Below the pieces are notes generated by a model. The model was given only the letters and a program-made list of their open reading frames with translations. It had not been told where the DNA came from and did not search any database. This document shows, piece after piece, positions 1 to 56,847 of a stretch of DNA of 56,847 bases. This DNA is from Bacteroidia bacterium. GTDB lineage: Bacteria; Bacteroidota; Bacteroidia; Flavobacteriales_D; Parvicellaceae. The translations under genes and the position numbers were made by a program. Position 1 is the first letter of the stretch, and each line of letters begins with the position of its first letter. The DNA is taken from positions 1 to 56,847 of the forward strand of contig JBKHVV010000001.1 of the NCBI GenBank assembly GCA_046569885.1, in the 5' to 3' direction.

Positions 1-296
1 GCTTATTCGTTTTTGTTTCCTGCTCAGAAAACAAACCAGCTGAAAATTCTGAATTAAAAGAAATTTCTGGAGAAAAAATATACAACCAATGGTGCGTGGT
101 GTGTCATGGATACAAGGGAAATGCGAACATTGGTGGCGCAAAAGACTTGTCGGTTTCTCCTCTTTCTTCGGATGAAAAAACACACATCATTCTTAACGGA
201 AGTGCCAACAAACTAATGCGTGGTTTTCAAAATGATTTGTCCGAAGAAGAACTCGAAGCACTTTTACAATACGTTGAATCTTTAGTAACGAAATAG
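1..296 (+). CDS. class I c-type cytochrome, 5'-truncated by the window edge
   Basis: Frame 3 is open from nt 3 (LFVFVSCSENK...NQWCVVCHGYKG). It has a CxxCH haem-c motif (CVVCH), a candidate distal Met (NKLMRGF) and a lipobox-like FVSC. Stop TAG 294-296 abuts the hflX ATG. Confidence 0.7.
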   Translation, partial: LFVFVSCSENKPAENSELKEISGEKIYNQWCVVCHGYKGNANIGGAKDLSVSPLSSDEKTHIILNGSANKLMRGFQNDLSEEELEALLQYVESLVTK

Positions 297-1496
297 ATGC
301 TAGATAAAAAATTAATCTCTACATCTGAAGAGCAAGAAACCGCAGTATTGATTGGGCTTACAACACATGGTCAAAGCGATGCGCAAACGCAAGAATATTT
401 AGATGAATTGGCTTTTTTAGCAGAGACCTCTGGGGCAAAAACCCTAAAACATTTTACGCAAAAACTCCCAAAACCTGATAGTCGCACATTTGTAGGTAGC
501 GGTAAAATTGAGGAAATAAAAAAATACGTTGACGAACACGATGTAGATATGATCATTTTTGATGATGAATTATCGCCATCGCAATTACGTAATATTGACC
601 GTGTTTTTGAAAGAAAAATACTCGACCGAAATAATTTAATCTTAGATATTTTCGCCAAACGCGCCCAAACAGCACACGCCAAAACACAAGTTGAGCTGGC
701 GCAATATCAATATTTACTACCTCGACTAACCCGCATGTGGACACACTTAGAGCGTCAAAAAGGTGGTATTGGTATGCGAGGTCCTGGAGAAACGCAAATT
801 GAAACCGACCGAAGAATTATTCAAAAGAAAATTTCTTTGCTGAAAGAAAAATTGGAAAAAATTGACATGCAAAAATCCACACAACGAGGCAACCGCGGTC
901 AGTTGGTGCGTGTGGCTTTGGTTGGTTATACCAATGTTGGAAAATCAACGTTGATGAATGTGTTGAGCAAGTCGGAGGTGTTTGCAGAAAATAAATTATT
1001 CGCCACGCTTGACACCACCGTTCGCAAAGTGGTTCTGGGTAATTTACCCTTTTTACTTTCGGATACGGTTGGGTTTATTCGCAAATTGCCTCACCAGTTG
1101 GTAGAGTCGTTTAAATCTACGTTAGATGAGGTGCGCGAAGCGGATATTTTAATCCATGTAGTGGATATTTCTCACCCTAATTTTGAAGACCATCATTTGG
1201 TGGTAAACGAAACATTAAAAGAATTGAAGGCATTTGACAAACCCACCTTATTGGTATTTAATAAAATTGATGCCTATTCGTTTAGAGAGCGAGAACATGA
1301 ACTGATTTCTGACCTTGACAAAGTTACGCTAGACGACCTTAAAAAAACATGGATGGTGCGCATGGGAGAAAATGAAAAATGCGTATTTATTTCCGCGGTG
1401 AACAAAGAAAATATTAGCGAGTTGCGAGATGCTTTATACAATGAAGTGAAAAAAATTCACGCCATACGATACCCACTCAACAACTTTTTGTACTAA
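297..1496 (+). CDS. hflX: GTPase HflX
   Basis: 399 aa with an HflX-type N-terminal domain. G1 GYTNVGKST, G3 DTVGF, G4 NKID. Confidence 0.9.
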   Translation: MLDKKLISTSEEQETAVLIGLTTHGQSDAQTQEYLDELAFLAETSGAKTLKHFTQKLPKPDSRTFVGSGKIEEIKKYVDEHDVDMIIFDDELSPSQLRNIDRVFERKILDRNNLILDIFAKRAQTAHAKTQVELAQYQYLLPRLTRMWTHLERQKGGIGMRGPGETQIETDRRIIQKKISLLKEKLEKIDMQKSTQRGNRGQLVRVALVGYTNVGKSTLMNVLSKSEVFAENKLFATLDTTVRKVVLGNLPFLLSDTVGFIRKLPHQLVESFKSTLDEVREADILIHVVDISHPNFEDHHLVVNETLKELKAFDKPTLLVFNKIDAYSFREREHELISDLDKVTLDDLKKTWMVRMGENEKCVFISAVNKENISELRDALYNEVKKIHAIRYPLNNFLY

Positions 1497-3010
1497 GGGT
1501 GTTTTGATGAAAATAATCCTGAAAAAAAGGCAAAAAATGTAACTCCAGCTTGAGTTTCTAAAGTGTCTTCAAACAAAAAGGAAAAGAGAATAATCCCTAC
1601 AAACAGAAGTTTTAATTCGTTAAAAAATGCACTTTTTTTGAAAGCAAAATAAAAAATGGCAATTAACGGAATGAGTCCAAATATGCCAAACGCAATAAAA
1701 AATGTGAGCACCTGATTGTGCGCGCGAATTTGTTTAGAAATTACCATTTCTTGTTCTTTGTATTTTTGGTTGAATGTGTTTAAGACATCACCCGTTCCTA
1801 CACCATAGAAAACATTTTCTTTGATGATTTCAAAAGATAACTTCCACACAAACACTCGCTGTCCAAAAGAATTGTTGGATGGATTTTGATTGTTTTTTAA
1901 AACAGACAACTCAAAGAAAAATTCATCAACACGATTAAAAATGGAAGAATGGTTTTTAAAATGAGTGATGCCATTTTCAATATTTAAAACATCTTCATTG
2001 CTAAGCTGTTTCACTCCTTGAGCATCTTTTGTAAGATGCTTGGAAGTAAGATAACGAATAAGCGTGGCTTTGATTGGTTGCTTTGTTTTTCCTATGCTGT
2101 CAATAATTATTGGACTTCGTTTTTCCCATTCGCTTTTTAGTTCGCTATCGCTAATGTTTCGCCACACATAAAAACCATTTTCAAGTTGGTGGTTATCTAG
2201 ATCGTGGCGATAAAAATTACCAAGCATCGTTTTTTCCAAAGCTATATTTTCTTTAGCAACGAAATACCATTTGTAAAACGGTAAACAAGCGAAAAAAAGA
2301 GCCATTGAAAAACTTAAAAATAATCCAAAAGAAAACAACCCTTGTTTGAGTTTAAAACCATTCCAAAAAAGTAGAAATAAAATAATAAATATTATCAACA
2401 GACCAATACCCGTGAGTGATTGAAGAAGAATTAAAAATAAAACAAAAAATACACAAAGCGCAAAAACATAGCCTTTTTTCACTTCTTGTTTTTTCAAAAA
2501 ATAAAAAAGTCCAACCATAGAAAAAACCACCATTAAACTTAGCCGAATGTGTGATATGAAAATAGAAATGTCGCGATGATTTTGTAGGTTTTTTTCAATC
2601 CACTTAAGGTTGATGTAAACGCCAACAGAAATAAGCGCACTTAAAAAAATTGCGGCAACAAAAACTAAAAAAATAGTTAAAAAACTATTTTTCTCCAAAT
2701 AATTTATAGAGCCTAAAACAAGAGGAATAATCAATAGGGGCAGCTTAATTTTTAGGTCGTGTAAACCATACTCAAAGTCTGACGTCCAAAGCAAGCCAAC
2801 GACATGCATTAGGAAAATAGAAATAATTGCTAAAGCGATACGATTGTTTTTTAGTGCGAGAAATTTAGCTCGAAAATTTCCTTCGATTAACCAGTTGACG
2901 AATAAAGCAATCGTACCAACACTCATAAAAAATTCGCCAAGTGGTAAGCCCATAGCAATAATAAAGCAGCTCCAAAGGCAAATTTTTTTATGGACTATTT
3001 CTCCTAACAA
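1493..3010 (-). CDS. O-antigen ligase (Wzy_C) family polytopic membrane protein
   Basis: 505 aa with many TM helices. It has a large hydrophilic loop followed by an AHNQVLTFFIAFGIFG-type motif typical of O-antigen ligase/polymerase proteins. Confidence 0.5.
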   Translation of the reverse strand: MLGEIVHKKICLWSCFIIAMGLPLGEFFMSVGTIALFVNWLIEGNFRAKFLALKNNRIALAIISIFLMHVVGLLWTSDFEYGLHDLKIKLPLLIIPLVLGSINYLEKNSFLTIFLVFVAAIFLSALISVGVYINLKWIEKNLQNHRDISIFISHIRLSLMVVFSMVGLFYFLKKQEVKKGYVFALCVFFVLFLILLQSLTGIGLLIIFIILFLLFWNGFKLKQGLFSFGLFLSFSMALFFACLPFYKWYFVAKENIALEKTMLGNFYRHDLDNHQLENGFYVWRNISDSELKSEWEKRSPIIIDSIGKTKQPIKATLIRYLTSKHLTKDAQGVKQLSNEDVLNIENGITHFKNHSSIFNRVDEFFFELSVLKNNQNPSNNSFGQRVFVWKLSFEIIKENVFYGVGTGDVLNTFNQKYKEQEMVISKQIRAHNQVLTFFIAFGIFGLIPLIAIFYFAFKKSAFFNELKLLFVGIILFSFLFEDTLETQAGVTFFAFFSGLFSSKHP

Positions 3011-3014
3011 GAAA

Positions 3015-4658
3015 TTATTTCGGCATTAATGTATTGTTGTAAAGCTCTTTGTTGGCAAGTGTTTCAAAAGCAGATTTTATAAAAGGGTCTCGCTTAAAAG
3101 AAACCTCCACGCGTCCTTTTTGGTAATAATAACGGGAGGCTATTTCACTTTCTAAAATTTCTATCAATTCGTTTTTATAACGAAGCAAGTCTTCTTCTTT
3201 ATTAGGTTTTATTTTATTGTGTAATGCGGTGAATTCTTCTTCTGAAAAATACTTTTCCTTTTCGGCAACTTCTAAAAGTTTTTTGTAGGTTTCTTCGGTT
3301 GCGGTTTTATACTCAAACTCTTTTGACAAGGCAAATTTCTTGAATTCTATATAATCACCGTCTGAAAAAACGAAGTCTTTAGCAGAGGCAATTTGAGTAT
3401 TTTTCAAACGATATTTTGTTGCGAAATCAAACACCACATCATTGGTTACAACAGAAGCCGTTAGGTTGCTGTAAAAACCAGGGTCAACCTTAATATCGGG
3501 TTCAACGCCTCTTCCATCAATTACCTCGCGCCCATTTTTCGTTTTAAATTTTGATAGCGTTGAATCTGCAAAAATAGTTGCGCGTCCATTTTCTTTGTTT
3601 GAGTAGTCTAATTTTTGAATGCATCTTCCGCTTGGTGTATAATATTTTGCTACGGTAAATTTTATTTTTGTGTTGTAATCCAAATCACGCGTTTGTTGCA
3701 CTAAGCCTTTTCCGTAAGTAGTTTCTCCAACTACAATTCCCCTGTCTAAATCTTGAATAGCACCCGCAACAATTTCGCTTGCCGAAGCAGAAAATTCATC
3801 TACCAAAACCACCAAGGGAATGGTTTCATCAACAGAATTAAATTGTGTTTTGTAAACGAAATTACTTTCTTTTATTCTGCCTTTTGTTTCCACAATTTTT
3901 GTGCCTTTTGGAACAAATAAATTAACAATGTTGACCGCTTCGCCAAGTACACCACCACCATTTCCTCTAAGGTCTAAAACCAACGATTCAATTTGATGTT
4001 TTGACTTTAGTTCAACCAACGCATTTTTTACGGCTTGTGCACAATCGAAAGTAAATGATGTTAGTTTTATGTACCCCACCTTTCCTTCAACAACGCCATA
4101 ATAAGGCACTTCGTTTATTTTAATTTTTTGACGTTCAATTTTTATTTCGCGCATTTTTTCTTCACCGTCACGCTGTATGGTAAGTATTACAAAAGTTCCA
4201 GCCTGACCCTTTAGCGCTTCGCTAACTTCATCGTTGCTCTTGCTGTTGATGTTTACACCATCTACTTTGTAAACTTTATCGCCAGCCATTAGCCCCGCTT
4301 GATGTGCGCCAAATCCCTCATAAACTTCTGTAATTAAAACAAAGTCTTTTCGTTTGCTGATAAGTGTTCCAATGCCACCATATTCGCCTGTAGTCATGAT
4401 TCTAAAATCTTCCATACTCGATTCTGGAATGTAGTTGGTGTAAGGATCTAAAGAGCCCAACATGGCGTCAATACCTGTTTTCATCAACTCACCAGGTTTT
4501 ACCTCATCTACATAATTCAAGTCAATTTCTTTGTAAACAGAACTGAAAATGGAAAGGTTTTTTGAGATTTCAAACAGGTGGTCATTAGTGCGTTTGAAGC
4601 CGTAAATTAAAAGTGCAGAAGCGACTATAATTAGTAATATTTTTAGTTTATTGTTCAT
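3015..4658 (-). CDS. S41 family carboxy-terminal processing peptidase
   Basis: 547 aa with an N-terminal anchor and a PDZ-like segment. Motifs DLRGNGGG, FSASASEIVAGA (catalytic Ser) and TYGKG (catalytic Lys). Confidence 0.85.
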   Translation of the reverse strand: MNNKLKILLIIVASALLIYGFKRTNDHLFEISKNLSIFSSVYKEIDLNYVDEVKPGELMKTGIDAMLGSLDPYTNYIPESSMEDFRIMTTGEYGGIGTLISKRKDFVLITEVYEGFGAHQAGLMAGDKVYKVDGVNINSKSNDEVSEALKGQAGTFVILTIQRDGEEKMREIKIERQKIKINEVPYYGVVEGKVGYIKLTSFTFDCAQAVKNALVELKSKHQIESLVLDLRGNGGGVLGEAVNIVNLFVPKGTKIVETKGRIKESNFVYKTQFNSVDETIPLVVLVDEFSASASEIVAGAIQDLDRGIVVGETTYGKGLVQQTRDLDYNTKIKFTVAKYYTPSGRCIQKLDYSNKENGRATIFADSTLSKFKTKNGREVIDGRGVEPDIKVDPGFYSNLTASVVTNDVVFDFATKYRLKNTQIASAKDFVFSDGDYIEFKKFALSKEFEYKTATEETYKKLLEVAEKEKYFSEEEFTALHNKIKPNKEEDLLRYKNELIEILESEIASRYYYQKGRVEVSFKRDPFIKSAFETLANKELYNNTLMPK

Positions 4659-5013
4659 CGTGAGTAGTATTATTGCTTAAACGAATAAGTAGTTGTTTTA
4701 TTTTTTGGTTGTAATAATCAAACGTCTCAATTTCTTTGCCAACATAAATAAAAAAGATATGAAATTGATTTTTTGAGCCAAAAAGTTCTTGATTTAAACG
4801 AAATGCTTCTCGCATAAGTCGCTTAATTCGGTTACGGTCTACAGCTTTTTTGAATGATTTTTTTTGTACAGAAACCGCCATTTTTGTTTGCTCATCTTTG
4901 GACGACTCATAAATCATCACAACAGCGCCTTCTTTAAGTTTTTTACCAGTAGTTAAAAGAAGTTCAATGTCTTTTTTTGATTTTAATCGTTTATTTTTTC
5001 CGAGTGAAAGCAT
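4648..5013 (-). CDS. rnpA: ribonuclease P protein component
   Basis: 121 aa basic protein with the RnpA RNR motif (AVDRNRIKRLMREAFR). It overlaps the downstream peptidase gene by 11 nt. Confidence 0.85.
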   Translation of the reverse strand: MLSLGKNKRLKSKKDIELLLTTGKKLKEGAVVMIYESSKDEQTKMAVSVQKKSFKKAVDRNRIKRLMREAFRLNQELFGSKNQFHIFFIYVGKEIETFDYYNQKIKQLLIRLSNNTTHDEQ

Positions 5014-5049
5014 TGAAAATAAAAAGGGCGAGTTAAAAATACTCGCCCT
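5014..5049 (-). terminator. rho-independent terminator after hemD
   Basis: 9-bp stem AGGGCGAGT (5025-5033) / ACTCGCCCT (5041-5049) with a 7-nt loop. On the minus strand it is followed by TTTTATTTTC, which runs into the rnpA ATG. Confidence 0.6.
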
Positions 5050-5069
5050 CTAAAGTAATTTCTTTTTAA

Positions 5070-5816
5070 TTATTTTTTCGCGTTTTCTTTAATATATTTT
5101 TCAATCGCCATAGTCATAGAAGGTGTTTCGGGTGTTGGGGCAAATACCTGCACATTTAAGCCCTTATCTTCTGCGGCTTTTCTTACGTTGGCACCAAATG
5201 TAGCTATGCGTGTTTTGTTTTGTTTAAACTTTGGAAAGTTTTTGTATAACGATTCAATTCCAGCAGGTGTAAAAAACACCAACATATCGTAATTTACGTT
5301 TGCTAAATCAGATAAATCTGAACACACGGTGCGATACATAACGGCTTTGGTTACGTTAAAACCTGCATTTTGTAGCATAGTTGGTATAGATTCATTGTGT
5401 GCATCAGAACAAGGAAAAATAAATTTCTCGTTCTTGTGCTTTTTCATGATATCGGTTAAATCTTTAAAGGTTTGTTTTGCAAAAAAGATTTTTCTTTTGC
5501 GATAAATTACGTATTTTTGAAGGTAGTAAGCAACGGCATCTGTGGTACAAAAATACTTCATCGTGTCGGGCACCAAAAAACGCATTTCTTTTGCCATTCT
5601 AAAATAATGGTCAATGGCATTTTTGCTGTTTAGAACAACACCCGTATAGTCTTGAATGTTTATACGAAGCTGCCTAAATTCTTGAGGGTCGAGACCTTCA
5701 ACTTGAATAAATTGCCTAAAATCAATTTTTAATTTCAGTTTTTCGGCTAAATCCAAATAAGGGGATTTTTCGTTTTCCGGCTTGGGTTGCGAAACGAGTA
5801 TGGTCTTAACGCTCAA
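5070..5816 (-). CDS. hemD: uroporphyrinogen-III synthase (HemD family)
   Basis: 248 aa. The N-terminus ILVSQPKPENEKSPYLDLAEK and the overall two-lobe pattern match Bacteroidota HemD-like proteins. Confidence 0.7.
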   Translation of the reverse strand: MSVKTILVSQPKPENEKSPYLDLAEKLKLKIDFRQFIQVEGLDPQEFRQLRINIQDYTGVVLNSKNAIDHYFRMAKEMRFLVPDTMKYFCTTDAVAYYLQKYVIYRKRKIFFAKQTFKDLTDIMKKHKNEKFIFPCSDAHNESIPTMLQNAGFNVTKAVMYRTVCSDLSDLANVNYDMLVFFTPAGIESLYKNFPKFKQNKTRIATFGANVRKAAEDKGLNVQVFAPTPETPSMTMAIEKYIKENAKK

Positions 5817-5857
5817 AGCACTAAAGGTGTTTGGTTTTACAAAATTGCTCTTCTCTT

Positions 5858-6490
5858 TTAAAAGCTGGACATCTGTTTGAACAATACCAAAACAGGAACC
5901 AGTTCAAGGGCACAAAAGTACAAAATATTATAAAACAAAGACGTTCGTCTTAAAAATGATATTCTCATTTGTCGAATCCATTTGTAGATAATAAAAAATC
6001 CGATTAAAAAAATAAAGACCATAAGATATGTTTCCATGCTAATCCACAAAGCAATAGGCAATAAAAAAATTAAAAAAACACCCACCGTTTGTGCTCCCAA
6101 AACTTCAATGTAATAAATCGGTCTCAAGGCATTTTCTCGCACAGAAATAAACTTAGAAAGAAGCAAAATGGTTAAAAGTTTTATTCCTAAAAATGTAAAC
6201 AGTGCCATTGTTAATTGTAAAATATTAAGCAAAATTACACCCTTAAAAATTAAATAAACATTTGAACTTAACGCCAACGCAGATAACACCAAAAGAATAG
6301 TAGATGGATAATTTTTTAAGAAAAATTCTTCTTTGATTTTTTTATTTAGAGTTTTTTCAGAAAAAAAAGCAACAATCAAAGCACCTACAATTTTTGAAGA
6401 AAACTTTATAAGAAGCGCAAAAACAATAAAAAACAACATAAACAAAACAAAAGTTTCTGCTGTTGGTGGTATATGGCGCTCTATCAACAT
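5858..6490 (-). CDS. polytopic membrane protein, DUF4271-like
   Basis: 210 aa with about 6 TM helices. The position directly upstream of hemD is the usual DUF4271 context in Bacteroidota (from memory). Confidence 0.45.
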   Translation of the reverse strand: MLIERHIPPTAETFVLFMLFFIVFALLIKFSSKIVGALIVAFFSEKTLNKKIKEEFFLKNYPSTILLVLSALALSSNVYLIFKGVILLNILQLTMALFTFLGIKLLTILLLSKFISVRENALRPIYYIEVLGAQTVGVFLIFLLPIALWISMETYLMVFIFLIGFFIIYKWIRQMRISFLRRTSLFYNILYFCALELVPVLVLFKQMSSF

Positions 6491-6579
6491 TTATTCAGCA
6501 AAAGTACAATTAGAAACAATTCGTTTGAAAATTAAAGCGATAAAACTACCTTTGCCCACCAAATTACAACACAACTACA

Positions 6580-7752
6580 ATGGACAAATTTCAAGCACAC
6601 GACTACTACCTAATGGATGAAATGCTCACCGAAGAGCAAAAACTTATTCGCCAATCGGTAAGAGACTGGGTAAAACAAACGGTTTCTCCTATTATTGAAG
6701 ATCACTACGAAAAAGCAACATTTCCTGCACATATTTTACCTGGCTTAGGCGAAATTGGTGCTTTTGGTCCGTACATCCCTACAGAGTATGGTGGTGCTGG
6801 CTTAGACCAAATTTCGTATGGTTTAATCATGCAAGAGTTGGAAAGATGCGACTCTGGTTTGCGCTCAACAGCATCAGTACAAAGCTCTTTGGTGATGTAT
6901 CCTATTTACAAATACGGCAACGAAGAACAACGCAAAAAATATTTACCAAAATTAGCCACAGGCGAGTGGTTGGGCTGCTTCGGCCTAACCGAGCCAGACT
7001 TTGGTTCAAACCCTGGTGGAATGATTACCAACTTTAAAGACATGGGCGACCATTATTTGTTGAATGGTGCTAAAATGTGGATTTCAAACGCGCCTCTTTC
7101 TCAAGTAGCGGTGGTGTGGGCTAAAGATGAATCAGGAAGAATTCACGGATTGATTGTAGAAAAAGGAATGGAAGGATTTTCTGCCCCCGAAATGCACGGT
7201 AAACATTCTTTGAGAGCATCTATTACTGGTGAGTTAATTTTTAATAACGTAAAAGTGCCTAAAGAAAATTTATTACCTAACAAAAGCGGATTAGGCGCTC
7301 CACTTGGTTGCTTAGATAGCGCACGTTACGGCATTGCGTGGGGTGCGATTGGTGCAGCCATGGATTGCTACGATTCTGCTTTGCGTTATGCTCAAGAGCG
7401 CATTCAGTTTGACAAACCCATTGCTGCGTTTCAGTTAACACAAAAAAAATTAGCCGAAATGATTACCGAAATTACCAAAGCGCAATTATTAACGCTTCGC
7501 TTAGGACAATTACGCAACGAAGGCAGAGCTACTACCGCACAAATTTCTATGGCTAAACGCAACAACGTAGATATGGCATTGAAAATAGCTCGTGAAGCAC
7601 GTCAAATTCATGGCGCGATGGGAATTACCAACGAATATTCTATTATGCGCCACATGGCAAATTTAGAATCGGTAATTACTTACGAAGGCACACACGATAT
7701 TCACTTATTGATTACGGGTGCTGATGTAACAGGAATTCCTGCGTTTAAGTAA
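6580..7752 (+). CDS. acyl-CoA dehydrogenase (glutaryl-CoA dehydrogenase-like)
   Basis: 390 aa with ACAD N/M/C domains. Motifs GCFGLTEPDFGSNP, WISNA and YEGTHDIH. Confidence 0.85.
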   Translation: MDKFQAHDYYLMDEMLTEEQKLIRQSVRDWVKQTVSPIIEDHYEKATFPAHILPGLGEIGAFGPYIPTEYGGAGLDQISYGLIMQELERCDSGLRSTASVQSSLVMYPIYKYGNEEQRKKYLPKLATGEWLGCFGLTEPDFGSNPGGMITNFKDMGDHYLLNGAKMWISNAPLSQVAVVWAKDESGRIHGLIVEKGMEGFSAPEMHGKHSLRASITGELIFNNVKVPKENLLPNKSGLGAPLGCLDSARYGIAWGAIGAAMDCYDSALRYAQERIQFDKPIAAFQLTQKKLAEMITEITKAQLLTLRLGQLRNEGRATTAQISMAKRNNVDMALKIAREARQIHGAMGITNEYSIMRHMANLESVITYEGTHDIHLLITGADVTGIPAFK

Positions 7753-7835
7753 TTTAGTAAATTAAGTAGTCTAAAAAAGATTGATTAATGACTGATTAAT
7801 TTTAGATTATAGCTAATATATCCATTTTCAATAAA

Positions 7836-8489
7836 TTAATGTCCGTGCTCTACACGCTTAATGCTGCAACCAATGTTTTTAGTAGTTGAAGGGTCAATTT
7901 TTTTGCCTTCCTTTAATTGTGTCATAGCGGTTTTTAGATAAGGTTCTTTTACTTCTTTGCTGTTGTTTACATTGTCATCAATAGCACCTTTGTAAACCAA
8001 CTTTAGGTTAGCATCGAACAAATACACATGTGGTGTGGTGCGTGCACCAAAAGCATCGGCAAGTTTGTGTTCTACATCAATAACATAAGAACTTTTTAAA
8101 CCTTTTTCTTTGGCACGGTTTTGCATATCTGCAAAAGAATCGCCTTTTTCGCGCTTCGCTTCGTTAGAATTTACCAACACCATACCTATTCCATTTTGTG
8201 TAGCGTTATCAAACACTTCGTTGTAACGCCCTTCCCATCCTTCACTGTCGCCCATACCACCAATTACAAACGGACAGGTGTTGCACGAAAAAATAACCAA
8301 CAACCCTTTTTCTTTTTTGAGGTCGTTCAATGACAATTCTTTTCCAGAAACGTCTTTCATTTTTGAATCACTCATCGGAGCGCTATCGCCAACTTCAAGA
8401 CTTTTTGGGTCATGATTGATGGTGCTTAATTTAAAAGCGCCAAATACTGTAATACCTACAATGGCGAATAATATGATTGATTTTTGCAT
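7836..8489 (-). CDS. thioredoxin-fold (PRX_like/TlpA-like) exported protein
   Basis: 217 aa with a signal/anchor and a redox motif, FSCNTCPF (CxxC). It is divergent from the Cys-rich metal module. Confidence 0.7.
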   Translation of the reverse strand: MQKSIILFAIVGITVFGAFKLSTINHDPKSLEVGDSAPMSDSKMKDVSGKELSLNDLKKEKGLLVIFSCNTCPFVIGGMGDSEGWEGRYNEVFDNATQNGIGMVLVNSNEAKREKGDSFADMQNRAKEKGLKSSYVIDVEHKLADAFGARTTPHVYLFDANLKLVYKGAIDDNVNNSKEVKEPYLKTAMTQLKEGKKIDPSTTKNIGCSIKRVEHGH

Positions 8490-8603
8490 AATTAATTTAG
8501 TTTAAATTTCTCTTTAGCCAAAGATAACAACTATCAAGCCAAGCTGTTTTACTTATCAACCGATATTTTAACATTTGTTAGCAAGTTTTTGGCGTAATTT
8601 TTG

Positions 8604-8611
8604 TATCTTTG
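8604..8611 (+). promoter_or_regulatory. candidate Bacteroidota -7 box (TATCTTTG)
   Basis: Exact TAnnTTTG match 9 nt upstream of ATG 8620. This would imply a nearly leaderless transcript. Confidence 0.3.
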
Positions 8612-8619
8612 TAGCGTAA

Positions 8620-9030
8620 ATGAAAAATGTAGTATCCATAGTTCTTATTGCTTTACACTTGTTTTTTGTAACAGGCGTAAAGGTGGATATGCACTTTTGC
8701 AAAGACACGCTACGAGCGGTTTCTATTAGTAAAGTTTCTCCCGAAAAGATTTCTTGTTGCAATCATGATTTAACAAAAAGCGAAGATACATCTCAATGTA
8801 AAAAAGCATCGTGTTGCGAAGACACATCGGCAACTCTATTGTCTTTATCTAGTTTTTCTAAAGAGCAGGTAAAACAAACGTTACCTATTTTGGCAGCAGT
8901 TTTTTTACCAAGTCTTTTAGACAACACCTCAACGGAAGATAAATTTTCATCTGTTGATTTTTCTTCACCGCCCAAATTGCAAAATAGGGCAATTTATTTG
9001 ACCACTTCTTCGTTTTGTTTTTATGGATAA
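8620..9030 (+). CDS. Cys-rich small membrane-anchored protein, HYC_CC_PP-like
   Basis: 136 aa with an N-terminal TM. The motif series is H-F-C (MHFCKD), two CC pairs (SCCNHD, SCCED), then SSPP. This matches my recollection of the HYC_CC_PP family found next to HMA and TBDR genes. Confidence 0.5.
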   Translation: MKNVVSIVLIALHLFFVTGVKVDMHFCKDTLRAVSISKVSPEKISCCNHDLTKSEDTSQCKKASCCEDTSATLLSLSSFSKEQVKQTLPILAAVFLPSLLDNTSTEDKFSSVDFSSPPKLQNRAIYLTTSSFCFYG

Positions 9031-9032
9031 AG

Positions 9033-9096
9033 AGATATTTCACTTCGTTCAACATGACATGCAGTTTTTTGTCATTCTGAATGCAATGAAGAATCT
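9033..9096. repeat. imperfect inverted-repeat element (GTCATYCTGAA family)
   Basis: Arm 9033-9058 (AGATATTTCACTTCGTTCAACATGAC) pairs with the reverse complement of arm 9071-9096 (GTCATTCTGAATGCAATGAAGAATCT) at 19/26 positions. The spacer is 12 nt. Confidence 0.55.
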
Positions 9097-9129
9097 AACT
9101 TTATTTTAATAACGTAAAAACAAACAATC

Positions 9130-9471
9130 ATGAACACAATAAAATATTTTTTAGCAATTATAGCAATAGCTGTTGCATCATTTGGCTACAGCCAGTCAAC
9201 CACAAAAACCATTAAATTTAAAGTTGATGGTAACTGCGACATGTGCAAAAAGCGCATTGAAAATGCCCTAGATGTAAAAGGTATAAAGTATGCCAACTGG
9301 GATGTAAAAACCAAGCAAATAGAAATAACCTACAAAACCGATAAAATCTCGGAAGACCAAATCCATCAATTAATAGCTAATGTTGGACACGATACCGAAA
9401 AGGTAAAAGCAACAAAAGAAAATTACAACAAACTACACGGCTGTTGTAAGTATCGTGAAAATCCTGAGTAG
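9130..9471 (+). CDS. heavy-metal-associated (HMA) domain protein, exported
   Basis: 113 aa with a signal peptide. The HMA fold carries a CDMC metal-binding CxxC (VDGNCDMCKKRIENAL). C-terminal HGCC. Confidence 0.75.
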   Translation: MNTIKYFLAIIAIAVASFGYSQSTTKTIKFKVDGNCDMCKKRIENALDVKGIKYANWDVKTKQIEITYKTDKISEDQIHQLIANVGHDTEKVKATKENYNKLHGCCKYRENPE

Positions 9472-9473
9472 CG

Positions 9474-11750
9474 ATGAAACGGATAATATTGTTAATGGTG
9501 GTTGGGCTGTTTAGCTCAACCACATTTTCGCAGAATATACTTACAGGACGTGTGTTTGAGCAACTACCAAAAACAGATACACTAACGCCACTTCAGGGTG
9601 TTTCTGTGTACTGGTTAAACACACAAGTTGGAACTACTACCGATATTTCGGGAACGTTCAATATTAAACGTTTAACCTTCAATGGCATAGACACAGCACA
9701 CATGTTAGTAGTGCGTTTTATAAGCTACGAGCAAGACACCATTCACGTGAATGATTTTTCCAAACCACTAAATATAGTATTAAAACAAGGTGAATTTTTA
9801 TCAGAAGTTGTGATAGAATATCGAGAAGGTTCTACCGCTTTTTTAACACTTGAACCACGCAACACACAAGTGCTTACTCAAAAAGAATTGCGCAAAGCGG
9901 CATGTTGCAACTTGGCAGAAAGTTTTGAGACCAATCCTTCGGTAGATGCTTCGTTTACTGATGCGGTTACAGGCACTAAGCAAATTCAAATGCTAGGTTT
10001 GAGCGGTAAGTACACGCAAATTATGCAAGAGAACATTCCGAGCATTCGTGGGTTGAGCACCATTTATGGTTTGGAATTTGTTCCTGGTCCTTGGATAAAT
10101 TCTATATACCTTTCAAAAGGTGCTGGCTCTGTAGTGAATGGCTTTGAAAGCATCACAGGACAAATAAATATTGATATGAAAAAACCAGGCAATGCCGAAA
10201 AATTTCATTTCAATGTGTATGGCAATCAATCGTCACGAATAGAAATGAACATGGTATTTGATAAAGCCGTTAGCAAATATTGGGAAACTACTTTGCTACT
10301 TCACGGCAAAAATCAACGTGTAATTTTTGACCATAATCATGACCATTTTTTAGACAATCCACTGCAAACGGTTTTAGCCGCGAGCAATCAATGGCACTAT
10401 AATAATTTTGATAAAGGTATTCAATCAGAAATGGGTATTGATGCTGTGTATTACGATTCCAAATCAGGGCAAATAGATTATTTTTCTGAAGGACCACAGT
10501 TGCCGCCAGATTTGTATTATGGTGTAGAAAACATCATTCAACGTGTAAATGGTTTTGTAAAATTAGGTTATTTGTTTCCTGATGAAGACTACAAAAGCAT
10601 CGGTTCGCAATGGTCGGCTTCGTGGCACAAACAAGAGGCGTTATTTGGTTTAACAAATTATCAAGGCGAACATATTAATGCGCAAGCCAACATTATTTTT
10701 CAAGATGAATTAGACGAACATCATACGCACACTTACAAAACAGGCGTTAGCTTTTTGTACGATGACTACACCGAATATTTTTCGCAGTTAGATTTAAGCC
10801 GACAAGAAATTGTGCCCGGTGCATTTTTAGAATACAACTTCAGCCACCAAGAAGTATTTAATTTAATTGCAGGAATTCGCAGTGATTACAACTCCTTGTA
10901 CGAAGATGTGTTTGTAACACCACGTTTGCATGCGCGGTACAGTTTTACAGAAAAAACATCTGTAAAATTTGGCGCAGGAAGAGGGCGTAGAACACCCAAC
11001 GTAATTGCCGAAAACATTGGCTTGTTAGCGTCATCGCGCAGATGGAATTTTGTTACGCAACCTGTTTACAACATGCAAGGCATTCTTCCGGAAGTAGCGT
11101 GGAATGTGGGCTTGAACCTTACTAAAAATTTTCGTTTAGATTATCGCGATGGTATAATTACTATTGACCTTTATCGTACCGATTTTGAAAATCAATTGGT
11201 GATGGATGTAGATGCTAATCCTCAGCAAGTAAATGTGTATAATTTATTTGGAAAATCCTACTCGAACAGCGCGCAAGCAGAAATCAATTACGAACTGATA
11301 AAACGCTTGGATGTGCGTTTGGCATACCGTTGGCTGGATGTAAAAACCGACCAGCTTTTAGGTGAAATGATTCGACCGTTAGTGCCAACCCATCGTGCAT
11401 TTGCCAATGTAGCTTATGCTACCAAAAAGAAAGATGAAAAGTTGTGGGAGTTTGATATCACCGCTTTGTGGACAGGAAAACAGCGCATACCAATGACCAA
11501 TCAAAATCCAGAAAGTTTGCAACTGCCCGAATATGCTGATGCATTTTGGTTATTTAACGCACAAATTACGCGCATTTTTTCTGAGAAATTTAATGTTTAC
11601 CTTGGTGTAGAAAATGCGTTAAATTACACTCAAAGTAATCCTATTTTGGATGCACAAAACCCATTCGGAACTTATTTTGACAGTTCAATGATTTGGGCGC
11701 CTATTTTTGGACGAATGGCTTACTTTGGTTTGCGTTATACCGTTAAATAA
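9474..11750 (+). CDS. TonB-dependent receptor with N-terminal carboxypeptidase-regulatory-like domain
   Basis: 758 aa with a signal peptide and a CarbopepD_reg-like N-terminus. The plug carries AACCNLAESFETNPSVD...QIQMLGLSGKY. The C-terminal barrel ends in an aromatic-rich strand, YFGLRYTVK. Confidence 0.85.
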   Translation: MKRIILLMVVGLFSSTTFSQNILTGRVFEQLPKTDTLTPLQGVSVYWLNTQVGTTTDISGTFNIKRLTFNGIDTAHMLVVRFISYEQDTIHVNDFSKPLNIVLKQGEFLSEVVIEYREGSTAFLTLEPRNTQVLTQKELRKAACCNLAESFETNPSVDASFTDAVTGTKQIQMLGLSGKYTQIMQENIPSIRGLSTIYGLEFVPGPWINSIYLSKGAGSVVNGFESITGQINIDMKKPGNAEKFHFNVYGNQSSRIEMNMVFDKAVSKYWETTLLLHGKNQRVIFDHNHDHFLDNPLQTVLAASNQWHYNNFDKGIQSEMGIDAVYYDSKSGQIDYFSEGPQLPPDLYYGVENIIQRVNGFVKLGYLFPDEDYKSIGSQWSASWHKQEALFGLTNYQGEHINAQANIIFQDELDEHHTHTYKTGVSFLYDDYTEYFSQLDLSRQEIVPGAFLEYNFSHQEVFNLIAGIRSDYNSLYEDVFVTPRLHARYSFTEKTSVKFGAGRGRRTPNVIAENIGLLASSRRWNFVTQPVYNMQGILPEVAWNVGLNLTKNFRLDYRDGIITIDLYRTDFENQLVMDVDANPQQVNVYNLFGKSYSNSAQAEINYELIKRLDVRLAYRWLDVKTDQLLGEMIRPLVPTHRAFANVAYATKKKDEKLWEFDITALWTGKQRIPMTNQNPESLQLPEYADAFWLFNAQITRIFSEKFNVYLGVENALNYTQSNPILDAQNPFGTYFDSSMIWAPIFGRMAYFGLRYTVK

Positions 11751-11831
11751 AATGGTCAATATAAGGTAATAAGATTTATTTTTGTTAATAATTTTCACAT
11801 AAAAAACTTGTAAAAAAGTTTGCTTATGTCA

Positions 11832-11851
11832 TTAGCTTAGCTTAGCTTAGC
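11832..11851. repeat. pentanucleotide microsatellite (TTAGC)x4
   Basis: Four perfect tandem TTAGC units, ending 25 nt upstream of ATG 11877. Confidence 0.9.
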
Positions 11852-11876
11852 AAAAATTATTAAACAACTTATCACT

Positions 11877-14390
11877 ATGAAAGTATTATTACTTTATGAG
11901 CAAAGAACAATTAGATTTTTCTTGCCAATTCCGCTAAAACGTTTTTTCATCGTTTTTTCTCTTTTAGTTTCTTTCGGTTCTAAAGCTCAAGTAAGACCTG
12001 ATATCAACAGTTTTAGTTCTACTGATAGGGCTACATTAGCAAATTTAATGTTAGAGTACATTACGCTCGATGTAGTACAAAAACATTGTGATTTTACGGC
12101 ACAAACGGGTATTTCTGGAATATGGATACACTCTGACTTTGACCTTCTTCCCTTTCATAGAATGTACCTTGAAGGGATGGAGGATTTTTTACTTCAACAA
12201 GGCTATCCAGAATTTGTGCCACTACCAAAATGGGATCAATCAACGTGTTTGCCTGTGGAATTGCAATTTATTGATGCCTTATGCTTCGATATAGGAAACA
12301 ATGATTGTGGAGATTCTTATGTAAATTGTGATATCCCATGGTGGTGTCCCGACAATCCTTTGCCAAATTATTTGAGTTTACCTATTCAATCTGGCACAAA
12401 CAACGATATTTGCGATTGGAATTTTTCTCCTACTACACCAACAACTGATTTTGGAAGTTGTTCAACCTGTCATAATTGTTGCCCCGATGGACTAAGCGCA
12501 AAAATTGAAATACCTTATCATGATAATGGGCATGCCGAAATGGGAGGAGCTATGTTTGAGTTTACCTCTCCTTTGGTTTTGGCTTTTTGGTTATGGCACG
12601 CTCATCTTGATGATTTATGGAAGTCATGGGAGCAAAATTGCCCTCAATCAACTACCCTACCTGTTGACCTTTACATGAAGGACAACCACAAAGTGATGGA
12701 GAATTGGAGAGATAGAGGCGAAGAACCAAGTTTTGACCCTAACAACCTTATTTATTTAAGTCAGGACATTTGGCTGAGAAAAACTAATGATGGTTTTACC
12801 AACCATGAAAGTGAAACGCCCGAATGGGTTAGTGGGCAACCATTTTATGTTTACGTTAGGGTACGAAATAGAGGTTATCAAACTTCTCTTGGCACAGAGC
12901 AAGTTCATTTGTACTGGGCAAAAGCAAATACAGGGTTGAATTGGCCAAGCGCTTGGAATGGAACTACCTTCGTTAGCGGTGTACTTATGGGAGACGAGAT
13001 TGGGCAGCAAACGCTGACCAATGTAATTGATGCAGGAGATCAACAAATTTTAGAGTTTCTTTGGAATAATCCCCCAGATCCACTAGACTATGAGGATATT
13101 AACGAAGATCCATTTCACTTTTGTTTATTAGCAAGAGTAGTTGCGTCTAATGACCCTATGACTTTTGCGGAAACCAATGACTTGGCTGCCAATGTGAGAA
13201 ATAATAACAACATTGCTTGGAAAAATACACGAATACTTAACTATACGCCAGGTATTGTACAAGGCGGAGGCGACTGTCATGAGGATATTATGCAAGGAAT
13301 GGGCACTGCCGTAGCAGTAACTAATCCACATGATTATGTGGAGACGTTTGATGTTGTATTTCAAACTATTCATGAGGTTGGACATTGTGACCATGAAGGA
13401 TGTACCCATGAGGATTGTACCATTGAAGTAATGGTTCATGATTTTTCGGGCGAAACCCATGAACATAGAATGGTTACGGTAAAAGATGAAGGGTTACCTA
13501 TTACCGAAGAAGGAACGGTTATGATTGCTCTAAGTGATGGACTTTATGAAAAGTGGGTGCGTGGTGGTAAAAAAGGAAGTGGGTTTAAAGAGGTTTTATC
13601 TCCACCAATGTCAACACAGGGTACAAATAATAACCAAATTAATGCCAATTCACCACTTATACTTTCTGACAGAAAACTATTTGAAATTACGGCTGACCCG
13701 GCAACATTCGAAAATATTACACTTCAAGGAGGAGAGCTACACACTACTACCATGGTGGTTTTATATCCTAGCGACCCAATTTCAAACAAACAAGAATTCA
13801 ACTATGACATAATTCAGAGAGAAAGTGCTACTGGAAAATTCATAGGTGCTGTAAGATATGAAATTGATAAACCAGATTGTTCTGATAAAAAAGCTTATGC
13901 GGGAAGTGATAAAGCCATAGATATAGGGTGTTCTACTACATTAAATGCAGATCCCGAATTAACTTGTGCTAATTATTATTGGCTAGACCAAAACGGTGAT
14001 CTGATCTCCAGAAATTCGAACATAACGGTTTCTCCAAGTAAAACGACTACTTATACGCTTAAAGTTGTTTCTGAAGAAGGGTGTCTAACCGAAGATAAAG
14101 TAACGGTTAATGTTAGTAACCAATTCTGTTTAAAAGAAAGAGAGATTGTTAAAATAACGCCTAACCCTGCAAAGGATAGAGTAGTGGTAGAATACAAGGT
14201 GCCAAACACCAACACAGCGCAACTTAGATTAGTGAAGATGGATAATTCTTTTGAGAGAACACATAGTTTAGATTTAAGCACAAACCAAACCACCATAGAT
14301 ATTTCTCAATTTCCAATGGGAGCTTATATCGTTACTTTAGTAGTGGATGGTGTAAATGAAGACAGTAAAAATTTGATGATTCTCAAATAA
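11877..14390 (+). CDS. tyrosinase-like type-3 copper protein with T9SS C-terminal sorting domain
   Basis: 837 aa. CuA-like IHSDFDLLPFHRMYL. CuB-like YHDNGH...FWLWHAHLDDLW. His/Cys-rich patch HEVGHCDHEGCTHEDC...HEH. C-terminal ITPNPAKDRVVVEY...GAYIVTLVVDG matches a T9SS CTD. Confidence 0.75.
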   Translation: MKVLLLYEQRTIRFFLPIPLKRFFIVFSLLVSFGSKAQVRPDINSFSSTDRATLANLMLEYITLDVVQKHCDFTAQTGISGIWIHSDFDLLPFHRMYLEGMEDFLLQQGYPEFVPLPKWDQSTCLPVELQFIDALCFDIGNNDCGDSYVNCDIPWWCPDNPLPNYLSLPIQSGTNNDICDWNFSPTTPTTDFGSCSTCHNCCPDGLSAKIEIPYHDNGHAEMGGAMFEFTSPLVLAFWLWHAHLDDLWKSWEQNCPQSTTLPVDLYMKDNHKVMENWRDRGEEPSFDPNNLIYLSQDIWLRKTNDGFTNHESETPEWVSGQPFYVYVRVRNRGYQTSLGTEQVHLYWAKANTGLNWPSAWNGTTFVSGVLMGDEIGQQTLTNVIDAGDQQILEFLWNNPPDPLDYEDINEDPFHFCLLARVVASNDPMTFAETNDLAANVRNNNNIAWKNTRILNYTPGIVQGGGDCHEDIMQGMGTAVAVTNPHDYVETFDVVFQTIHEVGHCDHEGCTHEDCTIEVMVHDFSGETHEHRMVTVKDEGLPITEEGTVMIALSDGLYEKWVRGGKKGSGFKEVLSPPMSTQGTNNNQINANSPLILSDRKLFEITADPATFENITLQGGELHTTTMVVLYPSDPISNKQEFNYDIIQRESATGKFIGAVRYEIDKPDCSDKKAYAGSDKAIDIGCSTTLNADPELTCANYYWLDQNGDLISRNSNITVSPSKTTTYTLKVVSEEGCLTEDKVTVNVSNQFCLKEREIVKITPNPAKDRVVVEYKVPNTNTAQLRLVKMDNSFERTHSLDLSTNQTTIDISQFPMGAYIVTLVVDGVNEDSKNLMILK

Positions 14391-14401
14391 TTTTATTCAC
14401 T

Positions 14402-15580
14402 ATGAAAGGCGTTCTTATATCTCTTGTTATGTTTGTTTCTGTGAGTATTGGCAGTGCCCAATGGACACAAATAAATACGAGTAGTGCGGATGATTATATC
14501 CATGTTTCTTTTGTAAACGATTCGACAGGTGTACTTGCTTCGGGGCGGGTTTTAATGCTCTCAGAAAATTATGGAGATACATGGGACACCATCTACTACA
14601 ATTCTGATGATGTTATTTCTGATGTTCAATTTTTGAATGATAATACCATTTATTTTATTGGATATTCAACATCAAACGCTCTGTTTTTAAAGAAATCGTT
14701 TGATTTAGGAAATAATTGGTCAACCATAGATTTACCTGAAGGAGGGTATGAAAAAATGTTTTTTACCAGCCCAGATGCAGGTCATCTGCTTGCTCAAAAT
14801 ATCATGTCAAATACTTTTGATGGCGGTGATACTTGGACTAACGGCACATTTAGCCATACATTGGGTTTTCTTGTCGGAGATTTGTTTTTTACATCGTCAA
14901 GTACAGGATACTTTGTTGGTTATTATAATAGTGTTAATTATAAAACGATTGATAGTGGAGCATCTTGGAACTTAACACCAAATACTGGTGGCGGGCTTGA
15001 TATTTATTTTCCTTCGTTAGAAGTAGGATACACTTGTGGTCATGATGGAGGAGCATTGAAAACAATCGATGCGGGTGCTAATTGGACATCATTAAATACG
15101 GGTATTACTGATTTTAGAGATTTACACTCTATATTTTGTCTTTCCAATAATAATTGCTACACAGTAGGAGATGATGGCACCATACTAAAAACCACCGATG
15201 GCGGAGAAAATTGGCTGCCGGAAACATCAGGCACAACGGAAAATTTACGTTCTGTGTATTGTACCTCAAAATACTGCTATGCTGTTGGTGATAATGGTGT
15301 GGTTTTAAGAACTGCAAATACACTCAACTCAACAAACGAAAACAACAAAAAAGAAAACGTAAAAACTTATCCAAACCCCGTAAACGAAGAAATAATAATT
15401 GAAATAGAAACAGGCACTAACATTCAAAGCATTCAACTTTTAGATATTAATGGCAAGACAGTAAAAAACTATTCATCAAAAATGCCTATTATTAATATTT
15501 CGGAACTTCCAAATGGACACTATGTGGTGAAAATCACAACGGATAAAGGTACATTTACAGAAAAAATAATCAAGCAATAA
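14402..15580 (+). CDS. BNR/Asp-box beta-propeller (Ycf48-like) protein with T9SS C-terminal sorting domain
   Basis: 392 aa with six SxDxGxTW-like boxes (SENYGDTW, SFDLGNNW, TFDGGDTW, TIDSGASW, TIDAGANW, TTDGGENW). C-terminal TYPNPVNEEIIIE...GHYVVKITTDKG. Confidence 0.75.
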   Translation: MKGVLISLVMFVSVSIGSAQWTQINTSSADDYIHVSFVNDSTGVLASGRVLMLSENYGDTWDTIYYNSDDVISDVQFLNDNTIYFIGYSTSNALFLKKSFDLGNNWSTIDLPEGGYEKMFFTSPDAGHLLAQNIMSNTFDGGDTWTNGTFSHTLGFLVGDLFFTSSSTGYFVGYYNSVNYKTIDSGASWNLTPNTGGGLDIYFPSLEVGYTCGHDGGALKTIDAGANWTSLNTGITDFRDLHSIFCLSNNNCYTVGDDGTILKTTDGGENWLPETSGTTENLRSVYCTSKYCYAVGDNGVVLRTANTLNSTNENNKKENVKTYPNPVNEEIIIEIETGTNIQSIQLLDINGKTVKNYSSKMPIINISELPNGHYVVKITTDKGTFTEKIIKQ

Positions 15581-15660
15581 ACCTTATTCTTTCCGTTCAT
15601 CAACTTTAAGTCTAAATTGAATTCTATGGCAACACAACCATACGGCAAAGACATTGAAAG

Positions 15661-15759
15661 GCACAAAATCCATTTGGGACATATTTTGACAGTTCGATGA
15701 TTTGGGCGCCTATTTTTGGACGCATGGTGTACTTTGGTTTGCGCTATACCATCAAGTAA
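15661..15759 (+). pseudogene. orphan 3'-end remnant of a TonB-dependent receptor gene
   Basis: 99 nt match 11652-11750 (the end of the intact TBDR) at 87/99 positions. It translates to AQNPFGTYFDSSMIWAPIFGRMVYFGLRYTIK* and has an in-frame TGA two codons upstream. Confidence 0.85.
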
Positions 15760-15893
15760 AAAATCGTGTAACTTATTGTGGCGCAAACATTTGTTAACAG
15801 ATGTTAAAATAACGCTTATTTAGACTATTTCTAAATTAATGGTTTGCATGACATTTTTATGACACAAACGTATTTCCAATTCAATTACCCTAC

Positions 15894-15901
15894 TATTTTT
15901 G
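15894..15901 (+). promoter_or_regulatory. candidate -7 box (TATTTTTG) for the ACIII operon
   Basis: Exact TAnnTTTG match about 50-75 nt upstream of the actA start candidates. Confidence 0.35.
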
Positions 15902-15946
15902 TGCCGAGTAAATGAATTTTACTCAAGTAAAACCGAGTAGAAAAGC

Positions 15947-17293
15947 GTGATTTTAAAAGACAATATTCTTAATATGAACATTGATTTTCTTAGTCCCCGC
16001 AAGGGAATTTTAAAGGCATTTGCATTCGCATTTGCCTTTATTTTTATATCCAATTTCGTGATGGCGCAGCCAAACGGAGAAGAGATATTTAATAACTACT
16101 GTTCTTCATGTCATAAGGTAGATGGTAAATCTACTGGACCTTGGATGAAGGGAGCCAAAGAAAGATGGGAGCAAAATTCATCCATGGAAAATCTTTACAA
16201 ATGGGTAAAGAATTCTTCAGATGTAATAAAAGCTGGAGATCCTTATGCTGTAAAACTCTTCAACGAATACAACCAAAGCCCAATGACTGCTCAGCCCTTA
16301 AGCAATGAGCAAATTGATGCGGTATTGGCTTATGTAGATAATTATGTTGCTCCGGTTGCTGATGTTTCTGCCGAAGGCGATAACACTGTAGCAGTTAAAG
16401 ACAATTCAGACAGTATGGTATGGATTATTGTACTGCTATTAGTACTTGCCGTTATTGTTTATGCCCTTAGCTCTTCTAAACGACAATTGCAAAATGCCAT
16501 TAAAGAAGCTAATGGTGAACAAACAGACGAGGACTTATCCTACTATCAGCTGTTTTGTAAATGGGCAGGTAGACATAAGGTGTTGGTAGGTTTAGGCTCA
16601 TTAGTAATCACTTGTTCTATTTTGGTTGCGTTAGGAAACGAAGCTATGCAAATAGGCGTGTTTGAAGGCTACAACCCAAGTCAGCCTGTCGCATTTGACC
16701 ATTCCGTTCATGCAGGAAAAGCAGAAGTAAACTGTGTTTATTGTCATAGTTCGGCAGAAAAAGGACGCCATGCTGGCATACCCTCTGTTAATGTATGTAT
16801 GAATTGCCATAGAGATATTCATGAAGGAAGAAATACTGGAACCGAAGAAATTGCAAAAATTCATGCTGCCGCAGGTTTTGACCCAGATAAAAATGCCTAC
16901 ACAAAAGATGCTTCTCCAATTGTATGGAATAGAGTGCATAATCTACCTGATCACGTTTATTTCAATCACTCACAACACGTGGTGGTTGGGAAAATTGATT
17001 GCGCACAATGTCACGGAGATGTAAAAAATATCAAGACAGGAAAAATCGCTACCACTGCTGATTTGAATGCTGTAGAAGAGAATTCTATTAAATTCACCAA
17101 GCAAGTACTTACTATGGGTTGGTGTTTAGAATGCCACGAGCAGTCTGGTGTGCAAGATAAAGGAAATGCCTACTACGATGAAATTCACAAACGTTTAAAA
17201 GACAACCCAGAATTGCTGAAGAAATATAAGCAAGACGATAAAATCACAGTAAGAGAATTAGGTGGATGGGAGTGTGCTAAGTGTCACTATTAA
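15947..17293 (+). CDS. actA: Alternative Complex III subunit ActA (multihaem cytochrome c with N-terminal monohaem domain)
   Basis: Six CxxCH motifs: CSSCH, CVYCH, CMNCH, CAQCH, CLECH, CAKCH. One TM lies between the first domain and the pentahaem part. The track start is GTG 15947, but ATG 15974 (MNIDFL...) is the more likely start. Confidence 0.85.
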   Translation: MILKDNILNMNIDFLSPRKGILKAFAFAFAFIFISNFVMAQPNGEEIFNNYCSSCHKVDGKSTGPWMKGAKERWEQNSSMENLYKWVKNSSDVIKAGDPYAVKLFNEYNQSPMTAQPLSNEQIDAVLAYVDNYVAPVADVSAEGDNTVAVKDNSDSMVWIIVLLLVLAVIVYALSSSKRQLQNAIKEANGEQTDEDLSYYQLFCKWAGRHKVLVGLGSLVITCSILVALGNEAMQIGVFEGYNPSQPVAFDHSVHAGKAEVNCVYCHSSAEKGRHAGIPSVNVCMNCHRDIHEGRNTGTEEIAKIHAAAGFDPDKNAYTKDASPIVWNRVHNLPDHVYFNHSQHVVVGKIDCAQCHGDVKNIKTGKIATTADLNAVEENSIKFTKQVLTMGWCLECHEQSGVQDKGNAYYDEIHKRLKDNPELLKKYKQDDKITVRELGGWECAKCHY

Positions 17294-17322
17294 AATTTAA
17301 CGCATTACGCATTAAGTAAAAC

Positions 17323-20300
17323 ATGGGAACAACAAAATCATATTGGAAAGGTGTAGAAGAAAAATTAGAAACACCTGAATTTGCAAAACAAAGGGATAAC
17401 GAGTTTGCCCAAGAACTTCCTGTTGAAGAATTTTTAGGAAATAGTAAAATTTCGCAGTTTACTACCGACCGTAGAGACTTTTTAAAGTTTTTAGGATTTA
17501 GTGTAGCTGCCGCAACATTAGCTTCTTGCGAGTCGCCTGTAGTTAAAGCTATCCCCTACACCAACAAACCCGAAGAAATAACACCAGGTGTGGCAAATTG
17601 GTATGCATCGTCTTACTATGATGGTAGCGATTATGCTGCTATTTTAGTAAAAACAAGAGAAGGTCGTCCTATTTATATTAAAGGAAATAAAGATAGAGGC
17701 GTAAATAAAAGTGGCATCAATCCACGTATTGCAGCCTCTGTGCTTTCGTTATACAATGGTGCGCGCTTAAAACAACCCATGGTTGATGGTTCTAACGCCT
17801 CATGGAGCGATGTAGACGCCACCGTAAAAGCAGAATTAACAAAAATTACTACTTCGGGTGGTGCTATCAGAATTTTAACCAACACCATTATTTCTCCATC
17901 TACCCAAACAGCCATTGCAGATTTTATGACTGCCTTTGGAGGAACTGTTGCAGAAGATGGAACAACTAGCGGAGAAGTAAAACATATTATGTACGATGCC
18001 GTTTCTGCCTCAGCCATACGTAAAGCCAACAAGGCTTCGTTTGGTAAAGCAGTCATTCCATCATACAATTTCCATAAAGCAGACGTTATTGTATCATTAG
18101 ACGCTGACTTTTTAACAAGTTGGCTAATGAGTACGCAATATTCTGTAGATTATGCTTCAAGAAGAAATCCTGAAACAGGCACAATGTCTCAGCATTTCCA
18201 ATTCGAAACCATTATGTCTACAACAGGCGCTAATGCCGATTATCGTTCTGCGGTTAAACCATCACAAGTTGGTTTAGTGGCTGCGGCTATTTTATCAAAA
18301 CTTCAAGGTAAATCTGCTTCTGTAGAAGGTGCTGATGAAAACATTGATAGGGCTGTAAAAGCATTGAAATCTGCCAAAGGCGCATCTTTAGTAGTTGCGG
18401 GTGCCAATGACGAAAACATCCAAAACATAGTAAACGCTATCAACGTAGAGTTGGGCAACTATGGTAAAACAATAGATTTAGATAATAACATCAACCTAAA
18501 ACAAGGGGATGACACGCAAGTTGAAACTTTAGTTAAAGAAATTGAAGGCGGAAAAGTTGCCGCATTATTAATGTATGGTGTTAATCCTGCTTATTCGTTG
18601 CCAAATGGAAAAGCATTTGCAGAAGCACTTTCAAAAGTGAAACTATCTGTAGCATTTTCTGAATATGCAGACGAAACGGCATCTAAATGCAAAGTGGTTT
18701 GCGCAGAAAACCACGCACTAGAATCTTGGAATGATTATAACCCTGTAGTTGGTCATTACGCTATTGCTCAGCCCGTAATTCGTCCGTTGTTTGATACACG
18801 TCAAATGCAAGAATCACTCTTAGTTTGGGCAGGCAAAGCAGAAAGACCATCTTCAAAAGACAATACCTTATATCACGATTATATCAAGAAAAATTGGGAA
18901 GTATACGGTTTCCCAACACAAACCACATTTACTGCATTTACAGATTACTGGCACGCTAACGTACATAATGGTTATGCAACGATGCCTCCTGTTGCTGCTA
19001 CAGAATTAACATTTACAGATAATTCAGCACAAGCAATTGCTAGTGTGAAAAAAACAGAAAGTGGTGATTGGGAGTATGTATTGTACCAAAAATCTTCTAT
19101 TGGTGATGGTTCGCAAGCAGCTAACCCTTGGCTACAAGAAATGCCAGACCCAATTACCAAAGTAACTTGGGACAATTACATTACCATATCAATGTCCGAT
19201 GCTGCAGAAATGTTCAACATTAGCGACATGGCAGACCTTTACATTGGTCAGCAATATCCCGCAAGAGTAGCAAAAGTTACTGTTAATGATGTAGATATGG
19301 CATTACCTGTTTATCCATTACCTGGTCAAGCGAAAGGAACTATTGGCATTGCTTTAGGCTATGGAAGAGCAGAAAATGGCGAAAATATTGGTAAAGCAGC
19401 CTTCCAAACTGGTGAATATGGCGGTTATGGAGAAAAACTGACGCCAATTGGACAAAATGCATTCAGATTAACTTCGTTTAATAAAGGTTCAATTTCTTAT
19501 AGTGGTGTAGCCACTGTTGAGGCAACATCTGAAACATACGCGTTGGCTTGTACTCAGACACACCATACTGTAATGGGCAGAACATCTGTGGTTAAAGAAA
19601 CAACCTTGGCTACTTACTTAAGTTCATCAAGAGAAGCTTACAATAAGCCTTATACACTTCCAGTTCATGAAAATGGTACTACCATTAATAAACCTATTTC
19701 TGAAATTGGTTTGTGGGACGAGCACCCCGTAGAGCATGTTGGTCATAGATGGGGTATGACGGTTGACTTAAACCTTTGTAATGGTTGCGGAACATGCCTA
19801 ATTGCTTGCCAAGTAGAAAACAACGTGCCTGTAGTTGGTAAAGATGAAGTAAGACGCTCAAGAGAAATGCACTGGTTGCGCCTTGACCGCTACTTCTCAA
19901 GCGATACAACCAAAGAAAATGGCAAAGATTTAGGAACTATCTCTATGTACAGAAAAATGGAAATTTCTTCTGAAAATCCAGAAGTAGTTTTCATGCCAAT
20001 GATGTGTCAGCACTGTAACCATGCGCCTTGCGAAACAGTTTGTCCCGTTGTAGCAACCACACATAGCGATGAGGGATTAAACCAAATGACCTACAACAGA
20101 TGTATCGGCACACGTTATTGTGCCAACAACTGCCCTTATAAGGTTAGACGTTTCAACTGGTTTAATTATATGGGCTACAAAAAATTCTCTGAAGTAAATC
20201 CGTCACAAGACGATTTAGGAAGAATGGTTCTGAACCCAGATGTAACGGTGCGTTCACGCGGTGTAATGGAAAAATGCAGCATGTGTGTTCAAAAAATACA

Positions 20301-20574
20301 AGAAGGTAAATTGACGGCTAAAAAAGAAGGACGCTTAGTAAAAGATGGAGACGCAACAACAGCTTGCACAGAGGCATGCCCAGCAAATGCCATCACTTTT
20401 GGAGATTGGAATGATAAAGAATCTGCACTAAGAAAAAGTGCAGATAGCTCAAGAGCATATCAAGCACTTGAAGAAGTTGGTGTTAAGCCGAATATTTGGT
20501 ATAAAGTTAAGGTGAGAAACAAAGTTGGGGAAGCGGTGGATCATGCACACAACAATCACTCGGAACAACATTAA
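17323..20574 (+). CDS. actB: ACIII subunit ActB (Tat-signal molybdopterin-oxidoreductase-like domain fused to 4Fe-4S ferredoxin domain)
   Basis: 1083 aa with twin-arginine RRDFLKFLG. C-terminal Cys clusters CNGCGTCLIAC, CQHCNHAPCETVCP, CIGTRYCANNCP. Confidence 0.9.
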   Translation: MGTTKSYWKGVEEKLETPEFAKQRDNEFAQELPVEEFLGNSKISQFTTDRRDFLKFLGFSVAAATLASCESPVVKAIPYTNKPEEITPGVANWYASSYYDGSDYAAILVKTREGRPIYIKGNKDRGVNKSGINPRIAASVLSLYNGARLKQPMVDGSNASWSDVDATVKAELTKITTSGGAIRILTNTIISPSTQTAIADFMTAFGGTVAEDGTTSGEVKHIMYDAVSASAIRKANKASFGKAVIPSYNFHKADVIVSLDADFLTSWLMSTQYSVDYASRRNPETGTMSQHFQFETIMSTTGANADYRSAVKPSQVGLVAAAILSKLQGKSASVEGADENIDRAVKALKSAKGASLVVAGANDENIQNIVNAINVELGNYGKTIDLDNNINLKQGDDTQVETLVKEIEGGKVAALLMYGVNPAYSLPNGKAFAEALSKVKLSVAFSEYADETASKCKVVCAENHALESWNDYNPVVGHYAIAQPVIRPLFDTRQMQESLLVWAGKAERPSSKDNTLYHDYIKKNWEVYGFPTQTTFTAFTDYWHANVHNGYATMPPVAATELTFTDNSAQAIASVKKTESGDWEYVLYQKSSIGDGSQAANPWLQEMPDPITKVTWDNYITISMSDAAEMFNISDMADLYIGQQYPARVAKVTVNDVDMALPVYPLPGQAKGTIGIALGYGRAENGENIGKAAFQTGEYGGYGEKLTPIGQNAFRLTSFNKGSISYSGVATVEATSETYALACTQTHHTVMGRTSVVKETTLATYLSSSREAYNKPYTLPVHENGTTINKPISEIGLWDEHPVEHVGHRWGMTVDLNLCNGCGTCLIACQVENNVPVVGKDEVRRSREMHWLRLDRYFSSDTTKENGKDLGTISMYRKMEISSENPEVVFMPMMCQHCNHAPCETVCPVVATTHSDEGLNQMTYNRCIGTRYCANNCPYKVRRFNWFNYMGYKKFSEVNPSQDDLGRMVLNPDVTVRSRGVMEKCSMCVQKIQEGKLTAKKEGRLVKDGDATTACTEACPANAITFGDWNDKESALRKSADSSRAYQALEEVGVKPNIWYKVKVRNKVGEAVDHAHNNHSEQH

Positions 20575-20596
20575 AAACGAATTAAACTAAACTACA

Positions 20597-21976
20597 ATGC
20601 ACAAGGAAGCAGCAATAAGAGAACCATTAGTTTTAGGTCACAAAACCTACCACGATGTTACGGAAGACGTGTGTAGATCCATAGAAAATAAGGCGCCTAA
20701 AATGTGGTATGTTCTTATTACCATTGCAGGCATCATAGCTCTGTGGGGAATAGGTTGTATTTTATATCTGCTTGGCACAGGTATCGGAACATGGGGTTTA
20801 AATAAAACCGTTCAGTGGGCGTGGGATATCACCAACTTTGTGTGGTGGGTAGGTATTGGTCACGCAGGAACGCTAATTTCTGCCGTATTATTATTGTTCC
20901 GTCAAAAATGGAGAATGGCAATTAACCGTTCTGCAGAGGCAATGACCATCTTTGCGGTGATTATGGCAGGTACTTTTCCGATGATACACATGGGTAGAAT
21001 TTGGATGGCTTATTGGGTAATGCCAATTCCCAACCAATTAGGAACACTTTGGGTAAATGTCAACTCTCCATTGTTGTGGGACGTGTTTGCAATTTCTACT
21101 TATTTCTCTGTATCTTTAGTATTTTGGTACATTGGTCTTATCCCAGATTTTGCAACTATTAGAGATAGAATTACCGACCCCGTTGCCAAAAAAGCCTATG
21201 GAGTTTTGAGTTTTGGATGGAGTGGAAATGCTAAAGCTTGGAATCGTTTTGAGCAAGTTTCATTAGTATTAGCGGGTTTGGCAACACCATTGGTATTCTC
21301 GGTTCACTCTATTGTATCCATGGACTTTGCCACTTCAGTAATTCCTGGTTGGCACACAACAATTTTTCCTCCATACTTTGTTGCAGGCGCTGTTTTTTCT
21401 GGGTTTGCAATGGTACAAACGCTTATACTTATTATGAGAAAGGCAATGGGATTGGAAGCGTACATCCACACAAGACATATTGAGTACATGAACATCGTGA
21501 TTATGGTTACAGGCTCTATCGTAGGCGTAGCATACCTCTCAGAATTATTTGTTTCGTGGTATTCGGGTGTTGAATATGAGCAATATGCTTTCATTAACCG
21601 CTTTTCTGGACCATACTGGTGGGCTTATTGGAGTATGATGACATGTAACGTAATTTCTCCACAGTTAATGTGGTTCAGAAAATTAAGACGAAGTTTACTA
21701 TTCACTTTTATTATCTCAATTGTGGTAAACATAGGTATGTGGTTTGAGCGTTTTGTAATTATCGTAACCTCACTACACAGAGATTACATTCCATCGTCTT
21801 GGACTTATTTTCATCCAACATTTGTAGATATAGGCATCTTTATAGGAACGATAGGCATTTTTTCTGTTTTGTTCTTGCTGTTTGCGCGCTTTTTCCCTGT
21901 GTTGGCACTCAACGAAATAAAAACAATATTAAAATCATCTGGTGAGTCATACAAAAATGACCATACTCACCATTAA
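20597..21976 (+). CDS. actC: ACIII subunit ActC (NrfD/PsrC-family quinol-interacting membrane subunit)
   Basis: 459 aa polytopic protein of NrfD-like pattern. Its operon position is after actB. Confidence 0.85.
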   Translation: MHKEAAIREPLVLGHKTYHDVTEDVCRSIENKAPKMWYVLITIAGIIALWGIGCILYLLGTGIGTWGLNKTVQWAWDITNFVWWVGIGHAGTLISAVLLLFRQKWRMAINRSAEAMTIFAVIMAGTFPMIHMGRIWMAYWVMPIPNQLGTLWVNVNSPLLWDVFAISTYFSVSLVFWYIGLIPDFATIRDRITDPVAKKAYGVLSFGWSGNAKAWNRFEQVSLVLAGLATPLVFSVHSIVSMDFATSVIPGWHTTIFPPYFVAGAVFSGFAMVQTLILIMRKAMGLEAYIHTRHIEYMNIVIMVTGSIVGVAYLSELFVSWYSGVEYEQYAFINRFSGPYWWAYWSMMTCNVISPQLMWFRKLRRSLLFTFIISIVVNIGMWFERFVIIVTSLHRDYIPSSWTYFHPTFVDIGIFIGTIGIFSVLFLLFARFFPVLALNEIKTILKSSGESYKNDHTHH

Positions 21977-21997
21977 ATAAATTTTTTAGCTAAAGCT

Positions 21998-22534
21998 ATG
22001 GCACATAAAATAATATACGCGATGTACGATGATGACCACACCTTGTTAGAGGGTGCAAAAAAACTGGTCGCAAAAGGAGTTCATATTGCAGACGTATTTT
22101 CTCCATTTCCTGTTCATGGAATTGACCCCGTAATTGGCGTAAAACAAACCCGATTAGGCATTAATGCCTTTCTTTATGGGCTAACAGGGCTTATGTTAGC
22201 CATAATGGCGATTAATTATTTTATGATTCGAGACTGGCCCATGAACATTGGTGGTAAGCCAAGTTTTTCAATGCTTGAAAACTTACCTGCATTTGTACCA
22301 GTAATATTTGAATTTACCGTTTTGTGTGCTGCCCACGGAATGGCGATTACTTATTTGTTAAGAAACAAAACCTTGCCAGGAGTAAAAGCTAAAAATCCTG
22401 ACCCAAGAACTACAGATGATAAGTTTGTGATGGAAATAAGACTAAACGAAAATAGCAATTTTTCGGAAGACGAACTATCCTCCATGTTAGAAGAAACAGG
22501 AATAATTGAATTGACTCAAAAAGACGCAAAATAA
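21998..22534 (+). CDS. actD: ACIII subunit ActD (DUF3341)
   Basis: 178 aa with two central TM helices. Its operon position fits, and its stop overlaps the actE ATG (TAATG). Confidence 0.8.
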   Translation: MAHKIIYAMYDDDHTLLEGAKKLVAKGVHIADVFSPFPVHGIDPVIGVKQTRLGINAFLYGLTGLMLAIMAINYFMIRDWPMNIGGKPSFSMLENLPAFVPVIFEFTVLCAAHGMAITYLLRNKTLPGVKAKNPDPRTTDDKFVMEIRLNENSNFSEDELSSMLEETGIIELTQKDAK

Positions 22535-23235
22535 TGATGAAAATGAGCGTAAAATATACCATATTTTTTGGAATATCAGCCCTTGTCGCTACTTCTTGCA
22601 CCAAGCATGAAGATAGTCCGGGTTACGAATACATGCCAGACATGTATCGCTCTCCAGCAATAGAAGCTTATGTAGACTACGGTTTAATTGGTGATTCAGT
22701 TGCTGAAGATTTGCAAAACACGTTAAGTGCAAAGTTGCCTCCGACTGGAACCATTGCCTACAATACAAATGCTATCGAAGCATCGGTAGAAATGCCCTAC
22801 ATCTATCCGAACACTATAGAAGGTTATGAGGCTGCTGGTTTGCAACTTAAAAATCCACTTAAATTTTCGGAAGCAGATTTAGAAAAAGGAAAAGACCTAT
22901 ACACGAAGTTTTGTCAACATTGCCATGGAACAACAGGAAAAGGAGACGGAGGAGTAATTACTTACGGGCGTCACTCAAAACCAGGTGCTTTTGATGTTGC
23001 ACTAAAAGACTTACCAGAAGGTAAAATGTTTCATACGCTCACCTATGGCAAAGGTATGATGGGTTCACACGCCTCTCAACTAACAAAAACTGAGCGTTGG
23101 AAAATAATATTTTATGTACAAGCATTGCAAAATGGAGGTAAACATCCTTTACAAAGCATTGTACCAAGCGTAGATTCAACAGCGATAGTTGTAGACTCTA
23201 CAACATTAGTTGTCGCTCCGAAATTAGAAAATTAA
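22534..23235 (+). CDS. actE: ACIII subunit ActE (monohaem lipoprotein cytochrome c)
   Basis: 233 aa with a lipobox (LVATSC) and a single CQHCH plus a distal Met region. Confidence 0.85.
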   Translation: MMKMSVKYTIFFGISALVATSCTKHEDSPGYEYMPDMYRSPAIEAYVDYGLIGDSVAEDLQNTLSAKLPPTGTIAYNTNAIEASVEMPYIYPNTIEGYEAAGLQLKNPLKFSEADLEKGKDLYTKFCQHCHGTTGKGDGGVITYGRHSKPGAFDVALKDLPEGKMFHTLTYGKGMMGSHASQLTKTERWKIIFYVQALQNGGKHPLQSIVPSVDSTAIVVDSTTLVVAPKLEN

Positions 23236-23269
23236 TTACGACTTTTTAAATAAAGAACAAATTATTAAG

Positions 23270-24778
23270 ATGGAATTCACACTATCAAACAGAGCTAAAA
23301 AAATAACCTTCGGACTGATGGGACTTGGGTTAATTGTCATGATAATTGGATTTTTTAGCCAAAAAGAATATCTACATCCAGAAGTAATTGACAAAAACAC
23401 GCTCATGGTATCTTACCATCATGAGGTGGATGTTTTAGAGGTAGATGCTTTAAAGCAAAACTTAAAAGACAAAGCCGCAGCCCACAACGTGGAAATAACC
23501 ATTGAAGATGCTCATAGTCATGCTGAAGGAGAAGAACACCACGCTCATCATGGATTTGAATGGTTAATCGTTGCTAAAGAAACCGTTTCCGAGCATGAAT
23601 CATTTACAGAACATGAGCACAAGCACACTGCTGCCCAAGTGGTTGAACATATCCTGCACTCAGGAGAAGTAGCATTAAAAGACCACCACTATAAAAGATT
23701 TTGGTCTAATCTGATGGTTAATGGATTTTTCTTCTTTGGAATTTCATTAGGTGCTTTGTTCTTTTTAGCATTGATTTACGCTACCGAAACAGGATGGGCA
23801 GTTGTGGTTAAAAGACTATTTGAAGCAGTAATGATGGCACTTCCTTTTGGCGCAATAATTTTATTGATTGTTTTTGCAACAGGATCTTTACACTTACATC
23901 ACATTTTTCATTGGATGGATAGTGATCTTTATGTTGAAGGAGGAGAACATTACGATGCCCTTATTGCTGGCAAAGCCGCTTATTTAAATCAACCATTTTT
24001 TTGGTTTAGAACCTTAGTTTATTTAGCCGTATTCATTCTATTTGCAAGAGGATTTAGAAAACGCTCCATTTTGGAAGATGAGGTTGGAGGAACAGACATC
24101 CATTTTATGAACTACCGTAAAGGCGCTACATTTTTAGTATTGTTTGCCGTGTTTTCAACCACATTAGCTTGGGATTGGATTATGTCAATAGATACACACT
24201 GGTTTAGTACCTTGTTTGGTTGGTACACATTTTCGGGAATATGGATTAGCGGGATGCTTACCGTATTATTTTTAGCATTATACTTAAGAAGAAAAGGATT
24301 GATGCCAAATATAAACGACAGCCACATTCACGATTTAGGCAAATGGGTATTTGCCGTTAGCTTTTTATGGAGCTACTTATGGTTTTCACAATTTATGCTG
24401 ATTTGGTACTCAAACATACCCGAAGAAACCACCTATTTCATTACCAGAATTGAAGAATACAGATGGTTGTTTTTTGGCGTATTTGCCGTAAACTTCATTT
24501 TACCTATGTTATTTTTAATGTCGAGAGAATCAAAAAGAGCATATGGCGTATTAACAACTGTTGGAGCCATCATTTTTATTGGTCACTGGTTGGATGTATT
24601 TTTAATGATAATGCCAGGCACTGTGTTTGGACATTGGACCATTGGACTGCTTGAGATAGGAATGTTTATGATGTTCTTCGGAGCTTTTGTATTCATTGTA
24701 TTAACCAATCTTTCAAAAGCACCGCTAATGCCTAAACATCACCCTTACTTAGAAGAGAGTTTACACCACGAAATATAA
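23270..24778 (+). CDS. actF: ACIII subunit ActF (NrfD-like membrane subunit 2)
   Basis: 502 aa polytopic protein in the last operon position. It has a His-rich loop between TM1 and TM2. Confidence 0.8.
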   Translation: MEFTLSNRAKKITFGLMGLGLIVMIIGFFSQKEYLHPEVIDKNTLMVSYHHEVDVLEVDALKQNLKDKAAAHNVEITIEDAHSHAEGEEHHAHHGFEWLIVAKETVSEHESFTEHEHKHTAAQVVEHILHSGEVALKDHHYKRFWSNLMVNGFFFFGISLGALFFLALIYATETGWAVVVKRLFEAVMMALPFGAIILLIVFATGSLHLHHIFHWMDSDLYVEGGEHYDALIAGKAAYLNQPFFWFRTLVYLAVFILFARGFRKRSILEDEVGGTDIHFMNYRKGATFLVLFAVFSTTLAWDWIMSIDTHWFSTLFGWYTFSGIWISGMLTVLFLALYLRRKGLMPNINDSHIHDLGKWVFAVSFLWSYLWFSQFMLIWYSNIPEETTYFITRIEEYRWLFFGVFAVNFILPMLFLMSRESKRAYGVLTTVGAIIFIGHWLDVFLMIMPGTVFGHWTIGLLEIGMFMMFFGAFVFIVLTNLSKAPLMPKHHPYLEESLHHEI

Positions 24779-24800
24779 CGTTAAAACGAATAGAAATTTT

Positions 24801-24841
24801 AAAACCCATCTTATAGATTTAATTTAGGAGATGGGTTTTTT
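24801..24841 (+). terminator. rho-independent terminator after actF
   Basis: 10-bp stem AAACCCATCT (24802-24811) / AGATGGGTTT (24829-24838), followed by a T run. Confidence 0.75.
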
Positions 24842-24897
24842 CTTACATACACAAATAAAATAGAAACAATCTAAATTAAACATAATTGCTAAAATTT

Positions 24898-24911
24898 ATG
24901 ATATAAATCAT
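24898..24911. promoter_or_regulatory. FNR/CRP-type palindrome ATGAT-ATAA-ATCAT upstream of coxII
   Basis: Perfect TGAT-N4-ATCA core. Its centre lies 26.5 nt upstream of the -7 box at 24931. Confidence 0.5.
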
Positions 24912-24930
24912 AAACAAATTAAAAAAATAT

Positions 24931-24938
24931 TACCTTTG
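24931..24938 (+). promoter_or_regulatory. candidate -7 box (TACCTTTG) for the cox genes
   Basis: Exact TAnnTTTG match 51 nt upstream of ATG 24989. Confidence 0.4.
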
Positions 24939-24988
24939 GCACCTAAGAAAATTCCATTAAAGAACGTTACAGACACAAGCATTAAGTC

Positions 24989-26161
24989 ATGAGCAAGCTT
25001 TTAATTTTACTAGTTATTTTACTTTCGGTAGTTGCCATAGCTCAAATAATAAGAGTTTATGAGCTAACAGCAAAATTGTCGAACAGAAAAGAAGAGGAAG
25101 TATCAAACCGGGACAACAAACTAAATGCGTGGCTTATGCTCTTATTTATGTTGGCATACTACGCCTTTTTTGGTTGGTTAGTTTACAAATATGGCGATGG
25201 TGGATTGGGCGAGTCCGCATCAGAACACGGCAAGGATATTGACTGGTTAATGGATTTAAATATGTGGATTATTACCATCGTATTCCTCTTAACCACCACC
25301 CTTCTGTTTTCATTCGCTTTCATTTACCACTACAGAAAAGAAAGAAAAGCATTATGGTTTCCTCACAGCAATAAATTAGAGTTAATTTGGACAGTAGTTC
25401 CGGCAATGGTTTTGGCGGTAATTATTGTTTTGGGATTAAAGACATGGAACAGTATTACTAAACTTCCAGAAAAAGGAACAGCAGAACGCGTAGAAATTTA
25501 TGCCAAGCAATTCGATTGGACAATACGCTATTCGGGCACCGACAACGAATTAGGACTTGCCGATTTTAAAGTTATCTCAGGCACCAACCCCCTTGGGATT
25601 ATTACACAAAGTTTAACCAAACAAAAGGTAGAAGAAATTGATGCAGAAATTAAAACTATTTCTGAACTACTAAAGGCAGAAGGAAAATACATACCTAACG
25701 ACAAGCGCATAGAAATGGAAGAAAAAGTTGAGCGCTTGGCAAGACAAAAGAAAAGAATTATTCCAATTGCAGAAAGTCTAAGCGACTCAACCGATGCCAT
25801 GTCATTTGACGACATGATTGTGCGCGGAGAACTTCACCTTGTAAAAGGAAAAACCTACCTACTCGATTTAAAATCTCAGGACGTTATACACTCTGCATAC
25901 CTACCGCACTTCAGAACACAAATGAACTGTGTGCCTGGCATGACCACTTCGGTGAAAATTAAACCAATATTGACCACCGAAGAAATGCGTGAGCAAAAAA
26001 ACAATCCTAATTTTGATTACATTTTATTGTGTAATAAAATTTGCGGAGCCGCTCATTCAAATATGAAACTAAAAGTGATAGTTGAAACCCAAGAAGAATT
26101 TGACGCATGGATAGCTAAGAAAATGACTATTGCAGAAAACTCAGCTGGAGGAGACAAATAA
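24989..26161 (+). CDS. ctaC: cytochrome c oxidase subunit II
   Basis: 390 aa with two N-terminal TM helices. The cupredoxin domain carries CuA ligands (IHSAYLPHF ... CNKICGAAHSNM). Confidence 0.85.
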   Translation: MSKLLILLVILLSVVAIAQIIRVYELTAKLSNRKEEEVSNRDNKLNAWLMLLFMLAYYAFFGWLVYKYGDGGLGESASEHGKDIDWLMDLNMWIITIVFLLTTTLLFSFAFIYHYRKERKALWFPHSNKLELIWTVVPAMVLAVIIVLGLKTWNSITKLPEKGTAERVEIYAKQFDWTIRYSGTDNELGLADFKVISGTNPLGIITQSLTKQKVEEIDAEIKTISELLKAEGKYIPNDKRIEMEEKVERLARQKKRIIPIAESLSDSTDAMSFDDMIVRGELHLVKGKTYLLDLKSQDVIHSAYLPHFRTQMNCVPGMTTSVKIKPILTTEEMREQKNNPNFDYILLCNKICGAAHSNMKLKVIVETQEEFDAWIAKKMTIAENSAGGDK

Positions 26162-26215
26162 AATTTAGAAGAATAACGAATTTAGATTGTAGAAATTTTA
26201 TAGAAAAAAAGTAAA

Positions 26216-28003
26216 ATGGCAGGAACTCACGAACATCACGCTCACCACCACCATCACGAGAGCTTCATTTCAAAGTACATTTTTAGCCAAGATCATAAAA
26301 TGATTTCCAAACAATTTCTTGTTACAGCCATTGTAATGGGAGTTGTGGCTATGATGATGTCTGTATTTTTTCGTTTACAATTAGGTTGGCCCGAGCAACC
26401 TTTTGAAATTCTAAATATGTTTTTGGGCGATAAATGGGCTCCAGAAGGCATCTTAGACAGAAACATGTACTTGGCTTTAGTGACCATTCATGGTACCATC
26501 ATGGTGTTTTTTCTTTTAACAGGTGGTTTGTCGGGTACTTTTGCCAACTTACTTATTCCGTTGCAAATTGGTGCCCGTGATATGGCATCGGGCTTTTTAA
26601 ATATGCTTTCTTATTGGCTCTTTTTGCTATCAAGCATCATAATGATATTGTCCTTATTTGTTGAAGGAGGACCTGCATCTGCTGGTTGGACAGTTTATCC
26701 TCCTCTAAGTGCGCTTCCACAAGCAATGCCTGGTTCTGGCTTAGGAATGACCCTTTGGTTGGTTAGTATGGCAATATTCATAGCATCATCGCTTTTAGGA
26801 GGTATTAACTATGTGGTTACTATTTTAAATTTAAGAACCAAAGGCATGCACATGACAAGAATGCCTTTGACCGTTTGGGCGATATTTGTTACTGCTATCT
26901 TGGGTATTTTATCTTTCCCTGTTTTACTTTCGTGCGCTGTACTTTTAATTATGGACAGAAGCATGGGCACGAGCTTCTATTTATCAGATATTTTTATAGG
27001 AGGCGAAGCATTGGACTTTACAGGTGGTAGCCCAATTTTGTTTCAACACTTATTCTGGTTCTTAGGTCACCCTGAGGTATATATTGTGTTATTACCAGCA
27101 TTAGGTTTAACCTCTGAAATTATTTCTACCAACTCACGTAAGCCAATTTTTGGATACAGAGCGATGATTGGCTCTATTTTAGCCATTGGGTTCTTGTCAT
27201 TTATCGTGTGGGGTCACCACATGTTTATAACAGGTATGAACCCATTTTTAGGCGGTGTGTTTGTATTTACAACCTTGTTGATTGCCATCCCATCGGCTGT
27301 AAAAGTATTTAACTACTTAACCACCCTTTGGAAAGGTAACATCGTTTACACTCCGGCTATGATGTTTTCAATTGGTTTAGTATCAACCTTCATTACTGGA
27401 GGTGTAACTGGTATTATTTTAGCAGACTCTGCGCTTGACATCAATGTACACGACACATACTTTGTGGTGGGACACTTCCATATTGTAATGGGTATGAGTG
27501 CTGTGTTTGGTATGTTTGCAGGCGTTTATCATTGGTTTCCAAAAATGTATGGCAAAATGATGAACCGCAAATGGGGTTATGTTCATTTTTGGCTAACCAT
27601 TATTTGTGGCTATGGTGTATTTTTTCCAATGCACTTTATTGGTTTAGCAGGCGCACCAAGACGCTACTACGATTATTCCGTTTTTGAGTTTGACATGTTT
27701 CAGTACAACTTAATAATGGACTTAAATGTTTTGATTAGCATTTTTGCCATTATAGGGTCTGCTGCGCAGCTTATATTTATCTTTAACTTCTTTTATAGTG
27801 TGTTTAGAGGACAAAAATCACCACAAAATCCATGGAAATCGAACACCTTAGAGTGGACGGCTCCTGTAGAACACATGCACGGCAACTGGCCTGGTGAAAT
27901 TCCTGAAGTACACCGTTGGCCTTACGATTACAGTAAGCCTGGAGCCGAAGAAGATTTTATCCCTCAAAATATTCCCTTAAAAGCAGGTGAAGAAGAGCAC
28001 TAA
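26216..28003 (+). CDS. ctaD: cytochrome c oxidase subunit I
   Basis: 595 aa. Motifs GHPEVYIVLLP, WGHHMF and VGHFHIVM. N-terminal His run HEHHAHHHHHE. Confidence 0.95.
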   Translation: MAGTHEHHAHHHHHESFISKYIFSQDHKMISKQFLVTAIVMGVVAMMMSVFFRLQLGWPEQPFEILNMFLGDKWAPEGILDRNMYLALVTIHGTIMVFFLLTGGLSGTFANLLIPLQIGARDMASGFLNMLSYWLFLLSSIIMILSLFVEGGPASAGWTVYPPLSALPQAMPGSGLGMTLWLVSMAIFIASSLLGGINYVVTILNLRTKGMHMTRMPLTVWAIFVTAILGILSFPVLLSCAVLLIMDRSMGTSFYLSDIFIGGEALDFTGGSPILFQHLFWFLGHPEVYIVLLPALGLTSEIISTNSRKPIFGYRAMIGSILAIGFLSFIVWGHHMFITGMNPFLGGVFVFTTLLIAIPSAVKVFNYLTTLWKGNIVYTPAMMFSIGLVSTFITGGVTGIILADSALDINVHDTYFVVGHFHIVMGMSAVFGMFAGVYHWFPKMYGKMMNRKWGYVHFWLTIICGYGVFFPMHFIGLAGAPRRYYDYSVFEFDMFQYNLIMDLNVLISIFAIIGSAAQLIFIFNFFYSVFRGQKSPQNPWKSNTLEWTAPVEHMHGNWPGEIPEVHRWPYDYSKPGAEEDFIPQNIPLKAGEEEH

Positions 28004-28024
28004 ACTTAATTAAGAATTTCTTAT

Positions 28025-28087
28025 GTCATCCTGAACTTGTTTCAGTATCTGTTGCAAGATTAGATGCTGAAATAAAATCAGCATAAC
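28025..28087. repeat. imperfect inverted-repeat element (GTCATYCTGAA family) between convergent coxI and folA
   Basis: Arm 28025-28050 (GTCATCCTGAACTTGTTTCAGTATCT) pairs with the reverse complement of arm 28062-28087 at 20/26 positions. Each arm also holds its own small hairpin (CTGAA/TTCAG and ATGCTGA/TCAGCAT). It probably acts as a bidirectional terminator. Confidence 0.55.
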
Positions 28088-28088
28088 A

Positions 28089-28595
28089 TCACTCCTTAGA
28101 ATACGATTTTATCACAAAATCCGCTTCGTGTTTTTTGTCTTTGTGGTGGTGTTGTTCAGAAACCATTTTCCATTGTGAGAAATCAATCTTTGGGAAAAAA
28201 GCATCGCCATCGTATGCTTTATCAATGTGCGTTAAGTACAATTTGGTAGCTAAATTTTTGCGCAAGGTTTCTGCATAAATTTGCGCACCACCAATAATGA
28301 ATACTTCTTCTTGCTGCGCTTTTTTAGCTTGCTCTAGTGCTTCTTCAATAGAGTTTACAACAATACAATTAGGCGCTTTAAAATCGCTTTGGCGTGTAAC
28401 AATCACATTGGTTCTATTAGGCAATGGGCGGTATTTTTCGGGAATAGAATCGTAGTTTTTTCTGCCCATTATCACCCAATGGTTTTGCGTAGTGGCTTTA
28501 AAAAATGCCATGTCCTTAGGGAAATGCCACATCAAATCGTTGTCTTTTCCGATGACGTTGTTTTTTGAAATAGCAGCTATAATAGAAATGTTCAT
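28089..28595 (-). CDS. folA: dihydrofolate reductase
   Basis: 168 aa. Motifs IAAISKNNVIGKDNDLMWHFPKDMAFFK and IIGGAQIY. Confidence 0.9.
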   Translation of the reverse strand: MNISIIAAISKNNVIGKDNDLMWHFPKDMAFFKATTQNHWVIMGRKNYDSIPEKYRPLPNRTNVIVTRQSDFKAPNCIVVNSIEEALEQAKKAQQEEVFIIGGAQIYAETLRKNLATKLYLTHIDKAYDGDAFFPKIDFSQWKMVSEQHHHKDKKHEADFVIKSYSKE

Positions 28596-28614
28596 TAGTT
28601 CACTGGTTCATTAG
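28590..28614. repeat. left arm of the 25-nt inverted repeat bracketing the four-helix-bundle ORF
   Basis: GTTCATTAGTTCACTGGTTCATTAG. This equals the reverse complement of 29009-29033 at 23/25 positions. It contains the 9-mer GTTCATTAG twice and covers the folA start codon (28593-28595). Confidence 0.9.
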
Positions 28615-28624
28615 GGTTTTTGGG

Positions 28625-28999
28625 TTATTCTTTTTTTGTTTTGCCAATGTATTTCATATAGGCATTTAGCTTTATGTGGGTTAATTCCAATTTTGAAAAT
28701 AAATTTTCATAAACATCCTGCGCAATTAGATTTCTATTTTTTGCTTTTAATAACCACGTTTTCGTTTCTAAAATAGAGCCCCGAGCATAAAAGCAAAACT
28801 GACGATTTTCTTTGTAAGAAAATCTTCCGTAACCTTCAGCAATATTTGCAGAGATAGAATCAGCAGAGCGCACAACCTGTTTGCCAATAGTATCTTTTTC
28901 AAAATGACTCCACACAGAAACTAAATTCCAAATCTCATCTGAAAGCTCATTCGCTAGAAGATAAACTTCTAAAGTATCTATGGTTTTTACATCCGTCAT
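28625..28999 (-). CDS. four-helix-bundle protein (23S rRNA intervening-sequence protein / Avd-like family)
   Basis: 124 aa. Family-typical LEVYLLANELSDEIWNLV...TIGKQVVRSADSISANIAEGYGR...FCFYARGSILETKTWL. Confidence 0.8.
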   Translation of the reverse strand: MTDVKTIDTLEVYLLANELSDEIWNLVSVWSHFEKDTIGKQVVRSADSISANIAEGYGRFSYKENRQFCFYARGSILETKTWLLKAKNRNLIAQDVYENLFSKLELTHIKLNAYMKYIGKTKKE

Positions 29000-29008
29000 T
29001 CCTATTTA

Positions 29009-29033
29009 CTAATGAACCAATCAACTAATGAAC
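29009..29033. repeat. right arm of the 25-nt inverted repeat
   Basis: CTAATGAACCAATCAACTAATGAAC. Its last base is the first base of the thyA stop codon complement (29033-29035). Confidence 0.9.
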
Positions 29034-29857
29034 TAAAGTGAAACTTCTGCTTTAATGTGTGGATGTGGGTCGTAGTTCAATAGCTCAAAGTCTTCGTATT
29101 TAAAATTGAAAATGCTTTTCACATTAGGATTTATTTTCATGGTTGGCAATGCTCTCGGTTCGCGTGCGAGCTGTTCTTTTGCTTGCTCAATGTGGTTGAG
29201 GTATAAATGCACATCACCAAAGGTGTGGATGAAATCACCGGGTTTTAAGTCGCACACTTGCGCTACCATCATCGTTAATAAAGCGTATGATGCGATGTTA
29301 AACGGCACACCTAAAAACGTGTCTGCACTGCGCTGATACAGCTGACAGCTTAGTTTTCCTTCTTGCACATAAAACTGAAAAAAGGCATGGCAAGGTGGTA
29401 AAGCTGCTTTTCCGTTGGCTACATTTTCTGCAAAACTTTTGCTTGTATCTGGCATTACGCTTGGGTTCCAAGCCGACACGATAATTCTTCTGCTATTCGG
29501 GTTGTGCTTAATATCGTGAATGGCTTGTGCAATTTGGTCGATGCCTTCGCTGTTCCAGTTGCGCCATTGGTGGCCATACACAGGACCTAAATCACCATTT
29601 TCATTTGCCCAACCATCCCAAATTTTTACGTTATGTTCTTTAAGATAATTGATGTTGGTATCGCCATTCAAAAACCACAACAACTCATGAATGATGGATT
29701 TTAAGTGCAATTTTTTGGTCGTAAGCATAGGAAATCCTTCCGATAAATCAAAACGCATTTGATAGCCAAAGCAGCTAATGGTGCCTGTTCCGGTGCGGTC
29801 GCCTTTGGTTACACCGTTGTCTAAAATGTGTTGTAATAAATCGTGGTATTGTTTCAT
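29033..29857 (-). CDS. thyA: thymidylate synthase
   Basis: 274 aa. Motifs DRTGTGT, active-site LPPCH and the C-terminal pattern. Confidence 0.95.
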
Positions 29858-29864
29858 GTTGAGC

Positions 29865-29896
29865 GTGCTAAAGTGTTAGCGTGTTAATGTGCTAAC
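29865..29896. repeat. four tandem degenerate 8-mers (GTGYTARN) in the thyA leader
   Basis: GTGCTAAA GTGTTAGC GTGTTAAT GTGCTAAC, lying between the -7 box at 29907-29914 and the thyA ATG. Confidence 0.7.
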
Positions 29897-29906
29897 GTTT
29901 CAAGTT

Positions 29907-29914
29907 CAAAGTTA
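29907..29914 (-). promoter_or_regulatory. candidate -7 box (TAACTTTG on the minus strand) for thyA
   Basis: Exact TAnnTTTG match 50 nt upstream of the thyA start. Confidence 0.4.
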
Positions 29915-29987
29915 AGGCTGATTGATGATTAGTGATGGATGATTTTTGAATATTTATTCACATATTATCGCACACAAAAGATTAAAT

Positions 29988-30767
29988 TTAATCGTGAATA
30001 CCTGCTTCAAACAAGAGTTTACTGAGGTTAAGGATGATAATTTTTTTTCCATCAAATTCGATAAGTTTTTCTCTGTTTAATATCGCCAACGTTCTTATTA
30101 CGGTTTCGGTTGTTGTTCCTGCAATATCAGCAATTTCAGATCGTGTCAGAGCAGCGCTAATGGTGGTTGTGCCCTCGTCATAATCAAAAGTGTTTTTAAG
30201 CAAAACCAACGTTTCGCAAATGCGCTCTCTGACGGTTTTTTGGGCAACGTCAATAAGGTGCTGTTCGGCATTTTTTAAATCTCTAGTTAAAAGCTGAATG
30301 GCATCCCACGCAAGGCTAAAGTTTTTACGTAATAATTCCATAAAGTGCTCTTTAGAAAGTAAGCAAACGCAACATTCTTCCATTGCCACTGCGGTGGCGT
30401 GGTAGGGATCGTTACTCAACAATGCTCGATATCCTAAAACCTCTCCTTCTTTTGCAAATCTAATAATTTGATTTTTTCCGTTTTCTCCAAGCTTTGATAG
30501 TTTTACTTTGCCCCTGTAAATGCAAAAAAGCCCATTAGCATGATTGCCTTCATAAAAAATGACTTGTCCTTTTTTATAAAAATTACTTTTCTTGCTTTTG
30601 CCAATATATGCTTTTTCATTTTTTGTTAAAGAACAAAATAAATTACTAGTGTTTGTGCAGTGTTCACAAGGCGGAATATCATAACACAATCTTTTAATTT
30701 GCATACATTTTATTCTTGGTTGTTCAGATTCTGTTAAATGATGGAAAAAACAACTGTATTCATACAA
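29988..30767 (-). CDS. Crp/Fnr family transcriptional regulator with N-terminal Cys cluster (FNR-like)
   Basis: cNMP-binding-like barrel (YKKGQVIFYEG...LFCIYRGKVKL) and a C-terminal HTH (RSEIADIAGTTTETVIRTL). N-terminal CYDIPPCEHCTNTSNLFC. The likely true start is ATG 30704 (MQIKRLC...). Confidence 0.8.
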   Translation of the reverse strand: MYEYSCFFHHLTESEQPRIKCMQIKRLCYDIPPCEHCTNTSNLFCSLTKNEKAYIGKSKKSNFYKKGQVIFYEGNHANGLFCIYRGKVKLSKLGENGKNQIIRFAKEGEVLGYRALLSNDPYHATAVAMEECCVCLLSKEHFMELLRKNFSLAWDAIQLLTRDLKNAEQHLIDVAQKTVRERICETLVLLKNTFDYDEGTTTISAALTRSEIADIAGTTTETVIRTLAILNREKLIEFDGKKIIILNLSKLLFEAGIHD

Positions 30768-30887
30768 GTGAATGTCATCTTAAACCTCATTTTTAATTTT
30801 TATTGGGGCATGTGCGTATATTTACGGTGCCAATTTATTTATAATTATAACATGATTCCTCTTCAATTATAACTATCAATGCCTAAT

Positions 30888-30901
30888 ATGACGAACATCA
30901 T
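30888..30901. promoter_or_regulatory. FNR/CRP-type box ATGAC-GAAC-ATCAT in the fnr-like/moeA divergent region
   Basis: One mismatch to the TGAT-N4-ATCA core. It lies 47 nt upstream of the moeA ATG. Confidence 0.35.
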
Positions 30902-30947
30902 AAAATTTTAGGGCATTTAACAATTTATTAGCATCAAATATCATAAA

Positions 30948-32123
30948 ATGATTAGCGTAAATAAAGCAATAGAATACATAAAGAAAAACACAATCTGCTT
31001 ACCGCCAATTACGATAGAGCTTAAAAATGCTGTTGGGTATATTCTTTCAGAAGATGTCGTATCGGAAATTAATTTTCCTCCTTTTCGTCAATCGGCTATG
31101 GATGGTTATGCAGTAGGTAGCACAAACCACCAGTCGTTTAAAGTCATAAATGAAATTAAAGCGGGCGATAACGGAAAAAGTATTCACCTAAAAAACGATG
31201 AAGCTGTACGAATTTTTACAGGTGCGTGTGTTCCTGATTCTGCCGAGGCGGTTGTTATGCAAGAAATGGTTCACCGCAATAAAGACGCTATTTTGATAGA
31301 ACAACCCATCGAAAGTTTGCAAAACATTCGCTCTATAGGTGAGCAGGTAAAAGCAGGTGACGTTGCTCTAAAAAAAGGCACAGAACTAAATCCAGGAGCA
31401 ATTGGCTATTTAGCTTCATTAGGTATTACGCGAGTAAACGTTTACCGAAAACCAAAAGTAGAAATGATAGTAACCGGAAATGAATTGGCACAACCCGGAA
31501 CACCGCTTCAGATGGGGCAAATTTACGAGTCTAATTCCTTAGCTATAAAAAGTTTGCTGCATCAATGTGGGTTTGAGATGACCACACAAATAGTGAAAGA
31601 TGATTTAGAATCAACAAAAAAATCCATTAGTCGGTCTTTAGCCAATAATGATTTGGTGATACTTTCAGGTGGTATTTCGGTTGGCGATTATGATTTTGTT
31701 TCGAGTGCGCTTAAAGAACTTAATGTAACGACCGTATTTTATAAAATACAGCAAAAGCCAGGCAAACCGATTTTATTTGGAAAAAAAAACCATAAATTGG
31801 TGTTTGCTCTTCCTGGAAATCCTGCGGCTACATTGACGTGTGCCTATATGTATCTTTTGCCAGTGCTCAATATGTTACAAGGCAAACCAAATCCATTTTT
31901 AGAAAAACAAACTGTTAAATTATCATCAACATATATCAAAAAGAAAGGACTTGCACACCTTCTAAAAGGCAGAATAAACAATGGTTACGCAGAAGTTTTA
32001 CCAAATCAAAGTTCTGCTATGCTTAGTTCTTTTGCGAGTGCTAATGCTTTGTTAATTATTGAGGCGGATACGGAGCACCTTTCAGAAGGTGAATTCGTAG
32101 AGGCGATTATGCTTCAGCGATAA
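30948..32123 (+). CDS. moeA: molybdopterin molybdenumtransferase
   Basis: 391 aa MoeA pattern (FRQSAMDGYAV, SGGISVGDYDF, LPGNPAA). Confidence 0.9.
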   Translation: MISVNKAIEYIKKNTICLPPITIELKNAVGYILSEDVVSEINFPPFRQSAMDGYAVGSTNHQSFKVINEIKAGDNGKSIHLKNDEAVRIFTGACVPDSAEAVVMQEMVHRNKDAILIEQPIESLQNIRSIGEQVKAGDVALKKGTELNPGAIGYLASLGITRVNVYRKPKVEMIVTGNELAQPGTPLQMGQIYESNSLAIKSLLHQCGFEMTTQIVKDDLESTKKSISRSLANNDLVILSGGISVGDYDFVSSALKELNVTTVFYKIQQKPGKPILFGKKNHKLVFALPGNPAATLTCAYMYLLPVLNMLQGKPNPFLEKQTVKLSSTYIKKKGLAHLLKGRINNGYAEVLPNQSSAMLSSFASANALLIIEADTEHLSEGEFVEAIMLQR

Positions 32124-32158
32124 AACAAACGAAATTTAGTAACTGTTAAACCCTTTTT

Positions 32159-32172
32159 CTGATAAACATCAT
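32159..32172. promoter_or_regulatory. FNR/CRP-type box CTGAT-AAAC-ATCAT
   Basis: Perfect TGAT-N4-ATCA core. Its centre lies 29.5 nt upstream of the -7 box at 32195. Confidence 0.5.
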
Positions 32173-32194
32173 ATTATTTAACCAATTACTAAAA

Positions 32195-32202
32195 TAGATT
32201 TG
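32195..32202 (+). promoter_or_regulatory. candidate -7 box (TAGATTTG) for the Moco operon
   Basis: Exact TAnnTTTG match 32 nt upstream of the TTG start at 32234. Confidence 0.4.
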
Positions 32203-32233
32203 TACCGTTATTTACTTTAAAATATAACGAACA

Positions 32234-32578
32234 TTGTCTAAACTACAGTATTTTATAAAAAACCGCATTTGGATTTGTACTCAAGAAGGTACTTTTTTAG
32301 GTGAAGGAAGAATAAAACTTCTCAAAGAAATTGACACATGTGGTTCAATAAGTATGGCAGCAAAAAAAATGAACATGTCTTATAAAAAAGCGTGGAGTTT
32401 AATAAATTCCATCAACGCTCAAAGCAAATCTCCACTGGTAGAAAGAACAACTGGTGGTAAAGGCGGAGGTGGTACTATTGTAACTAATGCAGGTAAAAAA
32501 GCCATAAAAATCTTTGAACAAATCAATCTAAACTCAAAAAAAGAATTGGATAAAGAACTTGATAACATTTCGTTTTAA
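32234..32578 (+). CDS. ModE N-terminal-domain-like winged-HTH regulator (no Mop/TOBE domain)
   Basis: 114 aa. GSISMAAKKMNMSYKKAWSLINSIN resembles the ModE HTH. It has an apparent TTG start. Confidence 0.6.
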   Translation: MSKLQYFIKNRIWICTQEGTFLGEGRIKLLKEIDTCGSISMAAKKMNMSYKKAWSLINSINAQSKSPLVERTTGGKGGGGTIVTNAGKKAIKIFEQINLNSKKELDKELDNISF

Positions 32579-33133
32579 TTGAAAATAACTGGAATCATAT
32601 TAGCTGGTGGTAAAAGCTCAAGAATGGGTACCGACAAAGGGCTTGCTCAGTATAACAACATACCCATGATTGCTCATGTAATAAAAGCATTAAAGCCCAT
32701 AACCGATGATGTAATTATTGTTACTAGTAATGACCAGTACAATACATTTGGCTACCCGGTAATTGCAGATTTAATAAAGGATAGCGGTCCTTTGGCAGGA
32801 CTTTACACAGGCTTGTTTCACTCGAAAAACGAACTAAATGTGTGCCTAAGTTGTGATATACCGCTAATTTCAACCGAAATAATTTTACGCTTAACAGAAA
32901 CGATTAAAAAAAAAGATGCTGCCATAGCATTACACAGTAATAAAATACATCCGTTAATTGGTGTTTACAAGAAACACAATTATGCCAACGCAAAAAAACA
33001 AATTGAACAAGGCAACCTTCGATTGAAAGATTTTTTAAACATCATTAACACACATTTGGAAGATGTTTCCGACTTTAATAAATCAATGTTTAACAACATC
33101 AACACCTTAAAAGAATTAAACGAAACAATATGA
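32579..33133 (+). CDS. mobA: molybdenum cofactor guanylyltransferase
   Basis: 184 aa. Motif ILAGGKSSRMGTDKG. TTG start directly after the preceding stop. Confidence 0.8.
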   Translation: MKITGIILAGGKSSRMGTDKGLAQYNNIPMIAHVIKALKPITDDVIIVTSNDQYNTFGYPVIADLIKDSGPLAGLYTGLFHSKNELNVCLSCDIPLISTEIILRLTETIKKKDAAIALHSNKIHPLIGVYKKHNYANAKKQIEQGNLRLKDFLNIINTHLEDVSDFNKSMFNNINTLKELNETI

Positions 33134-33372
33134 AAGGGCATGTAAAATACTTTGGTATGGTTGCTGAGAAAACCAAGTGTTCTAAAGAAGATATTGTATT
33201 TGAAAAATCTGAAACACCAATAAATCTTCGTGCATTTTTCGAAAATAAATATCCATTTTTGTTAGAGCTAAATTACAAAATTGCCATAAATCAATTATTT
33301 TCAGATACCATTGTTTATTCAGAAAATGCACGTGTTGAGATTGCTCTTTTGCCACCATTTGCTGGAGGATAA
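33130..33372 (+). CDS. moaD: molybdopterin synthase sulfur-carrier subunit
   Basis: 80 aa with a ubiquitin-like fold and C-terminal GG (PPFAGG). ATGA overlap with mobA. Confidence 0.8.
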   Translation: MKGHVKYFGMVAEKTKCSKEDIVFEKSETPINLRAFFENKYPFLLELNYKIAINQLFSDTIVYSENARVEIALLPPFAGG

Positions 33373-33375
33373 AAA

Positions 33376-34467
33376 ATGCTTAGTGAATCCGAAATAAAAC
33401 AATATAGTAGACATCTGCTTTTAAACGAAGTGGGTGAACAAGGGCAGTTAAATCTTAAAAAAGCTTCCGTTATAATAGTTGGAGCAGGCGGCTTGGGCTG
33501 TCCAGTACTTCAATATCTTGTGGCAGCAGGCGTTGGTAAAATAGGCATTGTGGATAATGACGTGGTGGATATTTCTAATCTTCAGCGACAGGTTTTGTAC
33601 TCACACCAATCTATTGGTAAAAACAAAGCACTTGAAAGCAAAAAGATTCTTAAGCAACTCAATCCGTTTATCGAAATAAATGCCCTTGATGTATGTATTA
33701 ATGCCTACAATGCCACAAGTCTTCTGTCTGATTACGACATGGTGGTGGACTGCACAGATAATTTTTCTGCCAGATATATTATAAATGATGCTTGCGTGTT
33801 GCTGAACAAACCTTTGGTGTATGGTGCCATCTACAAATTTGAAGGACAGGTAAGTGTTTTTAACTACAACAACGGCCCAACTTATAGATGCTTGTACCCT
33901 GAATTGCCTACTAAAGCAACTATACCTAACTGCTCCGAAATTGGCGTTTTGGGGGTTTTACCCGGAATTATAGGAACACTTCAAGCAAACGAAGTATTGA
34001 AAATAATTCTTAAACTTGGAAATCCACTCATTGGAAAATTATTTGTTTATGACGCTTTGAATAATAGCACACATCTAATAACTATTGAAAAACAAGAACA
34101 TCCTATTTATCAAAAAATAAAGCAAACTCAATCGCTCTTCCAAGAAGATTATACCTCTGAATCTTGCTCTGTAAAAGAGGAAGATGAAATTTCTTTATCC
34201 GAGCTAAAAGAATTGCTCACAAAAGAACACGTTGACTTGGTAGATGTGAGAGAATTGTGGGAAGAACCAAAAATTAAAAATTATCCTGTTATTAGCGCAC
34301 CGCTAAACGAGTTAAGCACGTACATCAACAACATTCCAAAAGATAAAAAAGTTATCGTATTTTGCCAAAAAGGCATACGAAGCAAAGCTGCCATTGATAA
34401 ATTAAAAAATGAATTTAAGTTTACAAACTTGATAAATTTGAAAGATGGAATTGAACATTGGAAATAA
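33376..34467 (+). CDS. moeB: MoeB/ThiF-type adenylyltransferase with C-terminal rhodanese domain
   Basis: 363 aa. Motifs GAGGLGC and YSRHLLL. Rhodanese loop FCQKGIRS. Confidence 0.85.
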   Translation: MLSESEIKQYSRHLLLNEVGEQGQLNLKKASVIIVGAGGLGCPVLQYLVAAGVGKIGIVDNDVVDISNLQRQVLYSHQSIGKNKALESKKILKQLNPFIEINALDVCINAYNATSLLSDYDMVVDCTDNFSARYIINDACVLLNKPLVYGAIYKFEGQVSVFNYNNGPTYRCLYPELPTKATIPNCSEIGVLGVLPGIIGTLQANEVLKIILKLGNPLIGKLFVYDALNNSTHLITIEKQEHPIYQKIKQTQSLFQEDYTSESCSVKEEDEISLSELKELLTKEHVDLVDVRELWEEPKIKNYPVISAPLNELSTYINNIPKDKKVIVFCQKGIRSKAAIDKLKNEFKFTNLINLKDGIEHWK

Positions 34468-34474
34468 CCACACG

Positions 34475-34918
34475 ATGAGTGAAAAAAAAATAAAGAACGT
34501 TTTTACAGAAGGAGCCATCAGCCCCGAAAAAATTGCCAACTCTATTGCGCATCATCAAGTTAAAACCAACATTGGTGCACACAATATTTTTTTAGGTCAA
34601 GTGCGTGCTGATTTAATTGACGAAAAAAAAGTAGTTGCCATAGACTATTCTTGCTACGAAGACATGGCTAATAAAGTAATGGACGAAATTAGAGAAGAAG
34701 CCTTTGGTAAATTCGACCTTACCTGCGCTCACATATATCACAGCAAAGGAATTGTAAAAGCTGGAGAAATTTGCTTGTTTGTATTCACTTCTTCAAAACA
34801 TCGAGCAATGGCTTTTGATGCGTGTAGATATATTACCGAAGAAATAAAAGCAAGAGTTCCTATCTTTGGAAAAGAATTGTTTGAAGACGAAACACATGTT
34901 TGGAAAGAAAACAAATAG
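34475..34918 (+). CDS. moaE: molybdopterin synthase catalytic subunit
   Basis: MoaE pattern (GAHNIFLGQVR...YEDMA). I prefer ATG 34475 over the track start 34445, which overlaps moeB. Confidence 0.8.
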   Translation: MSEKKIKNVFTEGAISPEKIANSIAHHQVKTNIGAHNIFLGQVRADLIDEKKVVAIDYSCYEDMANKVMDEIREEAFGKFDLTCAHIYHSKGIVKAGEICLFVFTSSKHRAMAFDACRYITEEIKARVPIFGKELFEDETHVWKENK

Positions 34919-34921
34919 GAA

Positions 34922-35833
34922 ATGGTAGACATTACAGCAAAATCAAATACACTAAGAATTGCAACCGCACAAGCCATTGTAAAAGTTAGCAAGCAAGAAA
35001 CCATTGATGCTATAAAAAATAACACCGTTCCGAAAGGCAATGTATTTGCTATGAGCAAAGCAGTTGGCTTGTTGGGCGTTAAACACACACCACTTATTTT
35101 AGCCGATTGCCACCCAATTCCTATTGAATATACAGGCGTTGACTACGAAATAAATGGCTTAGAAATTACTATCAAAGTTACCATCAAAACAATTTACAAA
35201 ACAGGTGTTGAAGTAGAAGCCATGCATGGCGCAAGTGTAGTGGCATTAAACATGTACGATATGCTAAAACCTATAGACAAAGGCATAGAGATACATCAAA
35301 TAAAACTTCTTGAAAAATCGGGAGGTAAATCAGATTTTAGCGATAAGTTTCGTACTGACTTAAAAGCCGCTGTTGTTGTTTGTTCAGATACTATTTCAAA
35401 AGGTCAAAAAGAAGATAAAGCAGGTAAAGCCATTATTAAAAAACTTGAAGCATCTAAAGTAAGTGTGATTGAATATATTGTCATTCCTGATGAAGTTAAA
35501 GATATACAAAATGCTGTAATAAAGCACTCCGAACAAGAAACAGACTTGCTTATTTTTACAGGTGGCACGGGCTTATCTAAAAGAGATGTTACGCCCGAAG
35601 CCATCATCCCTTTGTTAGACAGAGAAATTCCCGGCATAGCCGAAACGGCTCGAAACTATGGGCAAAATCGCACACCATACTCCATGCTTTCAAGAAGCGT
35701 AGCGGGAGTTAAAAATAAAACGTTGGTGTTGGCGCTGCCCGGCTCTACCAAAGGAGCGCAAGAATCTATGGATGCTTTGTTTCCTTTTTTATTGCATATT
35801 TTTAGAATTTTTAAAGGCGCGCGTCACGACTGA
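34922..35833 (+). CDS. moaC: bifunctional MoaC / MoaB(Mog-like) protein
   Basis: 303 aa. The N-terminal half is MoaC (MVDITAK...EVEAMHGASVVALNMYDM). The C-terminal half is MoaB/Mog (GGTGLSKRDVTPEA). Confidence 0.85.
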   Translation: MVDITAKSNTLRIATAQAIVKVSKQETIDAIKNNTVPKGNVFAMSKAVGLLGVKHTPLILADCHPIPIEYTGVDYEINGLEITIKVTIKTIYKTGVEVEAMHGASVVALNMYDMLKPIDKGIEIHQIKLLEKSGGKSDFSDKFRTDLKAAVVVCSDTISKGQKEDKAGKAIIKKLEASKVSVIEYIVIPDEVKDIQNAVIKHSEQETDLLIFTGGTGLSKRDVTPEAIIPLLDREIPGIAETARNYGQNRTPYSMLSRSVAGVKNKTLVLALPGSTKGAQESMDALFPFLLHIFRIFKGARHD

Positions 35834-36228
35834 TGTATCAATACAACAGCATTCATAAAATAATTGCCGCAGTAGCTATTGTGCTTTGGGCTATTTTTCA
35901 TTTTTCTGGTAAAAAAGACAATGATATTTATTACGACAATGGACAAATAACCAGAACTGGTGAGGTTGTAAATAGTCTTAACGAAGGTGTGTGGACGTGG
36001 TTTCATAAAAACGGCAACTTACAAATTCAAGGAGAATTTAAACAAGGAAAACGGGTTGGAAAATGGAAACGCTACGATGAAAAAAGTCGCTTGGTTACCG
36101 AATGGAACTATGAAAATGGGAAACTAAATGGTGAATTTATAGAGTTTGATACTCTTGGAAATATTTCTGAAAAACACTTTTATCAAGACGACCTACTCGT
36201 TTCAAGAAAACAATCATCGCAAAACTAA
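35833..36228 (+). CDS. MORN-repeat-variant (YwqK-like) protein
   Basis: 131 aa with an N-terminal TM and repeated G-x-W-x-x-(F/Y)-x-x-(N/D)-G units. Its ATG shares one base with the moaC/B TGA. Confidence 0.6.
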   Translation: MYQYNSIHKIIAAVAIVLWAIFHFSGKKDNDIYYDNGQITRTGEVVNSLNEGVWTWFHKNGNLQIQGEFKQGKRVGKWKRYDEKSRLVTEWNYENGKLNGEFIEFDTLGNISEKHFYQDDLLVSRKQSSQN

Positions 36229-36236
36229 TTCGTTCG

Positions 36237-36692
36237 CTAAATTGGCAACTCAAATTTAGTATTCCATCGCTCTTTATTGTCTATCTTTTCAAGAATAATT
36301 TTCATAAAACGATTATCGCCTTCTTTAACGATAGACCTATCTACCACTACACTTTTTTCACCACTATCAGAAGTCAACTCATCTTGTGTGCGTGGCAAAA
36401 AAGGATATAAAATCGTCAGTCGTTCATCTTCCGTTTTAATCAATTCTGAAGCTGTCTCAAAAATTATTTCTTCAAATTTTTCTCCTACGGATTCGTCATT
36501 CAACTCATCTTTTGCTTCTGGCTTTAGCCCATTTACCCATTGGTAAAATCTTTCTGTTGCAAGCACTTTAAGTTCTATTCGGATATAGTTAGGAAAAGGA
36601 GAACGTATATGCTCATTATCCGAAAACCAAAAATCAAACGTAGATTCCACCAATTCGCTACTTTCTACACTATGTCTATCTAACTCTTTCAT
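36237..36692 (-). CDS. hypothetical acidic protein
   Basis: 151 aa ORF with no recognisable motifs. It is convergent with the MORN gene, with 8 nt between the stops. Confidence 0.4.
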   Translation of the reverse strand: MKELDRHSVESSELVESTFDFWFSDNEHIRSPFPNYIRIELKVLATERFYQWVNGLKPEAKDELNDESVGEKFEEIIFETASELIKTEDERLTILYPFLPRTQDELTSDSGEKSVVVDRSIVKEGDNRFMKIILEKIDNKERWNTKFELPI

Positions 36693-36738
36693 GTTTTTTT
36701 ATTTGAGCAAATTTACGCAAAGCTTTTGAGTTGCTAAA

Positions 36739-36752
36739 ATGATAATCATCAT
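36739..36752. promoter_or_regulatory. FNR/CRP-type box ATGAT-AATC-ATCAT
   Basis: Perfect TGAT-N4-ATCA core in the narK1 upstream region. Confidence 0.45.
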
Positions 36753-36856
36753 TGTTCGGTGTTTTATACCTATGGTGGGTGCTACCAGTGTAAAAACTAA
36801 AAAAATGTCTGTTGTTTTATGTTCCATTAGCGATTTTTAATCCCACCTACTTTATT

Positions 36857-36870
36857 ATGACTACAATCAT
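36857..36870. promoter_or_regulatory. FNR/CRP-type box ATGAC-TACA-ATCAT
   Basis: One mismatch to the core. Confidence 0.35.
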
Positions 36871-36886
36871 GAAAAAAAAAAATATT

Positions 36887-36900
36887 CTGATTTAAGTCAT
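36887..36900. promoter_or_regulatory. FNR/CRP-type box CTGAT-TTAA-GTCAT
   Basis: One mismatch to the core. Its centre lies 29.5 nt upstream of the -7-like GAATTTTG (36923-36930). Confidence 0.4.
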
Positions 36901-36956
36901 TTTAATAGTAATAAACTACACAGAATTTTGCTGCGTGAATTAAATCTAAAATTTAT

Positions 36957-38687
36957 ATGGCAAGTTTTAAAACATTCTTAAAAGCAGGTCACCCTCCAAC
37001 TTTATTTTCAGCGTTTTTATATTTCGATTTTTGTTTCGCTATTTGGGTATTAAACGGAGCAATGGCTCCTTTTATAAGTGAAGAATTTAATCTTAGTCCC
37101 ACACAAAAAGGATTTATGATTTCTGTTCCCATTTTAGCAGGAGCAATTATGCGTTTTCCGCTTGGAGTTCTTGCTCAATATATAGGGCGCAAATGGGCAG
37201 CAATGGTAGAGATGGGGCTTATTTTTATTGCCTTAATGTATGGTTACTTTATGGTTGATACCTATTCAGAAGTAATAAATATGGGTATTCTATTAGGTAT
37301 AGCTGGTGCGAGTTTTGGGGTGGCATTATCTTTAGGTTCGGGATGGTTTCCTCCTAAATACAAAGGGTTGGCAATGGGTATAGCTGGTGCCGGAAACAGC
37401 GGAACTGTGTTAGCAATGCTTTTTGCCCCGCCATTAGCAATGAAATTTGGATGGCAGGCGGTATATGGTTTTGGAGCTTTGTTTATGCTTTTACCAATGG
37501 TTGTAATGTTAATCTTCGCTAAAGAGCCACCAGATACGCACAAACAATCGCTTAAAGAACATTTAGCATGTTTATTCGAAAAAGATGGATGGACTTTTAA
37601 TCTTATTTACATTATAACTTTTGGTGGGTTTATCGGTTTATCTAGTTTTTTACCAACATATTATTACGATCAATTTGGAGTATCAAAAGTTGAAGCAGGA
37701 CAATTAACCATGCTTGCAGCCCTCGTGGGAAGCGCGGTCAGAGTTGTTGGTGGATGGGCTTCTGACCGTTGGGGTGGAATAAATACACTTACAGGTATTT
37801 TTGGTTTCGTTATTCTACTCTTAGTAATCGCTGCTTTTCAGCCAGGACTTGTTGCAACTACTATCTTGTTTATGCTATGCTTCGCAGCTCTTGGGGCTGG
37901 TAATGGCGCCTTGTTTCAATTAGTACCTCTCCGTTGGCCACTATCAACTGCTGTTGCAGGCAGTATGATTGGTGAAATTGGAGCCCTTGGCGGTAGCTTC
38001 CTTCCCAATGTTATGGGCTTATCTAAACAGCATGCTGGATCATTCTCTTGGGGATTTATTGCTTTTGCCATTCTTGCTCTAATTGCCTTTATCGTACTAA
38101 GAGTGGCACAGAAAAAATGGACTAAAACATGGGTTGATAAAGGAGGAAAAGCAAGAATTAAAAAACAAGAAATAGAATTTGAAATACAAACACATATCCC
38201 AAGCGAAGTTATTGCTGAGTATAAAACAAGCAGTAACGGAGAAGGATTTGCATATCGCAATATAATTTATCCTGTTGGAAATTCAGAATTAGCCGAAAAA
38301 GCTAGAATACAAGCGGCATACATAGCCAAAAATACCGGTTCAAAATTGGTGTTGCTATATGTAAACGAAAAATTTCACAGCACAGGAGTTTTAGCATCAG
38401 ATTCTCCCGAATGGAATGCAATTAAAGAAGGTTGGATAAATGAAGGGAAAGAGTTGTTAATTAATGAAGCCAGACAATTAAAAGAGCTTGGCATAAATAA
38501 TATAGAAGTAATTTTTGGGCAAGGAGAAGTAGCTGCAGAAATAATAACAATTGCCAAAGAAAAATCTGCAGAATTAATTATTCTAGCAAGCCATAAAGCA
38601 TCTCCTCTAGGAAAATTATTGATGGGAAGCAGAACATTTGATGTGTTTAAAGAAGCCCCTTGCCCTATACTCAGAATTGTACGATAA
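36957..38687 (+). CDS. narK: NNP-family nitrate/nitrite transporter (NarK1-type) fused to a C-terminal universal stress protein domain
   Basis: 576 aa MFS protein with N-terminal KAGHPPTLFSAFLYFDF and NNP signatures GIAGAGNSGT and LGAGNGALFQ. The last ~150 aa form a Usp fold (LVLLYVNE...ELIILASHKASPLGKLLMGSRT). Confidence 0.8.
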   Translation: MASFKTFLKAGHPPTLFSAFLYFDFCFAIWVLNGAMAPFISEEFNLSPTQKGFMISVPILAGAIMRFPLGVLAQYIGRKWAAMVEMGLIFIALMYGYFMVDTYSEVINMGILLGIAGASFGVALSLGSGWFPPKYKGLAMGIAGAGNSGTVLAMLFAPPLAMKFGWQAVYGFGALFMLLPMVVMLIFAKEPPDTHKQSLKEHLACLFEKDGWTFNLIYIITFGGFIGLSSFLPTYYYDQFGVSKVEAGQLTMLAALVGSAVRVVGGWASDRWGGINTLTGIFGFVILLLVIAAFQPGLVATTILFMLCFAALGAGNGALFQLVPLRWPLSTAVAGSMIGEIGALGGSFLPNVMGLSKQHAGSFSWGFIAFAILALIAFIVLRVAQKKWTKTWVDKGGKARIKKQEIEFEIQTHIPSEVIAEYKTSSNGEGFAYRNIIYPVGNSELAEKARIQAAYIAKNTGSKLVLLYVNEKFHSTGVLASDSPEWNAIKEGWINEGKELLINEARQLKELGINNIEVIFGQGEVAAEIITIAKEKSAELIILASHKASPLGKLLMGSRTFDVFKEAPCPILRIVR

Positions 38688-38721
38688 CATTCAACTATAA
38701 ACCCAAAAAACAAAAAATACT

Positions 38722-40065
38722 ATGTCAACATGGTTAAAAAAATGGGAACCCGAAAACAAAGAGTTTTGGGAATCCCAAGGCAGTAAGATAGCATGGAAAG
38801 TGCTCACTGTAACAACAATCTCACTTATTTTATCATTTGCCACTTGGTTTATGATGAGTGCAATCGTTACAAAATTACCTGGTATTGGCTTTAAATTTGA
38901 CAAAGACCAATTATTTTGGTTAGCCGCAATGCCTGGTTTAGCCGCTGGTTTGCTTAGAATTGTACACACCTTTTTGTTACCAATTTACGGTTCTCGCCAT
39001 GTTATCAGCATTTCAACCATTATTAAGTTGATTCCTGCAATAGGATTGGGTTTGGCTGTAATGAATACCACCACCCCATTTTGGGTATTTATGGTCATTG
39101 CTTTTACAGCAGGGTTTGGCGGTGGAGACTTCTCATCGTATATGCCAAGCACAAGTTTGTTTTTTCCTAAACGTTTACAAGGAACAGCTTTGGGAATTCA
39201 AGCAGGTATAGGAAACTTTGGTGTGTCGGTAGCTCAGTTTATGACTCCCGCTATGCTTGGAGTTGCTACTTATGGTGCAGCAGAAGTTTTTACTAAAACC
39301 GATTCAAAAACTAAAGAAATTTTAGGAACAGAAGAAATCTATTTACAAAGCGCTGCGTTTTGGTATGTTCCATTACTAATTATTCTTGCAATAGCATCGT
39401 GGTATATGATTAAAAGTATTCCTGTTAAAGCATCTTTCAAAGAACAATTAGATATTTTTAGCGACAAGCACACTTGGTTTTGTACCATTACTTATGTCAT
39501 GACATTTGGTGGTTTTTCGGGCTTAGCAGCCATCTTCCCTTTGATGATTAAAACAGTTTACGGAGATTTTCCAGATGCGCCAGACGCATTAAAATATGCC
39601 TTTTTAGGACCTTTAATTGGAGCATCAAGCCGCGTGTTGTTTGGTTTTATTGCCGACAAAGTTGGTGGGGCAATATTAACTACTCTTACAGGTATTGGTT
39701 TAATTATTGGATGTATTGCAATGGTTCAATTAGGAGTATTAACTCCAACATCGGTAGATCAATTTCCAACATTTTTATACTTAATGTTATTCTTGTTCTT
39801 TATTACAGGAATGGGTAATGCGGCAACTTTCCGTCAGTATCCAATTATTTTCGGACACAATCCTCGTCAAGCAGCTGGTGTAATTGGTTTTACTGCTGCA
39901 ATTGCAGCATTTGGTCCATTTATTTTTGCAACATCTGTAAGTGCATTTATGACAAATACAGGCAATGCCAATGGATTTTTTTACACCATTGCAGCCTTCT
40001 TTGTTGTGGCAACAATAATAAATTGGTGGTATTATAACCGTAAAGGTTGTGAAAGACCAAGTTAA
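38722..40065 (+). CDS. narK: NNP-family nitrate/nitrite antiporter (NarK2-type)
   Basis: 447 aa. The N-terminus WEPENKEFWESQGSKIAWK resembles E. coli NarK. Signatures GIQAGIGNFG and GMGNAATFRQ. Confidence 0.85.
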   Translation: MSTWLKKWEPENKEFWESQGSKIAWKVLTVTTISLILSFATWFMMSAIVTKLPGIGFKFDKDQLFWLAAMPGLAAGLLRIVHTFLLPIYGSRHVISISTIIKLIPAIGLGLAVMNTTTPFWVFMVIAFTAGFGGGDFSSYMPSTSLFFPKRLQGTALGIQAGIGNFGVSVAQFMTPAMLGVATYGAAEVFTKTDSKTKEILGTEEIYLQSAAFWYVPLLIILAIASWYMIKSIPVKASFKEQLDIFSDKHTWFCTITYVMTFGGFSGLAAIFPLMIKTVYGDFPDAPDALKYAFLGPLIGASSRVLFGFIADKVGGAILTTLTGIGLIIGCIAMVQLGVLTPTSVDQFPTFLYLMLFLFFITGMGNAATFRQYPIIFGHNPRQAAGVIGFTAAIAAFGPFIFATSVSAFMTNTGNANGFFYTIAAFFVVATIINWWYYNRKGCERPS

Positions 40066-40073
40066 ATATTTTG

Positions 40074-40103
40074 AAAAAGGAGGGCATTAAACCCTCCTTT
40101 TTT
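40074..40103 (+). terminator. rho-independent terminator after narK2
   Basis: GGAGGG (40079-40084) / CCCTCC (40092-40097), flanked by an A run and a T run. Confidence 0.6.
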
Positions 40104-40117
40104 CTAAACGAACGACT

Positions 40118-40131
40118 ATGATTTATATCAT
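40118..40131. promoter_or_regulatory. FNR/CRP-type box ATGAT-TTAT-ATCAT
   Basis: Perfect palindromic half-sites 64 nt upstream of the porin ATG 40195. Confidence 0.45.
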
Positions 40132-40194
40132 TATTAATACCTAAAAATGAATAACAAAAAAAACAATTATCGCAAATCATTAAAACCAAATATT

Positions 40195-41496
40195 ATGAGA
40201 CTTTCAAAAAAAATTATCGCAGGTGCTCTTTTACTGATGGGGCTTCCAACAATGGCACAGGTAACGCTAACGCCACAGTACATGAACAGAGGAGAGTACA
40301 GACATGGCTTCCAAAAGTTGGCAGACACCAATCAAAACCCGGCTGTTTTTATTTCTCAGCGAGCACGATTAACGGGTGAGTACAAAAAAGAGAAATACAA
40401 AATTGTTATCGGTGCGCAAGATATCCGCACGTGGGGTAGCGTTGCTAATGCCGCATTAGACACTAAAGGACTGCTATCTATTTCCGAAGCGTATGGTGAA
40501 GTGATGCCCAATAAAAACATTTCTGTCAAATTCGGACGACAAATTTTATCTTATGATGATGATAGAATTATCGGCTCTTTGGATTGGGCAATGCAAGCAC
40601 GAAGACACGATGCCGCTATTTTTAGATACAACGACAGTACACTTACCGTTCATCTGGGAGGAGCATTTAATCAAAATCAAGAACAGTATAACACTACCAC
40701 CTACTCTGTGGCTAACAACTACAAAACATTTCAATTTTTATGGGCGAATAAAGTAATAGGAGCTGCTAATGTAAGTTTTCTGTTTCTTAACAACGGCAAT
40801 CAGTACAACAGAGTAAACACCAACGGCACTACAGATTCTTTAACCGTGTTTTCTCAAACCGCAGGGCTAAGAGGTGTTTACAAAAAAGAAAAATACAGCA
40901 TTTCAGGTTATGGATATTATCAAATGGGTAAAGATGCCTCAAATAAAGATTTATCTGCTTACGATGTTTCTGCAGAAGTTACCTACAACATAAATAAAAA
41001 ATTCTCAACTACTCTTGGCGCTGAGTTACTTTCCGGCACCAGTCAAATTGATACTGCTAATAAGGTTAATCATTCATTCTCTCCGCTATACGGTACCAAC
41101 CACCGCTTTAATGGTTATATGGATTATTTTTATGTAGGCAACCATGCCAATTCTGTTGGGTTATTGGACGGCTTCTTTAAGGTAAATTATACGCACAAAA
41201 ATATACTGCTTGGCTTAAACCTTCATGCTTTTTACGCAGCAGCTGATATTAGAGACAAGAAAAACACCACTAACCTTGCGGCAATGTCTGCTTCTTTGGG
41301 TAATGAAATTGATTTCACCTTGAGCTACAAAATTTCTGATGATGTAGCCCTTCAGGCTGGGTATTCGCAAATACTTGCTACCGACTCTATGGTGGCACTA
41401 AAAGCTGGAAACAAAAATGAAACCAGCAACTGGGCGTACTTGATGGTTATCATCAGACCAGGTGTAAAATGGCCAAAAACAGGATTGAAAATGTAA
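40195..41496 (+). CDS. alginate-export-family outer-membrane porin
   Basis: Signal peptide MRLSKKIIAGALLLMGLPTMAQ. Family motif GRQILSYDDDRIIGSLDWAMQARRHDA. Beta-barrel periodicity. The track ORF starts at 40147, but ATG 40195 gives a proper signal peptide. Confidence 0.7.
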   Translation: MRLSKKIIAGALLLMGLPTMAQVTLTPQYMNRGEYRHGFQKLADTNQNPAVFISQRARLTGEYKKEKYKIVIGAQDIRTWGSVANAALDTKGLLSISEAYGEVMPNKNISVKFGRQILSYDDDRIIGSLDWAMQARRHDAAIFRYNDSTLTVHLGGAFNQNQEQYNTTTYSVANNYKTFQFLWANKVIGAANVSFLFLNNGNQYNRVNTNGTTDSLTVFSQTAGLRGVYKKEKYSISGYGYYQMGKDASNKDLSAYDVSAEVTYNINKKFSTTLGAELLSGTSQIDTANKVNHSFSPLYGTNHRFNGYMDYFYVGNHANSVGLLDGFFKVNYTHKNILLGLNLHAFYAAADIRDKKNTTNLAAMSASLGNEIDFTLSYKISDDVALQAGYSQILATDSMVALKAGNKNETSNWAYLMVIIRPGVKWPKTGLKM

Positions 41497-41516
41497 TTAA
41501 ATCTCACATGTTAATG

Positions 41517-41561
41517 CGCCCATACTATGATTTAGGTCATAGTATGGGCGTTTATTTTTTT
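41517..41561 (+). terminator. rho-independent terminator after the porin gene, with an embedded FNR/CRP-type box
   Basis: 14-bp perfect stem CGCCCATACTATGA (41517-41530) / TCATAGTATGGGCG (41537-41550), 6-nt loop, then TTTATTTTTTT. The box ATGAT-TTAG-GTCAT occupies 41527-41540. Confidence 0.8.
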
Positions 41562-41595
41562 GTACCATTGCAAGTGCACAAATAGGATATATACA

Positions 41596-42339
41596 ATGAA
41601 TACGTTTAAACTGACTTTACTCGGTATTTTGTTTCTAATAATGAGCGTTTTTTTCGCTTGTCGTAAGCAATCTTATCCTCCTAAAATTAGTAAAGCAAAA
41701 TTTAACATCGTCCTTGCTTCGGGTAAAGATTCACCCATAGAATGGAACGCTATAAAGTATAAAAATGCTGCTGAAAATAGCTACAGCGTTACCAAAATAG
41801 ATCTTTACATCTCTAACGTAATCCTTAAACAAAGTGATGGCTCGGTGTTTACTTCAAAAGAGGTGTTTTATGTAGATGCAGCTGACGTTAAAAAATCGTT
41901 CTTTATGTTAGATTCTATCCCTCCTGGAATCTATACTGAAATATCTTTTCTCCTGGGGCTTGACTCGAACACAAACATCTCTTACACCCTTCCTTCAACT
42001 ACCGAAAATTTAAACATGGCGTGGCCCGACATGATGGGTGGTGGATATCACTTTTTAAAATTTGAAGGGCACTTTATGGATAGCACCTCAACTCAGAAAG
42101 GATTTGCTATTCACTTAGGAAAAAATGAAAATCTCCCGAAAATTTCATTCACCTCAACACTTAATCAAAAATACTGGGATCATGATTATAGTTTAACGTT
42201 CGACTTAAATGAGGTGTTTGCAAATCCACACACCTATGATTTAGACAAGGACAATAACTACACCATGATGGACTCTGTAGCTATGAATAAAATAATGCTA
42301 AACATTAGCGATGCCTTTTCACTCAAGCAAAATAAATAA
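41596..42339 (+). CDS. mbnP: MbnP-like periplasmic lipoprotein (copper-binding partner of MbnH)
   Basis: Lipoprotein signal (MSVFFAC). The pattern KIDLYISNVILKQSDG...GGGYHFLKFEG matches my recollection of the MbnP family. It lies directly upstream of a dihaem peroxidase. I prefer ATG 41596 over the TTG at 41560. Confidence 0.55.
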   Translation: MNTFKLTLLGILFLIMSVFFACRKQSYPPKISKAKFNIVLASGKDSPIEWNAIKYKNAAENSYSVTKIDLYISNVILKQSDGSVFTSKEVFYVDAADVKKSFFMLDSIPPGIYTEISFLLGLDSNTNISYTLPSTTENLNMAWPDMMGGGYHFLKFEGHFMDSTSTQKGFAIHLGKNENLPKISFTSTLNQKYWDHDYSLTFDLNEVFANPHTYDLDKDNNYTMMDSVAMNKIMLNISDAFSLKQNK

Positions 42340-43327
42340 GTTTTTAGTCATCGGTTTGGTTGTTTTTTCTTCATGCAAAAAAGAAGATAAAAACACCTCT
42401 GAAACAATAAACGTAGAGTTAACGCCTTATGAAGTTACTTATCCTGATTATTTCCCTGTGATGACCATTCCAGAAGATAATCCGCTTACCGCAGAAGGAA
42501 TAAACCTTGGCAGAAAACTTTATTACGACCCTATTCTTTCAAGCACAGGGTACTCTTGTTCATCTTGTCATAACAATTCTGAGTCGTTTTCTAGTTATTC
42601 AGCCAATTCATTACCTCATGTAAACCTTGCGTGGAACACCTACTTTTTGTGGAAAGGAAAAATTTCAGGAGCGCTTGAAGACATTATGATGTTTGAAGTT
42701 GAAGAATTTTTTCAAACAGATATCAGCAAATTAAATCAATCAGAAGACTACCAAAAAGAGTTTAAGAAGGTTTACAACGTGGATGTTATTTCATCAAAAG
42801 AAGTAGCGTATGCCTTAGCACAATTTTTCAGAACATTAACGTCAAGCAACTCAAAGTTCGACCAATACTTAAAAAAAGAACTAGCACTCACACCTTCTGA
42901 GATGAATGGATTTCAATTATTTTTTACAGAAAAAGGAGATTGCTTTCATTGTCATTCGCTGGGACTTTTTACAGACAATTCCTTTCATAACATTGGGCTA
43001 GACAGCGTATTTAACGGCATGAACTGGGGAAGATACGATGTAAGCGGAAATAAGTCGGACATCGGATTATACAAAACACCTACCTTAAGAAACGTTGAGC
43101 TAACACCACCTTACATGCATGACGGACGTTTTGAAACACTGGAAGAAGTAGTAGAACACTATAACTCGGGTGTTTTACCAAGCGCAACTCTCGACCCGAT
43201 AATGACAAAAGCAGGAAAAGAAAACGGCTTGATGCTTTCACCCACAGAGAAAAAAGACTTGGTGGCTTTTCTTAAAACCTTAACCGACCAAACGTTTATT
43301 AACAATCCTCAGCTTTCGAAACCATAG
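42311..43327 (+). CDS. mbnH: dihaem cytochrome c peroxidase / MauG family (MbnH-like)
   Basis: 338 aa with a lipobox VVFSSC. Two CxxCH motifs (CSSCH, CFHCH), plus TPTLRNV and PYMHDG. Confidence 0.8.
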   Translation: MPFHSSKINKFLVIGLVVFSSCKKEDKNTSETINVELTPYEVTYPDYFPVMTIPEDNPLTAEGINLGRKLYYDPILSSTGYSCSSCHNNSESFSSYSANSLPHVNLAWNTYFLWKGKISGALEDIMMFEVEEFFQTDISKLNQSEDYQKEFKKVYNVDVISSKEVAYALAQFFRTLTSSNSKFDQYLKKELALTPSEMNGFQLFFTEKGDCFHCHSLGLFTDNSFHNIGLDSVFNGMNWGRYDVSGNKSDIGLYKTPTLRNVELTPPYMHDGRFETLEEVVEHYNSGVLPSATLDPIMTKAGKENGLMLSPTEKKDLVAFLKTLTDQTFINNPQLSKP

Positions 43328-43385
43328 AAATGAAGTTGTGATTACCGCTTAGCAACTGGCGAAACAGAGGTGTTGATTTATAAAT

Positions 43386-43414
43386 AAAAAATCCCGCGAT
43401 AAAGCGGGATTTTT
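43386..43414. terminator. bidirectional rho-independent terminator
   Basis: AAAAA-ATCCCGC (43391-43397) / GCGGGAT (43404-43410)-TTTT, between convergent mbnH and the YceI ORF. Confidence 0.8.
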
Positions 43415-43434
43415 ACTAAAATATATTTCTCAAT

Positions 43435-43893
43435 TTATTTCTTCAACTTCAAATCAACGGTAAGTTTTACATCGTTACCAACTCCACCGTAAGTAGGCAT
43501 TCCGTAAGCCGTTCTGTCAAAATTTATAGTGGCTTTGATAAAGTAGATGCCTTCTTCTTCGTTTTTTACAATCTCAAAAGGAACGATAAGTTCTTTTGTG
43601 GAAGCCATCAGCGAAAAATCACCAACAAAAGCATAGGTGTTGCCTTCTTGTTTTACTTCTTTAATGGTATAAGAAGCCGTTGGATATTTCTCTACATCAA
43701 AAAACTCATTGCTTCTTAAAACCTTATCTCTCGCGGCAGCACCTGTGTAGATAGACGCCACATCAATGGTAACTGTTCCTGTTGACGTAGAATCAAACGT
43801 AAAGTTTCCTTCAAACGTTTTAAACCTACCAATGGCATTGGCAGCACCTTCTGCAATTTCAAACTTGAGTGTAGATTCCTCCGAACTTGCGAT
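43435..43893 (-). CDS. YceI-like lipocalin domain ORF with no start codon or signal peptide, in frame behind the hppA stop
   Basis: The track ORF 43435-43761 (GTG start) holds only the C-terminal ~3/4 of a YceI domain (SIYTGAAARDKVLRSNEFFDVEKYP...). The 44 upstream codons (43762-43893) are open, lack ATG/GTG/TTG, and encode the missing N-terminal strands (STLKFEIAEGAANAIGRFKTFEGNFTFD). Confidence 0.65.
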   Translation of the reverse strand: MASSEESTLKFEIAEGAANAIGRFKTFEGNFTFDSTSTGTVTIDVASIYTGAAARDKVLRSNEFFDVEKYPTASYTIKEVKQEGNTYAFVGDFSLMASTKELIVPFEIVKNEEEGIYFIKATINFDRTAYGMPTYGGVGNDVKLTVDLKLKK

Positions 43894-46146
43894 TCAGTTG
43901 CCTTGAAGCTCGCTAAGCTCTGCTGCGCTTAGGATAACTTCTTTTTTAACCTCAACTTGAGTAGCTTCTTCTTTGTTTTCAGATGTTGTATGACCACCTA
44001 AAATGGGCGCAATTACCAATCCAACCAAACACGTTAATTTGATTAAGATGTTCATTGACGGACCAGACGTATCTTTAAATGGGTCTCCAACGGTATCTCC
44101 AGTTACAGCAGCTTTGTGTGCATCCGAACCTTTGTAGGTCATTTCACCATTAATCATTACACCTGCTTCAAATGATTTTTTAGCATTGTCCCATGCACCA
44201 CCGGCATTGTTTTGGAAAATAGCCCAAAGAACACCCGATACTGCAACACCTGCCATGTATGCACCCAATGCCTCTGCACCCATTACAAAACCAACAATAA
44301 TTGGCGAAATAATAGTGATAGCACCTGGCAACATCATTTCTCTTAACGCAGCTTTCGTAGAAATTTCTACACACTTACCGTATTCTGGTTTTCCTGTGCC
44401 TTCTAATATGCCTGGTATTTCACGGAACTGGCGTCTTACTTCATTAACCATGTCCATAGCAGCTTTACCAACCGATTGCATGGCTAAAGCAGAGAAAATT
44501 ACAGGAATCATACCCCCGATAAACAAGGCAGCCAATACATCTGCTTTGAAAATGTTGATACCATCAATGCCTGTAAACGTAACGTAAGCAGCAAATAGCG
44601 CTAAAGCAGTTAAAGCAGCAGAAGCAATGGCAAACCCTTTACCTACGGCAGCTGTAGTGTTACCTACAGAGTCTAACACGTCTGTGCGTTGACGTACTTC
44701 CTTTGGTAGTTCGCTCATTTCGGCAATACCACCTGCGTTATCGGCAATTGGTCCAAATGCATCAATAGCTAATTGCATAGCCGTAGTTGCCATCATAGCA
44801 GAAGCAGCAATAGCCACACCATAAAAGCCAGCCAACTCATAAGAACCCCAAATGGCTACCGCAAATAATAATACCGATGAAAAGGTTGATTTCATACCTG
44901 TTGCCAAACCAGCAATAATGTTGGTAGCAGCACCAGTAGAAGAGTTTTGTACAATGTTTAATACAGGTTTTTTACCTAACGCTGTATAGTATTCTGTAAA
45001 CGCAGAAATTAAATAGCCCACGCCTAAACCTACCAAGGTAGCATAGAACACGTGGCGGCTTGGAATTTCTTTTACGCCTTCACCAAAGAATTTCATGCTG
45101 ATGGTTTCTGGCAACATCATATCAATTAAGAACCATCCTGCAAAAGCAGAAATAAGAATAGACGTGATGTTACCCAAGTTTAATGCTCTTTGAACTTCTC
45201 CTTCTTTAGCTTCGTTGTTTTTAATCTTTACTAAAAACGTACCGATGATAGATGCTACAATACCTACACCCGCAATTACCAATGGTAATAAGATAGGTCC
45301 CATACCATCAAACTTATCAGTAAATTCAGCCCCACCGTTGGCTTCTACCATGTCTTTAATAATGTAGTTACCCAATACCATAGATGCTAATACTGTAGCC
45401 ACATACGAACCAAATAAATCGGCTCCCATACCCGCTACGTCACCTACGTTATCACCTACGTTATCAGCAATAGTTGCAGGGTTACGTGGGTCATCTTCTG
45501 GAATACCCGCTTCTACTTTACCAACTAAGTCGGCACCAACGTCAGCAGCTTTGGTATAAATACCACCACCTACACGGGCAAACAAAGCAATAGACTCAGC
45601 TCCTAATGAAAAACCAGCCAATGCTTCTAACACTACCGTCATGTTTTGGTAGAAATCGTAATCGCCTCTTGGCAAAATATTGATAAACGTTAAAAAGAAA
45701 ATGCTCAACCCTAATACGGCTAAACCAGCCACACCCAAGCCCATTACGGTACCACCTGAAAACGATACTTTTAATGCTTGTGGCAAACTTGTTTTAGCCG
45801 CTTGTGTAGTTCGCACGTTGGCTTTGGTAGCAATGCGCATACCAATGTTTCCCGCTAAAGCAGAGAACACCGCACCAAATACAAACGCCACCACTATCAT
45901 CCAATGGGTAGTTTCTACATACATAGAAATAGCATACAAGGCAATAGCTGCTATTACTACGAAAATGGCTAAGATTCTGTACTCGGCTTTTAAAAATGCC
46001 ATGGCACCTTCTTGAATGTTTTTGGCAATGCCTTGCATTTTCTCATCACCTGCATCTTGCTTGCTTACCCAAAGGGCTTTTACCGCCATAAATGCCAAAC
46101 CCACTAAGGCCAACACTATAGGTAAAAATTTGATCATGTCTTCCAT
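43894..46146 (-). CDS. hppA: membrane-integral pyrophosphate-energised cation pump (K+-dependent-type signature)
   Basis: 750 aa. Motifs [25 protein letters not shown] (Ala at the K+-dependence position) and [14 protein letters not shown]. Confidence 0.95.
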
Positions 46147-46336
46147 ACGTAAATTATCTAGTTTATTAGTTATTCTGTTTATTTCTGTAACGCTAAAAAC
46201 AATATAAAAAATGTCTTTTCGCTAATATCAATTAAAAAAATCGGACGGCAAAAGTATGGGTTTATACTTTAATGTGCAAAAAAAATGTAGATGACCTTAT
46301 AGAAGCCTATATATCTAGTAAAAGATGCTGCAACAA

Positions 46337-46350
46337 CTGATGTTTATCAT
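46337..46350. promoter_or_regulatory. FNR/CRP-type box CTGAT-GTTT-ATCAT in the hppA/gdhA divergent region
   Basis: Perfect TGAT-N4-ATCA core 100 nt upstream of the gdhA ATG. Confidence 0.4.
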
Positions 46351-46449
46351 TTATTTATAAAAAAAGTCAATTTGAAAATAAGCATATCAAAAAGTTTTTA
46401 CATTTACCCCCTAAAATTAAGTTATCAGTGAATACAAACACTAAATATT

Positions 46450-47802
46450 ATGTCAGATTTTAAATCAGAGATTGATGCTTTTATGGCTCCGCTTCGCGCA
46501 AAACATGGTCACGAAAAAGAGTTTTTACAAGCGGTAGAAGAGGTGGCAGAAACAATTATCCCGTACATGGATAAACATCCAAAGTACAAAAAAGCCAAAA
46601 TTTTAGAAAGAATGGTCGAACCAGAAAGAATCATTATGTTCAGGGTTCCGTGGATTGACGACAAAGGAGAGTTTCAAATAAACACAGGTTATCGTGTACA
46701 AATGAATAGTGCTATTGGTCCTTACAAAGGAGGTATGCGCTTTCATCCATCTGTAAACCTAAGTGTGATGAAATTCTTAGCATTTGAACAAACTCTAAAA
46801 AATAGTCTTACATCCTTACCAATGGGTGGCGGCAAAGGTGGTTCTGACTTTGACCCAAGAGGCAAGTCAGATAACGAAGTGATGCGCTTTTGCCAAAGTT
46901 TAATGACAGAACTATTTCGCTATATTGGACCAGACACCGATGTGCCTGCGGGCGATATTGGTGTAGGAGCAAGAGAAATTGGTTATATGTTTGGTCAATA
47001 CAAACGTTTAAGAAATGAGTTTACAGGTGTTTTTACTGGAAAAGGGATTAATTGGGGTGGTTCTTTGGTTCGCCCAGAAGCCACTGGATTTGGTGCAGTA
47101 TATTTTACCCAAGAAGTTCTCAAAAATATTGGTGAGAATATAAAAGGCAAAACCGTTTCCGTTTCGGGCTTTGGTAACGTTGCCTGGGGAGTGGCTAAAA
47201 AAATAGATGAACTTGGCGGCAAAGTAGTAGCCATTTCAGGTCCTGATGGATTTGTACATGACGAAAAAGGCATTACTGGAAAAAAAGTAGATTATCTACT
47301 TGACATGAGAGCAAGCGGTAGAGATAAAGTAAAAGACTATGCAGATAAGTTTGGCGCTAAATTTTATGCTGAAAAAAAACCTTGGGCATTAAAAGTAGAT
47401 ATCGCCATGCCATGTGCTACCCAAAATGAAATTACCGAAGTTGACGCCAAAGAGTTGGTTAAAAATAAAGTTCGTTTCTTGGTGGAAGTTGCTAATATGC
47501 CAACTACTTTAGATGCTTATAAAATATTAAAAGCAGCAGGTGTGGTTTTTGCACCAAGTAAAGCGGTTAATGCTGGTGGAGTAGCTACTTCAGGGTTGGA
47601 AATGTCGCAAAATTCACTACGGTTATCTTGGTCTCGTGAAGAAGTTGATGATCGCCTTCATAAAATTATGATAGAAATTCACAAAAGCTGTGTTCATCAT
47701 GGATATGATAAAAAAGAAAGAAAAGTTGACTACGTAAAAGGCGCCAACATTGCGGGCTTTGTTAAAGTAGCCGATGCCATGATTGACCAAGGGTTTTGTT
47801 AG
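46450..47802 (+). CDS. gdhA: NADP-specific glutamate dehydrogenase
   Basis: 450 aa. Motifs LPMGGGKGGSDFDP and GFGNVAWG. Confidence 0.95.
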   Translation: MSDFKSEIDAFMAPLRAKHGHEKEFLQAVEEVAETIIPYMDKHPKYKKAKILERMVEPERIIMFRVPWIDDKGEFQINTGYRVQMNSAIGPYKGGMRFHPSVNLSVMKFLAFEQTLKNSLTSLPMGGGKGGSDFDPRGKSDNEVMRFCQSLMTELFRYIGPDTDVPAGDIGVGAREIGYMFGQYKRLRNEFTGVFTGKGINWGGSLVRPEATGFGAVYFTQEVLKNIGENIKGKTVSVSGFGNVAWGVAKKIDELGGKVVAISGPDGFVHDEKGITGKKVDYLLDMRASGRDKVKDYADKFGAKFYAEKKPWALKVDIAMPCATQNEITEVDAKELVKNKVRFLVEVANMPTTLDAYKILKAAGVVFAPSKAVNAGGVATSGLEMSQNSLRLSWSREEVDDRLHKIMIEIHKSCVHHGYDKKERKVDYVKGANIAGFVKVADAMIDQGFC

Positions 47803-47837
47803 AAATAACAGAAAAAAGTTAAGAGTTATAGGTTATT

Positions 47838-47870
47838 AAAAAAATCCCGAGCAATGCTCGGGATTTTTTT
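47838..47870. terminator. bidirectional terminator hairpin, copy 1 of an identical 32-mer
   Basis: AAAAAAATCCCGAGCAATGCTCGGGATTTTTT, with stem ATCCCGAGC/GCTCGGGAT. It overlaps the stop of the minus-strand gene 47869-49578. Confidence 0.8.
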
Positions 47871-49578
47871 ATCGTCTTATTTCTATTTTATTTCTATAAA
47901 CTTCACCATCGTCATCACGAATAGACACTATATAGAAACCTTCATTTAAGCTATCTAATGCTAACGAGAGAGTACTGGATTTTTTTCGAGTACGCACTTT
48001 TTTTACTTCTTGTCCGAAAGAGTTGAAAATACTGACAGAAATTTCTCCTTTTAAATGACTGCTTTCAATAATTAAAAAATCTTTGACAGGATTAGGATAC
48101 ACATTTATTTTCTTTAGTAACGCTGTATTGTTTTCTATATTAGAAAGTGGTGGCGTCCAAATATTAAAATTACAGTCTTCATCTAATTCGTAAAATAAAT
48201 TGGGATTAATGTTTTCTATCACACATTTTTTTCCTGAAGGAAAGTGAACAACCAAGGAGTCAATTTTTGTTTCTGTTCCTAAACCAAAGTGCTTATTAAA
48301 TGTGGTTTGAATTCCATAGCTTTCACCTGCTCTAACTTCTCTTGTCTGAACACCCCAGTTTCCGTATAGTTTTAAAATTGACCCGATGGCATCTGTATTT
48401 GATTGTAATCCTTTTAATCCAAAGACCACATAGTTGTTAGTATTGGTATTATTTATATACAATGCCTCATCAAAACCACTACCAAAAGCGTAACTTGAAT
48501 AAATATCTAAAAATCCATCATGATTGATATCTCCTATACTTAAGCTCCAGCAATCATCTATCAAACTTGTTAGTGGAGTGAATGTTTTATCACCATTATT
48601 TTGGTAAATAATTTTTTGGTTGTTATCATTGGCTGTTACTATATCTAAAAATCCATCGTTATCTAAATCAACAAATATGGATTGAAAATCGTAAATCGTT
48701 GTTGCCATATCAAGTCCGCAAGTGGCACTAATATTTTGGAAAACGCCTCCTCCTAAATTTTCAAATAAACGATTACTATCGTAATGATTGACCAATAAAA
48801 AATCCATATCTCCATCATTATCTATATCTCCAAAATCTGCCGACCAAGACTGTGCCCCATCATCCAATCCTACAGAAGCAGCCATCTCTGTAAAAGTACC
48901 TCCGTCATTCCTATATAAACCATTAATCCTTCTTGGGTCAGTTGGATCGGTTACTCCTGCTCTACATTTAGAGATATATAAATCCATATCTAAATCTCCG
49001 TCAAAGTCCGACCAAACAGAGCCATAGTTTCCTGCATAAGGTGCTGTTGAAATCAATGTATTATCTTCAGAGAGTACACCAGTATCATTACGGTATGAAA
49101 AATTAGCTCCATCATCGTTGCAGACAAACAAATCTACCCAACTATCATTATTTATGTCAATAAAATTAGCTCCCTGTGCAAAAAATGGAGCGGTAACTTC
49201 AGGAGCGGAAAAAACGCCCAATAATGTTTGGTAAAGAATAACTGATTTTTTAAATCCTCCTATAAAAATGTCTCTCAAACCATTTTTGTCTATGTCTGCT
49301 ACAGCTATGCTCCAATTGGAGTAAGTCTCTGTAGAAACATCATAGTAAATACTGTCTTGTAGCATAGTGGTTAAATCTGTCTGGTAAAAAATCCTGAGTT
49401 TACCTTCCTGCTCGACACGGATTAGATCATCCCTACCATCGTTGTTGATATCACAAAAAGCGATTGCAAAACCTACTTCGGTTGAAATGTTATCAAGAAT
49501 GGTGCTTTTATAAAAGCTTATTTGAGTACTACTGATGATAACAGATAAAGAAAAAATAAGAGAAAAAATTATTTTCAT
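47869..49578 (-). CDS. FG-GAP/VCBS-repeat, UnbV/ASPIC-domain (CRTAC1-like) protein with T9SS C-terminal sorting domain
   Basis: 569 aa with repeated D-x-(D/N)-x-D-G-x-x-D loops (DINNDGRDDL, DIDNDGDMDF, DLDNDGFLDI, DINHDGFLDI). UnbV-like REVRAGESYGIQTTFNKHFGLG. C-terminal VYPNPVKDFLIIE...GFYIVSIRDDDG. Confidence 0.75.
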   Translation of the reverse strand: MKIIFSLIFSLSVIISSTQISFYKSTILDNISTEVGFAIAFCDINNDGRDDLIRVEQEGKLRIFYQTDLTTMLQDSIYYDVSTETYSNWSIAVADIDKNGLRDIFIGGFKKSVILYQTLLGVFSAPEVTAPFFAQGANFIDINNDSWVDLFVCNDDGANFSYRNDTGVLSEDNTLISTAPYAGNYGSVWSDFDGDLDMDLYISKCRAGVTDPTDPRRINGLYRNDGGTFTEMAASVGLDDGAQSWSADFGDIDNDGDMDFLLVNHYDSNRLFENLGGGVFQNISATCGLDMATTIYDFQSIFVDLDNDGFLDIVTANDNNQKIIYQNNGDKTFTPLTSLIDDCWSLSIGDINHDGFLDIYSSYAFGSGFDEALYINNTNTNNYVVFGLKGLQSNTDAIGSILKLYGNWGVQTREVRAGESYGIQTTFNKHFGLGTETKIDSLVVHFPSGKKCVIENINPNLFYELDEDCNFNIWTPPLSNIENNTALLKKINVYPNPVKDFLIIESSHLKGEISVSIFNSFGQEVKKVRTRKKSSTLSLALDSLNEGFYIVSIRDDDGEVYRNKIEIRR

Positions 49579-49653
49579 AATGCTTTATTTTAAGTAAACA
49601 TAACAACACTTCCATTAAGATAAAAATCATTTTTACCTCTTAATTGTATTCCT

Positions 49654-49686
49654 AAAAAAAATCCCGAGCAATGCTCGGGATTTTTT
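49654..49686. terminator. bidirectional terminator hairpin, copy 2 of the identical 32-mer
   Basis: The 32-mer at 49655-49686 is identical to 47838-47869. It lies just downstream of the stop of gene 49693-50037. Confidence 0.8.
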
Positions 49687-49692
49687 GTTGTG

Positions 49693-50037
49693 TTACTCTT
49701 TTATTTCTTTCTGCTCTTTACTTTTTCGTATAAAGTAGAACACCATTAGGGCTAATCCTCCAAATAGTATGGCTAATACTAATGCTGCAGTATCGCTGTT
49801 TAAATTTAATTGCTCATAGAACATATTCCCTAAAAGAATACCTGCCGCTACACCCAGCAATAACAAACCCCACATTAAAGGCGCCATGGTTGGTTTTTTT
49901 GGTTCTTCTTGAGGAATGATTCCTTGTTCAATCATCTTCATTCGCTCTTTGTGTTTAGTATGAGCTCCATAAATTGCGAGACCTATACCCATTACGATTG
50001 CTACTATTGGCACAAATGATCCTATTACATCTTCCAT
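49693..50037 (-). CDS. small membrane protein (3 predicted TM)
   Basis: 114 aa with hydrophobic segments IGSFVPIVAIVMGIGLAIYGA, LMWGLLLLGVAAGILLG and ALVLAILFGGLALMVFYF. It is divergent from the ECF sigma gene. Confidence 0.5.
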   Translation of the reverse strand: MEDVIGSFVPIVAIVMGIGLAIYGAHTKHKERMKMIEQGIIPQEEPKKPTMAPLMWGLLLLGVAAGILLGNMFYEQLNLNSDTAALVLAILFGGLALMVFYFIRKSKEQKEIKE

Positions 50038-50069
50038 TTTCTTTTTGTTTTATTGGTTTATGTACATTG

Positions 50070-50096
50070 GACGCCTCGAGTTGTAATTCGGTTACA
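50070..50096 (-). promoter_or_regulatory. ECF-type promoter (TGTAAC-N17-CGTC) for the small membrane protein gene
   Basis: The minus strand reads TGTAAC (50096-50091), 17 nt, then CGTC (50073-50070). Confidence 0.45.
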
Positions 50097-50109
50097 AAAA
50101 AATGTAACT

Positions 50110-50136
50110 TGTAACCAAATTTTTAGTGAAAGCGTC
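50110..50136 (+). promoter_or_regulatory. ECF-type autoregulatory promoter (TGTAAC-N17-CGTC)
   Basis: TGTAAC (50110-50115), 17 nt, then CGTC (50133-50136), ending 14 nt upstream of ATG 50151. Confidence 0.45.
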
Positions 50137-50150
50137 TAATACATTGTTTA

Positions 50151-50702
50151 ATGACAGACGAAAATTATATAAAGCAAATTCTAAATGGGAACACTAATGC
50201 ATTTAAGCACTTGGTGGATAAATACAAAGACCTTGTGTTTTCTGTGGTGTACAATGTATTGCAACAACAAGAAGATGCAGAAGAAGTAACGCAAGATAGT
50301 TTTTTAAAGGCATACCAAAATTTACATACCTACAGAGCCGAAAGTAAATTTTCTACATGGATTTATAGAATTGCCTATAATAATGCGGTGTCAAAATCGC
50401 GGTTGAAGCAAAAAAATAATCAGCCACTGAATGAAAAACTATCTGTTGCAGATTATTCTACCGAAAATAACATAGCCAATGCAAGCATTACAGAAGTTGT
50501 TGAGCATGGTTTAAAACTTCTTCCGGAACAAGACGCAGCCATTATTAGTTTATACTATTTAGATGAATTGCCTATTAAAGAAATTGCAACTGTTGTGTCT
50601 TTATCAGAAAGTAACGTAAAAGTAAAATTGTTTAGAGCACGAAAAGAATTATACAACTTATTAGAAAACGAATACAAAAACGAACTCCATGACCTCATTT
50701 GA
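50151..50702 (+). CDS. ECF (sigma-70 group 4) RNA polymerase sigma factor
   Basis: 183 aa. Region 2 (FSTWIYRIAYNNA) and region 4 HTH (LDELPIKEIATVVSLSESNVKVKLFRARKEL). Confidence 0.85.
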   Translation: MTDENYIKQILNGNTNAFKHLVDKYKDLVFSVVYNVLQQQEDAEEVTQDSFLKAYQNLHTYRAESKFSTWIYRIAYNNAVSKSRLKQKNNQPLNEKLSVADYSTENNIANASITEVVEHGLKLLPEQDAAIISLYYLDELPIKEIATVVSLSESNVKVKLFRARKELYNLLENEYKNELHDLI

Positions 50703-51018
50703 TAACAACCCCAAATTAGACGCTTTACTAAAGCAAGGACTTAAGAAAAATGCGCCTATTAACTTTACAGATAATGTGATGCAAAAAGTATTGGCTCAAA
50801 ACAAAACCGCTACAATAACCACAGGATTTGATTATAGCAAACTTATTTTAGCTATTGTTTTATGTCTTGCCATTTTGGTATATATACAGCAAAAACAACT
50901 GATTGAACTACCAAAAATTTCTTCTCAATTTATGGGTGTTGCTACTATTTTTTTCTCGGTACTTGTGTTGTTGTTGGGTATAGATAAACTATTTGCTTCA
51001 AAAAGTTTAAGGCATTAA
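50689..51018 (+). CDS. putative single-pass anti-sigma factor
   Basis: 109 aa. It overlaps the sigma gene by 14 nt and has two hydrophobic segments. No conserved motif was recognised. Confidence 0.4.
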   Translation: MTSFDNNPKLDALLKQGLKKNAPINFTDNVMQKVLAQNKTATITTGFDYSKLILAIVLCLAILVYIQQKQLIELPKISSQFMGVATIFFSVLVLLLGIDKLFASKSLRH

Positions 51019-51047
51019 AAAGCCCCGAAAAATCTCAGGGCTTTCTT
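51017..51047. terminator. possible terminator between convergent genes
   Basis: AAAGCCC (51019-51025) / GGGCTTT (51038-51044) with a 12-nt loop. This is a weak hairpin. Confidence 0.4.
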
Positions 51048-51069
51048 CATAATTATTTCTATCAAAAAA

Positions 51070-53337
51070 CTAATTCTTCACACTTGCTCTGATGATGTTC
51101 AAAGCGCCACCTGCTTTAAACCACTCAATTTGTTGAGCGTTGTACGTGTGGTTCACTTTAATTTCATCTTTGCTGCCATCTGCGTGGTGTAAAACCAATG
51201 TTAATGGTGTGTTGGGTACAAAACTTGTCAATCCGATAATATCTATTGAATCGTCTTCTTTAATTTTATCATAGTCCGCTTTATCGGTAAATGTTAATGC
51301 CAACATACCTTGCTTTTTCAAGTTGGTTTCGTGAATACGTGCAAACGATTTTACCAATACCGCACGTACGCCCAAGTGGCGTGGCTCCATAGCGGCATGT
51401 TCACGAGATGAACCTTCGCCATAGTTTTCATCACCTACTACGATTGAGCCTATGCCTTGCGCTTTGTATTGGCGCTGTACCACAGGCACACCTTCGTAAG
51501 CACCTGTTAATTGATTTTTAACGCTGTCGGTTTTTTCGTTAAACGCATTTACCGCACCAATTAAAAGGTTGTTTGAAATGTTATCTAAATGTCCACGGTA
51601 TTTTAACCATTTACCTGCCATAGAAATATGGTCGGTAGTACATTTTCCTTTCGCTTTGATTAAGAGTTTTAACCCTTTTAAATCGGTGCCTTCCCATGCT
51701 GCAAATGGGTCTAATAGTTGCAGACGGTCTGATGTTGGTGAAACTACAACACTTACTTTGCTGCCATCTTCTGCCGGTGCTTGATAACCCGCATCTTCTA
51801 CAGCAAAACCATTTTTAGGTAATTCATCTCCACTTGGTGGGTCTAATTTTACTTGCTCCCCTTTTTCGTTGGTTAGCGTATCTGTTAATGGATTAAAGGT
51901 TAAATCACCCGCAATAGCCATAGCGGTCACTAACTCTGGCGAAGCCACAAATGCATACGTATTGGGATTGCCATCGGCACGTTTTGCAAAGTTTCTGTTG
52001 AATGAGTGGATGATGGTATTTTTCTCTTGTTTTTCAGCGCCCATTCTATCCCACATACCAATACATGGACCGCAAGCATTGGTAAATACTTTCGCACCAA
52101 TTTGGTCAAACACATCTAAGAAACCATCGCGTTTAATGGTATATCTAATTTGCTCAGAACCCGGATTGATTAAGTACTCTGATTTTGCTTTTAAATTTTT
52201 ATCTGACACTTGTTTTGCCAAACTCACTGCACGAGAAATATCTTCGTACGATGAATTGGTGCAAGAACCAATCAATCCAACAGAAATTTTTAACGGCCAA
52301 CCATTTTTAATGGCTTCTTCTTTCAATTTTGAAATAGGCGTTGCTAAATCTGGAGTGAAGGGACCATTTACGTGCGGCTCTAATTCCGATAAATTGATTT
52401 CTATAACTTGGTCGAAGTATTTTTCTGGATTGGCATATACTTCCGTATCTGCCGTTAAATGTTCTTTTACGGTATCTGCCAAAGCCGCAACATCGGCACG
52501 ACCCGTTGCTTTTAAATATCGCGCCATTGAATCGTCATAACCAAAGGTAGAAGTGGTGGCGCCAATTTCAGCACCCATGTTACAAATAGTACCTTTACCT
52601 GTACAGCTCATAGATATAGCGCCTTCACCAAAATATTCTACTACGGCATCTGTTCCACCTTTTACGGTAAGAATTCCTGCAACTTTTAAGATAACGTCTT
52701 TAGGTGCAGTCCAACCGTTTAGTTTTCCTGTTAATTTTACACCAATCAATTTCGGCATTTTTAATTCCCAAGCCAATCCTGCCATTACATCACACGCATC
52801 TGCTCCACCAACACCAATGGCAATCATTCCCAAACCACCGGCATTTACCGTGTGTGAGTCGGTACCAATCATCATACCACCTGGAAATGCATAGTTTTCA
52901 AGCACTACTTGGTGAATAATTCCTGCGCCTGGTTTCCAAAAACCGATGCCATATTTGTTAGAAACGCTTCCTAAAAAATCGAAAACTTCTTTGCTTTCGT
53001 TAGTAGCAAAAGCTAAATCTTTGTCGGCACCTTCTTTAGCCATAATTAAGTGGTCGCAATGCACGGTACTTGGCACAGCCACTTTTGGACGACCCGACTG
53101 CATAAACTGCAACAACGCCATTTGAGCCGTTGCATCTTGCATGGCTACTCTATCGGGAGCAAAATCTACATACGATTTTCCTCTTTCAAATACTTGTGCT
53201 TGTTGCTCTTTGTGTAAGTGTGCATACAGAATTTTTTCTGTCAACGTAAGCGGACGCCCTACTAATTTTCTTGCTGCTTCTACTCTTGCCGGAAGGTTTT
53301 TATACACTTCCTTAATCATTTCAATGTCAAACGCCAT
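51070..53337 (-). CDS. acnA: aconitate hydratase (mitochondrial-type, ~755 aa)
   Basis: Motifs IGTDSHT, Fe-S Cys ligands in [10 protein letters not shown] and [10 protein letters not shown]. The start is taken at ATG 53337 ([15 protein letters not shown]...). The track ORF extends 44 codons further upstream. Confidence 0.9.
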
Positions 53338-53585
53338 GTATTTTATTTTTTGTTTTGATTGAACGAAGATACGAAATCGTTGCTGTTTGAAAAAATCTTG
53401 TACGTTTTTTAATACAACACATCTTACGTTTAGAATCATTTTAAAATATGTAGCGTTGATTCTGTGCAAATATTAAGTGGATAAACTTCTTGCACTGGAT
53501 GTTTCTAATTCTTTATTTATATCCTTTTTAGAAAGGTATTATCTTCGCAACATTGTCGTATCAAACAAGATAACATATATACTGC

Positions 53586-53954
53586 ATGAAAGCATTCTAC
53601 ACCATTGGACTTCTTATTTTATCAAACACTTTTATGACCTTGGCGTGGTATGGTCATTTAAAATTTTCGGAATGGAAATGGTTTAATAAACTAGGATTAA
53701 TTTCTATTGTGCTTATAAGTTGGGGCATTGCGTTTTTTGAATATTGCTTTCAAGTTCCAGCGAATAAAATTGGTTTTAAAAATAATGGAGGACCTTTCTC
53801 TCTAGTTGAGTTAAAAGTCCTCCAAGAAGTAATTACGTTAGTTGTTTTTATGGTTTTCACTTTCATATTTTTTAAAAATGAAAGTTTCAAGTGGAATCAT
53901 TTTGTTGGTTTTGCCTTTCTAATTTTGGCTGTTTATTTTATTTTTAAAAAATAG
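53586..53954 (+). CDS. small DMT-superfamily membrane protein (DUF486-like)
   Basis: 122 aa with 4 TM. N-terminal LLILSNTFMTLAWYGHLKF is typical of the family. Confidence 0.6.
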   Translation: MKAFYTIGLLILSNTFMTLAWYGHLKFSEWKWFNKLGLISIVLISWGIAFFEYCFQVPANKIGFKNNGGPFSLVELKVLQEVITLVVFMVFTFIFFKNESFKWNHFVGFAFLILAVYFIFKK

Positions 53955-53955
53955 T

Positions 53956-55407
53956 TTACCCTATTACGTTCTTTTTAAACCATCCGTTAAGAACAGACAT
54001 CATAAAGAAAACTAAACTTATAAGTATTACCGTAAAGCCAACCTTTTTCCAGAAACCATTCGGCTTAGTATCGTCAATAATTATAGGCAAAATAGAACCT
54101 CTTTTAATTTTTTGATCACTTATTCTGCTTTCATATTGTTGAACGTACCAATTGTACTTTTGAGTGTCCCAGCCTGTAAGTACAGCCAATTCATCCAACT
54201 CTTTTTTGGTTCTATCAACTACGCTGTATAAGTAATTTTGTCCAGCATCACATGTTAAATCTCCAGTGGCTGTATGTGTCATGATATATCTTCCTTGAAA
54301 ATTTTCTCTGTTGGGCGTTGCTTGAAACAACAAATCTTGTGGAAATTTATCGCGTGAATAACGTACATGTAAACGAGTAAAAAATACTTGTTCGGCATTC
54401 ATGTTCCAAAACACACCTGCTTGTGCAAGGTCGTCAAATATTGGAGGATTACCAACGCACGGGTCACATTTCATACCGCCCCAATTTGGAGAAACGTTCC
54501 AAGCGTATTCTAAAAACACCGCATTTTTACCTTGATAATTGTATTCTTTATTGAATAAATCAACATAAAATTCTCCAAAGCGTTCTTGAACGAATGTTGG
54601 AATATTTCTGTCTGTAGGAATTTTTACCGTACGATAATTGGTACATTCAATGCGTCCTGTTTTAGTAAGTGCGTACACAATTAAATCTTGATCTCCCGCA
54701 GAATTTGCCATACCTAAACGAATGGGCAACATAAACTTTGGTGATTCATATTTAATTTGAAGTGGTTTCAATGTTTCGTAACCACTTGCTTTTAGACGCT
54801 CGGCATCTACTTTTACCACAAAAAATTTCAAATTACTTTTAATGTATGGTTCCAATACTTCTTCTGCCTGTTGTGGAATTTTGTAGCCATTGTCCAACAA
54901 CCAGCGTTTTAACCCATCCGATTCTTTAGCAGATAAAATCAAAATATCGTATTCATCTACTTTATATTCTGCCTCAATGGTTACTTTGTATTCTTTTTTA
55001 GCGATACTTTTTGATGGGGTTTTACTCATAGAAGCTACCTCTTGAACCGACATTGAGTAATCCATATCATAATATACTTTTGGCGAACACGGATTTTCAT
55101 CATAATATTCTACTAAACGCGGACCAGAATATTCATCTAACTTTGAAAACACGTTTGGGTTGACGGTTTTGATGTCGTGCCTTTGCAATACCGTTGGCAC
55201 AGGTACTACCATAGCGAAATCTTTTACATCTCCTTGAAAATCGCTGCTCATCGTAAGTACGCTATAGTTTCCGTCTCTTACAAGAATAACTTGAGATTTT
55301 TGATTAAATAAATTGGCATCGGCTTTTGCTACGTAAAAACCGCAAAACGGAAGTCCTTGTATGAACATAGCCACTACAAGACCTGCTGATATTACTATCT
55401 TTTTCAT
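53956..55407 (-). CDS. DUF2330-like exported protein with C-terminal membrane anchor
   Basis: 483 aa. Signal peptide, then CGFYVAKADANLFN...FAMVVPVP. C-terminal TM VGFTVILISLVFFMMSVL. Confidence 0.5.
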   Translation of the reverse strand: MKKIVISAGLVVAMFIQGLPFCGFYVAKADANLFNQKSQVILVRDGNYSVLTMSSDFQGDVKDFAMVVPVPTVLQRHDIKTVNPNVFSKLDEYSGPRLVEYYDENPCSPKVYYDMDYSMSVQEVASMSKTPSKSIAKKEYKVTIEAEYKVDEYDILILSAKESDGLKRWLLDNGYKIPQQAEEVLEPYIKSNLKFFVVKVDAERLKASGYETLKPLQIKYESPKFMLPIRLGMANSAGDQDLIVYALTKTGRIECTNYRTVKIPTDRNIPTFVQERFGEFYVDLFNKEYNYQGKNAVFLEYAWNVSPNWGGMKCDPCVGNPPIFDDLAQAGVFWNMNAEQVFFTRLHVRYSRDKFPQDLLFQATPNRENFQGRYIMTHTATGDLTCDAGQNYLYSVVDRTKKELDELAVLTGWDTQKYNWYVQQYESRISDQKIKRGSILPIIIDDTKPNGFWKKVGFTVILISLVFFMMSVLNGWFKKNVIG

Positions 55408-55409
55408 AA

Positions 55410-56252
55410 TTATATAGTTTTAGGTGTTAATGATTGTACTTTAGAAAATGGTAACCAAAAGAATTCTCTTCCTTTAAAAATCATATTGAATAAAACGGTG
55501 CTCGGCATTAAAAAAAACATTGCCCAAATAGGTGCCGTATAGTTTTGATACCAATTACCCAAAATGAACGTAACAATAGCCGTAATTATACCCCAAATTA
55601 TTCTTCCTTTTACAGATTTTGGCGTTGTAACAGGGTCTGTAATCATAAAAAAAGCAAAGAGTAAAATTGTGCCACTTGTAAATTTGTGAAAGAATACTTC
55701 TGCGCCCCATCCTTGATAAATTACTGTTCTAGAAAACTCTAAAAGCATTAGGGATGCCAAAAAAGCCACACTTATATCCACCCGTCCAACTTTAAACAAC
55801 ATTAGTAGCGCTGCTGCCGCCAAAAATGCTCCGATAACAAAACTGTTTCCCCATTGTCCAGGACTTATCCACGCATCATTAGTTAGCAGCAAGCAAATAA
55901 TTATTCCAAATAGAGATGGATTAAAAATGTGCTTACCATCATACTTTAACACAAACTTTCCTGCTATAGATAAGAATCCAACCAAAAAATAGGTAGAAAG
56001 TATATTGGCTTTAAATATTATACACAAGCCTAAGGCAGTTATCAAAGCACTTTTTAACGAATTCCAAGGCAATTTTAACACTAAAATGCCCATCGTTTGA
56101 GTGAGCATACACGATAGCAAAATTGCACCATAAGACATAATATTAGCATCCCAGTTTAAGAACCAGAGACCCAACATTAAAAATGACGAATGGAATAAGA
56201 CCTGAAAATCTCTCGGGTCTTTAAAAACTTGACTAAATTTTAATGCGTACAT
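55410..56252 (-). CDS. RnfD/NqrB-like polytopic membrane protein (short form)
   Basis: 280 aa. Motifs HIFNPSLFGI and FFMITDPVTTP resemble RnfD/NqrB. I could not find an SGAT-type flavinylation motif. Confidence 0.5.
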   Translation of the reverse strand: MYALKFSQVFKDPRDFQVLFHSSFLMLGLWFLNWDANIMSYGAILLSCMLTQTMGILVLKLPWNSLKSALITALGLCIIFKANILSTYFLVGFLSIAGKFVLKYDGKHIFNPSLFGIIICLLLTNDAWISPGQWGNSFVIGAFLAAAALLMLFKVGRVDISVAFLASLMLLEFSRTVIYQGWGAEVFFHKFTSGTILLFAFFMITDPVTTPKSVKGRIIWGIITAIVTFILGNWYQNYTAPIWAMFFLMPSTVLFNMIFKGREFFWLPFSKVQSLTPKTI

Positions 56253-56384
56253 AACAAAGCGTTTTTAGGAATTTTATAGTAAGATGTAGTTAGGTCGAAA
56301 ATTTCACAAATGGCACGAAAAAAAATTTTCTATTCCCATTTTTTTAGCTATTATTGTGTTTAGAAAAAGATAACCAACCAACCT

Positions 56385-56738
56385 ATGGACAGAGAAAACA
56401 AGAAAGAGGAAATTTATTCTGAAGCTGTAAGAGCAGGGAAAAGGACCTATTTTTTTGATGTGAAAAGCACCAAAAAAAATGATTATTACTTAACCATTAC
56501 CGAAAGCAAAAAGAAGTACTCAGAAAATGGCGAGTCATTCTATGAAAAGCACAAGCTATTTTTGTACAAAGAGGATTTTGAAAAATTTATCGAAGGCTTA
56601 CAAAACGTAGTTAAAAAAATAGATGGACTGGACGGAAGTCCACAATCAATTCCTGCCGTTCAGGCTTCTTCTGAAGTACATAAAAATGGCTCTACCGACA
56701 ATTTTACAGACATCAACTTTGAAGATTTAGATAAATAA
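56385..56738 (+). CDS. PUR-alpha-like nucleic-acid-binding protein (DUF3276)
   Basis: 117 aa. AGKRTYFFDVKSTKKNDYYLTITESKK...KHKLFLYKEDFEKF is the characteristic PUR repeat. Confidence 0.6.
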   Translation: MDRENKKEEIYSEAVRAGKRTYFFDVKSTKKNDYYLTITESKKKYSENGESFYEKHKLFLYKEDFEKFIEGLQNVVKKIDGLDGSPQSIPAVQASSEVHKNGSTDNFTDINFEDLDK

Positions 56739-56759
56739 TCTTCTGCACCTATTTCGCTT

Positions 56760-56792
56760 AAAAACCTCATACTGTGTATGGGGTTTTTGTTT
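56760..56792 (+). terminator. rho-independent terminator
   Basis: AAAACCTCATAC (56761-56772) / GTATGGGGTTTT (56776-56787) with a 3-nt loop, then a T run. Confidence 0.65.
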
Positions 56793-56847
56793 TAAATTCC
56801 TTAACATAAAAAAACAATTAAACCCTATTTTATACTAACTTTGCAGA

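What the first reader, a model, noticed from the sequence alone, without database searches (positions are those of the whole stretch)
28590..29033. Four-helix-bundle (23S-rRNA-IVS-protein family) ORF inserted exactly between thyA and folA, bracketed by 25-nt inverted repeats that include the folA start codon
In gene orientation (minus strand) the locus reads as follows:
- thyA...TAG
- GTTCATTAG-TTGATTG-GTTCATTAG (the first G is the final G of the thyA TAG stop)
- 10 nt
- the 375-nt ORF
- 10 nt
- CTAATGAAC-CAGTGAA-CTAATGAAC
- ATT... (folA)

The two 25-mers are reverse complements at 23/25 positions. Each is built from two copies of the same 9-mer. The distal arm supplies the folA ATG-AAC. It also creates a 3-codon mini-ORF, ATG-AAC-CAG-TGA (28611-28600), with an identical start context.

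This is the architecture of ORF-bearing intervening sequences in 23S rRNA, where a long stem loops out the ORF and is cut by RNase III. Here it sits inside a thyA-folA mRNA. If the stem forms, it would sequester the folA initiation region and provide a processing site that uncouples thyA and folA expression. Alternatively, the unit could be a TIR-flanked selfish cassette that has captured the folA start.
Basis: partly seen in the sequence, partly recalled or inferred. Interest (0 to 1): 0.7.

Follow-up and report, generated by a model that had tools for sequence, protein, structure and literature searches.

The report
Repeat-flanked four-helix-bundle cassette in thyA-folA
A small, well-conserved gene sits exactly between two vitamin/DNA-precursor genes, bracketed by mirror-image runs of 8-letter repeats that can zip together in the RNA, and the same layout turns out to surround relatives of this gene in many operons of several bacterial phyla, apparently without having been described as such.

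Summary
On the minus strand, thyA (29857-29033), a 124-aa PF05635/TIGR02436 four-helix-bundle (4HB) gene (28999-28625) and folA (28595-28089) are contiguous. The 4HB gene is bracketed by 25-nt arms (29033-29009 and 28614-28590), complementary at 23/25 positions, each made of three tandem 8-mers. The first arm starts at the thyA stop codon. The second contains the folA ATG.

It is not a one-off. In 156 homologous loci, 88% have inverted arrays of 7- or 8-nt tandem repeats around the 4HB gene. The repeat unit differs between protein lineages but matches on both sides of each gene. Both neighbouring genes are co-oriented in 87% of loci. The arrays typically abut the upstream stop and the downstream start. 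In Xanthomonas the crystallised homologue XCC0516 sits between accB and accC inside published "GGGAATC" repeats.

Relatives of the window organism have thyA and folA overlapping with no cassette. The 4HB ORF is under strong purifying selection.

Best reading: an IVS-like, operon-embedded cassette. Its arms form a long-range RNA helix that loops out the ORF, hides the folA start, and is opened by thyA-terminating ribosomes or RNase III. This mechanism is inferred. Two tests for fine-scale RNA pairing selection were negative.

The parts
29033..29857 (-). thyA (thymidylate synthase, 274 aa); its TAG stop (29035-29033) ends on the first base of the 5' arm
   Evidence: PF00303, E 7e-125; NF002497
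29009..29033 (-). 5' arm: three tandem 8-nt units, GTTCATTA-GTTGATTG-GTTCATTA-G (G+T-rich)
29000..29008 (-). 9-nt leader (TAAATAGGA) between the 5' arm and the 4HB ATG
28625..28999 (-). Four-helix-bundle protein gene (124 aa; PF05635 / TIGR02436). The model is a 4-helix bundle like the XCC0516, BT_0352 and bAvd pentamers. dN/dS is 0.01-0.11.
28615..28624 (-). 10-nt spacer (CCCAAAAACC) between the 4HB stop and the 3' arm
28590..28614 (-). 3' arm: C-TAATGAAC-CAGTGAAC-TAATGAAC, complementary to the 5' arm at 23/25 positions. The last unit contains the folA ATG-AAC. Every unit carries ATG or GTG plus TGA, which creates the 3-codon mini-ORF at 28611-28600.
28089..28595 (-). folA (dihydrofolate reductase, 168 aa). 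The start codon (28595-28593) is predicted to be fully base-paired in the long-range helix.
29858..29944 (-). Orphan tandem arrays upstream of thyA: about five 8-mers (ACGYTARC) abutting the thyA ATG, and about four 7-mers (ATCATCM). They are probably remnants of a neighbouring array pair or cassette seen in relatives.

Best explanation
**What it is (shown).** The 444-nt unit at 28590-29033 is one copy of a widespread class of operon-embedded cassettes. Each consists of a PF05635 four-helix-bundle (4HB) gene bounded by two inverted arrays of 7- or 8-nt tandem repeats. The cassette lies between two co-directional host genes. The outer ends of the arrays touch the upstream stop codon and the downstream start codon. 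In this window it splits a thyA-folA pair that overlaps (ATGA) in a cassette-less relative. The ORF encodes a protein under strong purifying selection.

**How it most likely works (inferred).**
1. The cassette has no promoter of its own and is transcribed within the thyA-folA mRNA.
2. The two arrays pair into a helix of about 25 bp. This loops out the 4HB ORF, whose own AUG stays accessible.
3. The helix places the thyA UAG directly opposite the folA AUG and buries that AUG.
4. folA can then be translated only when the helix is opened. A ribosome terminating at the thyA stop must melt the first ~12 bp, which would recreate thyA-folA translational coupling across the insertion. Alternatively, RNase III could cut the helix, as in the 23S rRNA intervening sequences that carry the same gene family.
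5. Tandem repeats make the helix register-tolerant and easy to resize by slippage.

On this reading the arrangement lets the cassette ride on a host operon with little polar damage. The function of the 4HB protein itself remains unknown. By homology with bAvd, it is probably a pentameric nucleic-acid-binding ring.
For: **Anatomy and chance.**

**Folding.**
- The long-range stem is in both the MFE and the centroid structure, z = -3.3.
- The arm duplex is -33.1 kcal/mol against -7.5 +/- 2.6 for shuffled arms. All 24 pairs have probability >=0.96. P(unpaired) is 0.00 for the folA AUG and 0.8-0.9 for the 4HB AUG.
- The stem is kept in all four close relatives. The arms differ at 3/50 to 5/50 positions (read), while synonymous divergence (dS) of the ORF is 0.26-0.96.

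**Generality.**
- 88% of 156 loci have an inverted match with score >=24. Controls give 7% (direct orientation), 1% (shuffled) and 1% (displaced).
- 107 of 156 loci have tandem arrays on both sides. Periods are 8/8 in 64 loci and 7/7 in 33.
- The unit co-varies between arms across 19 protein clusters: identity 0.89 within a locus against 0.63 between clusters, p = 2e-9.
- The same layout is found in Xanthomonas between accB and accC.

**Dependence on the host transcript and on translation.**
- The upstream neighbour is co-oriented in 122/128 loci and the downstream neighbour in 113/124.
- Both neighbours are co-oriented in 100/115 loci, against 22/42 gene triples in the window.
- The 5' array starts a median 5.5 nt after the upstream stop. 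The downstream ATG lies a median 3 nt inside the 3' array.
- The leader before the 4HB ATG is longer than the gap after its stop (41 vs 12 nt, p = 4e-11).
- No promoter-like or terminator-like site lies on the gene strand inside the cassette.

**Ancestral coupling.** thyA and folA overlap as ATGA in L088/L089.

**Functional ORF.** dN/dS is 0.01-0.11.

**Precedent.**
- The Coxiella IVS has a 28-bp stem cut by RNase III (PMC4990558).
- Cyanobacterial STRR hairpins between hupS and hupL have been proposed to give transcript stability or translational coupling (PMC2670836).
Against: - **No wobble bias.** Mismatches in the arms show no preference for G.U over A.C on the sense strand (158 vs 165).
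- **No in-register co-evolution.** Arms of one locus are no more complementary to each other than to arms of other loci of the same unit class (median score 41 vs 40, p = 0.15). Fine-scale selection on individual RNA base pairs is therefore not seen. What is conserved is the lineage-specific unit and the inverted layout.
- **No compensatory changes.** The four close relatives show none in the stem.
- **Shared sequence features.** Unrelated unit classes share an ATT(A/G)G-like core, and the 5' array is G+T-rich in 130/135 loci. Pure complementarity does not explain either feature. Both hint at sequence-specific recognition.
- **No experimental data.** There is no transcript, RNase III or translation data for this organism.
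- **Weak promoter evidence.** The absence of promoter consensus matches is weak evidence in Bacteroidota.
Confidence: 0.5

Rival explanations
1. Cognate protein-repeat system. The arrays are binding sites for the 4HB pentamer itself, one 7-8-nt unit per subunit around the ring, on RNA or DNA. The cassette would then be a self-recognising unit used for autoregulation, protection of the transcript, or propagation of the element. Helix formation would be secondary or would compete with binding. This is not exclusive of the RNA-helix model.
For: - The unit class tracks the protein cluster.
- Different unit classes coexist in one genome, each with its own protein: L001 has two cassettes, and L057/L071 and L031/L081 are pairs from single genomes. 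This argues against a single host factor.
- Arrays typically have 3-6 units, and the closest solved structures are homopentamers: 2GSC, 2RLD and 4DWL, each with chains A-E.
- The bAvd pentamer binds a defined RNA stem-loop in the DGR ribonucleoprotein (bioRxiv 10.1101/2023.10.23.563531).
- Unit classes share an ATT(A/G)G core and the 5' array is consistently G+T-rich.
- The lack of G.U bias and of in-register co-evolution fits recognition of units rather than of base pairs.
Against: - Co-inheritance of the ORF and its arms as one unit would give the same protein-unit correlation without any binding.
- ORF-less array pairs are common: groES-groEL in Xanthomonas, L005 and L006. Arrays can therefore persist without an enclosed 4HB gene.
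- No binding data exist for any stand-alone 4HB protein.
Confidence: 0.25
2. DNA-level mobile element. The inverted arrays are terminal inverted repeats or hairpin-forming ends used for transposition or recombination by a machinery encoded elsewhere. Alternatively, the cassette inserts into loops of pre-existing hairpin arrays. The RNA consequences would be incidental, and today's copy would be a vertically inherited passenger.
For: - There is presence/absence polymorphism at identical junctions. thyA|folA is filled in the window and L001-L005 but empty in L086-L091. The transporter|thyA junction is filled in L001 only.
- About 45 different genomic contexts were seen.
- The protein tree shows site switching: CBS-nadK copies are nested within the PBP-uvrC clade, and dnaJ-ABC copies are up to 85% identical to thyA-folA copies.
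- The mismatch spectrum is strand-symmetric.
- The Coxiella paper calls IVSs selfish or parasitic elements and cites evidence of horizontal transfer of Leptospira IVSs (PMC4990558).
Against: - No transposase, integrase or nuclease domain is present in or next to the cassette.
- No obvious target-site duplication flanks the arms.
- There is no second copy in the 56.8-kb window.
- Orientation is strongly biased to the host operon's direction, and the arms sit exactly at stop and start codons. This implies selection at the transcript or translation level.
- The ORF is under purifying selection as strong as that on housekeeping genes.
- Copies at a given site mostly follow taxonomy, so movement is rare.
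Confidence: 0.2
3. Non-functional by-product. The arrays are slippage-generated simple repeats that accumulate in intergenic spacers, and their inverted arrangement around a hypothetical gene has no consequence.
For: - Array copy number varies between close relatives: 3 vs 4 units and up to 18 units in L073.
- Heptamer repeats are known to be over-represented in bacterial genomes and have been ascribed to polymerase slippage (PMC4692102).
Against: - Slippage gives direct repeats, not matched inverted arrays. 88% of loci have inverted matches against 1-7% in controls.
- The unit co-varies between arms across 19 lineages.
- The arms evolve several-fold more slowly than synonymous sites.
- The arrays sit precisely at stop and start codons.
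Confidence: 0.04
4. Invertible switch. The arms are recombination sites for an invertase that flips the 4HB segment to control folA expression.
For: Inverted repeats flank a short segment.
Against: - No recombinase gene is nearby.
- All five close relatives have the same orientation.
- The 4HB gene is co-oriented with each neighbour in 91-95% of loci across the family.
Confidence: 0.01

Closest known systems
ORF-bearing intervening sequences (IVS) of 23S rRNA (Coxiella burnetii helix 45; Leptospira; PMC4990558)
   Same: - The encoded protein family is the same (S23p / PF05635).
- The size is the same (444 nt).
- Terminal complementary sequences form a long stem: 28 bp in Coxiella, 25 bp here.
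- The element is transcribed as part of a host RNA, and the stem restores continuity of the host RNA across the insertion.
   Different: - This element lies between two protein-coding genes, not in an rRNA helix.
- The arms are arrays of tandem 8-mers that supply or overlap a stop and a start codon.
- The ORF here is under strong purifying selection, whereas the Coxiella paper reports that S23p is apparently not synthesised in vivo and is undergoing reductive evolution.
- RNase III processing has not been shown here.
Short tandemly repeated repetitive (STRR) heptamers of heterocystous cyanobacteria, and the GGGAATC / GGGGAYT heptamer repeats of Xanthomonas and Nostoc (PMC2670836; PMC4692102)
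   Same: - The tandem units are 7-8 nt long.
- They are intergenic, lie between co-directional genes, and sit close to the upstream gene's end.
- They often occur as convergent pairs able to form hairpins (70 pairs in X. campestris).
- They have been proposed to act in transcript stability or translational coupling.
- One published Xanthomonas repeat (#15) is the 5' array of the 4HB gene XCC0516.
   Different: - Those papers treat the repeats as stand-alone elements (G-quadruplex formers, fingerprinting targets) and do not connect them with 4HB genes.
- The units here are AT-rich and cannot form G-quadruplexes.
- The host here is Bacteroidota.
- The equivalence of the unit sequences with the classical STRR1-3 heptamers rests on my memory of Mazel et al. 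1990 and was not verified.
Avd, accessory protein of diversity-generating retroelements (4DWL, 8UB7)
   Same: - It has the same four-helix-bundle fold (TM 0.71-0.84).
- It is pentameric and binds a defined RNA stem-loop.
- In DGR RNA the template is flanked by complementary segments.
   Different: - No reverse transcriptase-sized gene lies between 27.0 and 31.0 kb, and no template or variable repeat was noticed there; neither was searched for systematically.
- Sequence identity to Avd is only 4-10%.
REP/RAYT (REPIN) systems
   Same: A single gene is flanked by inverted copies of a short repeat. The same repeat also occurs, without the gene, as hairpin-forming pairs in many intergenic regions.
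   Different: - RAYT is an HUH (Y1) transposase, whereas the 4HB protein has no recognisable nuclease domain.
- The repeats here are tandem arrays of 7-8-mers, not palindromic REP units.
- This comparison is from general knowledge.
Translational coupling through long-range mRNA helices (e.g. RNA phage MS2 coat-replicase)
   Same: A downstream start codon is sequestered by pairing with a distant upstream segment and is exposed only when ribosomes translate that segment.
   Different: Here the helix brackets a whole inserted gene and is built from repeats. The coupling is a prediction, not a measurement. This comparison is from general knowledge.

Membership tests
PF05635 / TIGR02436 four-helix-bundle ('23S rRNA IVS protein', S23p) family | Significant match to the family profile above the curated cut-off | tested here: met
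   PF05635: 92.9 bits (cut-off 33.8). TIGR02436: 91.8 bits (cut-off 24)..
PF05635 / TIGR02436 four-helix-bundle ('23S rRNA IVS protein', S23p) family | Four-helix-bundle fold like XCC0516 / BT_0352 | tested here: met
   The AF2 model has pLDDT 92 and four helices. Foldseek TM is 0.86-0.92 to 2GSC and 0.73-0.87 to 2RLD..
PF05635 / TIGR02436 four-helix-bundle ('23S rRNA IVS protein', S23p) family | Homopentameric toroid | not testable with these tools
   Only a monomer was modelled. The solved relatives each have chains A-E.
23S rRNA intervening sequence (IVS) | Located within a 23S rRNA gene (helix 9, 25 or 45) | tested here: not met
   The element lies between thyA and folA. No rRNA or any other Rfam family is found in the window.
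23S rRNA intervening sequence (IVS) | Bordered by complementary sequences that form a stable stem enclosing the element | tested here: met
   25-bp stem, -33 kcal/mol, pair probabilities >=0.96.
23S rRNA intervening sequence (IVS) | Excised from the host RNA by RNase III | not testable with these tools
STRR-type short tandem repeat arrays | Tandem repeats with a 7-nt (here 7-8-nt) unit in intergenic regions of operons | tested here: met
   Period 8, 3.6 copies in the window. Across 156 loci, 129 have an array on the 5' side, 127 on the 3' side and 107 on both sides.
STRR-type short tandem repeat arrays | Occurrence in heterocystous cyanobacteria with the canonical STRR1-3 units | tested here: not met
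   The relatives are Bacteroidota. Units of the same form as STRR2 and STRR3 occur in some loci, but the canonical sequences are recalled from memory.
TIR transposon / MITE | Target-site duplication flanking the terminal inverted repeats | tested here: not met
   The flanks are ...TCACTTTA|G-arm and arm-C|ATTTCTAT. There is no direct repeat of 5 nt or more.
TIR transposon / MITE | Transposase in the element, or multiple near-identical copies in the genome | tested here: inconclusive
   No transposase is present and there is no second copy in the 56.8-kb window. The rest of the genome is not available.
Diversity-generating retroelement (Avd-containing) | Adjacent reverse transcriptase with template and variable repeats | tested here: inconclusive
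   The only ORFs of 100 aa or more overlapping 27.0-31.0 kb are a 595-aa membrane protein (cytochrome oxidase subunit I by my reading), folA, the 4HB gene, thyA, a Crp/Fnr-like regulator and a MoeA-like protein; the last three identifications are my own reading and were not run through a family search. No RT family search and no TR/VR repeat search was run.
Invertible DNA switch | Both orientations present; site-specific recombinase nearby | tested here: not met
   The orientation is the same in all five close relatives, and the 4HB gene is co-oriented with each neighbour in 91-95% of loci. No recombinase is nearby.

The most novel reading that the evidence does not exclude
PF05635 four-helix-bundle genes and their inverted arrays of 7-8-nt tandem repeats form a distinct, phylum-spanning kind of operon-embedded genetic element. 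It would be an mRNA counterpart of rRNA intervening sequences. In it, the pentameric 4HB protein specifically recognises its own repeat units. The arrays act as portable stop/helix/start adaptors that let the element sit between translationally coupled genes without breaking them. This would also explain the origin of the long-unexplained STRR heptamers of cyanobacteria and the GGGAATC repeats of Xanthomonas, as ORF-less or ORF-bearing forms of the same element.
Probability: 0.3. Interest if true: 0.85.

Novelty: new variant of a known kind. Interest (0 to 1): 0.72.

Why it matters
**Unknown function of a very large family.** PF05635 proteins are very abundant: each of two searches here scored about 2,000-8,000 candidates and nearly all were significant. 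Outside DGRs they have no known function.

**Unexplained repeats.** Short tandem heptamer or octamer arrays (STRR, GGGAATC) have gone without an accepted function (PMC4692102, PMC2670836).

**What the link offers.**
- It gives both problems a testable framework, provided that the 4HB genes really do sit inside inverted arrays that dock onto the stop and start codons of neighbouring genes.
- It suggests a way for an insertion to preserve translational coupling in phyla that lack Shine-Dalgarno-driven initiation.
- It reinterprets reported 'associations' of these genes with CRISPR-Cas and other operons (PMC3936711) as promiscuous intra-operon insertion.
- It supplies cultivable models (Pedobacter, Mucilaginibacter, Xanthomonas) for experiments.

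**For this window specifically.** folA (a trimethoprim target) may be expressed only through a structured, possibly processed, junction.

Tried and rejected
1. **Rfam.** No family matched at E<=1 in 28000-30000, and none reached gathering threshold in the whole window.
2. **PADLOC and PHROGs.** No hit for the 4HB protein, so no known defence or phage annotation.
3. **Paralogues and extra repeat copies in the window.** None found.
4. **G.U versus A.C mismatch asymmetry**, as a test for sense-strand RNA selection. Negative: 158 vs 165.
5. **Within-locus versus cross-locus arm complementarity** within the GTTCAYT class. No difference.
6. **Compensatory changes among the four close relatives.** None in the stem, only conservation.
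7. **Promoter and terminator scans** (sigma-70 type and the Bacteroidetes TTTG...TAnnTTTG motif). Nothing on the gene strand inside the cassette; this is weak evidence.
8. **A clean empty site to define insertion boundaries or a target duplication.**
   - L088 and L090 are too diverged.
   - L086 carries a different 80-nt insert.
   - No obvious duplication flanks the arms in the window.
9. **Literature searches** for a description of 4HB genes flanked by tandem arrays. Nothing was found in the held library. Subscription-only papers (Mazel 1990; Ralph & McClelland 1993; Lin 2006; Vioque 1997) could not be read.
10. **G-quadruplex reading** (Rehm 2015). Rejected for this locus because the units contain no G-tracts.
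11. **Direct test of the cyanobacterial STRR link.** Not possible, because the caps on protein and genome searches were exhausted.
Full report
**1. The observation**

Read on the minus strand, the locus is:
- thyA 29857-29033 (PF00303, E 7e-125)
- a 124-aa ORF 28999-28625 (PF05635 '23S rRNA-intervening sequence protein', E 1.8e-26; TIGR02436 'four helix bundle protein', E 2.9e-26)
- folA 28595-28089 (PF00186, E 1e-59)

The ORF is bracketed by arms at 29033-29009 and 28614-28590. Each is 25 nt and they are 92% complementary. The last G of the thyA TAG is the first base of the 5' arm. The folA ATG-AAC is the end of the 3' arm.

The 9-mer CTAATGAAC occurs four times in 56.8 kb, only in the arms. 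The expectation is 0.54, and no shuffle out of 100 reaches four.

Two small corrections apply. The 5' spacer is 9 nt, not 10. Each arm is really three tandem 8-nt units (Tandem Repeats Finder: period 8, 3.6 copies). The 3-codon mini-ORF exists but follows automatically from the unit, which carries ATG or GTG followed by TGA.

**2. Folding**

- The 501-nt RNA (28560-29060, minus strand) folds with the long-range stem in both the MFE and the centroid structure (z = -3.3).
- The arm duplex alone is -33.1 kcal/mol, against -7.5 +/- 2.6 for shuffled arms.
- In context, all 24 pairs have probability >=0.96.
- The folA AUG has P(unpaired) = 0.00. The AUG of the enclosed ORF has 0.8-0.9.

**3. Close relatives**

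*Cassette-bearing relatives.* Four metagenomic relatives have the same thyA-4HB-folA arrangement, with 4HB 91-99% identical and DHFR 88-89% identical. The arms are conserved, and two relatives have one extra unit on the 3' side. RNAalifold keeps the stem in all four. It shows conservation, not compensatory change.

*Rates.* The arms differ at 3/50 to 5/50 positions (read), while synonymous divergence (dS) of the ORF is 0.26-0.96. The ORF has dN/dS of 0.01-0.11. That is comparable to thyA (0.02-0.03) and lower than folA (0.09-0.16). It therefore encodes a functional protein.

*Cassette-less relatives.*

| Loci | DHFR identity | thyA-folA junction |
|---|---|---|
| L088/L089 | 70% | overlap as ATGA |
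| L090/L091 | 61% | 9 nt apart |
| L086/L087 | 79% | unrelated 80-nt spacer with two GC-rich hairpins |

In L086/L087 folA still begins CAATGAAC, which is exactly one repeat unit.

*A second junction.* At the neighbouring transporter-thyA junction, L001 carries a second 4HB gene with different units (GGTAATDG). L005 has an ORF-less pair of inverted arrays (TTGATTG.../...CAATCAA) at that junction. The window itself keeps orphan arrays upstream of thyA.

**4. Generality**

I fetched 80 genome loci (59-70% identical 4HB proteins; Mucilaginibacter, Pedobacter, other Bacteroidota). I also fetched 80 metagenome loci (40-66% identical).

*Inverted arrays are the rule.*
- Of 156 loci with at least 100 nt on both flanks, 88% have an ungapped inverted match with score >=24 between the flanks.
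- Controls give 7% for direct orientation, 1% for shuffled flanks and 1% for a displaced flank.
- Tandem Repeats Finder finds arrays on both sides in 107 loci. The periods are 8/8 in 64 loci and 7/7 in 33.

*The unit differs between protein lineages.* Examples are GTTCATTR, GTCATTR, GTTAATYNG, GATATTGA, GAAATTRG, GGCACTCG, GTTGACR, GTATTAG and GGTGATTG.

*Within a locus the two sides match.* With one representative for each of 19 protein clusters, unit identity is 0.89 within a locus and 0.63 between clusters (p = 2e-9).

*Different unit classes coexist in one genome*, each with its own protein.

**5. Context rules**

| Feature | Result |
|---|---|
| Upstream neighbour co-oriented | 122/128 |
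| Downstream neighbour co-oriented | 113/124 |
| Both neighbours co-oriented | 100/115 (window gene triples: 22/42) |
| 5' array start relative to upstream stop | median 5.5 nt after; 60% within -5..+10 |
| Downstream ATG relative to 3' array end | median 3 nt inside; 61% within -12..+10 |
| Gap from 5' array to 4HB ATG | median 41 nt |
| Gap from 4HB stop to 3' array | median 12 nt (p = 4e-11 vs the 41-nt gap) |
| 5' array G+T-rich | 130/135 |

One caveat applies to the downstream-ATG figure. The arrays carry ATGs in several frames, so my ORF caller is biased towards starts inside them. For DHFR and UvrC, however, my own comparison of the N-termini with homologues (from memory for E. coli, not a tool result) supports these starts. 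An 'MN' N-terminus (ATG-AAC) recurs in independent contexts.

*Contexts.* About 45 were seen. They include 40 thyA-folA loci, 22 PBP-uvrC loci, and smaller groups at dnaJ-ABC, HAAO-ACMSD and CBS-nadK (neighbour names are my reading of the representative sequences). In Xanthomonas the context is accB-accC. A cmr3-cmr2 case was published for Pleurocapsa (PMC3936711). Several of these contexts are pairs of subunits or of consecutive enzymes.

*Protein tree.* It mostly follows site and taxon. CBS-nadK copies, however, nest within the PBP-uvrC clade. dnaJ-ABC copies are up to 85% identical to thyA-folA copies. So cassettes move rarely and are then inherited vertically.

**6. Link to published repeats**

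The crystallised family member XCC0516 (2GSC) lies between accB and accC. It has four GGGAATC-type heptamers starting 5 nt after the accB stop. Four complementary units end at the accC ATG.

The 5' array is repeat #15 in the supplement of Rehm et al. 2015 (PMC4692102). That paper describes 186 such repeats and 70 convergent pairs in X. campestris as G-quadruplex formers. It does not mention the 4HB family. Its repeats #16 and #17 are an ORF-less convergent pair between groES and groEL.

Cyanobacterial STRR repeats are described as 7-bp repeats that form hairpins between hupS and hupL. They are thought possibly to act in transcript stability or translational coupling (PMC2670836). From memory, the classical STRR units (CCCCART, TTKGTCA, CAACAGT) have the same form as units seen here. 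I could not verify this.

No paper in the held library links 4HB genes to flanking tandem arrays.

**7. The protein**

The AlphaFold2 model (pLDDT 92) is a four-helix bundle. Its best structural matches are listed below; each entry has five chains, A-E.

| Entry | Protein | TM-score |
|---|---|---|
| 2GSC | XCC0516 | 0.86-0.92 |
| 2RLD | BT_0352 | 0.73-0.87 |
| 4DWL, 8UB7 | DGR accessory protein bAvd | 0.71-0.84 |

bAvd binds a defined RNA stem-loop in the DGR ribonucleoprotein. The window protein has no PADLOC or PHROGs match.

**8. Mechanism**

*Shown:*
- the anatomy;
- its non-random nature;
- its generality;
- the co-variation of units between arms;
- the docking of arrays onto stop and start codons;
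- the co-orientation with the host operon;
- the purifying selection on the ORF;
- the existence of empty and ORF-less sites.

*Inferred:* The cassette is co-transcribed with thyA and folA; no promoter-like or terminator-like site lies on the gene strand inside it (weak evidence). The arms pair. The helix puts the thyA UAG opposite the folA AUG and buries the AUG.

A ribosome terminating at UAG occupies roughly the next 12 nt (general knowledge of the ribosome footprint). It must therefore melt the base of the helix and free the folA AUG, while the remaining ~13 bp keep the two ends together. This would rebuild the ancestral ATGA-type coupling across a 437-nt insertion. RNase III cleavage, as in the Coxiella IVS (28-bp stem cut mid-stem; PMC4990558), is the alternative or additional way to open the helix.

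*Evidence against a purely RNA-pairing view:*
- There is no G.U over A.C bias (158 vs 165).
- There is no in-register co-evolution.
- Unit classes share an ATT(A/G)G core.
- The 5' array is consistently G+T-rich.

These points keep alive the rival that the pentameric 4HB protein recognises the units. They also keep alive the rival that the arrays are DNA-level ends of a rarely mobile element. The three views are not mutually exclusive.

**9. Verdict**

It is not a member of the 23S rRNA IVS class, because it is not in rRNA. It looks like the mRNA-embedded counterpart of that class, fused with the STRR-type repeat phenomenon. I rate it a new variant of a known kind with high interest. The specific mechanism has moderate confidence (0.5).

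Noticed in passing
window 29858-29899 and 29919-29944 (minus strand, upstream of thyA ATG 29857): Two orphan tandem arrays with no inverted partner in the window: about five 8-mers (ACGYTARC) abutting the thyA start, and about four 7-mers (ATCATCM/ATCAATC). In relative L005 the 7-mer array has an inverted partner (an ORF-less hairpin). In L001 a second 4HB gene occupies that junction.
   Followed up: partly
window 11676-11709 and 15685-15718 (+): Two near-identical 34-nt strings matching the Bacteroidetes promoter pattern (TTTGACAGTTC[A/G]ATGATTTGGGCGCCTATTTTTG), 4 kb apart. This suggests a duplicated regulatory region or repeated gene.
   Followed up: no
window 1-56847: No Rfam family (tRNA, rRNA, riboswitch, etc.) reaches gathering threshold anywhere in the 56.8-kb window.
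   Followed up: no
L086 336-415 and L087 264-343: A cassette-less relative has an unrelated 80-nt thyA-folA spacer with two GC-rich hairpins (ccccTCC...ccccgaagggGAGG; ccctctcttggagaggg). Its folA still begins with one repeat unit (CAATGAAC), possibly a scar of a lost cassette.
   Followed up: partly
L006 1130-1370 and 1730-1910: Serial or nested ORF-less hairpin arrays (GTTCATT...AATGAAC pairs with 50-90-nt loops) lie on both sides of the 4HB gene between thyA and folA. This shows that arrays can multiply independently of the ORF.
   Followed up: partly
L073, upstream flank of the 4HB gene: Expansion to about 18 tandem GGTCATT units on the 5' side against about 5 on the 3' side. Array length is highly dynamic.
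   Followed up: no
L173 1425-1460 and 1840-1872; L174 equivalent: In Xanthomonas, the crystallised 4HB family member (XCC0516) sits between accB and accC inside inverted GGGAATC-type heptamer arrays. In the published table the 5' array overlaps the annotated start codon of XCC0516 by 17 nt, so that start annotation may be too far upstream.
   Followed up: partly
window 26216-28003 (+): The 595-aa membrane-protein ORF (cytochrome c oxidase subunit I by my reading; not run through a family search) has a histidine-rich N-terminus (MAGTHEHHAHHHHHE).
   Followed up: no

Follow-up and report, generated by a model that had tools for sequence, protein, structure and literature searches.

Quite why a complete YceI domain should lie in frame directly behind the stop codon of a membrane pyrophosphatase gene, with no start codon of its own, is the question raised by the hppA locus of a Bacteroidia bacterium of the family Parvicellaceae. 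The window, here meaning the whole stretch of DNA analysed, is 56,847 nucleotides long (contig JBKHVV010000001.1, positions 1 to 56,847). A first-pass annotation of its sequence offered three readings of the arrangement, namely readthrough of the UGA, a recent nonsense mutation in what was naturally a fusion gene, and a base-call error that hides a plain fusion. The features on which a choice between these and further readings depends are collected in Table 1.

Table 1. Features of the hppA-YceI locus, in window coordinates
Feature	Position	Strand	Basis or remark
hppA, membrane-integral pyrophosphatase, 750 aa, TGA included	43894..46146	minus	PF03030 match
Hydrophilic linker tail after TM16	43897..43998	minus	translation and alignment with fusions
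Putatively recoded UGA codon, in the alignment column of a Trp that uninterrupted fusions conserve	43894..43896	minus	11/11 loci
+4 adenine (UGA-A context)	43893..43893	minus	invariant in 11/11 loci
Putative readthrough extension of 152 codons, coding for a complete YceI domain (polyisoprenoid-binding, lipocalin-like)	43438..43893	minus	PF04264 match, AlphaFold2 and Foldseek
First 44 extension codons, four beta strands, no canonical start	43762..43893	minus	purifying selection and AlphaFold2 strands
ATT, start chosen by the NCBI annotation (132-aa product P0389, begins MGRFKTFEGN)	43831..43833	minus	public record
GTG, first canonical start for ORF finders (108-aa product)	43759..43761	minus	codes for a conserved barrel Val/Leu
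Intrinsic terminator after the YceI stop	43387..43414	minus	11-bp stem and T-run

A YceI domain in frame behind the hppA stop

The hppA gene is itself full-length, its product matching PF03030 over all profile positions (1-645 of 645, E 2.5e-265), and the motifs for catalysis and gating that lie ahead of and within TM16 are conserved. Identity to the HppA of two of its relatives is 96% (L001) and 85% (L048). The gene ends in QGN-TGA, and the hydrophilic tail that the first-pass annotation had seen behind the last transmembrane helix is indeed present. Among other Flavobacteriia the C-terminal tails of HppA are variable, and bear YceI, OmpA-like or other domains.

Beyond the TGA the frame of hppA stays open for 152 codons and closes at a TAA (43437..43435). 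The 152-residue translation matches PF04264 over profile positions 5-149 of 150 (E 8e-29), and the match begins at residue 4 after the stop, which disposes of the concern that a YceI profile might start only after residue 45. An AlphaFold2 model of the extension (pLDDT 89, pTM 0.82) has the eight-stranded lipocalin-like barrel that goes with a full-length profile match in this family; four strands lie within residues 8-44 (E8-15, E18-24, E27-32 and E38-44), and Foldseek superposes the model over its whole length on 5ixh, 7bwl, 1y0g, 1wub and 3hpe with TM scores of 0.81-0.90. The extension has no ATG, GTG or TTG among its first 44 codons, nor is there in those 44 codons a start, canonical or near-cognate, that is conserved across relatives, and so the stop is followed by a long open frame lacking its own initiation codon, as would be looked for in recoding. 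Profile match, translation and model thus bear out the observation that a whole, start-less YceI domain stands in frame behind the hppA TGA, and none of the relatives has at this place a separate yceI that begins at an ATG of its own and carries a signal peptide. The arrangement recurs in 10 further independent assemblies and is no chance one.

On the side of the membrane at which such a domain would emerge, the earlier argument for a periplasmic HppA C-terminus holds, from the order of motifs around TM16 and from the domains that relatives carry there. A cytoplasmic hydrolytic-centre motif precedes TM16 of the 16-helix pump (PMC5150537), and relatives bear OmpA-like domains at the same HppA C-terminus (cf. 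PMC11210485). The closest free-standing relatives of the YceI domain carry a hydrophobic anchor at the N-terminus.

Conservation of the TGA and constraint on the frame behind it

Eleven loci of this YceI subclade were recovered (the window, L001-L004, L025, L048, L026, L024, L027 and L049), from independent assemblies of different samples or sources; the comparative evidence consists of these 11 loci only, most of them on short metagenome contigs. When the orthologous hppA loci are aligned, a check that the first-pass annotation had proposed, TGA occupies the homologous codon in all 11, and the relatives are 35-92% identical to the window in YceI and 85-96% in HppA. The adenine after it is equally invariant, and the codon before it is AAC in the window and AAC or CAC in all relatives, giving the pattern [AC]AC-TGA-A throughout, and so both the identity of the stop and its immediate context are conserved among diverged relatives. 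Of 20 four-fold degenerate sites in residues that nine of the loci share, only 2 have the same nucleotide in all nine, and the chance that three unconstrained bases stay unchanged is about 0.001. A TAA stands at the junction in none of the 11 loci, though in the window TAA ends 31 of the 44 genes and TGA 5. Because synonymous sites are near-saturated in this way, retention of the TGA is to be ascribed to selection and not to chance, as judged from the aligned loci.

Searches beyond these loci brought no further instance. A search with an alignment of the clade's YceI domains against contigs of GTDB species representatives gave only distant YceI proteins, of at most 46% identity, and no such locus, and a search of metagenome contigs, whose listed matches were taken up by generic YceI motifs, gave among these nothing closer than partial matches of about 30-58%. 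HMMER with the 152-aa domain against 1.84 billion representatives gave no long sense-codon fusion of the subclade among the 150 best hits, with the caveat that full-length fusions might hide inside HppA clusters at 50% identity; members of the subclade were seen in this search only as truncated ORFs (P0002, P0004, P0126, P0157 and P0137).

The frame behind the stop is also constrained. In the close clade the first 44 codons give a dN/dS of 0.10-0.43, at dS 0.3-0.65, and codons 45-110 one of 0.06-0.24. For deep pairs pN/pS in the first 44 codons is 0.41-0.67. In the first 20 codons, that is upstream of the ATT, pN/pS is 0.12-0.56, and between the window and L025 residues 5-20 hold five synonymous changes and no non-synonymous one. 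Purifying selection is thus seen to continue in frame past the stop, a further mark of recoding, and because the codons after the TGA are under such selection they are, on this comparative evidence, translated, including those upstream of the candidate starts.

What the TGA replaces can be read from fusions in which it is absent. Flavobacteriales and Bacteroidia have many uninterrupted PF03030+PF04264 fusions, those of other Flavobacteriales supplying the sense-codon counterparts that the proposed check had also asked about, and in a MAFFT alignment the TGA shares its column with a conserved Trp, in the motif ELQG-x-W-[IVL]-LD, of six of them. Homologues have Trp or Tyr at the aligned position, and TGG to TGA is a single change. 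The uninterrupted fusions resemble the present locus in architecture, in the linker end ELQG-x, which the alignment shows to be common to them and the hppA tail, in the position at which YceI starts, and in part in their neighbourhood (dNK and GH3 genes downstream in L005, L006, L027 and L049). They differ in carrying TGG where this clade has TGA, and the N-terminal strand of their YceI domain reads HS-x-V-x-F-x-x-x-H where that of this clade has ...KF...GRFK.F. A split hppA in L005 was considered as a second recoding site and rejected, being a 1-nt frameshift in a long-read contig. A literature search for HppA-YceI fusions found no paper describing them, and a review of membrane pyrophosphatases notes only OmpA-like C-terminal domains (PMC11210485).

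Signals around the stop and competing accounts

Elsewhere in the window TGA is an ordinary stop, as the first-pass annotation had held. It is the genuine end of the genes for DHFR, a MobA-like protein, MoaC/MoaB and an ECF sigma factor, each of which ends where its Pfam profile ends, and the next in-frame stop lies 0-20 codons past those four TGAs as against 152 codons for hppA; the +4 base at these ordinary stops is T in three of the four. Downstream of the UGA of hppA, RNAalifold finds no conserved structure (covariation term 0.01), and single-sequence folds there have z-scores from -1.3 to +1.1 with predicted structures that differ between loci, and so a stimulatory RNA structure downstream of the stop is not apparent. 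Such structures are present in many, not all, known cases of readthrough and are not obligatory. A scan of 43300-44300 with Rfam at a permissive E-value gives nothing at the UGA, the weak hits all being to the terminator hairpin. No terminator-like site is seen at the TGA or within the extension, and because the sole convincing terminator lies after the YceI stop, hppA and the extension would share one transcript. No tRNA genes were found in the window or in the loci of 10 relatives.

One competing account makes the YceI domain a separate polypeptide from the same mRNA, by re-initiation or an internal start at the ATT or the GTG, which would give a free, signal-less cytoplasmic protein. Public annotation does hold the 132-aa ATT product, metagenome pipelines call YceI products of 108-128 aa from the GTG, the ATT is kept at the aligned position in seven of nine loci, and signal-less YceI proteins exist (e.g. 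P0005). However the ATT is TAC in L027 and L049, and at the position aligned with the GTG no start codon is found in six loci (L003, L025, L048, L026, L027 and L049). By the AlphaFold2 model a start at the ATT would leave little of beta strands one and two, and one at the GTG would lose four strands, and the ORF from the GTG spans PF04264 positions 51-149 only, deleting positions 1-50. Purifying selection acts, moreover, on the 20 codons ahead of the ATT, as described above, the nearest relatives that stand free are anchored in the membrane or exported, and re-initiation is indifferent to the type of stop, yet the stop is TGA in every locus. We regard separate translation as improbable, and the ATT start is probably an annotation workaround. 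Current pipelines mis-handle such loci, producing short "YceI" genes of 108-132 aa from GTG or ATT together with an antisense filler ORF over the gap. Another account is that a nonsense mutation broke the fusion and left the YceI part as a dead remnant, or that the TGA is an assembly error. Gene callers do treat the locus as a truncated gene, in-frame stops are common in bacterial genes as short-lived polymorphisms (PMC7918605), and L004, unlike the other loci, has two indels that shift the frame of its YceI part, which could be sequencing errors or real decay. Against this, the base-call error of the first-pass annotation is excluded by the same TGA in 11 independently assembled loci, and the recent nonsense mutation is excluded by the span of YceI identities, which is not that of near-clonal loci, by the scarcity of invariant four-fold sites and by the selection downstream. 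In eight of the nine loci that hold the whole YceI part (the remaining two of the 11 contigs end inside it) the frame is open for about 150 codons and constrained, in spite of near-saturated synonymous divergence, L004 being the exception. Of the signs of a pseudogene, relaxed constraint and further stops downstream are not seen, and indels are confined to L004; dN/dS is well below 1 throughout, and dS is 0.3 to >1 here as against about 0.003-0.004 in the polymorphisms cited. Decay or assembly error seems highly improbable.

A further account accepts that the UGA is decoded and has this done efficiently by dedicated means, be it a suppressor tRNA (anticodon UCA), a tRNA-Trp whose anticodon stem has 4 bp, the insertion of selenocysteine or a code changed in the whole lineage. 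The deep conservation of the TGA would be easier to understand were decoding efficient, and tRNA-Trp(CCA) with 4-bp anticodon stems occurs in diverse bacteria and raises UGA readthrough in E. coli (PMC13092985). A changed genetic code (table 4 or 25) is however excluded for the window, where TGA terminates the four other genes and the 44 long ORFs that tile it include no split genes. Selenocysteine is rejected, there being no SECIS-like hairpin, no Rfam match and no conserved structure, and the homologues having Trp or Tyr rather than Cys. A general suppressor tRNA would also read the other TGA stops, an objection which is weakened by the backup stops that closely follow them. Taken as a whole, dedicated decoding appears unlikely.

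A probably leaky UGA and its relation to known readthrough

The probable explanation is context-dependent readthrough of the UGA, by which the gene would yield mostly the 750-aa pump and, in smaller amount, a 903-aa isoform that carries YceI on the periplasmic side. The HppA-YceI isoform of about 903 aa that the first-pass annotation had entertained gains support from a TGA in the Trp column and an A at +4 in all loci. On this explanation hppA and YceI would have been one ancestral fusion gene, whose TGG codon for the first conserved YceI residue turned into TGA in the ancestor of the clade and has persisted there ever after. Most ribosomes would terminate at the UGA to yield the plain pyrophosphatase, and a minority would decode it by a near-cognate tRNA, most likely tRNA-Trp(CCA), aided by the invariant UGA-A, so that misreading by tRNA-Trp would restore the ancestral Trp. 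Readthrough ribosomes would go on for 152 codons to make HppA-W-YceI, whose barrel, coming after TM16, would reach the periplasmic face with no need of a signal peptide, and the UGA would keep the subunits that bear the domain few relative to plain ones in the dimeric pump. TGA is described as the leakiest stop codon and Trp as the inserted residue (PMC7918605). UGA followed by A is reported, where PMC5289835 cites Engelberg-Kulka 1981, to be readily misread by tRNA-Trp in E. coli and yeast, which suggests that the context at the hppA stop favours misreading.

We infer readthrough itself, the amino acid inserted, its efficiency and the role of a tethered YceI from the comparisons above. Because no stimulatory RNA structure was found, the efficiency may be only at background level, which in the model bacteria examined does not exceed a few percent. 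A bolder version, which we think possible but doubtful, is that a UGA of dual meaning (stop or Trp) has been kept under selection through a long span of evolution, governs how often a lipid-binding periplasmic YceI domain is joined to the ion-pumping pyrophosphatase, and may be decoded efficiently or conditionally through a lineage-specific factor, and would then constitute a regulated recoding switch in a core gene and not passive leakiness. Candidates for such a factor include a tRNA-Trp with a 4-bp anticodon stem and a weakened RF2.

Viruses and eukaryotes offer well-documented instances of programmed stop-codon readthrough; in bacterial chromosomal genes it has to our knowledge almost no support beyond transient nonsense polymorphisms. 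The Q-beta coat/A1 pair, MDH1x/LDHBx and fungal peroxisomal isoforms resemble the case proposed here in having a leaky UGA, a near-cognate tRNA and a major short together with a minor long product that carries an extra module. In known readthrough isoforms the stop and the downstream frame are likewise conserved, and a short context can suffice without RNA structure, as with UGA-CUA (PMC4207609). Unlike Q-beta or MDH1x/LDHBx, hppA belongs to no virus or eukaryote and is a chromosomal housekeeping gene of Bacteroidota. In contrast to the viral and eukaryotic cases its putative extension is a whole folded domain of 152 aa that a polytopic pump would put across the membrane, and its stop replaces the ancestral Trp of a fusion rather than opening an extension into a 3' UTR. 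The cases of Belinky et al. 2021 (PMC7918605) are similar in that an in-frame nonsense codon lies in a bacterial gene whose flanks have dN/dS below 1. Those cases are however very recent, with dN/dS of 0.66-0.82, and many were judged short-lived, whereas the hppA TGA persists across near-saturated divergence in every known member of the subclade, lies at a domain boundary and has a conserved +4 context. Reassignment of UGA (code 4, with a tRNA-Trp of 4-bp stem; PMC13092985) also places UGA at an expected Trp with tRNA-Trp as its reader, but here a single site is concerned, TGA keeping its ordinary meaning in other genes of the window.

Overall four lines coincide at this locus, namely a known ancestral Trp, an invariant UGA-A, a downstream domain under selection and the lack of an alternative start. 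The finding points to membrane pyrophosphatase-YceI fusions as an unstudied family. If confirmed, it would mean that bacteria are able to set the ratio of two membrane-protein isoforms by means of a leaky stop, and it would supply a short sequence context for trials in Bacteroidota, a group with translation signals unlike those of E. coli.

An open YceI frame behind the hppA stop

The first-pass annotation had placed a complete YceI domain in frame behind the hppA TGA, and this is what is found: the 152 residues after the stop cover positions 5-149 of the 150 in the Pfam YceI profile (E 8e-29), the match starting at the fourth residue rather than past residue 45. From the TGA to GTG 43761 there are 44 codons, indeed without any ATG, GTG or TTG, and the ORF that the gene finder calls from that GTG is left with profile positions 51-149 only, a cut domain as had been foreseen. 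An AlphaFold2 model of the extension is confident (pLDDT 89, pTM 0.82), has four beta strands at residues 8-44 and superposes with TM 0.81-0.90 on solved structures of the YceI family (BcnA 5ixh, E. coli YceI 1y0g, TT1927b 1wub, HP1286 3hpe). The sole convincing terminator is 3' of the YceI stop and therefore the hppA and YceI parts share one transcript.

Features of the locus, ordinary TGA stops of the window and related hppA-TGA-YceI loci
Feature	Position	Strand	Remark
hppA	46146 to 43894	minus	750 aa, full-length PF03030 match
YceI extension	43893..43438	minus	152 open codons, hppA frame, ended by TAA
ATT start in public annotation	43833..43831	minus	132-aa YceI product (P0389)
46-aa antisense ORF	43766-43906	plus	merely fills the start-less gap
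46-aa antisense ORF in L001	L001:3856-3996	minus	
Intrinsic terminator	43414..43387	minus	only convincing one; 3' of YceI stop
Ordinary TGA stops	28089-28091, 33131-33133, 35831-35833, 50700-50702		next in-frame stop within 0-20 codons
L026 mosaic	L026:1-648		compare L001:3740-4330
L001-L004, L025			YceI 79-92% identical to window
L048			YceI 54%, HppA 85% identical to window
L026			YceI 42% identical to window
L024, L027, L049			YceI 35-37% identical to window

Substitution patterns indicate that the post-TGA codons are read in frame with hppA. Within the close clade the 44 start-less codons have dN/dS of 0.10-0.43 at dS 0.3-0.65, similar to the next 66 YceI codons (0.06-0.24); deep pairs give pN/pS of 0.41-0.67 for the start-less codons, and residues 5-20 after the TGA differ between the window and L025 by five synonymous and no non-synonymous changes. 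Annotation pipelines mis-handle this locus: JGI calls consist of 108-128-aa YceI products from GTG plus the antisense ORF. GTG 43761 is missing in six loci.

Conservation of the TGA and the tryptophan column

Close relatives of the YceI domain in protein searches were only shortened "YceI" ORFs, full-length fusions possibly being hidden through clustering in the exhaustive search. The contigs of every shortened-ORF relative that could be fetched yielded ten more loci, from differing samples and three data sources, in each of which hppA runs into TGA at the homologous codon and an open YceI frame follows; two large contig scans gained no further relatives among the matches listed. Across these 11 loci, mostly on short contigs, [A/C]AC-TGA-A is invariant, and none has drifted to TAA, this genome's preferred stop and one G-to-A change away. 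Synonymous sites are near saturation across the clade: of 20 four-fold degenerate sites at invariant residues, counted over the nine loci whose sequence is complete and free of frameshifts, only 2 keep the same nucleotide throughout, and the chance of three unconstrained bases staying unchanged is roughly 0.001. Two of the three explanations first offered thus fall, a base-call or assembly error because the same TGA recurs in ten further loci of varied origin, and a recent nonsense mutation because the TGA is kept at such divergence.

The L026 hppA tail up to the TGA is 100% identical to that of L001 in amino acids and 87% in nucleotides, with a far more diverged YceI part of only 42% identity, which suggests that the YceI module was replaced via recombination at or near the junction and the TGA kept.

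A chimeric query (HppA C-terminus, X, YceI) retrieved many single polypeptides with PF03030 and PF04264, several labelled Flavobacteriales or Bacteroidia pyrophosphatases at NCBI. Their junction reads ...ELQG-[E/V/I/P]-W-[I/V/L]-LD-x-x-HS-x-VDFSIRH, and in a MAFFT alignment the TGA of four clade representatives shares a column with the Trp of six such uninterrupted fusions. The nearest free-standing YceI relatives (Crocinitomicaceae, 222 aa, N-terminal hydrophobic anchor) read L-x-G-x-Y in this place, and therefore an aromatic residue begins the YceI domain. One substitution turns TGG into TGA, and tRNA-Trp misreading the UGA would put the ancestral residue back.

Directly 5' of the UGA (43897-43899 in the window) all 11 loci carry an Asn (AAC) or His (CAC) codon, a position that encodes Glu, Val, Ile or Pro in uninterrupted fusions. 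The tRNAs for AAC and CAC normally carry queuosine, and this P-site codon or its tRNA may contribute to the context for readthrough.

Proposed decoding of the UGA

Among 44 long ORFs tiling the window, 31 stop at TAA, eight at TAG and five at TGA. The other TGA-ended genes (DHFR, MobA-like transferase, MoaC/MoaB, ECF sigma factor) each end at the Pfam profile end, and therefore a genetic-code change is excluded for this genome, as the first reading had expected. The hppA TGA is followed by 152 open codons versus 0-20 at these four, and by A, where three of the four have T. Such backup stops and +4 bases fit a genome with somewhat leaky UGA, buffered elsewhere.

At the hppA UGA there was no Rfam match, RNAalifold detected no covariation downstream, and folds of 70 nt from the UGA did not exceed shuffled sequences in stability and differed among loci. 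A readthrough signal, if there is one, must be confined to the short context. An A directly after UGA is reported (PMC5289835, citing Engelberg-Kulka 1981, Beznoskova 2016) to make it especially prone to tRNA-Trp misreading in E. coli and yeast.

We consider it probable that an ancestral HppA-YceI fusion gained a TGA at the first conserved YceI residue and that the clade kept it as a leaky stop. Most ribosomes would terminate to give the 750-aa pump, and a minority would insert an amino acid, most likely Trp, to give a 903-aa pump-YceI isoform whose existence, efficiency and purpose we infer from sequence comparison. Of the three original explanations readthrough is thus favoured, by the conserved TGA, the Trp column and the downstream constraint.

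Dedicated decoding by a 4-bp-stem tRNA-Trp (PMC13092985), a suppressor tRNA or selenocysteine, partly a variant of the same idea, appears unlikely; selenocysteine is counted against by the absent RNA signal and by Trp, not Cys, in homologues. Separate initiation of YceI at a non-canonical codon seems very unlikely, since the 20 codons upstream of the annotated ATT are constrained (pN/pS 0.12-0.56) and no canonical or near-cognate start is conserved in the start-less stretch of the aligned loci; the codon aligned to that ATT is TAC in L027 and L049. That the YceI part is a dead remnant, or the TGA an assembly error, is scarcely credible given the TGA in 11 of 11 loci and a downstream dN/dS well under 1, although two frame-breaking indels in the YceI part of one locus (L004:1940-2115, giving the chimeric ORF P0004) are either sequencing error or real domain decay in that lineage.

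Predicted periplasmic placement and significance

Membrane pyrophosphatases have 16 transmembrane helices and a cytoplasmic hydrolytic centre (PMC5150537); the HppA catalytic motif directly precedes TM16, and therefore the region past TM16 is periplasmic, as first proposed. Relatives P0053 and P0114 have OmpA-like domains at this C-terminus, as a review notes for other membrane pyrophosphatases (PMC11210485). A YceI domain tethered there would arrive in the periplasm with no need of a signal peptide, which would explain the absence of one.

Flavobacteriia HppA (P0008-P0125; window 43897-43998) have many differing extensions past TM16, among them two YceI-fusion types (ELQGxW... and ..W[TV]G[RK]KVGG.H..) and a widespread ~80-aa tail (EVKKEVIVKADNDVWTMTV...). 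An uninterrupted type-B HppA-YceI fusion, split into 572-aa and 322-aa ORFs on a 4.29-Mb contig (L005:4930-5001), is probably no second recoding site: the cause is a 1-nt frameshift within hppA, most likely a long-read assembly error. In an unrelated polytopic membrane protein (P0210, 669 aa) a C-terminal YceI domain follows ...VSGNWTLD..., and tethering of this kind, with YceI at a membrane protein's periplasmic end, may be a recurrent design.

A literature search turned up no publication that connects membrane pyrophosphatases to YceI. As Belinky et al. (PMC7918605) showed, bacterial genes often contain in-frame stops; the cases in that study are very young (dS about 0.004, dN/dS 0.66-0.82). 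The hppA TGA, in contrast, is deeply conserved, at a domain boundary and with a known ancestral Trp. In mechanism the proposed hppA-YceI event would be stop-codon readthrough as in Q-beta A1 or MDH1x, with a short context as its driver. Three observations together argue for selection on the leaky stop itself: TGA-specific retention, the +4 A and the constraint on the downstream domain. The stop plausibly holds the domain-bearing subunit sub-stoichiometric in the dimeric enzyme. The case would be unusual because convincing conserved examples are scarce in bacterial chromosomal genes.
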